Assembly (NCBI GenBank): GCA_002269645.1 | Contig: NIVC01000202.1 | Location: 310,001 to 374,000, forward strand | Length of the DNA stretch: 64,000 bases | Reading direction: 5' to 3' | Source: Macrostomum lignano | Taxonomy: Eukaryota | Part shown: positions 1 through 64,000 of the stretch, one piece after another | Numbering within the stretch: the stretch's first letter is position 1 | Layout: each line of letters begins with the position of its first letter | The notes under the pieces: generated by a model | Database searches by the model: none | Told to the model about the DNA's origin: nothing | The model's input: the letters and a program-made list of their open reading frames with translations, nothing else | Made by a program: the position numbers and the translations under genes

Positions 1-420
1 CTACTGGGCTTCGTGAAATACAAGATTATATTTAGGTTTAAATAAACGAACTTTTGCGGATTTGGTCACATCCTAAGCCAAACAATTGCTATTGTACCAG
101 AAACCTACTTTTATTCTACTAAATTCTGTACTTTTTTGAGAATTTTACGGCAGGTGTAAAAATTTTTTTGCTTTGTAGCCTTACTTTGTTTTTCTAGCGG
201 TACACATTTAAACATAAAAAATTCATTACTTTTCTTCGTCGGCGGACTCGTCCACTATCGATCACTATTCAAACATAATTGAAGCTTGCTTATTCTGAAC
301 AGAAGCATTTATCTGTTCATATTATTTTCTTTTTTAGAAAGTTCCAAAATAATTGTTGAATTTTTAGTCGTCAAGTTTTTTATTATTTCTTATCGATCTT
401 CTATCGAATCAGTCAAGCAA

Positions 421-434
421 ATGTCCTTGACGAA
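421..434 (+). CDS. SNW1: SNW1/SKIP (Prp45) exon 1, micro-exon ATG TCC TTG ACG AA
   Basis: ATG at 421 is followed by a perfect GTAAGT donor at 435. The phase-2 join to 3831 gives MSLTKLIPSPTQ, matching the SNW1 N-terminus (human MALTSFLPAPTQ). Confidence 0.8.
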
Positions 435-1406
435 GTAAGTAGTCTGTTTTTTACATTGGCCTAATTGACAAGCCAATTCATGTTTATAGTTCAATTAAGT
501 ATATAAAATTCAGCAAATTCAGGCTTGCAATCTTGGGCTTCTATCTTTCTTTTGAAAAAATAAAACAAAAAACAATTACCAAGTTAGGGCCTATAGACCT
601 AAGTTGTTAGTAGGCCCCTAGGCAGGCCAGAGAAACATAATCGATTCAAACTGATACCAAGTATACAGTCATTTCGTCTGCCACAAAATATTTAAATAAT
701 TCCATGACCATAGTTCAGATTGTGTATTAGTGTATGTTGGGTCTAATGAATGGTGGGAAGAAGTACAAGACCTTGTTTGAATGCTGGGACCTAAAAATGT
801 GTCATTGACACAACATTTCCATTGTCATGTATGCCGGGATATAAGCTGATATAAGCTGAATGAAAAAGTAGCCTTGCTGTATCTCAGAAAATCCCAGTAT
901 ACATGTCACTTTCCAACCTATGGTTTTAAATACAATATTAGTATTTTAAGTTTAGAATTAGACCTAGTATTCTGCCATAGCTATGGCTATGGCTATGGGA
1001 TTCTTATAGCAAATATGGTAAAATAAGACCTTTTAAACTTTGTCTGACTTGGAATATTTCAACCATTACACTAACCAACTTATAATGCAGTTAAATTATA
1101 GGTTGGAATAATGGTTGGAATATTCTGACTCTTATTCTTATTGATTATTAAATACATTGCAAGAGTCCAAATATCATTCTAACTAACTCTTAATCTAAGT
1201 TAGTGCAAGCTCTTTAAAGTGAATTGCATATTTTAAACAAGTGTAGCTGTCAGAAAGGCTTTATTTAAGTGACTAAAAACTAAAATAAAAAACTTTTTGC
1301 ATAAAAATGTTCATGTTTCTAAATTTTTAAATGCTAAAAATTGAATTTCTATACTAGTTTTACATTTTTTATTTAGACTCTTGCAATGTATTTAATAATC
1401 AGTCTA

Positions 1407-1574
1407 TACATGTGTAACCTTATGAATCACTTGGCCATTTCTATTGGCAATACACACATATAAGTTGCTATTGGCTGGGAGTAGTCATGTGACTACTATT
1501 CCATCTAATAACAACTTACATGTGTGTTGCCAATAGAAATAGCCAGGTGAATCCCTAGGTTGTGCCCAAGCATG
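1407..1574. mobile_element. Foldback/MITE-like palindromic element, copy 1
   Basis: Arms of about 65 bp (ccatttctattggcaa...gttgctattgg / ...ttgccaatagaaat) surround the centre agtagtca-tg-tgactact. A second copy is at 2332-2503. Confidence 0.65.
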
Positions 1575-2331
1575 AATCAATCAGGCAGAATAAGCCATAG
1601 TCTAGAATGTGGCCTTTATGCTAGAAAATTCTGGTATAATTTTGCTCTCGCTGACAATCTTGGCATACACTTGGCAGTTGGCATATAGAATTTTCAGGTT
1701 TAACATGTTTAACATACACATAGTTGGCATACAAAAATAGCCGAGTTCAGGGTTAATATAATTGTGTAGTAAAATATCAACCAGTATCTAAGCTCTTTTA
1801 AAATTAATTGAAAAATAGAATAAAAATATTAATTCAATTTATGAGAAAAAACAAAATTAAAACAAAGAATATCAGTTTTTAGCAAAAAACTACTATTGTA
1901 AAGTTTAGTAAAACTCTTTTATTTATATAATTTCTCTAAAAAAATTGGCGTATAAGCAACTCTGGGTTCTCAGTGTAAAAGTTTCTTTAAATTTTATGTT
2001 GGCATTAAATTGAAAAAAAATATGAATTTTCATTCTGGTGTATGCCTACCATGATCTGGACTATGGAGAATAAGAGTTGGAATGATATTCAGACTCTTGA
2101 AATGTATTAGATAATCAGTCAAAATAACAGTTGGAATAATCCAAGTTGGACAAAGTTTAAAAGGTATAAAATAGGTGCCTACAGCAACTACAAATATACC
2201 TATGGTAAATAGCTACTCTTATGGGTACAACTATGGATATATAGTAAATATTGTCATATTCTATAGATTGTCATAGCCATAGTTGTTAATTTAAAAAAAT
2301 ATTAAAAACAAGTAGAGTAAAACATCCATGG

Positions 2332-2503
2332 TACATGTGCAACCTTGGGATTCACCCGATCATTTCTATTGGCAACACACACACATGTAAGTTGCTATTG
2401 GCTAAGAGCAGTCATGTGACTATTATTCTATCCAATAGCAACTTACATGTGTGTGTTGCCAATAGAAATGGCCAAGTGAATCCCTAGGTTGCACCCAAGC
2501 ATG
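2332..2503. mobile_element. Foldback/MITE-like palindromic element, copy 2
   Basis: tgcaacct.gggattcac...catttctattggcaacacac..catgtaagttgctattgg pairs with its near-perfect reverse complement ending ...gtgaatccctaggttgca. Confidence 0.65.
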
Positions 2504-2925
2504 GAATAAAACAAAGATACTTTAGTAAATTGTATTATAGACTTTGAAACTGAAACTATAAACTAATATTTATAGATTATGCTTAATAAAGTACAATAAA
2601 ACATTAGCAAACTCTAAATTTTAACAATGTGAAACATTTTTGTTTTAGTACTTTCAGTCTGTAAAATATTTTTATAGATTAAGTATTGTTACTCTGTAAA
2701 AAAGATGAAATATAATCTTTCAGAGGCAATCAAGTGTTTGTTTTATTTTCTACTTAAATTTACAGTTGTTTTAGCAGTAGGTTATCTTTTTGATTCAAAA
2801 TATTTTGTTTCCTAGATTTTTTGTTAAAACTATGGCTATGGGAACTATGGTAATATGATAATATTAGGGTCCCTATGGCTATGGAATATGGAGAATCGGA
2901 ATAAATGTTTTATATAGTTTTGAGA

Positions 2926-3062
2926 GTGTGTGGCAACCCCATAGTCTTTGGACTAAACAGCTATATGTAGCCTTTAGATATGCCATGCAATAGCTATAGC
3001 TAAGCTGTTGGTTGCACATCTGGCCCAATCAGGGCAGGTGTAATCTATTATTATGAATTATT
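2926..3062 (+). mobile_element. 3' fragment of SINE family 1, heavily C>T/G>A mutated
   Basis: Aligns without gaps over about 118 nt to the 3' half of the copies at 23294, 47960 and 57549. It ends gcaggtgtaat followed by a tat-rich tail. Confidence 0.8.
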
Positions 3063-3830
3063 TTTTACAAGTTCAGGCAGAGAAATATTGCACAGATAGT
3101 AATACAATTATTATACAGAGGGTGCCCAGGTGATTTATAGATTATCCCCAAAGTTTATTCTAATATACATATATATTGTGCCATTTTCTCAATTATGGAT
3201 ACAATCATTCCATATAGTTTAAATTGAAACATTATATATACCTTTTTGGAATAAACTCTAAAAATATATAGTCTTGCATTATGGGTCTAGCAAAAATGTG
3301 CCAAGGGGTCACTCTCTAAGGTTAAGGTATATAGGCCACATCAAAGGGGTCACCAAATGTGCACTGGGGCCTAGGAGGCATTGCAAGAATAAATTACCTT
3401 AAAGGACTTTGGCACTTTGCATTGGTCTGATAGTGGTAGCACACCAACAAATAGAGCACACTAGTTAACTTTGCCAACTTTCGATGTTTTGACATTTAGG
3501 CCAGCCATTCTGTGCATGGCCATTTTGACATGGATTTCAAACACTGCGCCAAGTGTTACACTGCACTGCGCTGCACCAAGCACTGCATCACAGACCACAT
3601 CATAGCATCCAAGCATCGCCTAAGTAGCAAAATTAGCAGTTTTTGGTCATTAATTTAGTTACAATGTTAAAATCAAAATTTAAAGCTGCAAAATTAAGCA
3701 GACCAATTAACAGGGTCTCTGGGACCTGAAAAGAGTAGTTTTGATATCTCTTACTCTAATTGTCAATTGTGACATTGCATTTAATGACAGCACGTCAATC
3801 AATTATTGTAAACCCAACCTTATCACACAG

Positions 3831-4289
3831 GTTAATCCCCAGTCCAACCCAGCGCCTATCCGAGCGGTCAACTCCAGCAGCCGCCAATGCTGCATCGGCC
3901 GCCGACAAGCCGCTAGTTGCCGTGCAGTCCGCCGCCCCGCCCTATGGCCATCGGCGCGGTTGGACACCCGACGACAGGAGGATTTCGGCGACGGCGGCGC
4001 CTTCCCGGAGATTCATTCGCGCCAGTACCCGCTGGGCATGGGGCAGCCGCAGTCTGCCAGCTCCGGCCCCACCCTGCCAATGACGCTGGGCGCCGATGGT
4101 CGGGTCAACTTTGACGCCGTCGTCCGTCAGGGACAACGGGCCGACAAAGTTGTGCACAGCAAATTTAGCGACCTGCTGCCCAAACCCATCGATGAAGATG
4201 ATCCCAGCTTCCAGCGACCGGATGAAGAGTCTATCAAAGATCTGACTGAGAAGACTAGGGATGCTCTCCAGCGCTTGGTTGAGTCTAAG
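3831..4289 (+). CDS. SNW1: SNW1 exon 2 (contains a 1-nt frameshift at about 3967-3970)
   Basis: CAG acceptor at 3828-3830 and GTGAGG donor at 4290. It encodes PPYGHRRGWTP, then in a shifted frame RRQEDFGDGGAFPEIH..QYPLGMG...FQRPDEESIKDLTEKTR, which are diagnostic SKIP/SNW motifs. Confidence 0.93.
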
Positions 4290-4339
4290 GTGAGGCACGA
4301 GACCGTTTCCTTTGTTAGTAAACTTGTTGGGTCAGAGGG

Positions 4340-4900
4340 ATTAGTCTCGTGGATCAGCGGGTCAGGTCACCATCCCCATCTGGCTACTGTAGTGAGTCAG
4401 CGGGTCAGGTCAGGTCACCATCCTGATCTGGCTAGTGTAGTGGGTCAGTGGTCAGGTCACAATCCTTATCTGGCTAGTGTAGTGAGTCAAGTGGGTCAGG
4501 TCAGGTCATCATCCTCATCTGTCTAGTGTAGTGGGTCAGTGGGTCAGGTCACAATCCTCATCTGTCTAGTGTAGTGGGTCAGCGGGTCAGGTCAGGTCAC
4601 CATCCCCATCTGGCTAGTGTTGTGGGTCAGTGGGTCAGGTCACCATCCCCATCTGGCTAGTGTTGTGGGTCAGTGGGTCAGGTCACCATCCTCATCTGGC
4701 TAGTGTAGTAAGTCAGTGGGTCAGGTCATCATCCTCATCTGGCTAGTGTAGTGAGTCAGTGGGTCAGGTCATCATCCTCATCTGGCTAGTGTAGTGAGTC
4801 AGTGGGTCAGGTCACCATCCTCATCTGGCTAGTGTTGTGGGTCAGCGGATCAGGTCACCATCCTCATCTGGCTAGTGTTGTGGGTCAGTGGGTCAGGTCA
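4340..4900 (+). repeat. About 42-47-bp minisatellite in SNW1 intron 2
   Basis: Unit ggtcaggtcaccatcctcatctggctagtgtagtgggtcagtg, about 12 copies. Confidence 0.9.
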
Positions 4901-4987
4901 CTATCCTCACCATCCTCCCTCTCAGAAGTTTACCGCAGCCAATCCACTGTGCAATGTCCAGCACTAATTCCCCTCTCGAACCCGCAG

Positions 4988-6154
4988 GCGGCTGCTTCGA
5001 ACCCGGTGCGCAGTGCTGAGCGTACGGGGCCGGCCCAGTTCATTCGGTACACCCCCAGCCAGCAGGGCGCCGGCTACAATTCCGGCTCAGCCCAGCGAAT
5101 AGTTCGAATGGTGGAAGCCCAGAAAGACCCAATGGAGCCGCCGAGATTCCGCATCAGCAAGAAGGTGCCCCGCGGACCGCCCAGCCCGCCTGCCACGGTG
5201 ATGCACTCGCCGCCGCGCAAGGTCACCTCCAAGGAGCAGGCCGATTGGAAAATTCCGCCCTGCGTGTCCAATTGGAAAAATCCCAAAGGCTACACAATCC
5301 CGCTAGATAAGCGAGTCGCCGCCGACGGTCGCGGACTGCAGGGCGTCCACGTCAACGAGAAATTCGTCATGCTAGCCGAGGCGCTGCACACGGCCGAGGT
5401 GAAGAGCCGCGAGGCCGTCAGCATGCGGGCCAAGGTGGCCAGCCGCATGCAGCAGGCCCAGCGCGAGAAGCACGAGGAGACGCTGCAACAGATCGCTAGT
5501 CGGGCGCGTGGCGAACGCGCCGGTCTGGCGCCGGCTGCCGAAGCGGCCGAAGCCGCGGCCGAGGCGCGGGAACGCGACGCCATCCGTCGGGAGCGCGCCG
5601 AGCAGCGGGCGCACGAGCGCAACAGGAAAGGCGGTGGCGGCGCCAACGACCGCGACCGGGACATCTCCGAGCAGATCGCGCTGGGCCGGCCAGCTCTGCA
5701 GCGGAACCAGCAGGACCCGGAGGCGGCGTTCGACTCGCGCCTGTTCAACCAGGACGCCGGCCTGGCCTCGGGATTCCACGCCGGCGAAGACGAGATCTAC
5801 AACGTGTACGACCAGCCTTGGCGGGCCAACGCGTCCAGCGCCGGCCATCTGTACCGGCCGACCAAAGGCCTGGAGGAAGGCGCCAGCGCCGACGAGGAGC
5901 TCGGCCGGCTCGCCTCGGGCACCGGCCGGTTTGTGCCGGACCGGCGCTTCGAAGGCACCGGCGGCGGCGCTGGAGGAAGTCGGCGAGATGGGCCGGTGCA
6001 GTTCGAGAAGCAGGTCGAAGAGGACCCGTTCGGCTTGGACGACCTGTTCGACAAAGTCAAACGGTCGGAGACGGTCGGCACCGGCAGCAAGCGGCCGGCG
6101 TCCGGGCATCGGGACGAGGGCGGCAGCGGACGGAAGCGGGATCGTCGGGATTGA
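4988..6154 (+). CDS. SNW1: SNW1 exon 3 (SNW domain to stop)
   Basis: CCCGCAG acceptor. It encodes QFIRYTPSQQG, KDPMEPPRF, KIPPCVSNWKNPKGYTIPLDKR, RDISEQIALG and EDPFGLD, with TGA at 6152-6154. The full protein is about 546 aa once the frameshift is corrected. Confidence 0.97.
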   Translation, partial: AAASNPVRSAERTGPAQFIRYTPSQQGAGYNSGSAQRIVRMVEAQKDPMEPPRFRISKKVPRGPPSPPATVMHSPPRKVTSKEQADWKIPPCVSNWKNPKGYTIPLDKRVAADGRGLQGVHVNEKFVMLAEALHTAEVKSREAVSMRAKVASRMQQAQREKHEETLQQIASRARGERAGLAPAAEAAEAAAEARERDAIRRERAEQRAHERNRKGGGGANDRDRDISEQIALGRPALQRNQQDPEAAFDSRLFNQDAGLASGFHAGEDEIYNVYDQPWRANASSAGHLYRPTKGLEEGASADEELGRLASGTGRFVPDRRFEGTGGGAGGSRRDGPVQFEKQVEEDPFGLDDLFDKVKRSETVGTGSKRPASGHRDEGGSGRKRDRRD

Positions 6155-6382
6155 GCAGAGTCGGACAGCTGCTGCCGACTTGGCATTTCTTTGTTTATTT
6201 GTCAGATTGAGAACGGTCTTAATATTGCCAAGCTTGTGTATGTAAATGGCAATCCAAGGAATTCTCTATGTTCGCTCTGCTTCCTAGGAAGCGACACTCC
6301 AAGTTCCAAGTTTATCAGTTTAGTTTCAATAAAGAAATAATTGCTTTGGCGGCAGTAGATTTAGCCTTGTCCATGGGCAAAG

Positions 6383-6385
6383 ATG

Positions 6386-6439
<54 letters not shown>

Positions 6440-6465
6440 CAGATAGACAGAAAGATAGATAATAG
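6383..6465 (+). repeat. (GATA)n microsatellite
   Basis: Direct reading of the sequence. Confidence 0.95.
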
Positions 6466-7333
6466 ATATGACAGTTTGCTGCTGCCGGTATCCTTTGCGC
6501 TGATGTACATGGCCGAATTATCAACTTGGTTGCCTTTTTCGACTATGTGTATGTCTATGGGCAAAACCAAGTCTACCGCTGCCAAATGGCAATTCTCAAC
6601 TTGGCTGACAAAGCAGTACCTATCGGTATAAGCGATTAAGTATAATTGGCTACCTTAGTGGTGGAGAGTGGCAGAGAGACCGCTAATCTCAAATCTATTT
6701 CAGATGTCTATGGGCCAACTTATAAATTTGCTATTTAAATCAACCAGGTGGGGAGTCCCCGTTCGCTCTACTCGTTCGTTAGAGATAGGCTACAGAACTG
6801 CATTCGTCCTTGTTGGGTGATTGCTCTCGTGTTTATTGCAATGTTTTTCCTGCTCTAACTTGTAACATGAACTGTTATTTTGCTTGTGTGTGCATTCGTA
6901 TGTTGTTGTTGTTTCCTGTTTTTTAAAGTCTGCTAGCGCGGCTACAACATCGCTAACAATTACATACTTTCATTTTGGGACATTTTAAAGCTGCAAAAAT
7001 ATGGTGATTCTATTGTTCTTTTGTGTTTCTCTCCTCATCAATTAATAACTCCCAGCGGTAGCATAACCCCCGCTATTATTTGTTTTATTTCATTGACAGT
7101 TGGGAAAAATTTTTCTTTGGTGAAACCTGTGTCAAGTTTGCTATCCCTTTTGGGGTTATTATCTTATACCTCACTTTGCGGCAACTTCTCACTCACAATT
7201 CAACCCTCAAGTTACGCAACTACTCATAGGCCGCCGCGAGGAAGGGGAAGCTTATTGAATCAATAATAAACGTCAGTCGCACAAAATCAACAGTTTACTT
7301 TTTATGCAATATGCCGGTTAGAATCGCGATGCT

Positions 7334-7690
7334 TTATAACGCGTGTGGGATCTCCTCACACGCAGAAGTGCGGCGACTCTGCGGTGCATCCCCAGCTGAT
7401 GAGGCGGTGCAGAAAGTCCTGGGGGAGGCTGCTGCCAAGCGTTCTCAATGGCATGACGCAGCTCCGTAACAATCTGTGGTGGATTCTCTTTTCAAATGCT
7501 GCGTTTTAGGAAGTCGCAGACATGCTCGATGGGATTCATGTCTGGGGACCGGGAAGGCCAGCGCAGAGTGCGCAGCTGTAGGCCTGTAGTTGTTCTTTCA
7601 GTTGACTGACAGCATCGGCTCGGTGTGGCGGCGCGTTGTCATCCTGGACAAGCCCCAAGTGGCTTTGAACTGATGGAATTTCCATGAAGA
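7334..7690 (-). mobile_element. Degenerate Tc1-family (DD34E-type) transposase C-terminal remnant
   Basis: The minus strand reads QDDNAPPHRA...DMNPIEHVCDFLKRSI*..TELRHAIENAW..QDFLHRLI..MHRRVAALL...HTRY*, with stops and frameshifts. Confidence 0.85.
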
Positions 7691-8177
7691 TAAATAATTT
7701 CATGTTTTAGATGTAGGGTTGCTATAGTCCTGACTCTATAAGATTGTAAAACCTGGCACCAAACCGGTGAAACTTCTAAAAAGAAGAGTTTTTCCTATGG
7801 TTTTTGCCTCTTTCCAAATAATTCTGCAGTTGTCTGCTCCATCAAGCTAAAATGGCACGGGTGACAGCACATGCTCTTAAACCTCATGCAGGTTGTCAGA
7901 TGGGGGCTTTTATATTACAAGAGTTTCTCCACTTTTCACAAGATTTCCCAAGAAGCAGAAAACGACCTTCGCCGTCATGATTACTATAACTATAACTTAT
8001 AATTTTATAGTTAAACAGAAACTGCTTTAAACTAAATATACCCTGCTGCAGCGTCAGAATGTAAATCTGCATGTGTATCGGGCAAGGGGCGCCTCCATGG
8101 ATTTTATGGTGGGGGGAGGACAAAATGTTTTCATGACTAAATTCCTTCATTTCCATTATTTTATGAATCGGGGTGTC

Positions 8178-8322
8178 AGCGCTCATTTTGGCGCAGCAGG
8201 CACTCATTTTAGCGCCGCAGGCATTCATTTTGGCGCCGCAGGCATTCATTTTAGCGCCACAGGCTCTCATTTTGGCACCGCAGGCGCTACATTTTGGTGC
8301 CGCAGGCGCTACATTTTGGCGC
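8178..8322 (+). repeat. 21-bp minisatellite
   Basis: Unit ggcattcattttagcgccgca, about 7 copies. Confidence 0.85.
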
Positions 8323-8354
8323 CATGAAGAAAAATCGAATCTGTGCAATTTCAG

Positions 8355-8749
8355 ACAAATGTGCAACCAATACTGCGAGCTGGAATTACGTCTGTCCTAC
8401 CAGACAGGACTGGGAGTACGCCAGTTTCACTGTACATGTATTCGCCGTAGATTACGACTCTGGCCAGAGTGAACTGATTGGGCAGTGCTCAGTGACCGGT
8501 TTTCCTGTCGGCAGCAGCCAGTGCACACTAATGAGGTCCGGTAGCTCCGAAAATAAAGGCACAATAAATTTCAATTTAGGTGAGCTTGGACGAGTAAATT
8601 TTGTTAATGTTTTTGTACTTCTGGTGGTTACTTTTTTAGTTCAATAGTCTCGCCGAAGGTCAGGTTTCGAGGTAAGTTCTTTCGGCATATTTCTCTAATT
8701 CTCTCATGCATGCATTGCAGATTTATGTGTCAGTTTAAATGTAAAGTAA
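8355..8749 (+). CDS. Orphan C2-domain-like coding exons (8355-8579, 8648-8671, possibly 8721-8749); 5' part unresolved
   Basis: TTTCAG acceptor and GTGAGC donor. The peptide ASWNYVCPTRQDWEYASFTVHVFAVDYDSGQSELIGQCSVT...KGTINFNL resembles a C2 domain of copine type. A 24-nt phase 1-1 micro-exon with a GTAAGT donor follows. Confidence 0.45.
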
Positions 8750-9341
8750 AGTCTGTTGTACGTTGTACATTCATGTTAAAGATGTTTCTCTTTGTGTATA
8801 CAAAATTGTATGTTTAGCTACATGTACGGAAAAAAACTTTTGGCAGGGGCAAATCGCGGAGACCCATAACCCTTTGTAGTCTCCAAAGGAGATCTTAAAC
8901 CCGTAAAGGTAGCTTTCGCTACACAATTATATGTACATAAAATATGACATGGTAGATTGTGCATGGTAAATTATAGAATTGGCAATCAGATTAAATGTAG
9001 TCATTGCAGATTATGTGATGAAAAAATTTGATTATTTCCAATCTCCATCGTGTAGTTTTTCGAGGAAATCGGCCTCCTAAAAATTACATGACCTTTGAGT
9101 TTTACGTCCTGTTATGCTATACATAAGGTCCCTTGAGGATCACGAATTGCCGATTACAATCAATATGCACAAAAAGACTTGCAGGCGAGCATGGACCGCA
9201 ATCGTAGCGAAGCAATTGGGTGTAGTACATCTACTTAAGAAACTGAAACATCCTAAAACGACTCAATTTCTGGAAAACAGCTCTGTGTTACGCGGTGTTT
9301 GTGATCGTAACTGCACAAAACCGTGACTATATAATAATCAC

Positions 9342-9589
9342 CTGCTCTCGCAAAGTGGTTTAATAGGCACACTTTCATCTTTGTCATTTGCCTTTTGCAT
9401 CTCCCCAAAAGCTAGGAACTCGAATTTCGGTTCAGTTTCATTCTCTCCATCTTCAGCTGCAGCATCATCTTCAACCGCGGTAGTAGAGGCAAATTATTGG
9501 CAGTATCATGGCTCTCAAGAAAGTGCAAGAATTAAGTTCATAAAGTCTTCGTCATCCTTCGTGCTCTGAGCAAGGAGTTGTCCTTGGTT
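9342..9589 (-). pseudogene. Pseudo-exon with three in-frame stops, acidic peptide
   Basis: TCTCAG acceptor and AG|GTGATT donor on the minus strand. It reads NQGQLLAQSTKDDEDFMNLILALS*EP*YCQ*FASTTAVEDDAAAEDGENETEPKFEFLAF... Confidence 0.3.
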
Positions 9590-11320
9590 CTGAGACGTGG
9601 AAAATACTTTAATTTCCAATTAAGTTCATTGCTAGATACGTTGGCTAAACTTTTGACAGGCAGATTTGCAACTTTGTTGAACCTACATGTATACTGTACA
9701 TGTACATGTATGGCTCAAACTCTCTCGTAAACCTTACACTGTACTAACGTTACGTCTCATGTTCCGCTTTTGTATATCTCTCTCACCTCGCAAACCCTTC
9801 TCTGGCCCACTGTAATTGAAAAATACCGATATTTTTATTTAAAAGAGCTTGTATGTACATAGTTATATGCACTGGATTATGGATTATACACTGTAATATT
9901 CGAATAATAGTGAATTTTGGATAATTATCGTGAGTACATATGTATATCATGCGTATTTCACGCATTTATAGAGTATTTCATTGTGAAAGAATTGAGCTAT
10001 CAGACAATATCATAGTAGCAGCAATTTAAATTGGCGCATCAAGAATATAAAAGTTAGTGGGGCCAAGCAGGCTTGCAAGATAGTTCTGAAAGTTTGCGTC
10101 AAAAATTATAGAAGCGCATGAAGTATAGATAGAATATTGTACCGTAACATGCCAATTTAGCAAAAGCTAGGGTCAAGGCCCCAAGCTGAAAAAGTTCCTA
10201 CAGTACAGACCGTATTCTTATAAAAACTGATATTTGCTTAGATCATAGCATCCATTTTAGCTTAGTGTAAAAATATCACCCGGAAAGCAGTGGAGTTAAA
10301 CAAACATAGCTTAAAATACAATTATTTACCTTTAAAGAAGCTATATATTTGCCAAAATAAGCCATAAACAGCATATATAGTGATTAAAAGCATTAATTAT
10401 CAAGAATCTTTAACATTTTTGGTTGCGCTTGTTTCCAATGTGTTTTTAAATGATCATTTTGACGATCAATTATTCACTTAAACATGCTAAATTTAACGGA
10501 TATCATACAATAAGTAAACAAAAATTTTTTGTGTATTGACATAGTAGCCACAAAGGTAGATAGATTAGACAATATAACTAATTTCAGCTTTATTTTATGC
10601 GCTCAAAAATACGAATGGTAACATATTTTATCTGCATACATTGATATTGATAGGTATGACTAACTGTGTCTGTCAGTATGTGACTGTGTTCTGTGTGTCC
10701 TTGTGTGACATTGAATGAGTATATTCATTAGCATTTAGCTTTTTGTGATTTCGTAAGATAATTTACATTTCATAAAGGCATCTTTAATATTTTATATATA
10801 TTTTAATAAATAATCATTGTCGAAGTTGTCAAAGCACAGTTTTATCGTTTTAAAATATGGAGTAAATTCCTTTTCAATATTAAATTAAATTTGTCTGTTA
10901 TCAATACAAAAATAACCAATTCTTTTGTCCGAAAATGTCCTATAAATATAAAATAGAACCTTAGAGTTAAAAGAAAATTAAAGTAAAATGGCCTGCGTTT
11001 AATTTAATATTTTATTATAATTACTATAAATTGCTAATTGTTATAGTAAACTATAAGTAGTTACTGAAGCAATTTTTGAAATAGTCAATTAAAATACTAA
11101 AAAGAAAAACCTAGTATTACTCATTTTAATCTTTTAGCATATTTTTGCAATAGCCCATTGTCACAAAAATTTACAATGAAATGTTAGATTTATATATTTT
11201 AAGTAATCTGTGCCATAATTTTCGATTTGAATATATACATCGAGTTCATTCAATAGTTAGTTTTCTTTATATTTCTATTTATTGATTTCTACTCTCCAGC
11301 ACGCACCAGATGATGTGAAG

Positions 11321-11493
11321 ATGACCAGCGTAGCAGCAAGAGGAGTCAGGGTAGTCCCGGACCCTACGGGTCCGCCACCGAAGCACCTGAAACCGCTGAA
11401 AGGCGCCAGGCGAGGAAAAGAGGAAACTAAAAAGCAGGAACAGCAGACCTTTAGAGAGGAGCTGCCGTACCTGACCCCTGTGCAGACTGCAGA
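11321..11493 (+). CDS. TTC29: TTC29 exon 1
   Basis: ATG...MTSVAARGVR...REELPYLTPVQTA, GA|GTGAGT donor (phase 2), in frame with 11987. Confidence 0.75.
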
Positions 11494-11986
11494 GTGAGTG
11501 GCATGACCATGTAGCCATGGACTCAGTAAATGTTTAATAATAATTTATGCGTTAAATAACTCAATCGATTGACTCGAATTCAATTATTGTTCAGCAAGTC
11601 TCCGGTGTCAGGGTAATCGCTTGATGAAACCACTAAAATGCATGCAGAATTGTTGCTGTTGTTGCAGCTGCCCACTATCGCTAAGCATTATGATTGTTTG
11701 AAAAGAATTGTGCTTATTTTCTATCTCTCTTCAAGAAATCTACGATTGCAAATTTATCAACCGTACATGTTCCCAGCTTCTTAGACCTTTAAGTGCATAG
11801 CATTGTCCGCTTATACGTACTCAGGAACAAAATATATACAAAACACTGTTTGTCTAATCCACTTTACTAAATCTTGAAGCATATATCTGCTTTGCTCTTT
11901 CAATGCTGACGCTCTGTACCAGTGTATACTTAATTTATATTTATTTTCTAGAAGGTACTCAAGCACGTCGCCAAACTCATTCGCAG

Positions 11987-12210
11987 GTACCGAAATCCCT
12001 TTTTCGAGACATTGTGCACCTCCATCCTGACCGATGGCTTTCATCGGACCTTCACCGAGATGCTGCACCTCATCAAGCAGCAACGCCGAGACCGGGAGGT
12101 GGCCGGCCCTGAGTCCATGCTCTGGCAGATCACGCCGTTGGAGGAGCAGCCAGAGAAGCTGAAGAATCTTAGCCGGTACCTCATGGCGGCTGAGAATAGC
12201 GAGCGAAAGG
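11987..12210 (+). CDS. TTC29: TTC29 exon 2
   Basis: EYRNPFFETLCTSILTDGFHRTFTEM...PLEEQPEKL...AENSERK matches TTC29 (YRN..C..ML.DGYHKSFTEL...PLEEQPDKL...AEDAERK). Confidence 0.92.
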
Positions 12211-12339
12211 GTGGGTGCATTTTGAATAATGTGACTGTGGATCAGTCCTAATTACCTTTCTTTACAGCCAATAATATATATTTCGTTTGAGCTTCTCTAA
12301 CTCGTGCAACAAGTCCATCCAATAATAATGTGCATTCTG

Positions 12340-13790
12340 CCAGGGCCTGTTTTCCTTCTCTAACCCCTTCCCTACTGTACATTTTAGTTTTCTGTCTTCT
12401 AAGGCCTGTTTTCCTTCTCTAACCCCTTCCCCACTGTACATTTTAGTTTTCTGTCTTCTAGGGCCTGTTTTCCTTCTCTAACCCCTTCCCCACTGTACAT
12501 TTTAGTTTTCTGTCTTCTAGGGCCTGTTTTCCTTCTCTAACCCCTTCCCTACTGTACATTTTAGTTTTCTGTTTTCTAGGGCCTGTTTTCCTTCTCTAAC
12601 CCCTTCCCCACTGTACATTTTAGTTTTCTGTCTTCTAGGGCCTGTTTTCCTTCTCTAACCCCTTCCCCACTGTACATTTTAGTTTTCTGTCTTCTAGGGC
12701 CTGTTTTCCTTCTCTAACCCCTTCCCCACTGTACATTTTAGTTTTCTGTCTTCTAGGGCCTGTTTTCCTTCTCTAACCCCTTCCCCACTGTACATTTTAG
12801 TTTTCTGTCTTCTAGGGCCTGTTTTCCTTCTCTAACCCCTTCCCTACTGTACATTTTAGTTTTCTGTTTTCTAGGGCCTGTTTTCCTTCTCTAACCCCTT
12901 CCCCACTGTACATTTTAGTTTTCTGTCTTCTAGGGCCTGTTTTCCTTCTCTAACCCCTTCCCCACTGTACATTTTAGTTTTCTGTCTTCTAGGGCCTGTT
13001 TTCCTTCTCTAACCCCTTCCCCACTGTACATTTTAGTTTTCTGTCTTCTAGGGCCTGTTTTCCTTCTCTAACCCCTTCCCCACTGTACATTTTAGTTTTC
13101 TGTCTTCTAGGGCCTGTTTTCCTTCTCTAACCCCTTCCCTACTGTACATTTTAGTTTTCTGTTTTCTAGGGCCTGTTTTCCTTCTCTAACCCCTTCCCTA
13201 CTGTACATTTTAGTTTTCTGTCTTCTAGGGCCTGTTTTCCTTCTCTAACCCCTTCCCTACTGTACATTTTAGTTTTCTGTTTTCTAGGGCCTGTTTTCCT
13301 TCTCTAACCCCTTCCCCACTGTACATTTTAGTTTTCTGTCTTCTAGGGCCTGTTTTCCTTCTCTAACCCCTTCCCTACTGTACATTTTAGTTTTCTGTTT
13401 TCTAGGGCCTGTTTTCCTTCTCTAACCCCTTCCCCACTGTACATTTTAGTTTTCTGTCTTCTAGGGCCTGTTTTCCTTCTCTAACCCCTTCCCTACTGTA
13501 CATTTTAGTTTTCTGTTTTCTAGGGCCTGTTTTCCTTCTCTAACCCCTTCCCCACTGTACATTTTAGTTTTCTGTCTTCTAGGGCCTGTTTTCTTTCTCT
13601 AACCCCTTCCTCACTGTACATTTTAGTTTTCTGTCTTCTAGGGCCTGTTTTCTTTCTCTAACCCCTTCCCCACTGTACATTTTAGTTTTCTGTCTGCTAG
13701 GACCTGTTTTCCTTCTCTAACCCCTTCCCCACTGTACATTTTAGTTTTCTGTCTTCTAGGGCCTGTTTTCCTTCTCTAACTCCTCCTTAG
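12340..13790 (+). repeat. 59-bp minisatellite in TTC29 intron 2
   Basis: Unit ctagggcctgttttccttctctaaccccttccccactgtacattttagttttctgtctt, about 24 copies. Confidence 0.97.
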
Positions 13791-13859
13791 TGTACATTTT
13801 ATTATTAACTCTGCTAAGTGCTAGGGCCTATTTATATTCCCAATTGTACTTTACTCACG

Positions 13860-14095
13860 TGACCGAGTGTGGGGGCAGAGCAACTCAGCGCTAAACGCGT
13901 CTAAATCCGCGCTACACGACCCCTGGTTCAATTCCGTGCGCAAACAAATTCATTTGGGACCGTATCCACGAAAATTGGCCGGCGGGTTTTCGTGCGATTC
14001 GAGCACAGAGGTGTACATGCCTAACGATTAGAAAGTCAAGGGGCCTGTACACCCTGTGTGAGCATGTGCATAAATGCGTGTCTGTGTTTTGTCAG
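13860..14095 (+). mobile_element. SINE family 2 (putative tRNA-derived)
   Basis: B-box-like GGTTCAATTCC at about 13926. The core gtacatgcctaacgattagaaagtca...tgtacac.ctgtgtgag recurs at 25540 (+), 23750-23810 (-) and 37205 (-). Confidence 0.55.
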
Positions 14096-14147
14096 GGTGC
14101 CTCACAGGCCTTCGCAAAGATTAATTTATTCAATTTATTTTACTCAG

Positions 14148-14626
14148 GTGACCACCTCGCGGCCTACGAGGCTTACCTGTACCTGGCGCACTACTTCGAA
14201 GAGGAGCCCAACGACAAGTGGCTGTCGGACCACTACTACGATCGCTGCCTCCGGTCCGGGCCGCTAGTCCAGGGCGACGGTGGCCGCAAACTGGCCGAGG
14301 CGCATTACAACAAAGGCATGGCCATGGAGAGGGGCGGCCGCCTAGAGGAGGCCATGACCCACTTCGCCGTGTTCTACGACCGGACCCGGGGCCAGGACGC
14401 CTGGGTGCAGCGCGACGGCAAAGGTCTTCATCGGGTGGCTTGCGAAGCCCTGGCCAGGGTGCACATCAGCAGGAGCGACCAGCTGCCAGATGAAGCCGCC
14501 CGCGAGCTGCTGCAGAAGGCTCACAGCATCGCCAAGGAGAGCGGCAATACTTTCCTGGAGGCTCGGTGCGCTCACCACCTGGGCAACGTGTTCGACAGAA
14601 TTGATAAGCCCGACACAGCCCTGCAC
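14148..14626 (+). CDS. TTC29: TTC29 exon 3 (TPR repeats)
   Basis: DKWLSDHYYDRC...DGGRKLAEAHYNKG...LACEAL; CAG acceptor and GTGAGT donor. Confidence 0.93.
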
Positions 14627-15072
14627 GTGAGTCGGGTGTCTGTTGGGTTTGAGTAGAGTGTCTGTTGGGTTTGAGTAGGGTGTCTGTTGGGTTTGAGTAG
14701 AGTGTCTGTTGGGTTTGAGTAAAGTGTCTGTTGGGTTTGAGTAGAGTGTCTGTTGGGTTTGAGTAGAGTGTCTGTTGGGTTTGAGTAGAGTGTCTGTTGG
14801 GTTTGAGTAGAGTGTCTGTTGGGTTTGAGTAAAGTGTCTGTTGGGTTTGAGTAGGGTGTCTGTTGGGTTTGAGTAGAGTGTCTGTTGGGTTTGAGTAGGG
14901 TGTCTGTTGGGTTTGAGTAGGGTGTCTGTTGGGTTTGAGTAGGGTGTCTGTTGGGTTTGAGTAGGGTGTCTGTTGGGTTTGAGTAGGGTGTCTGTTGGGT
15001 TTGAGTAGGGTGTCTGTTGGGTTTGAGTAGGGTGTCTGTTAGGTTTGAGTAGGGTGTCTGTTGGGTTTGAGT
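14627..15072 (+). repeat. 22-bp minisatellite starting at the TTC29 exon 3 donor
   Basis: Unit tgagtagggtgtctgttgggtt, about 20 copies. Confidence 0.95.
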
Positions 15073-15130
15073 CGTGTTTCCTCCTGTATCTAGCCTTCAT
15101 CGCTCACCCTACATGTCTGCTACACTGCAG

Positions 15131-15222
15131 TTCTACAAAGAGTTCTATCAATTGGCCTCAAAGTTGGATGACCCTGAGCAGCTCGGCTTGGCCTGCGAGG
15201 CTCTGGCCACGGCCTACGAGAA
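15131..15222 (+). CDS. TTC29: TTC29 exon 4
   Basis: FYKEFYQLASKLDDPEQLGLACEALATAYEK; CTGCAG acceptor, GTGAGT donor, phases consistent. Confidence 0.9.
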
Positions 15223-15301
15223 GTGAGTAGCCTTACAGACGAACAACTACTGCACCATTCAGTATTCATTCCGCCACTAATGAACTTTTCCAATTCAACA
15301 G

Positions 15302-15422
15302 ACAGGGCAAGGCGGAGACCAGCGTGAAATACCTGGAAGAGTTTGCCAAGGTCACGGAGGGCAAGCAGGATCGGCTTTTTAGCCGCGCCTGCCGCGGGCT
15401 TGGCGCCGCTTTCAACAAACAA
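15302..15422 (+). CDS. TTC29: TTC29 exon 5
   Basis: QGKAETSVKYLEEFAKV...RACRGLGAAFNKQ; AG and GTGAGA splice sites. Confidence 0.9.
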
Positions 15423-15472
15423 GTGAGATAGACGGACTTCGAGACGTTTAAATAGAAATTACATCTCTGCGC

Positions 15473-15597
<125 letters not shown>

Positions 15598-15869
15598 TTG
15601 ATTTTTTCGAAAACCATCTGGCTGAGAAATAAATCCGATATGTATCGAAAAATACAAAACTACAGAAATAAAACCGATATGTATCGAAAAGTATGAAAAC
15701 TATAGAAATAAAGCCGATATGTAACGAACAATACAAAACTGTCAAAGGCGATATGTATAGAAAGAAAGTGTGCTAGTAAAGTACTAACCTAAAGTAGTAA
15801 GATGAAACTTACTGATTGCGAAGACCAGGTTTATGAACTCTTATCCGTCACTCAACCATGACATCCCAG

Positions 15870-16310
15870 GGCGAGTTCCAGCGCGCCGCTGACTACTTCA
15901 GCAAGGCCTTCAGCGTGGCCCGCACCCTGCAGGACAAGGAGGACATCTACCTGACCCGGATGCAGTACGGCATCAGCCAGGCCTTCTCCTTCCTGTCCCC
16001 CTACACCGAGCAGCTTCGCGCGGCAACTCCGCAATCAACCAGAAACCTGCTCACCTGGAAGGAGGTGCGCAAGAACGACGACTTGAAGAAGCCGCTGGCC
16101 GACCGGCCGCCCGAGACCCTGGCCTCCCGGCGGCCGGTGAATCGACGTCCGCCGGCGCACGTCCTGGCCGCCGAGGAGGCCGAGCGACGTCGCGCCGCAG
16201 AGGCCGCCGCAGTTGAAGCCGCCAAAGCCGCGGAGGCGGCGGCGGCAGCGAAGGCGGCGGCGCCGGCGGCGGCAGTGGACAAGCCGGGCTCGGGCAAGAA
16301 GGCCTCGTAG
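15870..16310 (+). CDS. TTC29: TTC29 exon 6 (terminal)
   Basis: GEFQRAADYFSKAF...YGISQA...LLTWKE, then an Ala-rich tail and TAG. The total CDS is 1530 nt (509 aa). Confidence 0.92.
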   Translation, partial: GEFQRAADYFSKAFSVARTLQDKEDIYLTRMQYGISQAFSFLSPYTEQLRAATPQSTRNLLTWKEVRKNDDLKKPLADRPPETLASRRPVNRRPPAHVLAAEEAERRRAAEAAAVEAAKAAEAAAAAKAAAPAAAVDKPGSGKKAS

Positions 16311-16984
16311 CTGTACAAGTAGAAACTTTCAGGTTTTCAGTTTTGCACTCCTATATAACTGCGGCATCTCTGAGTAGGTTTATTCGGAAGGAGGCAGGCA
16401 GAAGAAGTGTTCCTTTATTTAGTGCAAGTGTACTAAAATAGTGCACACGTACTGCTTCAAAATACGCAGGCTACTTTTAGTGTGCGTGCACTTATTGACG
16501 GTACATGTGCACTATAAAAGTGCGCTTGTATTTATTGAACTGTTAAGTACACGTGCACTGATTGAATAGATGCCTGAATCCTTTCGAGCTACTCATGTTA
16601 TATAATTAATTCGGAAAGAAAGTGAACAAAATATTGCTTATAGACTGTTGCCCCTTACACACAATACTTTCTACTAACAGTAGTGTAACTCAGAAAATGT
16701 ACGACTTTTCGTATTGTACCCAGATGTGTCGAACTGAAACTTTTTTGGCTAAATAAAATCCGCTTCTCGATCGATCCTCTTAAACTTTCTTGGCCAGTTT
16801 TCAACGCGCCACACACACACACAAACGCACACAAGTCATTTGTTGTTTTGAACTTTATTCTTTCTCGGCTAACTAGTCAACAACGAGTTAGATATGTTCT
16901 GTAAAATCCCCTGCCAGATAAGAGCTTTGAAACATCTACAAGGATGAAATCCCAATTGTGGTAATTTAGGGGGCCAGTTTCATA

Positions 16985-17310
16985 TCAGGACAGTGTCCAA
17001 TTCGGATGTCAGGACAGTGTCCAATTCGGATGTCAGGACAGTGCCCAAATTGGATGTCAGGACAGTGACCAATTAGGATGTCAGGACAGTGCATAAATTG
17101 GATGTCAGGACAGTGCCCAAATTGGATGTCAGGACAGTGACCAATTAGGATGTCAGGACAGTGCCCAAATTGGATGTCAGGACAGTGACCAATTAGGATG
17201 TCAGGACAGTGCCCAAATTGGATGTCAGGACAGTGCCCAAATTGGATGTCAGGACAGTGACCAATTAGGATGCCAGGACAGTGCCCAATTTGATGTCAGG
17301 ACAGTGCCCA
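16985..17310 (+). repeat. 24-bp minisatellite between TTC29 and WDR88
   Basis: Unit gtgcccaaattggatgtcaggaca, about 13 copies. Confidence 0.93.
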
Positions 17311-17384
17311 ATTGCTTGTTTGCAGTGACCAACCAACTGATTTATGATCGACTCTCCGTACAGCTAAAGTGCTCACAAAAACTC

Positions 17385-17855
17385 ATGCTGACGGAGCTGG
17401 AAGAAGAGACGGCCGAGCCTGGAGCGGAGCCGGAAGTGAACCCTCAAACCCAACCGGAAGCTCAGCCGGATTCAGAGGCGGACGCGCAGATCCAGCTGAC
17501 CATCCTGTCCGGACATACCGGAAGCGTGCGCACCTGCTGCTTCATTCGCAAGGACACCTGCGGCCTGTCGGCCAGCTGGGACGGCACTGCACGCCTGTGG
17601 GACGTCGGCACCGGCAAGGAGCTGCGCTGCCTCACCGGACACGCCGGCGCCAGGCTGAGCTGCGCCCGCGGCGATCCCGACGGCGGCCGGGCGGTCTCGG
17701 CCGGCTGGGACAAGGCCCTGTCCGTGTGGGACCTGGAGACCGGCGCCCGGCTGTGGCGCGGCGAGCTGGGCGGCATCGTCAGCGACGCCCGGTTTTCTGG
17801 CGGCGACGGCGGCGGCCAGCTGGTGACGGCTTCAGATCTGGACTACAATATGCAG
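17385..17855 (+). CDS. WDR88: WDR88 (PQWD) exon 1
   Basis: ILSGHTGSVRTCCF..SASWDGTARLWDV..SAGWDKALSVWDLETGARLW matches WDR88 (ILSGHEHAVSTCHF..WDLETGKLLW); CAG|GTTGG donor. Confidence 0.82.
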
Positions 17856-18111
17856 GTTGGCGAGGCTTGAAGCATCTATTTGAGCTCAGGGCTGCTTCGA
17901 ATTTTAGGTCACTTTGAGCTCAGGGTTGCTTCGAATTTTAGGTCACTTTGAGCTCAGGGTTGCTTTGAATTTTAGGTCACTTTGATCCCCTGGTACATTG
18001 AGCTCCTGGTACATTGGGCTGCTGGTACATTTACTCCTGGATGCGAGTTCCTCGCATCCGCTTTTGCTTTGCAACTCATTGTTGCAGCCTAAACCCCATT
18101 CCCCATTCCAG

Positions 18112-18411
18112 GTGTGGGACACTCGTACCTGCAGTGTTGTGCAGCTCATCCGAGGTGTACACAGATCCACCCTGACCAGCTGCCGGTTCATGCTGGGCGA
18201 CAGGCGGATTCTGTCAACTTCATTAGACTTTACCTGCAAGGTGTTCGATCTCAGGGCCATGGGCGTCACCTTGGCCTTTGCCGATCATAAAAATGCCGTC
18301 TCCTCCGCCAGCCTATCAGCTGATGAGCGTTGCTTAGCAACCTGCTCCTGGGACAAGCGGATCCTGATGTACGACATCTCCACCGGCATGTACCGCTCTC
18401 AGGGACCTAAG
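18112..18411 (+). CDS. WDR88: WDR88 exon 2
   Basis: HRSTLTSCRF..STSLDFTCKVFD..HKNAVSSASL..TCSWDKRI..STGMYR; 300 nt, phase 0-0. Confidence 0.88.
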
Positions 18412-18454
18412 GTGGGTGTGCAGTGCTGTTTGACCAGATCGCTAAGTGTTCAAT

Positions 18455-18790
18455 AATGTCTGACAAGATACAGAATGTGTCTGACATGCTTTTAAAATTT
18501 ATCTGACAAAATACAGAATGTGTCTGACATGATTATTAATTTTACCTGACAAGATACAGAATGTCTGACAAGATTATCAATTTTATCTGACAAGATACAG
18601 AATGTGTCTAACAAGATACAGAATGTGTCTGACAAGATACAGAATGTGTCTGACAAGATACAGAATGTGTCTGACAAGATACAGAATATGTCTGACAAGA
18701 TACAAAAAGCGTCTGACAAGATTATTTATTTTACCTGACAAGATACAGAATGCGTCTGAAAAGATGATTAATTTTACCTGACAAGATTCG
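18455..18790 (+). repeat. 21-bp minisatellite
   Basis: Unit gacaagatacagaatgtgtct. Confidence 0.9.
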
Positions 18791-19364
18791 GAATGTGCCG
18801 GACCTGTGGTAGATCTGACAATACTAAAAAAAACCATATCCGCTGTCAAGATGTTACGAGTGGCCCTTAAAATACCGATTTCTCTGATCAGAAACTGAAG
18901 TAATAACTGAAGGATCCAAGAGAAAGACTTGCAGTATCTTTTAAGTCTAAAGTTAGACATTTCCCACCGGGGCAATGCGTCACGTCATCTGAGTATTCAC
19001 AGTCTGACGGGACCCCGTCATTGCCGAAGAAAGAGGGAGATTTTAATTATTAATTAAAATCAGATTCTGCCGAACCTGATTCCCAGCTAAAGCTGCAAGC
19101 GACTTTAAGCTGACAGGGCTATAGGGAGAGCCGACCCAGATTTGCGTCTTTAGTTAACTAATTGTTCCCAAAATCTGGACAAGCCCCGCCCCTCTACTTT
19201 CCTCCCATCTCCCCATCTCTACGTAGTCGGCTTTTACGGCGTTTTTATTTTCTTCCCAAGAGAAAGTTGATGCATTTTGTTCTATCTGGGACTAATCCTA
19301 TCAGCTGACCGGAGTACAAGCTGCCGCACGCATCTTGCCGACCGCTAATAGCGGTCAAGATGTA

Positions 19365-20730
19365 CGAGGGATGTTCCATAAGTACTTATACTTTTGCATG
19401 CTGCTCAGGAACTACGCAACCAATCATTGTAAGTTTTATGTCGCTGGAAAGCGGCTTTACTCATCTTTAATCTGTCGCCAAAATCATTTCGTTCTGTCAA
19501 CTATGTCAAAAGTTACAACAAAAAACGTAGTCAAAGGTCACCCATAGACTTACAAGAAATTTTCAAAATCAAAACTTCAAAGTTCAGCACGCAGAGTTAT
19601 TTCGGATTCTACATAATGCATTCTTTTTTGCTTCATAAGCGAATGCCACACCCTTTTCGTCTATGGAAAATACTGGCCTAAGCTTTCACAGCATCTTAAT
19701 CTTAAGATCACAGCATCTTAATCTTGTAAAGTTTCACCACCTTGGCTGCTGCTGCATCACCATGGATGTGAACTCAAGGGAAGGACAGCGCGCTGCAATT
19801 TTTACCCTCTGGAAACTCGGAAAAAAGCGATCAGAGATTTATGCGGATTTATGCAACATTCATGGAGCTAATGCGGTGAGCAGGATGACCGTCTACAACT
19901 GGGTTGAGCAGTTCGAAGCAGGAAGGACCAATCCTCCGGTAAAAGCTCAAAGGGACGCACATGGAAAGAAGATCATGCTGTCTCTGTTTTTCGACTGCAA
20001 TGGTCCTCTAACTGTCGAGTTTTTGGAGCCAAACACTACAATAAACTCTGAGCGCTACGTTGAAACGCTAACAAAGCTGCATCATGACATCCAGAACAAG
20101 CGTCGTGAAAATCCCAGACCTTTCATTCTTCATCATGACAATGCAAGGCCTCATACAGCACAAAAGACAGTCGAGGCAATCAGCAAGCTGAAGCTCCATC
20201 TTCTACCTCACCCTCCTTACTCTCCAGACCTGGCACCAGCAGACTTTGCTTTATTTCCAGAGTTGAAGCGCCATCTGAAAGGACGCGTGTACGAGACCAG
20301 GAACCAGATCGAGGAGGAAGTCCGCAGAATTCTGCTGTATGTCATCCCCGACAGCTGTACGCAGAAGCCATCAAAAGCATGTTTAACAGGTGGACCAAGT
20401 GCATCAACTCCGGTGGAAACTACGTTGAGAAGGTGTCGGTACCGACTGAGGATGAGTGACAAAGAAGTCAAACTTTCTGTCATCAACAACGCGCCTCTGT
20501 TTTCATGCTTGCCATTGTAGTTGTTGCTCTTTAAATTTCTTGTAAGTCTATGGGTGACCTTTGACTACGTTTTTTGTTGTAACTTTTGACATAGTTGACA
20601 GAACGAAATGATTTTGGCGACAGATTAAAGATGAGTAAAGCCGCTTTCCAGCGACATAAAACTTACAATGATTGGTTGCGTAGTTCCTGAGCAGCATGCA
20701 AAAGTATAAGTACTTATGGAACATCCCTCG
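19365..20730 (+). mobile_element. Mariner (D,D34D) element, internally deleted, with 198-bp TIRs and TA target site duplication, in WDR88 intron 2
   Basis: TA|CGAGGGATGTTCC...GGAACATCCCTCG|TA. 19365-19562 is the reverse complement of 20533-20730. Confidence 0.95.
19762..20459 (+). pseudogene. Mariner transposase pseudogene
   Basis: HTH-like N-terminus (TVYNWVEQFEAGRT) is fused directly to KKIMLSLFFD. It has HHDNARPH-x-YSPDLAPADF with 34 aa between the two D residues. The first catalytic D block is absent. After a 1-nt frameshift at about 20348 it resumes QLYAEAIKSMFNRWTKCINSGGNYVEK. Confidence 0.9.
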
Positions 20731-20969
20731 TACTTTCACTGCAATGCATTAGCGAAGCGATGCGATAAGGCCCAACTGTGGCAAAAGCATTTTCTGTTTT
20801 TAAGGGTATTGCGCTGTTAGAAACGGGAGTCTAATTAAGTAAAGTCTAAGCCATATTGAGTGGGGATGACCAGTGAGGTGTGGGATATGATACTTGTGAA
20901 TAGTTTAGTTGAAAGTTGATACTTTTTTATAAATCAAACCGCAAGTGAGAAGTTCGATAGATCATCTGA

Positions 20970-21905
20970 GTTTATATGAGCGAGTTCTGACTGAGTTTAT
21001 ATGAGTGAGTTTATTTGAGTGAGTTTATATGAGCGAGTTTATATGAGTGAGTTTATATGAGTGAGTTTACATGAGTGAGTTTATATGAGCGAGTTTATAT
21101 GAGTGAGTTTATATGAGCGAGTTTATATGAGTGAGTTTATTTGAGTGAGTTTCTATGAGTGAGTTTATATGAGCGAGTTTATATGAATGAGTTTCTATGA
21201 GTGAGTTTATATGAGCAAGTTTATATGAGTGAGTTTATTTGAGTGAGTTTCTATGAGTGAGTTTATATGAGCGAGTTTATATGAGCAAGTTTATATGAGT
21301 GAGTTTATTTGAGTGAGTTTCTATGAGCGAGTTTATATGAGCGAGTTTATATGAATGAGTTTCTATGAGCAAGTTTATATGAGTGAGTTTATTTGAGTGA
21401 GTTTCTATGAGTGAGTTTATATGAGCGAGTTTATATGAATGAGTTTCTATGAGTGAGTTTATATGAGCGAGTTTATATGAATGAGTTTCTATGAGCAAGT
21501 TTATATGAGTGAGTTTATTTGAGTGAGTTTCTATGAGTGAGTTTATATGAGCGAGTTTATATGAATGAGTTTCTATGAGTGAGTTTATATGAGTGAGTTT
21601 CTATGAGTGAGTTTATATGAGCGAGTTTATATGAGTGAGTTTATATGAGCGAGTTTTTATGAATGAGTTTCTATGAGTGAGTTTATATGAGCGAGTTTAT
21701 ATGAATGAGTTTCTATGAGTGAGTTTATATGAGTGAGTTTCTATGAGTGAGTTTATATGAGCGAGTTTATATGAGTGAGTTTATATGAGTGAGTTTATAT
21801 GAGCGAGCTTATATGAATGAGTTTCTATGAGTGAGTTTATATGAGTGAGTTTATATGAGTGAGTTTATATGAGCGAGTTTATATGAGCGAGTTTATATGA
21901 GTGAG
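20970..21905 (+). repeat. 14-bp minisatellite
   Basis: Unit atgagtgagtttat, about 65 copies. Confidence 0.96.
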
Positions 21906-21972
21906 TCAAAGTGTACTATGGCAGAGAGTCTACAATACTCCTACCAACTTTTCACCCTGCAACGTCCTGAAG

Positions 21973-22410
21973 ATCTTCGAGGAAAGCCACGAGGGCAGCA
22001 TCAGCAGTTGTTGTCTGTCAGCCGACGGCGCTAAACTCGTCAGCGGCTCCTACGACAACTCGGTGATGGTCTGGGACGCCGAGAACGGCATCAGAGAAAT
22101 CCGCCTTCAAGGCCACGACGACTGGGTTGAAGACGTCAGCCTGAGCGCCGACGGCGCCTGGATGATGTCGGCATCGAAGGACGCCACCCTGCGCCTGTGG
22201 AACATGGAACGAATGGACGAAATGCCGGCCGTGGCCGAGAGCCGCGCCCAGCACGGTGTGCACATGAAAGCCTGCGACACCTGCGGCAAGACGTTCAGCC
22301 TGGCTGGCAATCTGGGAGCGACCCAGTGCGTGTTCTGCCGCATCATCGATCGCAGCAGGCAGGAGACTGACATAGCCAAAACCATCGGGCTGGATCTTCG
22401 CATTTACTGA
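21973..22410 (+). CDS. WDR88: WDR88 exon 3 (terminal)
   Basis: HEGSISSC..LQGHDDWVEDVSLS..SASKDATLRLWN..CDTCGKTFS..TQCVFCRI. The C-terminal Cys motif is typical of WDR88. The protein is about 402 aa. Confidence 0.9.
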   Translation: MFEESHEGSISSCCLSADGAKLVSGSYDNSVMVWDAENGIREIRLQGHDDWVEDVSLSADGAWMMSASKDATLRLWNMERMDEMPAVAESRAQHGVHMKACDTCGKTFSLAGNLGATQCVFCRIIDRSRQETDIAKTIGLDLRIY

Positions 22411-23293
22411 GCTTATTTGTTGAGCTAGTTTTACCTTTTAATAACTTATTATGGGTATAATATAAAACAAAGCATTGGTTTCCATAACCTTCCAAACACA
22501 AATTAAGATTTGATTGTTTATTAAAATAATTTAGTCAATTTTTGCAATAGGGTTAACGTACATTAGTCGAATCGTGTGCGTACATTAGTCTTGTAGCCAA
22601 ATAGGTTTCTAGGCAAGGGTAAGAGACTATAGTAAAGAAGGCTCTTAATCCTTGGTGGAATCGGCTTATCAAAGATATGCTCGTAAAGGGGTGATGCAAT
22701 GTACAGTAAAGCAAGTACATTGAGGTGAGAGAGGCAGAGGGACAGAAGAGGGATGCAATGTACAGTAAAGCAAGTACATTGGGGTAAGAGAGGCTGAGGG
22801 ACAGAGGAGAGATGCAATGTACAGTAAACCAAGTACATTGGGGTAAGAGGGCAGAGGGATAGAGGGGAGTTCAGTTATTAGAGGAAAATGTACATGGTTT
22901 TATCCAATTGCAGTAAGAGTGTGAGGAGAGGCAATGTTCTCTGTAAAACTAGTTCTCTTTTTCCAACAAGAGTTGTTTTTGAGGTAACAGCCAATCATCA
23001 ATTTTACTTAAACCTCCAATAATCTGCAGGAGAAAGTATAAGAGACACCGACGATCCATGAACAACAGAATTAGGAAGCTATGCTCGGTTTTCTTATAAA
23101 TAATCTGGAGGCCGATAAGGAACGTGTATTTGTCGCATGCACTAGAGAATTGGATTCTTCTAGTACGGATTTTCTCGAGTGAATTGTCTATAGAGAAACT
23201 TCACTAATACAAAACGGTACATTCTGAAAAAAATAATAATATTAAAAATATACACAGTATTATACTACAGTACAGTACAGTTTAAAAATTGAA

Positions 23294-23585
23294 TACACCT
23301 GCCAAAATGAGCAGATGTGCAACCGACAGCTCAGCCGCAGTTATTGCGCGGCGCATCTGAAGGCTGCGTACGGCTGTTCAGTCCAAGGACTGGGGGGTCG
23401 CCACACACAGCCTCAATTACCCCAGCTAATGCTGGCACCCTTTTTACGCTCGTACAGCTGGATTAACTGAAGCAATGCAGAGTTCAGTGTCTTGCTCAAG
23501 GACACAAATTGTTCTGCGTGGGATCGGGAATCGAACCCCCGACCTATTAGTTGTGAGTCCGACACTCCAACCACTAGGCTACAAC
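23294..23585 (-). mobile_element. SINE family 1 (tRNA head plus CORE-like domain), full length
   Basis: The minus strand has A-box TAGCCTAGTGG and B-box GGTTCGATTCC, then tgtgtccttgagcaag..., with the same body as 47960 and 57549. Confidence 0.88.
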
Positions 23586-23714
23586 CCCTTCTAGATAACT
23601 CTCTAAAGCAATTTTTAAGCGCACTTCAAGCGACATTGTCGCACAACCGGCGAGAGGCATTGCTGCCCATTCCGCCGACTCCCCTGAGCAGGCACACAAG
23701 CGCGCGATACGTAC

Positions 23715-23900
23715 GCAGTCATACGCACAGGCACACACTCACACAGGAGTGTACAGCGACCCTAACTTTATTCATCGTTAAGGCATGTACACTTCACTGT
23801 GCCTTGGGGTTGGCCTATAGGGGCTTTAATTGCACGAACAGAGCCAGGCCGAGATTCCAATTTAGCTCTGGGCACATCAGGCTACGGCCCTTCTACTTCA
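23715..23900 (-). mobile_element. SINE family 2 copy
   Basis: The reverse complement ggccaaccccaaggcacag..gtacatgcc..acgat...gctgtacactcctgtgtg matches 25515-25590 and 14005-14070. Confidence 0.6.
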
Positions 23901-24832
23901 AGCTGTCCATGCGAAGGCCATGCAAACTTCTGGACAGATTGGACATGTCTACTGAGCGCAGACAAGTATGCAGACAAGCTGGGTGTTAACCACAAGTCTT
24001 TTAGCCACATACTCGCACACTTTTTTATCGACTTAACTGACGAAACGAATTGATGAGACCTTGATCTCAGTTTCAATTGCTCTCCCTATAATGAATTGGA
24101 CTGTGTACACTTCAGCTACGAGCTTCAGTCCGAGCCAGTCTCTGCACTTCCTCTGAAAATGATTGAATAGCAGCGACAGCCGAACCGCTGGCTCAATCGG
24201 ATAAAAAATCGCGCAATATAAAGGCCAGTTCCACCTACAGAAGGCGCTCTCGACTCTTTTAATTAGCGGGAAGTTCTCCACTTTTTTCAATCTCCTCTTC
24301 CTGCCTCTGGAAAACTCCCACTCACTCGTGTCCCTCACTTCTCTCGCTATCGTCAATCCGTCATCTTTCTTAGCACCAGGATTTCCACCTGGCGACAAGG
24401 CCGGCTCTCTGTCACTCTCGCTTCCCCGATCCCTTTCTCCGCCTAGAAGTGCGCTGGTTCGATTCCGCAGTGGGCTATGCTAATTTGAGATTATAGTGCA
24501 GAAATTCTTCCAACCATAGAAATACTCAACAAGAGCAAACGCTCAAAGTTCGATCTTCCTCTCATTTTTCCTTGTCTCTTCCCTCTTTCCCGATTACCCG
24601 CTAGTGAAGCCCCTCGGCAATTCAAGCGAGAAGGGGGCCGAGAATCTCTCGCATGCAAACCTCTGTTCAAATTAATTTAACCTCTTAAGCAGACAGCTAG
24701 TTTGTGACTTTTGAGTTGCCCTCATTGCTTTCTTGTTATCCAAGGTACTGTGGCGACTGAATCCTATGCATGCTTTATCAATTGATTTCTCGGGATTATT
24801 TTAGCTTTTTATTTTAGTTCGTCAGATTCACA

Positions 24833-25190
24833 AACTGAGTGTGTCAGATTTACAAGCTGAGTGTGTCAGATTTACAAACTGAGTGTGTCAGACTCGCCAA
24901 AGTGAGTGTGTCAGACTCTCAAACTGAGTGTGTCAGACTCACAAGCTGAGTGTGTCAGATTTACAAACTGAGTGTGTCAGACTCGCCAAAGTGAGTGTGT
25001 CAGACTCTCAAACTGAGTGTGTCAGACTCACAAGCTGAGTGTGTCAGACTCACAAACTGAGTGTGTCAGACTCACAAGCTGAGTGTGTCAGATTCACAAA
25101 CTGAGTGTGTCAGACTCACAAACTGAGTGTGTCAGACTCACAAACTGAGTGTGTCAGACGTAGACACCGAGTGTGTCAGACTCGCCAAAG
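24833..25190 (+). repeat. 22-bp minisatellite with an internal hairpin (TGAGT...ACTCA)
   Basis: Unit tgagtgtgtcagactcacaaac, about 16 copies. Confidence 0.92.
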
Positions 25191-25509
25191 TGTGTCAAAT
25201 CCGTTATAGTAGATACATCAGGTGCGGTGAATCAGATTAAGAACAGAGCATAGTATTCACTGGTTAATGCTTTAAAAGCCAAATTGTGTCAAGCAACAGA
25301 CAGTCCGCACACAAGGCTGACTCATTCATCACCGACGGACACTGAGAGCAGCATTCATCATACCTGAGATGTCCCAGTGGGCCAGAGCAAAAACCAGAAG
25401 TCAGCTAGGATCAAAATAGCGATGACAAATGACTCACTTAAACAAGAGAGATGCAGTGCAAATTTGGGAAAAAATTACATTTTACCGATTACCAAAAAAT
25501 CCATGACTC

Positions 25510-25615
25510 GTGAGGGCCAACCCCAAGGCACAGAGAGTGCACATGCCTGACGATTAGAAAGTCAGGGCTGCTGTACATCCTGTGTGAGCGAGTGTATGAC
25601 CGCGTGCCTGAGTAC
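25510..25615 (+). mobile_element. SINE family 2 fragment
   Basis: cacatgcctgacgattagaaagtcagggctgctgtacatcctgtgtgagc is shared with 14015-14065. Confidence 0.6.
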
Positions 25616-25994
25616 AGTATTGGCGGCCTGCGTGTGCTCAGGAGTCTGTGGTTTGAGCAGAATCGCCTCAGGGCCCTCCCGCAATTAATATTATTATCAA
25701 GACAAATGAAGTACTAAGCGCGTTGGATAGAAAGTAGATCCGTAGGATGGATAAAAATAGGTTAGAGAAACGTTTTTGTTCAGAGGAACGATCGAAATTA
25801 AGCGACTTGCGAGATGGTTTAGAGAATGAAATTCCTACCGGGATGAGGCTGCGGCAGCTGGATAAAGGGAAGATTGATGAGTAGAGAGTAAGGGGGGGAG
25901 CTTTTACCAAGGGAAGTGAGGCTGAGAACTGTTCGAACTTTTTTAGCGAAATGAGAGTCACTCAGAACCAGAACTCACTGTGCTGGCTCCCCTC

Positions 25995-26845
25995 CCATTA
26001 ATCCTCTCCCATCTCTCCTCTCTCATCTCTCCTCTCCCATCACTCCTATCCCATCTCTCCTCTCTCATCTCTCCTCCCTTATCTCTCCTCTCTCATCTCT
26101 CCTCTCCCATCACTCCTCTCCCATCACTCCTATCCCATCTCTCCTCTATCATCTCTCCTCCCTTATCTCTCCTCTCCCATCTCTCCTCTCTTATCTATCC
26201 TCTCCCATCTCTCCTCTCCCATCTCTCCTCTCCCATCTCTCCTCTCATATCTATCCTCTATCATCTTTCCTCTCTTATCTCTCCTCTCCAATCTCTCCTC
26301 TCTTATCTCTCCTCTCCCATCTCTCCTCTCCCATCTCTCCTCTCCCATCTCTCCTCTCCCATCTCTCCTCTCCCATCTCTCCTCTCCCATCTCTCCTCTC
26401 CCATATCTCCTCTCCCATCTCTCCTCTCCCATCTCTCCTCTCCCATCTCTCCTCTCCCATCTCTCCTCTCCCATCTCTCCTCTCCCATCTCTCCTCTCCC
26501 ATCTCTCCTCTCCCATCTCTCCTCTCCCATCTCTCCTCTCCCATCTCTCCTCTCCCATCTCTCCTCTCCCATCTCTCCTCTCCCATCTCTCCTCTCCCAT
26601 CTCTCCTCTCCCATCTCTCCTCTCCCATCTCTCCTCTCCCATCTCTCCTCTCCCATCTCTCCTCTCCCATCTCTCCTCTCCCATCTCTCCTCTCCCATCT
26701 CTCCTCTCCCATCTCTCCTCTCCCATCTCTCCTCTCCCATCTCTCCTCTCCCATCTCTCCTCTCCCATCTCTCCTCTCCCATCTCTCCTCTCCCATCTCT
26801 CCTCTCCCATCTCTCCTCTCCCATCTGTCCTCTCTTACCTATCCT
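25995..26845 (+). repeat. 14-bp pyrimidine-rich minisatellite
   Basis: Unit cccatctctcctct. Confidence 0.96.
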
Positions 26846-27689
26846 CTCTATCTGATTCTATAATTGATTCCCTAAAATAGTATCCGCTGCAGATTGCCAG
26901 TTCGTGCAAAAGCAATGATTTTAGAACGCATTAAGGACTTGACAACACTTGGCAGCTCTGGCCACTTTAAATCTTTAAGTTGTATTCCCTAGAAAATTTT
27001 CCCTAAAGTAAGCGGCTTCTCAACTAATCAATCTTCCTGGCTAGTGTCGCTCAAGTTCTTCGCCTTCCTTCGAGCCGCGACTTGTGATTCGATCAGCCGA
27101 GCGCTCGCGCTGTCCCTGCCTCTCAATTTGGGCCACAAAGCGACTCAGCTGGCTAATTTGCAAGTTAAAAGAAGTAAGAAAACGGGGGATAGAAACGCGT
27201 GGAACTGGCGAATCTCCAAGGGAATCCAGCCGAGACATCTGGCATGGAGTATAGCTGAGACTTCTGCCAGACTCAACAGCTGCATTTCGGCTGAGACAGA
27301 GAAAACGCCTTATGTGTCACTTCTTAGTTCAGTCTGTACATTCTTGCAAATATTAAGTCGCTTAGAGCAGCTTAGAGCAGCTTAGAGCAGGTCAACATTT
27401 CGTCTTCTATAGGTCTAAGGAACAGTCCCAAACTCCCTAAATATCTTATGCAATTCTTCCGGCTTGTCTTCCTTCATTTTCCGCTCTCCAACACCACCCC
27501 ACCTACCCTACTACTCTAACCTGCCCCACTTCTCTACCCTATCCCAATCAACCCTACCCTACCCGACTCATCTACCCTACTCCTCTACCCTAACTCACTT
27601 ATCTACTATACCCCACTCCAACCATACCCTACTCCACCCTACCAACCCAAATTCAACCTATCTACTCCACTTCATCCCATCTAACCCAC

Positions 27690-28260
27690 TCCACCCTACC
27701 CCACTCCACACTACCCCACTCCACACTACCCCACTCCACACTACCCCACTCCACACTACCCCACTCCACACTACCCCACTCCACACTACCCCACTCCACA
27801 CTACCCCACTCCACACTACCCCACTCCACACTACCCCACTCCACACTACCCCACTCCACACTACCCCACTCCACACTACCCCACTCCACACTACCCCACT
27901 CCACACTACCCCACTCCACACTACCCCACTCCACACTAACCCACTTCACCCTACCTACCCACTTCATCCTACCTACCCACTTCATCCTACCTACCCCACT
28001 TCATCCTACCTACCCCACTTCATCCTACCTACCCACTTCATCCTACCTACCCCACTCCACCCTACCTACCCACTTCATCCTACCTACCCCACTTCATCCT
28101 ACCTACCCACTTCATCCTACCTACCCCACTTCATCCTACCTACCCCACTTCATCCTACCTACCCCACTTCATCCTACCTACCCCACTTCATCCTACCTAC
28201 CCCGCTCCACCCTACCAAACTCCACGAAACCCGACCTACCCCAATTTACCCTACCCCACT
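27690..28260 (+). repeat. 15-bp array followed by an 18-19-bp array (C/A-rich)
   Basis: ccccactccacacta, about 17 copies, then cccacttcatcctaccta. Confidence 0.93.
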
Positions 28261-28489
28261 CCTCCACGTACCCTTGTTTCTGCATCCATTCACAAGCCCC
28301 TAAAATAGCTGAAATCGAGTTCAGCCCTCGTAAAATCCGAGAGGACTAATCGCAGTTACAACTCGCGCGATAGGCTGAAGCGGCTGATTGGTAGAATCAC
28401 TTGCAACTCCTGCACTTTATAGAGCTCAGCCCGCTGGGATGGGCTCGAGGGGAGTTAGAGATTCAGATTGATCATTCAGTCAGTCAGTC

Positions 28490-28577
28490 ATGAACCAGTT
28501 CCGCGGTCACACAGGCAGCTTTGGAGCAGGCAGCATCCTGGAGGTGCCCATCTCGTTCTTCGAGGACGTGTATCAAG
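28490..28577 (+). CDS. HCN: HCN candidate first exon 1a
   Basis: ATG AAC CAG...MNQFRGHTGSFGAGSILEVPISFFEDVYQ, G|GTAGGA donor. Phase 1 matches the phase-1 acceptor at 46697. Confidence 0.55.
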
Positions 28578-28659
28578 GTAGGAATGAATACCTGCTAACT
28601 GCTTTATTTGGCTTGGCGGGAGCAAAAATGAAGTCAGTGAGAAGTATAGCTGTCAAAAT

Positions 28660-29490
28660 TCAGGATGGGGTTCAGAGACTGATTCAGGAAGGGGTTCAGA
28701 GACTGATTCAGGAAGGGTTCAGAGACTGATTCAGGAAGGGTTCAGAGACTGATTCAGGAAGGGGTTCAGAGACTGATTCAGGAAGGGTTCAGAGACTGAT
28801 TCAGGAAGGGTTCAGAGACTGATTCAGGAAGGGGTTCAGAGACTGATTCAGGAAGGGTTTAGAGACTGATTCAGGAAGGGGTTCAGAGACTGATTCAGGA
28901 AGGGGTTTAGAGACTGATTCAGAAAGGGGTTTAGAGACTGATTCAGGAATGGGTTTAGAGACTGATTCAGGAAGGGGTTTAGAGACTGATTCAGGAATGG
29001 GTTTAGAGACTGATTCAGGAAGGGGTTTAGAGACTGATTCAGGAAGGGGTTTAGAGACTGATTCAGGAAGTGGTTCAGAGACTGATTTAGGAAGGGGTTT
29101 AGAGACTGATTCAGGAAGAGGTTTAGAGACTGATTCAGGAATGGGTTTAGAGACTGATTCAGGAAGGGGTTTAGAGACTGATTCAGGAAGGGGTTTAGAG
29201 ACTGATTCAGGAAGTGGTTCAGAGACTGATTCAGGAAGGGGTTCAGAGACTGATTCAGGAAGGGGTTTAGAGACTGATTCAGGAAGGGGTTTAGAGACTG
29301 ATTCAGGAAGGGGTTTAGAGACTGATTCAGGAAGGGGTTTAGAGACTGATTCAGGAAGTGGTTCAGAGACTGATTCAGGAAGGGGTTTAGAGACTGATTC
29401 AGGAAGGGGTTTAGAGACTGATTCAGGAAGTGGTTCAGAGACTGATTTAGGAAGGGGTTTAGAGACTGATTCAGGAAGGGGTTCAGAGAG
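28660..29490 (+). repeat. 23-24-bp minisatellite
   Basis: Unit gggtttagagactgattcaggaag, about 35 copies. Confidence 0.95.
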
Positions 29491-31734
29491 GGGTTTAGAA
29501 ACGTGTTTCCAAAGCGTTTGGAAGCCGGTTTAGACGCGGAGTTCTAGAATTTTGGAGGATTCTGAAACGGATATTAAAATGAAAAACACACGGACAGGCA
29601 GCAAAGGTGGCACTGAGCTCTCTGTCACGCCTGATGGCGAGCTTTGTCCAGGCTGGCGCTGCAGCTTACAGAAATGGCGGCCCTGGGAACCGAGGATTAG
29701 CCGATCTGGTAATGGGAATCAGAGAGGGGAAGAGAGCGAGGCGATGAGGGGAAAATTCCATCGGATGCGGGAGTGCAGCCAGGCGGCAGCTTCTCAAGCT
29801 CTGCTGTGGAGTAATTTCCCCTAGGAAATGGGAGATAATTCTTGTAATGGCGTTAAAAAGAGTGCTCCACCTCTGATGATGAAGCTGTCCAGCATCTTCA
29901 TCCATCGACTTTGTGCTCGCCTCGCATCATTGCTTCCTCTCATCTCTTCTCCATTTCTGCTGCCGGCTTCTTTGTCTCGGATTCTTGCTTTTAGGCCCGA
30001 GTTTCTTTTAGAAGGACAGAGCTTGGCTTCGCTTGGGGGTGTCGTTAAATCTGAGCGAAAAACTCCGGCCGTTCCACCTCTGGGCCGTCCTTCACCCGCC
30101 CCTGCTCTGCCCAGACAGAAAAGCACTGTTTTGTGCACAAGGCCCAATCACAGATGCTAGAATAGCTGGGCCACTCAGCACATTTGCGTGCAAGCTACTT
30201 TCAGTTCAGTAGTAAGTTAAACTGAAGCATTTCAAATGAAGTTTTTAATGACAAAGGCGTACTTACTTATTGACTCTTACCCCCCAAGCTTAAATGAATG
30301 AGGCCAGCCGCGCACAGAATTGAAGAAGTTTTTTGCACAAAATTCCCAAATGCCTCATCTCCTGCTAATCCGAATTTCATACCAAACAAGCGCAAGTTTT
30401 GTCCAAGATCGATTCACAGTTTTTTTCAAGAAACAGTTTAACAAGCATTTTTTGCCGTTCTGCGATTAAAAACTTGTGTCCGTATCGGTCAAAACGCGTA
30501 TGCCCGTATGCTTGCTCTATTTGTAATTAGGTGGTCCACGAATGATGGACAATTAAATATATAAAATTTATATTTAGGCAGAATTTTGAATCGCTGTCTG
30601 ACCAATTTTTAATGAAATGACGACTAAAATTCCAGAAATAATTTTCCAGATTTTTTAATGCTTGATTGATTTGGAAATTTTAAAGCAATTAACAGCTTTG
30701 AAAGGAAAAAAGAAAAGGTTTTTTCACGGATAACAGACAGCTGATAGGTCTGACCGTAGGTTTGGAGATCGATAGGGGCTGAATAGGGGATTAAAAAGGA
30801 AAGAGGAAAATGGAAAGAGGCGAGGAGACAGCGAGAGAATTGAAGAGGGAGTTGGATTGATCTGAAGAGGGACAGAGACAGAGGAGTAGAGGATAAGGGT
30901 AGAGGGGAGGGAGAGAAGGGTAGAGGGGAGGGAGAGAAGAGTAGAGGGAGGGAGAGAATGGTCGAGGGGAGGGAGAGAATGGTAGAGGGGAGGTAGAGAA
31001 GAGTAGAGGTAGAGGTTAGGGAGATAGTCAAACATCGAGGGAGGTGGGAGAGGCAAGTGTAGAGGGCAAAGTCCAGTTAAAAGCAGCAATAATCCTAGTG
31101 TACATGATGCTATAAAGCGGCTTGAAAATATATTAGACCAGATGGGAGCGAGAGCAGCTCAGGGGAGAACACCCCTAGGCGTAAATCATGGAGTCCGCCC
31201 TCTTGCCGGCCGCTTCTAGGATGGGGAATGGGGATCAAAATCCCATTGGCGGATAGGCTGGGACTCTCATAATTGTATTGTTGGTCTACGGGCCGGCACT
31301 ATGGGCTCCTAATGAAGCCGGAGAGGGTGAGAGACCCGCTAGGCCTAATTATGGCACTTCCGCTTTGCGCTGATGCGGATGCTGTAGGCATTGGCTGTGG
31401 CGTGGGCGAGTGCCCTGGCATAAATTTTAGCCCGGCAAAATTCGGTTGTGGGGGAGAGGTGGGAGGGGTTTCTGGCACCAGAAAATATTTGTGGGACAAG
31501 CGCAGACACGCGCATGAAGTCAAGCTTGAATAAAGATACGAAATTATTGTGGTGTTGCACTGACAATATCGGGCTCTCTGTGGGACTTTGGACGTGTTGA
31601 ATTGATGATGAAATTTTTTCTAGGAAATCTGGGTCGGTTGGATTCTGTCCGTGTCTCTAGGGGGCTGTTAGGCCAGCTAAAAGGGTTAAAATGTATATAT
31701 AGGGGTTCAAGGATCTCTAAAGGGTTGATGAATG

Positions 31735-32420
31735 AGGTGTCTGTACAGGGTTGGTGAGGTGTCTGTACAGGGTTGGTGAGGTGTCTGTACAGCTAGGGTT
31801 GGTGAGATGTCTGTACAGCTAGGGTTGGTGAGGTGTTTGTACAGGGTTGGTGAGGTGTCTGTACAGCTAGGGTTGGTGAGATGTCTGTACAGCTAGGGTT
31901 GGTGAGGTGTTTGTACAGGGTTGGTGAAGTGTCTGTACAGGGTTGGTGAGGTTTCTGTACAGCTAGGGTTGGTGAGATGTCTGTACAGGGTTGGTGAGGT
32001 GTCTGTACAGGGTTGGTGAGGTTTCTGTACAGCTAGGGTTGGTGAGATGTCTGTACAGCTAGGGTTGGTGAGATGTCTGTGCAGCTAGGGTTGGTGAGGT
32101 ATCTGTACAGCTAGGGTTAGTGAGGTGTCTGTACAGCTAGGGTTGGTGAGGTGTCTGTACAGCTAGGGTTAGTGAGGTGTCTGTACAGCTAGGGTTGGTG
32201 AGATGTCTGTACAGCTAGGGTTAGTGAGGTGTCTGTACAGCTAGGGTTGGTGAGATGTCTGTACAGCTAGGGTTAGTGAGGTGTCTGTACAGCTAGGGTT
32301 GGTGAGATGTCTGTACAGCTAGGGTTAGTGAGGTGTCTGTACAGCTAGGGTTGGTGAGATGTCTGTACAGGGTTGGTGAGGTGTCTGTACAGCTAGGGTT
32401 AGTGAGGTGTCTGTACAGGG
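31735..32420 (+). repeat. 21/26-bp minisatellite
   Basis: Unit gtgtctgtacagctagggttggtgag. Confidence 0.93.
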
Positions 32421-32899
32421 TTGCGAAAGTGTCGCTGAAAATACTTAAAGAAAAACCAAAGCAAAACCGATCGCTTCAACTTGCTTTAGGCTGTCCCAAG
32501 CGGCTCTGGTGGTAATTAGAACTTGGCAAAAAAGGTTTGCAGCTATTGAAGCCAACGGTAGTAAAATCGCGTTCTGAGCTGCACCATTAGTTCACCAGTT
32601 AACGCCGTGTCTGTTTTTCGGCCCCTTTCTGTGTATTTTCAGTGCCGAAAATATTAATTTATTACCTCATTTGCAGTTTAGAGAACAAACTGGCACTAAA
32701 AATTCTTTATAAGCAAAGCGTACGGGGTTGCTGAGGTATCGCCTACTAACAGTAGATGAATCAGCGCTTAGAATGCTTTTGATAAGAAATTAAAGAAAAT
32801 AGGCTACTAAAGTGGCTTTTATGCCACTCCTCGCCATCCTGTTCGCCAGCAACTGTATCTGTCTGTTTGTCTTAGTGACTGTCTGTCTGGCTTTCTTAG

Positions 32900-33165
<266 letters not shown>

Positions 33166-34181
33166 TCCGTCCAAAACTCTTGCACTCATGGCAGCAGGCA
33201 AGCAGAAGCCGGCAAAGAGCCAGCCCAGAGTAGGTTAAGTAAAAAGGCGCACTGACCAGCCCATCCGCTAAGCATCTTGGCTTTACCTCCCCTACCCTGA
33301 GCGGCTTCTATTTAGTCCTCATTTGAGCCTCAATTGGAGCACAACAAGATCTGATTTCAATCATAACAATCGCAAATAGACCTCCTTTTAGGGCTTAGGG
33401 AGAGAAACTTCCCCTCTCAAGTTTCCGTCTCAATGAGAAGCGGCTCCTCCTATTGAATTTGGCCTCTTGGCTCTTGCCGCGGGTCAGAGCTGCTAGCCAG
33501 CACCGCTCCAGTCCGATACTCCTGAGCCTCACTCAGGAAATTTCTAATTGCACAGATAGCCGGCAAAAGAAGGCCTGAGCACACTGATCCAATTTACTAG
33601 GGGCTTAAATCAATTGGAACATACAATGGAACTGGAACAATTTCAGCAAAGCAGATGAGAGATGGGAGATGGAAGAGGAGAGATGGGAGGTGAGAGATGA
33701 GAGCCGGAAAAGGAGAGATGGGAGGTGAGAGGTAGGAGTAGAGAGATGGGAGAGGAGAGATCGGAGAGGAGAGATCGGAGAGGAGAGATAGGACAGGAGA
33801 GATAAGAGAGAAGGGATTTAAGAGGACAGAGGAGAGTAGAGACGGAAGAGGAGAGATGGGAGACGGGATAGAATACGGTTTATATGAAATATAGTAGTAA
33901 AATATTAAATTCAGAAAGCAGAAGGCGATTGCGAGCCATGTGCAAAAATGGTTGGTCACAAATTTCAAAAAAAAATTGCTAGATAAAGTAAATTATTAAG
34001 CATGACACAAGAGACACGAGACTAATTTAGGAGTGCCAACCAATTGGCTGTGCCGCATGGTCTGGATTTAAAAAGTGGAGTTATAAAATTTGGAGACTTC
34101 AAAGGCAAAATTATCTTTTTTATGCATAGTACTTATCTATCCAGGTCAGCTGATTTGGTTGAATGGCCTCTATAGACGGAC

Positions 34182-36262
<2,081 letters not shown>

Positions 36263-36726
36263 ATAGGGCTGTATCGGCATCTGCACTGCAGTATTTCATG
36301 CTCCAGAAACTGCATCAAATGTGTCGGACAATTTTTTATTGCGCTAAATATTTCGCCCCACGCTTTTGAGGAATTTGGAAGGATTTACTTGTATAAAAAA
36401 ATTTGCGTTTTCACAGACTCGCGGGCGTTCGGAACGCTACAAATTCGCGAAATTTTGCTTTTCGCGAAGGGTTGCCGCTGTGGGGCTCGTCTAAGCAATT
36501 CTGCGTGTCAGTTTTTGTGGAATATCGTATCCCAATTTAATCTGAATCTGAATCCGAATCTAAATCCGAATCCGAATCGGCATTCCATCTGCAGTAGGAA
36601 CAAGCAGAGCCCATATGCCAGCCAATGACAGCTCAGCCTCAGGCAACTCCCCCTTCGCACGGATACAAAAACAGTTGCCAGGGTCCAGCGGTGCAGTAAG
36701 CAAATCAACGGTTGCAGACCATAAAA

Positions 36727-36907
36727 ATGACAGCTCATACAAAGCTTATTGATGAAGCGCAGAGACTGGATGGTGAGTCTCTCACGGACTTGCTGGATCT
36801 GAGGCTGCACTATCAAATCCAGCAGCAGCAGCAGCAACAGCAACAGCAGCGCCAAAGAAGAGCCCTTCAGAGACTCCGACGTGGGCAGACCATAGCTGAA
36901 TGCGATT
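36727..36907 (+). CDS. HCN: HCN candidate alternative first exon 1b
   Basis: ATG...MTAHTKLIDEAQRLDGESLTDLLDLRLHYQIQQQ..GQTIAECD, T|GTAAGT perfect donor. Phase 1 is compatible with 46697, and the polyQ resembles exon 2. Confidence 0.45.
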
Positions 36908-37199
36908 GTAAGTGACGGCTCAGTCAGACTTCCTGCCTCACCCATATTCTGTTAGTTGCTAAGGGGCCTGTGGAAAGCGTGCCCCCGATTCCGGCCGTAC
37001 AGCTCTGCTTTGTCTCGCTTCCGTGATGCGGTTGTTGGCCCCGTGACTTCATTGTTCACATAGCAATCAAGAGGCAGGAGATAGGTAGTGTGTGTGTCCA
37101 TAGCAAATTTTCCTGTAAAAAGCAAATATTTCAGCATCTTTTACGATGAGGCATCCTAGACAAGTCGAAAGCAAGATTTGAGTAGGCGACATTCAGTTT

Positions 37200-37330
37200 G
37201 AGATTGACTTTCTTATTGTCAGGCAGTGTGTCCTGGGGGCTGGACACAAGCCTCAGGCCAGCATTCGACCCGCGTGTGAAGCCTAAATTGATGTTGCTGC
37301 GATGTGGAATCGAACCCGGAACTTCAGTGG
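37200..37330 (-). mobile_element. SINE family 2-related remnant
   Basis: The minus strand has B-box GGGTTCGATTCC and cacactgcctgacaataagaaagtc. Confidence 0.4.
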
Positions 37331-37411
37331 ATAAATGTAGTGTAGAAATTTTAGATACAGATTCACATTTTGGATTCGAACCAACGTCTGTTCGAAGACA
37401 GAAAAACCATA

Positions 37412-37900
37412 AATCCGAATCCGAATCCGAATCCGATTCCGAATCTGAATTTGAATCCGAATCTGAATCTGAATCTGAATCTGAATCCGAATCTGAATCT
37501 GAATCTGAATCTGAATCCGAATCTGAATCCGAATCAGAATCTGAATCCGAATCTGAATCTGAATCTGAATCCGAATCTAAATCTGAATCCGAATCTGAAT
37601 CCGAATCTAAATCTGAATCTGAATCTGAATCTGAATCTGAATCCGAATCTGAATCCGAATCTAAATCTGAATCCGAATCCGAATCTGAATCCGAATCTAA
37701 ATCTGAATCCGAATCCGAATCCGAATCTGAATCCGAATCTAAATCTGAATCCGAATCTGAATCTGAATCTGAATCTGAATCTGAATCCGAATCTGAATCT
37801 GAATCTGAATCTGAATCTGAATCCGAATCTGAATCTGAATCTGAATCCGAATCCGAATCTAAATCCGAATCTAAATCCAAATTCGAATCCGAATGCATCC
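37412..37900 (+). repeat. (GAATCY)n hexamer array
   Basis: Direct reading. A short copy is at 36535-36580. Confidence 0.96.
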
Positions 37901-38274
37901 GAATCCGAAGGAGAATGGGAGACGGGGATGCAAACGAGGAGTCGAAGATGGCGTCGAGAATCCTCATTAGAGTCCTCTCTCTGCTCCCCACGATTCGGTC
38001 AAAAGCAGAATTGAAACTGCGGGGTTGGCCATCTCATTCAGGGTAAACCTCGTTAATCCTGCTTCTTAAGCCAGCTCATTCAGGTGAAGGACATTGCCTA
38101 ATTTTAAGTATGTCCGTTCTTTGGGTTCACAATGAAAGAGATAAAGAGATTAGTTTGGGATTTGAGCGTAAGGGTCAAGTTCGAATTTAGGGGAAATTCT
38201 GCTTCAAAAGCAACTGGCCGCTATTGAAATTCTGAGTCCGAGCTGATATCGGGCGGCCTCGCTTTGTTATGTAG

Positions 38275-38790
38275 GCTCACAGGGGAGAAGCACAGAGGAG
38301 AAGCACAGGGGAGAAGCACAGGGGAGAAGCACAGGGAGAAGCACAGGGGAGAAGCACAGGGGAGAAGCACAGGGGAGAAGCACAGGGAGAAGCACAGGGG
38401 AGAAGCACAGGGGAGAAGCACAGGGAGAAGCACAGGGGAGAAGCACAGGGAGAAGCACAGGGGAGAAGCACAGCGGAGAAGCACAGGGGAGAAGCACAGG
38501 GGAGAAGCACAGGGGAGAAGCACAGGGAGAAGCACAGGGGAGAAGCACAGGGGAGAAGCACAGGGAGAAGCACAGGGGAGAAGCACAGGGGAGAAGCACA
38601 GGGAGAAGCACAGGGAGAAGCACAGGGAGAAGCACAGGGGAGAAGCACAGGGGAGAAGCACAGGGGAGAAGCACAGGGGAGAAGCACAGGGGAGAAGCAC
38701 AGGGAGAAGCACAGGGGAGAAGCACAGGGGAGAAGCACAGGGGAGAAGCACAGGGGAGAAGCACAGGGGAGAAGCACAGGGGAGAAGCAC
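38275..38790 (+). repeat. 12/13-bp minisatellite
   Basis: Unit ggggagaagcaca. Confidence 0.96.
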
Positions 38791-38974
38791 AGAGGAGGAG
38801 TTTTTTAAGAGATTAGAAATAGAAAAAGTGCATTTAAAGTTTAAAAAAAATTAATCATTTGGCTACTACGACGTAGCAGCTTAGTTCTCTACTACTTCTA
38901 CTGTTAGTAGGCAGTTAATAATGACGCTGCTATTTTCATACTTTCTGTCTTAGGAAACTTGAGCATCAGATCTC

Positions 38975-41900
38975 AACTTAAGATTGGGATCAGATCCATG
39001 GGGATTCTATATTGGGATCAGATCCATGGCGATTCGAGATTGGAATCAGATCCATGGCGATTCGAGATTGGGATCAGATCCATGGCGATTCGAGATTGGG
39101 ATCAGATCCATGGGGATTCGAGATTGGGATCAGATCTATGGGGATTCGAGATTGTGATCAGATCGATGGGGATTCGAGATTGTGATCAGATCGATGGGGA
39201 TTCGAGATTGGGATTCAGATCCATGGGGATTCTATATTGGGATCAGATCCATGGGGATTCGAGATTGGGATCAGATCCATGGGGATTCGAGATTGGGATC
39301 AGATCCATGGGGATTCGAGATTGGGATTCAGATCCATGGGGATTCTATATTGGGATCAGATCCATGGGGATTCGAGATTGGGATCAGATCCATGGGGATT
39401 CGAGATTGGGATCAGATCCATGGCGATTCGAGATTGGGATCAGATCCATGGGGATTCGAGATTGGGATCAGATCGATGGGGATTCGAGATTGTGATCAGA
39501 TCCTTTGGGATTCGAGATTGATATTAGATCCATGGCGATTCGAGATTGGAATCAGATCCATGGGGATTCGAGATTGGGATCAGATCCATGGGGATTGGAG
39601 ATTGGGATCAGATCCATGGAGATTCGAGATTGGGATCAGATCCATGGGGATTCTATATTGGGATCAGATCGATGGGGATTCTAGATTGGGATCAGATCGA
39701 TGGGGATTCGAGATTGGGATCAGATCGATGGGGATTCGAGATTGGGATCAGATCAATGGGGATTCGAGATTGGGATTAGATCCATGGGGATTCGAGATTG
39801 GGATCAGATCCAATGAGATTCGAGATTGATATCAGATCCATGGGGATTCTAGATTGGGATCAGATCCATGGAGATTCTAGATTGGGATCAGATCCATGGG
39901 GATTCGAGGTTGGGATCAGATCGATGGGGATTCGAGATTGGGATCAGATCGATGGGGATTCTAGATTGGGATTAGATCCATGGCGATTCGAGATTGGAAT
40001 CAGATCCATGGCGATTCGAGATTGGAATCAGATCCATGGCGATTCGAGATTGGGATCAGATCCATGGCGATTCGAGGTTGGAATCAGATCCATGGCGATT
40101 CGAGATTGGGATCAGATCCATGGCGATTCGAGATTGGGATCAGATCCATGGCGATTCGAGATTGGGATCAGATCCATGGCGATTCGAGATTGGGATCAGG
40201 TCCATGGGGATTCGAGATTGGGATCAGATCCATGGCGATTCGAGATTGGGATCAGATCCATGGGGATTCTATATTGGGATCAGATCGATGGGGATTCTAT
40301 ATTGGGATCAGATCCATGGGGATTCGAGATTGGGATCAGATCCATTGGGATTCGAGATTGATATCAGATCCATGGCGATTCGAGATTGGAATCAGATCCA
40401 TGGGGATTCGAGATTGGGATCAGATCGATGGGGATTCGAGATTGGGATCAGATCCATTGGGATTCGAGATTGATATCAGATCCATAGCGATTCGAGATTG
40501 GAATCAGATCCATGGGGATTCGAGATTGGGATCAGATCGATGGGGATTCTAGATTGGGATTAGATCCATGGCGATTCGAGATTGATATCAGATCCATTGG
40601 GATTCGAGATTGATATCAGATCCATGGGGATTCGAGATTGGGATCAGATCCATGGGGATTCGAGATTGGGATCAGATCCATGGAGATTCGAGATTGGGAT
40701 CAGATCCATGGGGATTCTATATTGGGATCAGATCGATGGGGATTCGAGATTGGGATCAGATCCATGGGGATTCTATATTGGGATCAGATCCATGGGGATT
40801 CGAGATTGGGATAAGATCCATGGGGATTCGAGATTGGGATCATATCGATGGGGATTCGAGATTGGGATCAGCTCCATGGGGATTCGAGATTGTGATCAGA
40901 TCGATGGGGATTCGAGATTGGGATCAGATCGATGGGGATTCGAGATTGGGATCAGATCGATGGGGATTCGAGATTGGGATCAGATCAATGGGGATTCGAG
41001 ATTGGGATTAGATCCAATGAGATTCGAGATTGATATCAGATCCATGGGGATTCTAGATTGGGATTAGATCCATGGGGATTCTAGATTGGGATTAGATCCA
41101 TGGAGATTCTAGATTGGGATTAGATCCATGGGGATTCGAGGTTGGGATCAGATCGATGGGGATTCGAGATTGGGATCAGATCGATGGGGATTCTAGACTG
41201 GGATTAGATCCATGGGGATTCGAGGTTGGGATCAGATCGATGGGGATTCGAGATTGGGATCAGATCGATGGGGATTCGAGATTGGGATCAGATCGATGGG
41301 GATTCGAGATTAGGATCAGATCAATGGGGATTCGAGATTGGGATTAGATCCATGGGGATTCGAGATTGGGATCAGATCCAATGAGATTCGAGATTGATAT
41401 CAGATCCATGGCGATTCGAGATTGGAATCAGATCCATGGGGATTCGAGATTGGGATCAGATCCATTGGGATTCGAGATTGATATCAGATTCATGGCGATT
41501 CGAGATTGGAATCAGATCCATGGGGATTCGAGATTGGGATCAGATCCATGGAGATTCTAGATTGGGATCAGATCCATGGGGATTCGAGGTTGGGATCAGA
41601 TCGATGGGGATTCGAGATTGGGATCAGATCGATGGGGATTCTAGATTGGGATTAGATCCATGGCGATTCGAGATTGGAATCAGATCCATGGCGATTCGAG
41701 ATTGGAATCAGATCCATGGCGATTCGAGATTGGGATCAGATCCATGGCGATTCGAGGTTGGAATCAGATCCATGGCGATTCGAGATTGGGATCAGATCCA
41801 TGGCGATTCGAGATTGGGATCAGATCCATGGCGATTCGAGATTGGGATCAGATCCATGGCGATTCGAGATTGGGATCAGGTCCATGGGGATTCGAGATTG

Positions 41901-43470
41901 GGATCAGATCCATGGCGATTCGAGATTGGGATCAGATCCATGGGGATTCTATATTGGGATCAGATCGATGGGGATTCTATATTGGGATCAGATCGATGGG
42001 GATTCGAGATTGGGATCAGATCGATGGGGATTCGAGATTGGGATCAGATCGATGGGGATTGGAGATTGGGATCAGATCCATGGAGATTCGAGATTGGGAT
42101 CAGATCCATGGGGATTCTATATTGGGATCAGATCGATGGGGATTCGAGATTGGGATCAGATCGATGGGGATTCGAGATTGGGATCAGATCGATGGGGATT
42201 CGAGATTGGGATCAGATCAATGGGGATTCGAGATTGGGATTAGATCCATGGGGATTCGAGATTGGGATCAGATCCAATGAGATTCGAGATTGATATCAGA
42301 TCCATGGGGATTCTAGATTGGGATCAGATCCATGGAGATTCTAGATAGGGATCAGATCCATGGGGATTCGAGGTTGGGATCAGATCGATGGGGATTCGAG
42401 ATTGGGATCAGATCGATGGGGATTCTAGATTGGGATTAGATCCATGGCGATTCGAGATTGGAATCAGATCCATGGCGATTCGAGATTGGAATCAGATCCA
42501 TGGCGATTCGAGATTGGGATCAGATCCATGGCGATTCGAGGTTGGAATCAGATCCATGGCGATTCGAGATTGGGATCAGATCCATGGCGATTCGAGATTG
42601 GGATCAGATCCATGGCGATTCGAGATTGGGATCAGATCCATGGCGATTCGAGATTGGGATCAGGTCCATGGGGATTCGAGATGGGGATCAAATCCATGGC
42701 GATTCGAGATTGGGATCAGATCCATGGGGATTCGAGATTGGGATCAGATCGATGGGGATTCTATATTGGGATCAGATCCATGGGGATTCGAGATTGGGAT
42801 CAGATCCATGGGGATTCGAGATTGATATCAGATCCATGGCGATTCGAGATTGGAATCAGATCCATGGGGATTCGAGATTGGGATCAGATCGATGGGGATT
42901 CGAGATTGGGATCAGATCCATTGGGATTCGAGATTGATATCAGATCCATGGCGATTCGAGATTGGAATCAGATCCATGGGGATTCGAGATTGGGATCAGA
43001 TCGATGGGGATTCTAGATTGGGATTAGATCCATGGCGATTCGAGATTGATATCAGATCCATGGGGATTCTAGATTGGGATTAGATCCATGGAGATTCTAG
43101 ATTGGGATTAGATCCATGGGGATTCGAGGTTGGGATCAGATCGATGGGGATTCGAGATTGGGATCAGATCGATGGGGATTCTAGATTGGGATTAGATCCA
43201 TGGGGATTCGAGGTTGGGATCAGATCGATGGGGATTCGAGATTGGGATCAGATCGATGGGGATTCGAGATTGAAATCAGATCGATGGGGATTCGAGATTG
43301 GGATCAGATCCATGGGGATTCGAGATTGGGATCAGATCCATGGGGATTCGAGATTGGGATCAGTTCCATGGGGATTCGAGATTGGGATCAGATCCATGGG
43401 GATTCGAGATTGGGATCAGATCCATGGGGATTCGAGATTGGGATCAGATCCATGGGGATTCGAGATTGTG
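38975..43470 (+). repeat. 28-bp satellite, about 160 copies, with higher-order blocks
   Basis: Unit gggatcagatccatggggattcgagatt. Confidence 0.98.
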
Positions 43471-43842
43471 ATCACAGACACTTGGGATTTGAGTAATCTA
43501 GGGCTTTCAACTTGCGATGAACTTCTAGGGATTCTAGGAAGGAGATTAAACCCTCCCCCAAAAATCGTCCCAATTGGCTGCAACCAATGAAGCATTCGCT
43601 TACATCGCCTTACGCCGCCCACCTCTAATGCTATTTATTGTCTAAAGCTAAGGATTGGAGGAAATGGCATAGAAACTAACGTACGTCATTATCCAAGAAT
43701 TGTGTTCTATTGAAAATAAATAAATATTACGAGCATAAAAACTGTGTCGACAAAGTCAGGTGAGAGTGTCTCTTAAATACCTAAGGGTCAGTTCACTTGA
43801 GTTAATAACAAATATTTTTATCTTTTTGGCGGGGGTCGTTTG

Positions 43843-44800
43843 ATGAGCTCGAAACTTCACAAGCTCGAAACTTCACAAGCTCGAAACTTCACAAGCTCGA
43901 ATCTTCACAAGCTCGAAGCTTCACAAGCTCGAATCTTAACAAGCTCGAAACTTCACAAGCTCGAATCTTCACAAGCTCGAATCTTAACAAGCTCGAAACT
44001 TCACAAGCTCGAATCTTCACAAGCTCGAATCTTCACACTCTCGAATCTTCACACTCTCGAATCTTCACACTCTCGAATCTTCACACTCTCGAATCTTCAC
44101 ACTCTCGAATCTTCACACTCTCGAATCTTCACACTCTCGAATCTTCACACTCTCGAATCCTCACACTCTCGAATCTTCACAAGCTCGAATCCTCACACTC
44201 TCGAATCTTCACACTCTCGAATCTTCACACTCTCGAATCTTCACACTCTCGAATCTTCACACTCTCGAATCTTCACACTCTCGAATCTTAACAAGCTCGA
44301 AACTTCACAAGCTCGAATCTTCACAAGCTCGAATCTTCACACTCTCGAATCTTCACACTCTCGAATCTTCACACTCTCGAATCTTCACACTCTCGAATCT
44401 TCACACTCTCGAATCTTCACACTCTCGAATCTTCACACTCTCGAATCTTCACACTCTCAAATCTTCACACTCTCGAATCTTCACACTCTCGAATCCTCAC
44501 ACTCTCGAATCTTCACAAGCTCGAATCTTCACAAGCTCGAATCTTCACAAGCTCGAAACTTCCCAAGCTCGAAACTTCCCAAGCTCGAAACTTCACAAGC
44601 TCGAATCTTCACAAGCTCGAAACTTCCCAAGCTCGAAACTTCCCAAGCTCGAAACTTCACAAGCTCGAAACTTCACAAGCTCGAAGCTTCCCAAGCTCAA
44701 AACTTCACAAGCTCGAAACTTCACAATCTCGAAACCTTCACATGCTCGAATCTTCACAAGCTCGAAACTTTAAAAGCTCGAAGCTTCACAAGCTCGGAAA
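43843..44800 (+). repeat. 16-bp minisatellite
   Basis: Unit aagctcgaatcttcac / actctcgaatcttcac. Confidence 0.96.
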
Positions 44801-45329
44801 TTATGAAGCTTACTTGTCACTTTTTTCAGCTCATAACCTTTAGCTCAAGCCTGACTTGCCCTAAACGCCAATGAATGTTGCTTGGCGTGACTCTCCTGGC
44901 GCAAAATTTCGATTGCTGCCAATTCATTTTTCTTAGAAAACCCCTTCGGTGAATAACTGGCACACTAGCTGTGCTGGCCAGCCAACTGCAGTGCTGGGAG
45001 CGACATCCGGGTTCCCATATTTGAGCCACTTCTTCAACTCTGAGGGTGGCACGGGAGCGACTCGCAGCTGAGAGCTGATGAGGAAGCCTAACTGGTCAAA
45101 CAGGATGAAGGAAGCTGGGGAAGGGGAGGGCAAATGGCAAATGGCGAGAGGGGAAATTGCTAAAAAAAAGTTGCACAGACGCAATTCAACGGATATTTGT
45201 ATGAAGATTACTAACGGCAGTCAAGGCACCAGAGGCTGGCTGCAGCTAGCCAGCAAACCGAAATCTTTCTAGCAAGCTTTTAGAGCTGAGAGGCTGGCAT
45301 AGGATGGTATGGTGAATGAAGGACATGGG

Positions 45330-46245
45330 CACGAAGGAAGGACAAGAGAGAGAGGCAGGGGAAGGACACGAGAGAGAGAGGCAGGGAAGGACACGAGAGA
45401 GAGGCAGGGGAAGGACGCGAGAGAGAGGCAGGGGAAGGACGCGAGAGAGAGGCAAGGGAAGGACGCGAGAGAGAGGCAAGGGAAGGACACGAGAGAGAGG
45501 CAGGGGAAGGAAGCGAGAGAGAGGCAGGGGAAGGACACGAGAGAGAGGCAGGGAAGGACACGAGAGAGAGGCAGGGGAAGGACACGAGAGAGAGGCAGGG
45601 GAAGGACACGAGAGAGAGAGGCAGGGAAGGACACGAGAGAGAGGCAGGGGAAGGACGCGAGAGAGAGGCAGGGGAAGGACGCGAGAGAGAGGCAAGGGAA
45701 GGACGCGAGAGAGAGGCAAGGGAAGGACACGAGAGAGAGGCAGGGGAAGGACGCGAGAGAGAGGCAGGGGAAGGACACGAGAGAGAGGCAGGGAAGGACA
45801 CGAGAGAGAGGCAGGGGAAGGACACGAGAGAGAGGCAGGGGAAGGACGCGAGAGAGAGGCAGGGGAAGGACGCGAGAGAGAGGCAAGGGAAGGACGCGAG
45901 AGAGAGGCAGGGGAAGGACGCGAGAGAGAGGCAAGGGAAGGACGCGAGAGAGAGGCAGGGGAAGGACGCGAGAGAGAGGCAAGGGAAGGACGCGAGAGAG
46001 AGGCAGGGGAAGGACGCGAGAGAGAGGCAAGGGAAGGACGCGAGAGAGAGGCAAGGGAAGGACGCGAGAGAGAGGCAGGGGAAGGACGCGAGAGAGAGGC
46101 AAGGGAAGGACACGAGAGAGAGGCAGGGGAAGGACGCGAGAGAGAGGCAGGGGAAGGACGCGAGAGAGAGGCAAGGGAAGGACGCGAGAGAGAGGCAGGG
46201 GAAGGACACGAGAGAGAGAGGCAAAGAAGGACACGAGAGAGACAA
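45330..46245 (+). repeat. 22-25-bp purine-rich minisatellite
   Basis: Unit gagagagaggcaggggaaggacgc. Confidence 0.95.
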
Positions 46246-46696
46246 AAGAGAGATGCAAGAGTGCCATCCGACAGCCGGGAAAAAGAGTTAAAGAAGATAG
46301 CCCTTAAGGAGTGACTAATGATGAGAAAGAGGAAAAGAAGAAAATTAAAGCCATATATTGAACATGCGGGAAATGGAATAATTTTAAAGTAATTCCCCAT
46401 GTCCGAAATTTTTCGAAAAGTCTACCACTAATAAGGACTTATCCTAGCTTAATATTGTATAAAGCATTACTATGCCCAAGTTCATTAAGGATTTGCACTT
46501 CTTTCCTTGATAGAGGAAGGCAATGAGAGAGAGATGAGACGTGGTACTTGATCAGAGGTGTGAGCGGCAGCGGCTTGTTAGCGGGGGTGGGTCGGGCAGA
46601 TGAAAGAGAAAGTGTCAAAGTAAAGATAAGATTGGGCAGTTGGAAGATTCACCTCCTCTCACGCTGAGCCCCCCCCCCGTTCTCACCCCTGCTCAG

Positions 46697-47109
46697 GCAC
46701 GGAGTCGCCTTCCCTGTTGGACCGGAGCGACTCGCTGCCAGTGGACGACCTGGGGATGGGCGAGCGGCTGCAGGCCGGCTTCATTGGCCAGCAGCAGGGG
46801 AGGCGGTCAGCGAGGCAGCCGCAGCCGCTGCTACAACAGCCGGCCCCGTCGCTGCTGCCACCGCCGCCGCTGCCACCGCCTCCGAGTTCAGCCGGGCACA
46901 GACGAGGCAGTTTCCAGTCGATGCGAACCCACAGCCTGGACCAGCAGCAGCAGCAGCAGCAGCAGCAGGCAGAGGGCGGTACGGATGGACTCGCCGCCGC
47001 CTCCGCAGCCGACTGCAACAACGGCAAGATGGCGTCAAAATCGATGGATTCGTGTCTGGACGATCCGATGTCTTCGACTGATGGACAGCAGATTCAGCAG
47101 CCGGTGCCT

Positions 47110-47145
<36 letters not shown>

Positions 47146-47558
47146 TTGCTGCGCAAGAAGCGTCCCAGCCTCCGGATGAAGCTCGGCCGCTTCGGCTCTG
47201 GCCGGCAATTCGGCCGGAGCGGCAGCGGCAGCGGCAGCGGCGGAGTTGGCAACTCAACGGAGGCACCGGCTGGCGACGAGGCCGAAGTCGGCGAGGACTC
47301 CCCGCTGAGGGACCAGCAGCAGCAGCAGCAAGGAGCAACATCCGCAACCGCAGTTGGCGACGATCTCGAACTCGGCGAGCTGGAGGACCCGAAGCAGAGC
47401 ACGTCCAGCTACCTCAAGGAGCAGTTCTTCGCCTTCTTCCAGCCGTCCGACAACAAGCTGGCCATGAAGCTGTTCGGCAACAAGAACGCCCTGCTGAAGG
47501 AGAAGCGCCGGCAGCAGCAGAGCGGCAAATGGATCATCCACCCGTGCAGCAACTTCAG
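46697..47558 (+). CDS. HCN: HCN/Ih channel exon 2 (polyQ N-terminus plus HCN domain)
   Basis: GCTCAG acceptor. It encodes SYLKEQFFAFFQPSDNKLAMKLFGNKNALLKEKRRQQQSGKWIIHPCSNFR, the diagnostic HCN-domain motif. AG|GTAGGC donor. Confidence 0.95.
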
Positions 47559-47959
47559 GTAGGCTGAGAGAACCGCTCGGAATAAAAGTACAAAAGCGCC
47601 GGTGCACCGCAGTAGTGGCAATCAATTTCTGTGCCACGCGACAAAAAACACAAAAGATGCGCAGGAAATGAGGAGGCGAAGAAGAAGAGGAGAAGAGGGA
47701 GGAAAAGTCGACACTCGGGTCTTTTGGCTGCCTCTTCCGTTTTTTTGCTTTGAACAGCAACAGAAAATGTTGAAACCCGAAACTGCGTGTTGAGAAACCG
47801 GAGAGAAAAATGGATTATAAGACGAACCCCGGTCGAATGAAGACTTGAAACAACTGGTTGGGGGGGTTGCTTAATCACTGCAGAAGTCCCTAGCGAGGGC
47901 CGGTGCGCGCAGATAAATGACCGAATGCCATGGCTAAGTAATAATAATGATAATAATTG

Positions 47960-48215
47960 ATTACACCTGCCCTAATTGGGCCAGATGTGCAACCGACAGC
48001 TCAGCCGCAGCTATTGCGCGGCGCATCTGAAGGCTGCGTACGGCTGTTCAGTCCAAGGACTGGGGGGTCGCCACACACAGCCTCAATTACCCCAGCTAAT
48101 GCTGGCACCAGAGTTGTGTCTCGCTCAAGGACACAAATTGTTCCGAGTGGGATCGGGAATCGAACCCCCGACCTTCAAGTCTTGAGTCCGACGCTCTAGT
48201 CACTAGGCTACAGCC
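47960..48215 (-). mobile_element. SINE family 1 copy (about 35-bp deletion in the core)
   Basis: Same head and body as 23294 and 57549; (ata)n tail at 47941-47958. Confidence 0.88.
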
Positions 48216-48999
48216 CCCTGGCTAAGTAAAGTAGATAGGAAAACTGTTGCAGTCGACCTCCATCAATTTTTGCCATAGACAACTCCGGTAGAGAAACATC
48301 TCCAACACTGCACAAGAAAGATTGGAACTGCTAAAAGTTTGCCATAAGTTTTCTTGCTTACTATCTCCGGTTACATCTCATAAAGAATGATCACTTCATA
48401 AACTTGTGACTCCACCTCGAACGATAAGAAGTTGATATTTTGTGAATCTTGTGCAACGGAATTTTCAGGATCTGTGTCCAGTTCTGCTTTAGCAGTCCAT
48501 GTTCGATCCATACTAGCAGGATATCCGAAAATTGCCCGTCCAGTTCCCGCCAATGACGCTTACACTTCTGATGAAATTGCTTGGGGCTACTGATGGGGCT
48601 GCCCCAGCAACATTTTTCATTTCTCAGTCTGAAGCCAGCCTTGCCTGCCTCTGGCTGATTGCCAGTCAGCGGATTCTGCTTCCGCAAGAGAAAAGTCTGG
48701 TGGATTAATCAGATTAGAGTGAAAGGTTGCTTCGGCACCTCTGCTTTCTGCCAAATCTCTCTCTAAATGGTTTTTATTTTGACCCTGCCAAATTTTGATT
48801 GGCGCCTGATGGTGAATTGTGAGGAATATTTATGCAGGCTCCGGCACTCGACAACTTAACAAGGCTAAGTGTGTGCCGGTTGGTTTTTAAGTGTCTGCTT
48901 GTGCTTCGTAGTATGACTTCTAACAGAACATGACGCTTCATTTTAACAAAGATCCGATTCATAATTTACAAAAAGATTAGTTAGATAAGATAAAAAATA

Positions 49000-49350
49000 A
49001 AAGATGCTGAGATCCCCATCCCGAGTCCCAAAGATGCTAAGATCCCCATCCAAAAACCCATAAGATGTTGAGATCCCCATCCCGAATCCCATAGATGCTG
49101 AGAATCCCCTTCGGAGTCCCATATAGATGCTGAGACCCCCCTTCGGAGTCCCATAGATGCTGAGATCCCCATCCAAAATTTCACAGATGCTGAGATCCTC
49201 ATCCAGAATCCCACAGATGCTGAGATCCCCATCCAAAATCCCACGGATGCTGAGATCCCCATCCAAAATCTCACAGATGCTGAGATCCCCATCCAAAATC
49301 CAATAAAATGCTGAGATCCCATCCAGAATCCCACAGATGCTGAGATCCCC
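49000..49350 (-). repeat. 30-bp minisatellite, block 1
   Basis: The + strand unit is gatgctgagatccccatccagaatcccaca. Confidence 0.92.
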
Positions 49351-50059
49351 ATCCTAGATCTCCAGTGCCCCCAGATTCACCAAAATGCTGAGTGATCCCA
49401 ATTCTAAAAACCTCAGCCCCAAAGTGTCCCCCCCCCTCTAAATCTTATGCAAATCAAAGCGAATTGCGTTTAAATGATCGAAAAGAGAGAGAGAAAAAAT
49501 TGCTGCTTCAAGCGGCTCGTTAAACGCCAACCCATTCGCCTCATTTGAGGACGGCCCGTGCACCGGCATCGGCTCAGGCCGGCCCAGCAATCAGCAATGG
49601 AAGAAAATGGAAGCAGACGAACAGAATTCGTGAAACAGGACTGGGGAGAGGGGATGAGCTCAGAGCAGTGTAGGAGCTCCGAGTGATCGACCAGTTGGTT
49701 TTCTCCTCTGCCTTAATGACGACAGAGTTGGAGGCTCAGAGAGGTGCAGTGGACAACAAGTGCGCACAGTCGGGCTTTCGGCCAACTCATTCCCGCTAAA
49801 TCCTTAGGAATGTTTTTCTCCGTGTGCCCGCCCCGGTCTCTTCCCGCCCTCATTCCCCAGCTCGTCACGCCGAAGAATCGATTTCATCGAAGTATCAATT
49901 TTAGCCCTTGGAAAGCCGGCAAATCACCGCTGCCCTGTCTTCATCCAGCAGTCAAAACTATGCTCGTATGATAAATGAAAAATATTCGAATCCCGAATAT
50001 TTCAAATTTCATAAATGTCGAGATCCCCACCCCGAATCTCATCGGTTCTGAGATCTCCA

Positions 50060-50670
50060 TCACAAATCCCTAGTCCAGCAGATGCTGAGATCCCCATCTC
50101 GCGTCCCATAGATGCTGAGATCCCCATCTCGAGTCCCATAGATGCTGAGATCCCCATCTCGAGTCCCATAGATGCTGAGATCCCCATTCAGAATCCCATA
50201 GATGCTGAGATCCCCATCTCGAGTCCCATAGATGCTAAGATCCCCATCTTGAATCTCATCGGTTCTGAGATCTCCATCACAAATCCCTAGTCCATCAGAT
50301 GCTGAGATCCCTATCTCGAGTTCCATAGATGCTGAGATCCCCATCCCGAGTCCGATACACGCTGAGACCCCCATCCAGAATCCCATAGATGCTGAGATCC
50401 CCATCCTGAATCCCATAGATGCTGAGATCTTCATCTCGAATCTCCTAGATGCTGAGATCCCCATCCTGAATCCCATAGATGCTGAGATCTCCATCTCGAA
50501 TCTCCTAGATGCTGAGATCCCCATTCTGGATCCCATAGATGCTGAGATCCCCATTCTGAATCCCATAGATGCTGAGATCGCCATCTCGAAGCTCCTAGAT
50601 GCTGAGATCTCCATCCTGAATCCCATAGATGCTGAGATCTCCATCTCGAATCTCCTAGATGCTGAGATCC
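50060..50670 (-). repeat. 30-bp minisatellite, block 2
   Basis: The + strand unit is gatgctgagatccccatctcgagtcccata. Confidence 0.93.
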
Positions 50671-50992
50671 CTATACGAGCGTATTCGAAATTCGACCATT
50701 TGTTAACTGCCTTCCGAGGTTTTGAGTAACAATCCGCCCTGACGTACCCTTCTGTGTGCTCAGGCGTCAGCGGAATGGGCATGGACTGCTTAAAAATCTG
50801 TTTTGTATATTCTTTTAATGCTAATTTACAGTATAGGTTTAGCTAATAGGGAGTTTCTAGTGAAGACCCTTTCTGCTGACATACTTTTTACTTTCCACAT
50901 GTGTACACAGATAAGTGTACGAGTACACACTCCGTGCCCTTAGGGTTAATCCCGTTGAGCTCACTTAGCTCGTAATTCCTTTTATATTGCAG

Positions 50993-51156
50993 ATTCTATT
51001 GGGACTTGCTAATGCTGGTGCTGCTAATCACCAACCTGGTTGTGCTGCCCGTGGCCATCTCATTTTTCAACGATGACCTCAGCCCGCAATGGATCATTTT
51101 CAATTGCGTGTCAGACACTATTTTCCTCAGCGATATTGCCGTCAACTTTCGGACTG
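50993..51156 (+). CDS. HCN: HCN exon 3 (S1-S2)
   Basis: RFYWDLLMLVLLITNLVVLPVAISFFNDDLSPQWIIFNCVSDTIFLSDIAVNFRTG; TTGCAG and GTGAGG sites. Confidence 0.96.
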
Positions 51157-51969
51157 GTGAGGCCATTTCTTCTATTGGCTGAGGGAGAGAAAAAGGGGTG
51201 TTGGGCTAGGGACGGCGGAGAATTTGGCCAGCGCTGATTGGCTAGGAAGGGAAAGAGTTTTATGATCCGAGGGTAAAAAAGGCAGACGGGCTCCGATTGG
51301 CTGGGGGTGCTTTCAAAGTTTAGAGCACATTTTCTGGTTTACTCCTTCTTTTGTAAACGCCTTCGCAACAGATCCCAGGAGCATACTAAATGCATCGTCG
51401 ATTACGATAGGCTCGTAAATATACGTTCCAAAGACTACTCAAGTAGAAGGACGGGACACTAATTTTCTTGGAAAAAATTAGGAGAATGGCTTTACCAAAA
51501 AAAATATACATTACAGAGAATGGAGATTTTCATTTTTCAGCACAACAATTGTTATTGCTTTCGATAGGAGGCAGACCTAATTTTCATCTTTTGATATGAC
51601 TTGACTTTCCTATATAGCTCTATTGATATTCATTTAGCTTTTTGTTCAGCAAATTAAGATTCTATGCTAATTTTATATCATACGTACATTAAAGGACAGT
51701 GATAAATGTTATCACTGGGTTTTAATACCTTCAGCACAGCCTCACTGACAGAACTGAGTAAAGCGAATGATGCAGTCGAACACCTACTCAACTCGGCCCT
51801 TATGTCGAGAGCACTTTTCTATAGCCCTCCAATAGCTACTTCACGCTTCAGTTGACCCATCGACCTCTCAGCTTGTGTTATGCCCGCCCCCACTCAAGAC
51901 ACTAATCAGCCCTCAGCTGCAACCCTCCATCAACTCTCCTCTCCACTCTTCTCCTCCGCTGTTCTGCAG

Positions 51970-52137
51970 GCGTCATCACTAACGATTTTGCGGAGGAGAT
52001 TGTACTTGATCCGAAAATGATCGCCCAGCACTACATGAAGTCCTGGTTCTTCCTCGACCTAATCTCGTCCATTCCCATGGACTATATTTTCCTGGTGCTG
52101 AACCAGCGGAACAATATGAGCCAACTGATGCACGCAG
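51970..52137 (+). CDS. HCN: HCN exon 4 (S3)
   Basis: EEIVLDPKMIAQHYMKSWFFLDLISSIPMDYIFL; phases consistent. Confidence 0.96.
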
Positions 52138-52194
52138 GTAAAAAAACCTGAAATTGATTAACATTTTATATGAATGACAACTAATTTACTAGAG

Positions 52195-53545
52195 AGCAGC
52201 CAATCAGAGGATAACTGACAACCCAATACACCAGTGTCATTCTCTACCCCTGTCCAGCCAATTAGAGGCTAACTGACAACCCAATACACCAGTGTCATTC
52301 TCTACCCCTGTCCAGCCAATTAGAGGCTAACTGACAACCCAATACCCCAGTGTCATTCTCTGCCCCCGTCCAGCCAATCAGAGGCTAACTGACAACCCAA
52401 TACACCAGTGTCATTCTCTACCCCTGTCCAGCCAATCAGAGGCTAACTGACAACCCAATACCCCAGTGTCATTCTCTGCCTCCGTCCAGCCAATCAGAGG
52501 CTAACTGACAACCCAATACCCCAGTGTCATTCTCTACCCCCGTCCAGCCAATCGGAGGCTAACTGACAACCCAATACCCCAGTGTCATTCTCTGCCCCTG
52601 TCCAGCCAATCAGAGGCTAACTGACAACCCAATACCCCAGTGTCATTCTCTACCCCTGTCCAGCCAATCAGAGGCTAACTGACAACCCAATACCCCAGTG
52701 TCATTCTCTACCCCTGTCCAGCCAATCAGAGGCTAACTGACAACCCAATACCCCAGTGTCATTCTCTGCCCCCGTCCAACCAATCAGAGGCTAACTGACA
52801 ACCCAATACCCCAGTGTCATTCTCTACCCCTGTCCAGCCAATCAGAGGCTAACTGACAACCCAATACCCCAGTGTCATTCTCTACCCCTGTCCAGCCAAT
52901 CAGAGGCTAACTGACAACCCAATACCCCAGTGTCATTCTCTGCCCCCGTCCAGCCAATCAGAGGCTAACTGACAACCCAATACCCCAGTGTCATTCTCTG
53001 CCCCCGTCCAGCCAATTAGAGGCTAACTGACAACCCAATACCCCAGTGTCATTCTCTGCCCCCGTCCAGCCAATTAGAGGCTAACTGACAACCCAATACC
53101 CCAGTGTCATTCTCTGCCCCTGTCCAGCCAATCAGAGGCTAACTGACAACCCAATACCCCAGTGTCATTCTCTGCCCCAGCCCAGCCAATCAGAGGCTAA
53201 CTGACAACTCAATACCCCAGTGTCATTCACTGCCCCAGCCCAGCCAATCGGAGGCTAACTGACAACCCAATACCCCAGTGTCATTCTCTGCCCCTGTCCA
53301 GCCAATCGGAGGCTAACTGACAACTTAATACCCCAGTGTCATTCTCTGCCCCAGCCCAGCAAATCGGAGGCTAACTGACAACCCAATACCCCAGTGACAT
53401 TCTCTGCCCCAGCCCAGCCAATCAGAGGCTAACTGACAACCCAATACCCCAGTGTCATTCTCTGCCCCAGTCCAGCCAATCAGAGGAAAACTGACAACCC
53501 AATACCCCAGTGTCATTCTCTACCCAGCGCAGCCAATCAGGGGGC
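52195..53545 (+). repeat. 58-bp minisatellite in HCN intron 4
   Basis: Unit ccaatcagaggctaactgacaacccaataccccagtgtcattctctgcccccgtccag, about 23 copies. Confidence 0.97.
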
Positions 53546-53582
53546 TCCAGCTAAAAAATGCTTTCTTCACTTCATTAAAAAG

Positions 53583-53680
53583 GTCGAGCCCTGAGAATCC
53601 TGCGTCTAGCGAAGCTGCTCAGTCTGCTGCGGCTGCTTCGACTCTCCCGATTGGTCCGCTACGTCAGCCAATGGGAGGAA
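53583..53680 (+). CDS. HCN: HCN exon 5 (S4 voltage sensor)
   Basis: [33 protein letters not shown]; GTGAGT donor, phase 0. Confidence 0.97.
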
Positions 53681-54266
53681 GTGAGTTTTTTATTTATAAT
53701 TTCCATCAAGAGTTTATTTAGTCGAATATGTACGAGTACGCCATTCTCCTATTGGATTGTATTTTACTAATGAATCGAATTTGTCATTATGATTTCTATC
53801 AATTTTCAAATGTGAGTTACAGCATAGTTAAAAAGGACTCGCAAGTCGCGGAAAATGTTTGAGGACACATTGATTTAAAAAAACCGGCTTTTATCTAAAA
53901 CTCTGTATCTAAATTTATTTAAAGATTTGCTTCGCAGATATTAGCCAAAATATCTAGCTCAAAAGTATGTATAAAGTATTGAATACGTCATGTACTTACT
54001 AAGTCCCACGAGGAACAGACCTAAGTGATTTGAGTGAGTGGGAGCCTGCTTACATATCCATGTGGGTGCTCAGGTGTCAATGCTGAATGGGAGTGACTGT
54101 TTGCCTCTTTGCCGGGTCAACTGCCGCCACAGACTGCTCCAGCATTCACAGCCCCCTTGACAGCTAGTATTGGTTAGAGGCAACCAGCGACACACTGCAG
54201 CAGACACGAGCTCCGCCACTCCCCGAGGACTTATCCGTCTTCTTTTGCCTCGCGTTACGCTTTCAG

Positions 54267-54416
54267 TTTTTTCAAATAGCCAGCAAATGCTTCGGCATCA
54301 TCAAGCTGGTGCTCATTATGATGCTGCTGGGACACTGGAACGCCTGCTTCCAGTTTCTGATACCGTTTCTAAACGATTTCCCGCCGGACTCCTGGGTGGC
54401 TAAGCGCGGACTGAAG
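54267..54416 (+). CDS. HCN: HCN alternative exon 6a (S4-S5 linker/S5)
   Basis: 150 nt, TTTCAG/GTGACA, open: FFQIASKCFGIIKLVLIMMLLGHWNACFQFLIPFLNDFPPDSWVAKRGLK. Confidence 0.88.
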
Positions 54417-55755
54417 GTGACAAAAATCTGTGCAGGCTACTTATAGTAGCTTATTGGATGGCTGCCTCTGGATCGGTGCTGATCGTGTGGGGGCAGGGGT
54501 TTATAGCCAGCCCCCAGATTCTGCACCAACCCTCCCAGCCTCTCTGGACTGATGAAGGCGATGCATGACGCCGTAGCCTTCTAATCCAAGGATTTCTAAC
54601 GAGCAACAGGACTGAACGCGGACTCCTTTAAACGTCTGGACTAGAAATGAGCCGGTCTGCTGTTAATGATGAAGATGGTTGAAAAATAACTCTTTTTTAT
54701 AAGTTTTTATAGCAAATTAGGATAATAACTGATAGCCCCAAATGGTTTAATTTGGGCTTTTTCGGCTCATTTCTAGTCTCTAAGTGTTTAAAGGTCCATG
54801 GCCAAATTAAAAAAACTTGAAGAACAAGTTCATGGACCACTGGTCTCTAATGAGTTAAATAATTAACTTTTATTTGAAAGCTCAATTTCGATTCAAAAAA
54901 TGTATTTCTTAGAAATACGATGGAGGCTGGTAAGGAATGTGCGTTTGTCGAGAAGGGAAAAAACTCGAGAACGCATAGCGCTGAATGGGGTTTGGCCATA
55001 GACAAATTCGGTTAAGAATTAATCCGATTTCTCGAGAGCATGCGAAATGCACTGGCGATGTGACAGCTCAATGTTCAATGTTCTGAGGTCACATTTCGCA
55101 GGTTTATCGAGTATGGTTTAGGAAAAAATGCAAAAACGATAACAACTGTTCCCATCTCTTTGAAGCGAAATGATCGCTTTAAATAGAATATCCATAATTT
55201 TTGTGTTAAGGTTGCAAATCTTCTTAGAGGTAGGAAATTCGGCCTTAGTTTTTTTTTAAAAAGTTCTTAAACTTTAGTTATTTTAATTAACAGTCCTTGC
55301 TTCTAACTCGGAAGATCCCTGGATTGGAAGCGTCAAGTCCAGTTTGGCTGTTATTCAGTATGTAGCCCAGTAGCTATCGCTATTTTCTCTGGCAGTTTTC
55401 GAAGCGTCAGTGGCAGGATTAGGGATTGGATATTGAATTCTAAGAATTCCACTTATTGCCGAACACCCACTCAGACGGTGTTGATCACCCAGGGAGAAGC
55501 GAAGCATCAACACAAATGATTCGGGAGTCCCCGATGTTTTTTGCACTTTCATAGCTTTGTTGTTCCTACTGATTTTTTCTCTAGCAAATGCCATTCTAAG
55601 AAGCACTTGACGAGCTTTGTTTGTTTTTTTAATTTTAATTGTTGCTGATCAAGACATTAATGCTATTGATAATTGTGTGATCCGCGCACCGACATAATGT
55701 GCTTATATAAGTCCGTCCTACCCTAGCAACGCGCACTCAAAACCCTCGCTTTCAG

Positions 55756-55905
55756 CTGCTGAACGTTGCCAATAAATTTATGGGAATATTTAATCTCGTG
55801 CTGCTCATGCTGCTGCTTGGCCACTGGAACGCCTGTCTGCAGTTTCTCATCCCGTTTCTGCAAGAGTTCCCAGACCAATCCTGGGTGTCTCGCTGCGGAC
55901 TCAAG
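55756..55905 (+). CDS. HCN: HCN alternative exon 6b (S4-S5 linker/S5)
   Basis: 150 nt, TTTCAG/GTGAAT, open: LLNVANKFMGIFNLVLLMLLLGHWNACLQFLIPFLQEFPDQSWVSRCGLK. Confidence 0.9.
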
Positions 55906-56717
55906 GTGAATTTGCCCCTCCTCCTGGCGCTTGTTGCCATGGCGATGAAGCGTCGATATCGCAATAAATATCGCATGCGACAATTCCTTGCAAGTTTCGA
56001 AGCGTTGATGCAGCAGTTTAGGACTGGAGGGGAGTTTTGTTGGTGCGCACATCTGCACCTAATTGGAGCGCACGGATGTACATGTACTGAGCAAAAGGGT
56101 TGGACCACCAATATGATCAAGCGCACTATACGAGCGTATCATATACACATGTTTACATGCAAGCTCGTCCGCATTTTGTGCAAAACTGCTTCATTCACAG
56201 CGACACCATTGAACAATAGTTTTCTGGGCCAGTGGTGCACAAATTGCACAATAAAATATTTAAGCGTAAAATTTCCGAAAGATACAATAAATATGCTAAG
56301 CATACCATTGAAACTTGGGCCCAATTTCATAGAACTCTTTGATGTATATTTATCAGCTCTCTAAACAGAGTTTTGCCCGCAGCCCTCCTAAATTTGGCTC
56401 CCAACCGATCTGAAAGCGTCTAGGGGACTGGTTGCCAAGTTGTTCATGAAATCGGGCCCTGGAGCATGCAGCATTGGTTATAAATGGCAATATTAATTTG
56501 CTTAATGCATCCCAGTTGTTTATGCTTGCACTTCTCTTGACCTATTTTATATACAGCAGCTTGTCTATATCGCATACACTGTCTGCAGAAGTACTTGTTG
56601 CTACCCTAATTTGGTGCCGATAACTTTTTTACCCTGCGTGAAAACAAGTTTTTAACCCTATTGATCATTTGAAGTGGGCGGTGATTTCGGGGCGCGAATC
56701 CCGCCACGCACTTTCAG

Positions 56718-56867
56718 CTGCTGAACGTTGCCTCCGTGTTCATGCGGGTGGCCAACCTCATCTGCCTGATGCTGCTGCTGGCGCACTGGAACGGCTGCTT
56801 GCAGTTCTTGGTGCCGGCGATTCAGGACTTTCCCAAGGACTCTTGGGTTAAGAAGCTGAACATGCAG
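56718..56867 (+). CDS. HCN: HCN alternative exon 6c (S4-S5 linker/S5, canonical type)
   Basis: 150 nt, TTTCAG/GTAGAG, open: [50 protein letters not shown]. Confidence 0.92.
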
Positions 56868-57548
56868 GTAGAGCCGCCGCAGCTGCCCCTCCTTAAACCA
56901 GACTTTCAAAATCGGATCTTGTTGCACCTTGAGTTCTGTTTTTTTCTTTCAATTTTATTACCTGTATAAACCCATGTTTTTGTTTGTTTATTTATTATGT
57001 GGACAAGGTCAGCCTATCACCAGATTATTTTATTGCCTCACTAACTTTGCTTAGTCATATAGATGTGAAACCAGGCAATAATTCATAATTAAGGTGCAGT
57101 TTATCGAGGCACCATCGAGCGGTAGGACCTGGGCTCGAATCCTGACAGGGGATCTTCAAGGAAGTCACCTTTCGGAAAATACCAGAGGCAATACGGTGGC
57201 CTGCTACGCATCCACGTGTACAGTTTCCATGTGTCCCGAGTACACAACACAGGCGCACAGAACTAACATTTGGCCTCATATTTTTAACAACTAACCGAAA
57301 AAGAACTGCAGCAAAAGTAGCCAATTAACAAGCAGCCTCACCAATGAAAATTTTCTCGACACTGCATTATTTTCAAATCAATTATTCTGCGCCTATATAC
57401 ACCGCCACTTTCTAGTCATACTGCTTTCGGTTATTTAACTTGTTTTGCGACACATAATTCGCATTATCATTTTCAGATTTTTAAGCAAGCATATTAGCAG
57501 TGCCAGTAATCACATATTTATTTTCGCTATGAATACAATAATCTAAGC

Positions 57549-57886
57549 ATTAGCCTAGTGGTTAGAGCGTCGGACCCACGACTTGAAGGTCGGGGGTTCG
57601 ATTCCCGATCCCACTGGAACAATTTGTGTCCTTGAGTAAGACATTGAACTCTGCATTGCTTCAGTTCACCCAGCTGTAAAATGGGTGCCAGCATTAGCTG
57701 GGGTAATTGATGGTGTGTGTGGCGACCCCCCAGTCCTTGGACTGAACAGCCGTACGCAGCCTTCCGATGCGCCGCACAATAGCTGCGGCTGAGCTGTTGG
57801 TTGCACATCTGCCCAATAGGGAAGGTGTAATAAATTATTATTATTATTATTATTATTAATATTATTATTATTATTATTATTATTAG
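57549..57886 (+). mobile_element. SINE family 1, near full length with (TAT)n tail
   Basis: TAGCCTAGTGG (A-box), GGTTCGATTCC (B-box), tgtgtccttgagtaag...cagttcacccagctgtaaaatggg (CORE-like), 3' gtgtaat(aat/tat)n. Confidence 0.92.
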
Positions 57887-58894
57887 TAATGTATGTAGAA
57901 ATCAAAATCAAGAACTATATTATTAGTTTATCAGTAGTTTCCATCCACTGTTATTGCCATAACATTGCCATAATTGCCAAAACATAACATCCTATAAAGA
58001 AGTATAGAATTTTTGCTGACCAATTTGAAACGCTGCGACCTGGGATTGTCACACTGTGACCTGGGATTGTCACACTGTGATCTGGGATTGTCACACTGTG
58101 ATTTAGGAGTGACTTAACACGGCGATTTATGCGACTGTCTCATTTTCGATCGTAAATAAAGCTTGTGAAATGGCCTTTCCCAATGGACAAATGGCATTTC
58201 GGAGCGCTTTTTTCAATGGTTGATTTTGTTAAATTTTATGCAAGCACACTAAAACCGCACTTGATAAAGCATGCACCGCATAGTGCTTGCAAAAAGCATA
58301 TATAGCTGCATGCCGATAGAACCATGTTTCCGCAATCATCGCAGTGTGTACAGTTTTAAAATTGTTGAGATTATGAGAGCTTTAAATCTGAAAAGTTCAA
58401 AAAAAAGTTTTTTTTACAAACGACGCTTCGAAATTTGCCAACGCAACGGTCTTCGTTTCTGTAGCGGCCTCTCAGGCTTCGCAATGTTTGAGTGCAGTAA
58501 GAGGCATCTGTCAGGACGCAGGCTGACTCTGGTTGCTAGATCATAAAGTCCTGGAAATCTGTGGGGTTTGGACGATAAACTGGGTGCTGGTTCGGATTGA
58601 AAATCGATAATGTTAACTAAATTTTGGCTTGGTATTTCTGCCGTTAATTTGACTTAATAAAACAAGAAACCTGCCATGAGACCGCAGCTGCAGCGAAGGC
58701 CTTGCGAACCCCTTGCCCCCCCCCCTGAACACCCTACCTAACGATATTACTAGCTAACTCTCTCATTTTATTAACCAATTTATGTATAACTTCTGATACA
58801 AATCGTTGAATCGAATTTTCCCAACCCACCCCGTCCTCCAATCGAAATTTTCTCAAACACACAAACAACACGCGAACGTCAACAACTGGACCAG

Positions 58895-59113
58895 GAGGCG
58901 CACTGGTTCCGCCAGTACACCTGGGCACTGTTTAAAGCCATGAGCCACATGCTCAGCATTGGCTACGGGCAGCATCCGCCGACCAGCATCAGCGAGGCCT
59001 GGATCACCATTGTCAGCATGATGACCGGCTCCTCATGCTACGCCCTGTTCGTTGGACACGCGGCCGCTCTGATACAGAGCTTCGACACGTCAAAACGGCT
59101 GTACAGGGAGAAG
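58895..59113 (+). CDS. HCN: HCN exon 7 (pore helix, GYG filter, S6)
   Basis: [67 protein letters not shown]. Confidence 0.97.
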
Positions 59114-59375
59114 GTGAGTCAGGGAAACTGGCTTTGCGTGTGCCATTGTGTCTGTTACATGTAATGTCAGAGTGTCTATGTGTTCTGATGTCAGAATGTC
59201 TCAGTTGCCTGTGTGTCATGGTGTTTGAGTGTTGGACGTCGTATCGTCTTAGGGCCTTAGTGTTTTTATCTGGTTGACGGAGTGTGTTTTAGTCTGTGTT
59301 TAGTAACTGTTTGATCGACTGGTCGTTCTCGTCTCTGTGCCTTTTGTCTCTAAAACTTTCTCCTGGCCAACTCAG

Positions 59376-59522
59376 TTCAAGCAAGTGGAGGAGTACATGG
59401 CCTACCGCAAGCTGCCGAGAGCGCTTCGCCAAAGGATTGCGAACTATTACGAGCATCGGTATCAGGGCAAGATGTTCAATGAGAACGACATCCTCAGCGA
59501 GCTGTCCGAATGCCTTAGAGAG
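59376..59522 (+). CDS. HCN: HCN exon 8 (C-linker)
   Basis: [49 protein letters not shown]. Confidence 0.97.
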
Positions 59523-59681
59523 GTGAGTTTATCCGGGAAGTACATCAATTTTTCGAAAATTCAGTAAAATGGTTTTCGTGTACTTACGAACTCACTGCAA
59601 AGACACAAATTGGGTACCAAGTTGAGTCCATTGTCAGAGACTGCCGAAATGTTTATGTAATCCCGTTCGGCCATCCCGCAG

Positions 59682-59925
59682 CAAATCATCAACTATAACT
59701 GCCGCGCCTTGGTGGCGGCCGTGCCCTTCTTCACCTACGCCGATCAGGACTTTGTCTCCGAAGTGGTCACCAGGCTCAAATACGAGGTGTTCCAACCGGG
59801 CGATCTGATTATCAAGGAGGGCACCATCGGCACCAAGATGTACTTTATTCAAGAGGGCATTGTTGACATCATCACTCGTGATGGGGAGGTGGCAACGAGC
59901 CTGTCCGATGGGTCCTACTTTGGCG
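59682..59925 (+). CDS. HCN: HCN exon 9 (CNBD)
   Basis: [49 protein letters not shown]. Confidence 0.97.
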
Positions 59926-59941
59926 GTGAGCGGCGCGTCAG

Positions 59942-59965
59942 TTAGGGTTAGGGTTAGGGTTAGGG
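59942..59965 (+). repeat. Interstitial (TTAGGG)4
   Basis: Four perfect telomeric hexamers 16 nt after the exon 9 donor. Confidence 0.85.
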
Positions 59966-61057
59966 CTTTGTAGCACTAGAACATGCAAACTAGTTACGGG
60001 CATAACTAGACTAACTAGACTTTAAGCTATAAAGCTTTCGCCGGACAACAATGCAATTTTTCTGCAATTTAACACCTATTTATTGGTTCCCAGTAAACCA
60101 TTTTGTCGAGCTAGTAGGCTGCTGCTGCTCTGCTCCATCATCGGTTAGAATTCTGGATTGGACTGGGTAGGGCTCTCCTCCACTCGGCACGCGGGCTTCT
60201 GCGCATGGGAATTAACCGCAGGTATTGAGTGGCCGCTAATTGAGTTTGCGACTCCCCACGGATCCAAATAAGCCTTGGGACTCGAAATCTGAGAGTTCTA
60301 CTCCTGCTGTCTCTGTTCCACGCACCTATCTCTCACCCTCTCACGCTCTCGCTCTTTCATTCCGGTTTCCCAGATTGAATCCGGTGTTGGTTAATCGCCT
60401 TCTTCCACCTTAGTTCTGCTGAGGTCGGGCAGATAGATAGATTGCGAATATGAGATGAAGCGTCTTGTGCGTTGCAGTTGGAACTTTCTTCTGCGAACAG
60501 GAGGCGAGTGAGAGCGCGAGTAAGAGAGAATAAACGGGGAGAATTTTCCCGTCCCAGCATATAGTGCCCTCAGGGATTCCGTGTGCAGGGCTGCGACCGC
60601 TAATGAGGGCCGAGTTGATTTCCAGAGCTGGCGCAGGAACGGAGGGATATTGGCCGGAAGGATGGTTCAGATTGGGGAGTGCAGTTCCTTTCCCTGGTTA
60701 ATAAGTTCGAGTAGGTGAAGCGACTTATTAATGAGATATCACTATACTCGAGTAAGAGTAAGATTGCAACAAGGAGCAGGCGGCTGCAGGCATGGGTACA
60801 ACTAGACATATAAAGTCCCACTGGCCAAGCAAATGTAACTCAAAGGTACCTACTTGAGTTTTGAGCAACTTAGGAAGCTGTTTACCCATGTATGCTGAAC
60901 TTCGACTCACACGTTGACCCACGCTGAATTTAGAATCGTTTGGACCTATTGGTTAGTTTTACGCATTTTGACCCATTCCACAGTCAACCCATTTCAACTT
61001 ATGTCGACCCTTATTAACCTACGTGGACCTTACGTTCACCTCTGACCAATCGCGCAG

Positions 61058-61644
61058 AGATCTGTCTGCTGACAAACGCCAGACGAGTGGCCAGCGTCCG
61101 TGCTGAGACCTATTGCAACCTGTACTCGCTGGAGCGGGAGAACTTTCTCTCGGTGCTGGACAATTACCCGCTAATGCGACGCACCATGGAGTCCGTGGCG
61201 GCTGAGCGGCTCAGCAAGATCGGCCAGAACCCGCAGCTTGTGAGCAGCCGAGCCGATCTCAAAGAGGACCTCAACCTGGTGAAGGAGATTGTCAACCAGG
61301 TGACCCCGGCCACCAGCGATGACAACGACGATAGCTGCGGCGGAGGCGCCGGCGCCGGTGCGTGCGGAGGCAGCGCGGTCTGTGGCGACGGCAAAAAGTC
61401 GTCTCCGCCGCACACAGAGCGCCGGAAGTCGGTGGTGAAACTCGGCCTGCAGAAGCTTGGCCTGTCCTCCAAGTCCAAGTCCAGAGGCAACCTGTTCGCC
61501 AATTTCCACCTGGGCGGCCACCATCATCAGCAGCATCAGAACCAAGATCCCAGCGGGGCGTCAACTTCGCAACAGCCGCCCGGTTACGAGGCGGCCACTT
61601 CGGACCAGAGAGAAATCGCCACGGACAAAGAGTCGGCAGTCTGA
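61058..61644 (+). CDS. HCN: HCN exon 10 (CNBD phosphate-binding cassette, C-terminus)
   Basis: EICLLTNARRVASVRAETYCNLYSL..YPLMRRTMESVAAERLSKIG; TGA at 61642-61644. With exon 1a and one exon 6 the CDS is 2727 nt (908 aa). Confidence 0.97.
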
Positions 61645-62934
61645 CTGATACAAAGACTCGCAACACAAGGGCGGTGGGAAATTTTGCATGCGCAACAAAA
61701 TTTTGTTATATTATTATTTTATTTTCGGCATTGTTCTACCCAAATTTGAATGGTTCCGCACTGCACGCGTCATTAACAGTACAGCCAGCCGAATTTGAAC
61801 TTATCCAGTCGTTCCCGCGCTCTCTGCCTTCTTTATCTCATCATTGTTCTTCTATTCTCAAGTTCCTCCTGTTGAGCAAATTTCATTAATTACCCAATCC
61901 TATTTTGAGCAATTAAGAACCGTTCTTAATTGAAAACTTTCTTCAATAACTTTGGCCTGATCAATTCTCTCGTGAAGGTTTTAACAGGTTTTAAGACCTT
62001 AAGAAGGAATTATGCTCTGTCATTTTGTACAGTGTTCGCTATATAGTTCGTTCTTCAGCATATCGATTAGCTCGTAGAAAAGTGCGCCAGTATAAGGGCA
62101 TATATTATAAACAGTACGCAAATGCCTTCTGGCGACTGCAACGTAAAAGCAGTGCATTTCAGTCACCAGTTCAGCAACGCTTCGGCGACTCTAGAGGCGC
62201 AAATTAGACTTATAAAAAATCAATTTGAAGCCTTTAAAACTCCGACAGAGCCACGCCCTGCCCTCGCGCACCACTCTACTTTTTGCATCCTCACGTGATC
62301 TTCATTTTCTTTCTTCTGCTTTTTTAGTAGCACCCGCTGTACTGCGCCAGTTAATCTCATTAGCTAATAGCATCAAGGACTCATGCTAGCACCGCAGCAG
62401 ATCTGTTTCCACATTTTCTGGGCTCAGACTCTGTGTAAGTCGAAGCCATAGGTGCAAATCCTATCCTATGTTTGCTATTCCATAGCTAATTTTATACTCA
62501 AAAGCCCGGAATAGACGAGAGACAGACGGACGCAAACGAATATGACACTTCGTGGTGTCGTCTGTTATCGGTGTTGTTTTCAAAAGAAATTATCGACTGC
62601 CCCCAAGCTACTGTCGAACCGAAAGATATTTCTGATTATTCGCACCGCTGTTCCTCAGACATTGCTTCATTTGAATTCGTAAAAATAATACTTGAATTCG
62701 GACAGCTTGATGCTACGTCTTTTTGCTTTTTGCTTCTTTATTAATGCAATGGGGAGTAGCCGAATAGCAGTGGAACCCTGTGATTATGGTTATTTGTGAG
62801 GGAGAGTGAACCATCTTGGCATTTGGATCATCAAACGATTCTTCAGTATAAGGAGAGTTACTAGGGATGAGGAATCCTGTATTTCTAGAGGTGAGCGATA
62901 CTGAATGTCTAAGGATGAGGTTTAATGAATGTCT

Positions 62935-63203
62935 AGGGGTGAGGGATCCTGAATGTCTAGGGGTGAGGGATCCTGAATGTCTAGGGGTGAGGGATCCTGA
63001 ATGTCTAGGGGTGAGGGATCCTGAATGTCTAGGGGTGAGGGATCCTGAATGTCTAGGGGTGAGGGATCCTGAATGTCTAGGGGTGAGGGATCCTGAATGT
63101 CTAGAGGTGAGGGATCCTGAGTGTCTAGGGGTGAGGGATCCTGAGTGTCTAGGGGTGAGGGATCCTGAGTGTCTAGGGGTGAGGGATCCTGAATGTCTAG
63201 GGG
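62935..63203 (+). repeat. 24-bp minisatellite
   Basis: Unit gagggatcctgaatgtctaggggt, about 11 copies. Confidence 0.95.
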
Positions 63204-63204
63204 T

Positions 63205-64000
63205 AATTACATTACATTACATTACATTACAACGACGCTAGGGTCGGGGGGCGCGAGCACACGATTGCGGAAAAGAGGGGCAGGGCAGGTCGCAGCAGTC
63301 TGGGGGGGGGTCAGTCCAATTGCCTCCAGGTCGGCAACAAGTGTCTCTCGGAGCGTCTGGGTCCGCCCTTGGCCGAGGCGGAACCGTTCGGTCGGCGGGT
63401 GCAGAACGGCCAGTCCGAGCGGGTTGTCGTCGCCGCGGGCGAACCGCCGCAGGCAGTGTCCCAGCAGGGCCTGGCGACGCCGGCGGAGGGTGGTGCATGG
63501 CGCGCCAGGCCTGGGTCCTCCTGTCCACGATGACCGAATCTGGGCTCATCACGAGGGTGCCTAGGTACCGGAAGTCGCTGCACGTTGAGATGGCCTCGCC
63601 ATTGGGCAGGGTCAGCGGTGGGGCATTGTCAGCACCCACGTGTAGCACCTCCGTCTTGCCTGCGTTAATCTGCAGGCCGATCCGAGCGCCTTCCTCGGAG
63701 AGTCGAGTAAGAGCGTGCTGGGCTGCTACAGGGTCTCAGCACAGCAGCGCGATGTCATCAGCGTAGGCGAGGGCTGGGAGCGTCACGGCAGTGTGACGGG
63801 AGCTACGCTAAGGCGCGAGGACAAAGCTGTCGTCGTCTCGAAGGCAGCGGCGCAGGATGTAGTCAACAGCCAGAATGAAAAGCAGGGGAGATAGCGGGTC
63901 CCTTTGCAGCACCCCGGAAGTGGTGTCAAACTCGTCCGTAGAGCCATCGCTGGAGTCAACAAACGCCTTGGAGTTGTGGTTCAGGTCCGTAACTGCCGTC
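63205..64000 (-). mobile_element. Non-LTR retrotransposon (RTE-like) 3' end, degenerate RT, continues beyond the window
   Basis: The minus strand reads SGVLQRDPLSPLLFILAVDY..LAP*..LAYADDIALLC*..GLQINAGKTEVL..FRYLG..AWRAM, then TLRRRRQALLGHCLRR, then a (TAATG)5 tail. Confidence 0.9.

Follow-up and report, generated by a model that had tools for sequence, protein, structure and literature searches.

In the flatworm Macrostomum lignano, the HCN channel gene has three tandem and mutually homologous exons of 150 nt (6a, 6b, and 6c), each of which encodes a whole S5 helix. The explanation that we favor, to which we give a probability of about 60%, is that these exons form a cassette from which a single exon enters each mRNA, and that the choice among them is aided by RNA pairing. 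Each mRNA would take 6a, 6b, or 6c, and the gene could therefore produce up to three channels that differ solely in how this helix packs on the voltage sensor and the gate. The cassette was analyzed in a 64-kb stretch of genomic DNA (hereafter, the window), in other genomic copies of the locus, and in the HCN genes of other animals.

As judged by its domain content, the host gene is an HCN (Ih) channel gene. From residue 402 onward, through the stop codon, it is an exact match to the M. lignano protein PAA85143.1, which bears out the flatworm origin assumed in the sequence-only reading. The PAA85143.1 product carries the Ion_trans_N (PF08412), Ion_trans (PF00520), and cNMP_binding (PF00027) domains. 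In a PDB sequence search, the S4-to-S6 region matched human HCN4 and HCN1 with E ~1e-61; this search and the Ion_trans_N domain bear out the HCN identity that had been proposed in an earlier, sequence-only reading of the window. The best protein matches to the gene are flatworm HCN channels, and its selectivity filter, SIGYG, is likewise found in other flatworm HCN proteins. The cassette is flanked by the S4 exon upstream and the pore exon downstream (Table 1). The module encoded by each cassette exon starts at the cytoplasmic end of S4, takes in the S4-S5 linker and the whole S5, ends within the first residues of the turret between S5 and the pore, and corresponds to residues ~284-337 of human HCN1.

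Table 1. Exons of the HCN gene and candidate RNA pairing elements in the window.
Feature	Position	Strand	Remarks
Earliest HCN exon found	36718-36909	+	Residues 1-64 of PAA85143.1 (N-terminally partial); tblastn, 100% identity
Large N-terminal exon, poly-Q rich	46690-47559	+	Ends in Ion_trans_N; tblastn, Pfam PF08412 E = 1.7e-23
S1 to S2-start exon (RFYWDLLML...NFRTG)	50991-51158	+	tblastn
S2-S3 exon	51967-52138 (boundaries +/-2 nt)	+	Exact peptide match 51969-52139
S4 voltage-sensor exon	53583-53680	+	Ends ...RYVSQWEE, phase 0; donor gtgagt
Cassette exon 6a	54267-54416	+	150 nt, GHWNAC type; present in model PAA85143.1
Candidate selector A, CTGGCAGTTTTCGAAGCGTCA	55389-55409	+	973 nt past 6a donor
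Cassette exon 6b	55756-55905	+	150 nt, GHWNAC type; in neither transcript model
Candidate selector B, TGCAAGTTTCGAAGCGTTGA	55989-56008	+	84 nt past 6b donor
Cassette exon 6c	56718-56867	+	150 nt, AHWNGC (canonical) type; present in model PAA78447.1
Candidate docking site, CGACGCTTCGAAATTTGCCAA	58421-58441	+	Last cassette intron, 454 nt upstream of pore-exon acceptor
Pore-helix/selectivity-filter/S6 exon (SIGYG)	58895-59113	+	Phase 0-0
C-linker exon	59376-59522	+	Peptide match
C-linker/CNBD exon	59682-59925	+	Peptide match
Last coding exon, CNBD end and C-terminus	61058-61644	+	Stop TGA 61642-61644

The sequence-only reading had described three tandem, stop-free exons of 150 nt with phase 0-0 and TTTCAG/GT splice sites, and this description proved correct to the base. 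Translation showed that 6a (FFQIASKCFGIIKLVLIMMLLGHWNACFQFLIPFLNDFPPDSWVAKRGLK), 6b (LLNVANKFMGIFNLVLLMLLLGHWNACLQFLIPFLQEFPDQSWVSRCGLK), and 6c (50 residues) contain no in-frame stops and are each phase 0-0. The acceptor of each exon is ...ctttcag, the donors are gtgaca, gtgaat, and gtagag, and the introns between the variants are 1339 and 812 nt long. The exons match one another in tblastn with E = 1e-13 to 1e-18 and share 44-62% of their amino acids. Their DNA has diverged while the protein pattern is kept, as had been noticed: nucleotide identity is 58-69%, the introns are unrelated, and identity by codon position follows the order second (76-92%), first, and, far below, third (38-46%). 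The sequence hallmarks of a mutually exclusive exon cluster (equal length, equal phase, splice sites, and mutual homology) are present. Neither a further S5-like segment, such as a degenerate fourth copy, nor a second pore exon was found in the whole window at relaxed thresholds, and scanning the window for Rfam families and tRNAs gave no matches. A 22-nt sequence over the 6b acceptor (55749-55770, + strand) is identical to that over the 6c acceptor (56711-56732): CTTTCAGCTGCTGAACGTTGCC.

The order and spacing of S4, 6a, 6b, 6c, and pore exons are the same in the window and in 2 independent GenBank scaffolds (L008 and L009). Comparison of the window with these copies revealed 0/450 and 1/450 substitutions in the cassette exons, against 158/4541 (3.5%) and 122/4561 (2.7%) in the 4 introns. 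The lone exon difference among the 3 copies is a silent change in 6a of L009, so all the peptides are identical, and the splice sites and pairing elements of the cassette are kept in the 3 copies. The dN/dS values of the cassette exons, a calculation proposed in the sequence-only reading, were 0.20, 0.47, and 0.23 in the 3 pairwise comparisons. Both the coding pattern of this divergence and the near absence of exonic changes next to ~3% of intronic ones agree with the purifying selection that had been suggested for all 3 exons, and support the view that every cassette variant is maintained by selection.

Three 20-nt elements in the cassette introns, defined by the inverted repeats I7 and I14 and the direct repeat D12, are candidates for controlling the choice of exon (Table 1). 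Selector A is computed to form 18 bp with 1 mismatch with the docking site (-30.6 kcal/mol) and selector B to form 18 bp (-28.9 kcal/mol). Both selectors are predicted to use docking nucleotides 58421-58440, so the two pairings overlap. Two RNAs that end at the pore acceptor were folded without constraints. In the minimum-energy structure of the one that starts at the 6a donor (4478 nt), the docking site pairs with selector A, and in that of the one that starts at the 6b donor (2989 nt), it pairs with selector B. The 12-mer core of the elements, with at most 1 mismatch allowed, occurs at just these 3 sites in 64 kb, and the docking site is the sole match on the reverse strand. Downstream of 6c no selector was found, and a control segment there gave -7.9 kcal/mol against the docking site. 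The S4-to-6a intron showed no pairing above chance by weighted score and shuffles. Across the 3 near-identical genomic copies, the docking site and selector A do not vary, whereas selector B shows a single change, located at its edge; because these copies are so similar, covariation is absent. That the 20-nt elements are parts of a long transposon was considered and rejected, because their flanks are unlike and do not align.

The pairings were evaluated with a weighted ungapped score, dinucleotide shuffles, an empirical null drawn from the remaining window sequence, and global folds; a simpler scoring with 16-nt windows and G-U pairs allowed was swamped by chance matches. The shuffle statistic, which requires that a single site pair with partners in two further introns, was reached by 7/500 dinucleotide shuffles when duplex length was not limited. 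For duplexes of at most 22 nt, a limit set post hoc, none of the 500 shuffles reached the observed value of 41 (top shuffle, 38). Elsewhere in the window, the statistic was reached by 10/211 overlapping placements; nine of them (score 55) span complementary microsatellites, and the tenth, starting at 30820, scores 42. The arrangement resembles a docking-site/selector system.

That such pairing chooses the cassette exon is a proposed model, to which we give somewhat less than an even chance. The docking site would pair with selector A or with selector B, never with both together, and each pairing would loop out the later variants and draw the donor of the chosen exon near the pore exon; when no pairing forms, the proximal exon 6c would be used. 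Steric exclusion is inapplicable in M. lignano because of the length of the introns between the variants, and nonsense-mediated decay cannot clear double inclusions because the exon lengths are multiples of 3. The pairing model leaves the skipping of 6a (and 6b) unaccounted for when a later variant is chosen.

This gap, together with the lack of a selector for 6c, leaves room for the most serious alternative, which we consider rather unlikely: one-at-a-time use would be real, but the choice would be made by tissue-specific splicing factors or by promoter or kinetic effects and not by an RNA switch. The 20-nt elements would then be a chance match, a protein-binding motif that they share and that has a palindromic TTCGAA core, or leftovers of the duplication or of a small inverted-repeat element. 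All three are copies of a single sequence, twice in forward and once in reverse orientation, so that pairing of the RNA looks no different from a protein-binding motif in common or the remains of a repeat. Past selectors A and B, a weak similarity extends over the next ~20 nt, as expected of what is left of a single duplicated unit, the unrestricted shuffle result is modest, and the identity over the 6b and 6c acceptors suggests a common splice site recognized by a factor. Against this alternative, both predicted duplexes are long and strong (~-29 to -31 kcal/mol), overlap on the same docking nucleotides, have the geometry expected for a downstream docking site, and turn up in the global minimum-energy folds, and their core is absent from the rest of the 64 kb.

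Use of the variants was assessed in GenBank models of the Mlig_3_7 annotation, which derives from RNA-seq and de novo transcript assemblies alone (PMC5730564). Two transcript-derived models were found in this search, each with a single cassette exon, and neither contains 6b. PAA85143.1 joins the S4 exon to 6a and 6a to the pore exon (...QWEE-6a-EAHWFRQ...). PAA78447.1 joins S4 to 6c (...QWEE-6c) and then runs on into the intron, and because it ends in this retained intron the 6c-to-pore junction is undocumented. As to the strict mutual exclusion that the sequence-only reading inferred, one-at-a-time use of 6a and of 6c is seen in these 2 models, and a strict choice of exactly one cassette exon per mRNA is our inference.

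Exon 6b is probably used as well, because it is intact, unchanged between copies, and the orthologue of the sole S5 exon of parasitic flatworms. Its absence from both models would be explained if only some of the exons were functional and 6b were a relic, silent and left out of every mRNA. We regard this as improbable: the splice sites of 6b are intact and its frame is open, each of the other copies has 0/150 substitutions in 6b relative to the window, next to introns with 1.5-3.5% (window vs L008), and a selector element lies 84 nt past it. Furthermore, 6b is the variant most like the sole S5 exon in 6/7 parasitic-flatworm exons (72-80% amino acid identity) and in contig L010 (78%); with the S5 exon of S. 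mattheei it ties with 6a at 66%.

The 6a model lies on NIVC01000344.1 and the 6c model on NIVC01000689.1; these are two different genomic copies, L008 and L009, so the models do not strictly demonstrate that one copy alternates between variants. The isoforms could in principle reflect a division of labor among gene copies of the polyploid DV1 genome, with one copy always using 6a and another always using 6c. This is very improbable, as all exons, splice sites, and pairing elements are retained in all 3 copies. Moreover, the exons are identical save for the silent 6a change, which makes it hard to tell from short reads which copy they come from; where the assembler puts an isoform is therefore likely close to arbitrary, as we deduce from the method in PMC5730564. 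Although the M. lignano assembly is redundant and repeat-rich (PMC5730564), the sequence-only reading's own caveat that the three exons could be an assembly join of alleles or paralogous loci can be discarded, because the same order and spacing recur on 3 separate sequences, the exons are just 58-69% identical in DNA with unrelated introns, and one transcript model splices across the array.

Our reading of the locus as a three-exon cassette was also compared with the HCN genes of other animals. A single S5 exon is present at each of 5 parasitic-flatworm loci, including Paragonimus, and also in contig L010 and in the leech Helobdella. In the annelid Lamellibrachia satsuma there are 2 tandem S5 exons (L006, 9977-10126 and 13543-13692), and contig L007 carries 2 S5 copies 42 nt apart. 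At least 15 cluster representatives in the protein sequence database are read-through open reading frames with two S5 stretches. Most arthropod-type pairs, a label that refers to the HWSGC motif common to insect sequences and is applied here to contigs, have a spacer of just 24-60 nt, because of which splicing between the copies is probably sterically blocked; the M. lignano introns (812-1339 nt) do not permit such a block. At the Ranatra chinensis locus, the 10 kb covered stop short of the S5 exon. The best analogous compact pairing in Lamellibrachia had a raw score of 38, compared with 41-42 in M. lignano. The two-copy exons of protostomes are like those of M. lignano in their 150-nt length, phase, position, and tandem duplication, and differ in having 2 copies instead of 3. 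On this sequence evidence, S5 exons doubled in tandem are widespread, with a patchy distribution, among the HCN genes of other protostomes. The novelty claimed for the cassette thus holds in part: tandem duplication of S5 is not unique to M. lignano, and we found no published S5 or S4-S5 linker exon swap in HCN in a literature search that excluded the original Drosophila Ih and lobster PIIH papers.

Mutually exclusive exons are well known in channels of the voltage-gated type, such as exons 5N/5A of SCN1A and SCN8A, exons 8/8a of CACNA1C, and those of Drosophila para. As in M. lignano, the exons of these clusters stand in tandem, are homologous, agree in length and phase, and swap one transmembrane module, and one gene gives rise to channels with different gating, which in M. 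lignano is presumed. Unlike the clusters named here, the M. lignano module is the S5 and S4-S5 linker of an HCN channel, and it is present in 3 copies instead of the usual 2. The IS4 a/b exons of Drosophila cacophony are a further example (PMC11828482). The criteria for predicting mutually exclusive exons given in PMC3228551, namely length, frame, splice-site conservation, and homology, all describe the M. lignano cassette. For Drosophila Ih, splice variants in the S3-to-S5 region (Gisselmann et al. 2005) are mentioned in PMC4382183 and PMC3344876. According to these accounts, Drosophila Ih is like M. lignano in that splicing between S3 and S5 diversifies one HCN gene of an invertebrate, and differs in that its variants are not an S5 swap. 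Two proteins that we take to be insect HCN proteins (P0312 and P0303) differ by an S4-S5 insert of this kind upon sequence comparison.

The pairing elements themselves resemble a different class of systems. Competing structures between a docking site and selectors operate in insects in Dscam1 exon 6, 14-3-3 xi, and Mhc, and we know of no docking/selector system in flatworms. As in those systems, one intronic site by a constitutive exon is complementary in M. lignano to sites beside variable exons, and the pairings overlap, so at any moment only one is predicted to form. The docking site is downstream and each selector follows its variant, a layout similar to that of the 14-3-3 xi type. Unlike in those systems, 2/3 of the M. 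lignano variants have a selector, and the pairing is known from sequence alone. Related papers on Dscam1 are PMC8791459, PMC3535345, and PMC7430681.

In HCN channels, S5 packs against S4 and S6, and current structural models make it part of the interface that couples the voltage sensor to the gate and gives the channel its reversed polarity. The 3 isoforms may therefore differ in gating, an expectation that derives solely from where S5 sits in structures of HCN channels. A broader scenario, which we offer as speculation and think unlikely to hold in full, is that a flatworm docking/selector switch picks one of three HCN S5 modules, that the split between canonical (6c) and derived GHWNAC (6a/6b) modules predates the divergence of macrostomids and parasites, that the parasites kept the derived module alone, and that tandem S5 swapping is a recurrent, undescribed way of tuning pacemaker channels in protostomes. 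The recurrence of tandem S5 exons (annelid and arthropod-type) suggests that HCN annotations routinely miss or mis-join an alternative exon. Vertebrates have 4 HCN genes, and in comparison the cassette would show diversification of pacemaker channels by splicing. If the isoforms are real, they would provide a natural trio of S5 modules in an otherwise identical channel, that is, a ready-made coupling experiment, in an animal in which transgenesis is possible (PMC5730564). If the pairing element is functional, docking/selector control of mutually exclusive splicing would extend to flatworms, and its two selectors and one docking site would constitute a small, testable model of it.

Reading of positions 53500–57800 and translation of the 3 segments placed the cassette exons 6a, 6b, and 6c at exactly the positions proposed in the sequence-only reading (see the table below). 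The S4 exon ends in phase 0 at 53680 (...RYVSQWEE, followed by gtgagt), the pore exon, which encodes the SIGYG filter, starts at 58895, and every cassette splice site is GT-AG. A relaxed tblastn search of the whole window detected no S5-like segments other than 6a, 6b, and 6c, and a single pore exon. Across the acceptors of 6b (55749–55770) and 6c (56711–56732), 22 nt are 100% identical (CTTTCAGCTGCTGAACGTTGCC), despite an overall identity of just 59% between these exons, and 6a is unlike both at this position. This tract could represent either a splice-regulatory element common to both exons or a short stretch of gene conversion.

Cassette exons and candidate RNA-pairing elements, in window coordinates
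Feature	Position	Strand	Location	Description
Cassette exon 6a	54267–54416	+		150 nt, open in frame, ctttcag before, gt after
Cassette exon 6b	55756–55905	+		150 nt, open in frame, ctttcag before, gt after
Cassette exon 6c	56718–56867	+		150 nt, open in frame, ctttcag before, gt after
Candidate docking site	58422–58440		last cassette intron	complementary to two direct-repeat copies (repeat scan)
Candidate selector A	55390–55408		after 6a	direct-repeat copy (repeat scan)
Candidate selector B	55990–56005		starts 84 nt after 6b	direct-repeat copy (repeat scan)

The HCN gene covers at least 36718–61644 on the + strand. A query composed of S4, 6c, and the pore had flatworm HCN proteins as best matches (≤65% identity over the full length), and matched human HCN4 and HCN1 with E ~1e-61 in a PDB sequence search. 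In the PDB alignment the cassette corresponds to approximately 284–337 of HCN1, comprising the end of S4, the S4-S5 linker, the complete S5 helix, and the beginning of the turret, and the flatworm linker is 4 residues shorter. An exhaustive profile search with the 3 exons recovered protein record P0217, identified by cluster look-up as PAA78447.1 of Macrostomum lignano. The same look-up also gave PAA85143.1 (P0331), which is identical to the window from residue 402 through the stop codon and was the source of the exon list.

In PAA85143.1, QWEE is joined to 6a and 6a to EAHWFRQ, 6b and 6c being skipped. In PAA78447.1, QWEE is joined to 6c, 6a and 6b being skipped, followed by intron read-through, and the model ends before any 6c-to-pore junction. 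For this assembly, the sole inputs to the GenBank annotation were RNA-seq and de novo transcript assemblies, with ORFs called by TransDecoder (PMC5730564), so that the 6a and 6c junctions reflect RNA. The 2 models sit on different genomic copies, between which the cassette exons are near-identical. The proposed single-exon use is supported for 6a and 6c, each the only cassette exon of its model; 6b is absent from both models found. The argument concerning nonsense-mediated decay was borne out: two variants together give a second S5 and skipping of all 3 removes S5, and the reading frame is kept either way, so that this pathway cannot police either outcome. We put the probability that the cassette is real and that at least 2 variants are used singly at about 0.9; use of all 3 variants with strict exclusion is likely, with less confidence. 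The original interpretation is essentially right and the finding is real. Public gene models mishandle the S5 region in 2 flatworm loci: model P0014 of Paragonimus westermani (locus L002) joins S4 straight to the pore exon, leaving S5 out, and the M. lignano copy on NIVC01000689.1 is annotated as 2 genes, the first of which stops in the intron after 6c.

The S4-6a-6b-6c-pore array is also present on 2 GenBank scaffolds, NIVC01000689.1 (L008) and NIVC01000344.1 (L009). An assembly artefact behind the 3 exon copies is ruled out because the same array occurs on all 3 genomic copies. Compared with the 2 scaffolds, the window shows 0/450 and 1/450 exon substitutions, the only difference being a silent change in 6a of L009, and all encoded peptides are identical. 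The 4 introns diverge by 3.5% and 2.7% in the same comparisons; at the 3.5% rate, approximately 16 changes per 450 nt would be expected, versus the 0 to 1 seen in the exons. Among the variants, identity by codon position follows the order second > first >> third (46/50, 35/50, and 22/50 for 6a versus 6b). The dN/dS values between variants, a comparison suggested in the sequence-only reading, were 0.20, 0.47, and 0.23 (Nei-Gojobori, with saturated dS).

With at most 1 mismatch, the 12-mer core GTTTCGAAGCGT of the candidate docking site and selectors occurs at these 3 sites only in the 64 kb. The computed duplexes of the docking site with selector A (18 bp and 1 mismatch, −30.6 kcal/mol) and with selector B (18 bp, −28.9 kcal/mol) occupy overlapping docking nucleotides. 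In unconstrained minimum-energy folds, the docking site was paired with selector A across 3 kb when the folded segment ran from the 6a donor as far as the pore acceptor, and with selector B when it started at the 6b donor. Pairing was scored with an arrangement-neutral statistic, in which one site pairs with sites in 2 different other introns. The observed score was matched by 7/500 dinucleotide shuffles when duplex length was unlimited, and by none of the 500 for duplexes of ≤22 nt, a limit set post hoc (observed 41, best shuffle 38). Of 211 overlapping placements in the remainder of the window, 10 equaled or exceeded the observed score; 9 of them (score 55) cover the (TCTG)n and (AGAC)n microsatellites, which are complementary, and the other (score 42) starts at 30820.

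With the docking site downstream and the selectors after the distal variants 6a and 6b, pairing would place the later variants in a loop and so reduce the effective intron length before the pore exon, and 6c would be the default choice. That such a mechanism operates is a tentative proposal, to which we give slightly less than even chances. Against it, 6c has no selector, skipping of upstream variants is left without explanation, and the 3 M. lignano genomic copies compared give no covariation. The 3 elements could instead be a shared motif; because they are copies of one sequence, motif identity and RNA pairing are inseparable. They do not derive from a long repeat, since their flanks fail to align. 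Steric exclusion as a means of choice is ruled out by the introns between variants, which are 1339 and 812 nt long.

Two further intron features were observed. The 6a-6b intron, which holds selector A, contains an indel: approximately 150 nt of the window are missing from both GenBank copies (54864–55073, approximately 155 gap columns). A repeat of approximately 300 nt with a tRNA-like part occurs in opposite orientations in intron 2 (47930–48235, +) and in the 6c-to-pore intron (57545–57860, −); the 2 copies share 87% identity, and pairing between them could span approximately 9.3 kb of pre-mRNA, enclosing the S1–S4 exons and the whole cassette. ARAGORN called no tRNA at either copy.

A single 150-nt S5 exon of the GHWNAC type lies between S4 and the pore in 5 parasitic-flatworm loci (Paragonimus heterotremus, P. 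westermani, Taenia solium, Opisthorchis viverrini, and Schistosoma mattheei), and single S5 exons are also present in the flatworm-like contig L010 and in the leech Helobdella. Exon 6b is 72%–80% identical to 6 of the 7 parasite exons compared, 66% identical to that of S. mattheei, and 78% identical to that of L010; against the parasite and L010 exons, 6a reaches 60%–66% and 6c 50%–62%. Exon 6c is similar to the canonical S5 exon of other phyla. When the 50-aa exons were clustered by neighbour joining, 6a and 6b grouped with the parasite exons (bootstrap 56%–61%) and 6c fell outside. This weakly suggests, from exon sequences, that the canonical/derived split predates the separation of macrostomids from the parasites and that only the derived copy survived in the latter. 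Tandem S5 exons were found in Lamellibrachia satsuma (a GHWNAC copy, then a GHWNGC copy) and in contig L007 (2 copies, 42 nt apart), and 2 S5 stretches occur in each of at least 15 cluster representatives that are read-through ORFs, a sample biased by detection being limited to short stop-free spacers. Most of these ORFs are of the arthropod type HWSGC with spacers of 24–60 nt, which would block splicing between the 2 copies. In the L. satsuma contig (L006), a 17-nt complementary pair (13381–13397 and 13834–13850) lies on either side of the second, canonical S5 exon, which it could loop out; the pair scores 38, lower than the 41–42 of the M. lignano pairs.

Mini- and microsatellite arrays are unusually dense in the window (33 Tandem Repeats Finder rows with score ≥200, for example at 12342–13801, 34174–36261, 38981–43474, and 52197–53540), consistent with the repeat-rich M. 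lignano genome (PMC5730564). A 58-bp × 23 array nearly fills the intron preceding the S4 exon, and a 28-bp × 160 array covers 4.5 kb. The strongest long-range pairing potential of the window lies in 2 complementary microsatellites, (TCTG)n (32858–33171) and 2 kb of (AGAC)n (34174–36261), shortly before the first HCN exon seen. Upstream of the HCN gene, TPR and WD40 repeats are encoded by exon-like ORFs (14066–14656 and 17304–17870, +). The window also holds a mariner/Mos1-type transposase remnant (19663–20520, +; PF01359, HTH_48). An uninterrupted 450-aa ORF in a 62% G+C stretch (4802–6154, +) contains a full SKIP/SNW domain (PF02731, E = 2.7e-66) and probably represents a SNW1 homologue with few introns.

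Sodium and calcium channel genes offer well-known cases of paired, mutually exclusive exons by which one transmembrane segment is exchanged for another, and docking/selector RNA structures are equally familiar from Dscam1, 14-3-3 xi, and Mhc of insects. For Drosophila Ih, 2 reports describe variants in which the N-terminus and the S3-S4 and S4-S5 loops vary in length (PMC4382183; PMC3344876), and 2 insect-like database sequences show an S4-S5 insert of this kind. A full-text literature search for mutually exclusive exons in HCN (hyperpolarization-activated) channels gave nothing relevant, the original fly and lobster splice-variant reports being outside its scope. The cassette stands out less than the sequence-only reading supposed, as two-copy forms are common in other protostomes. 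Mutually exclusive ion-channel exon cassettes being already known, what is new here is a three-way S5 cassette in a flatworm HCN channel, accompanied by a plausible candidate RNA-pairing selector.
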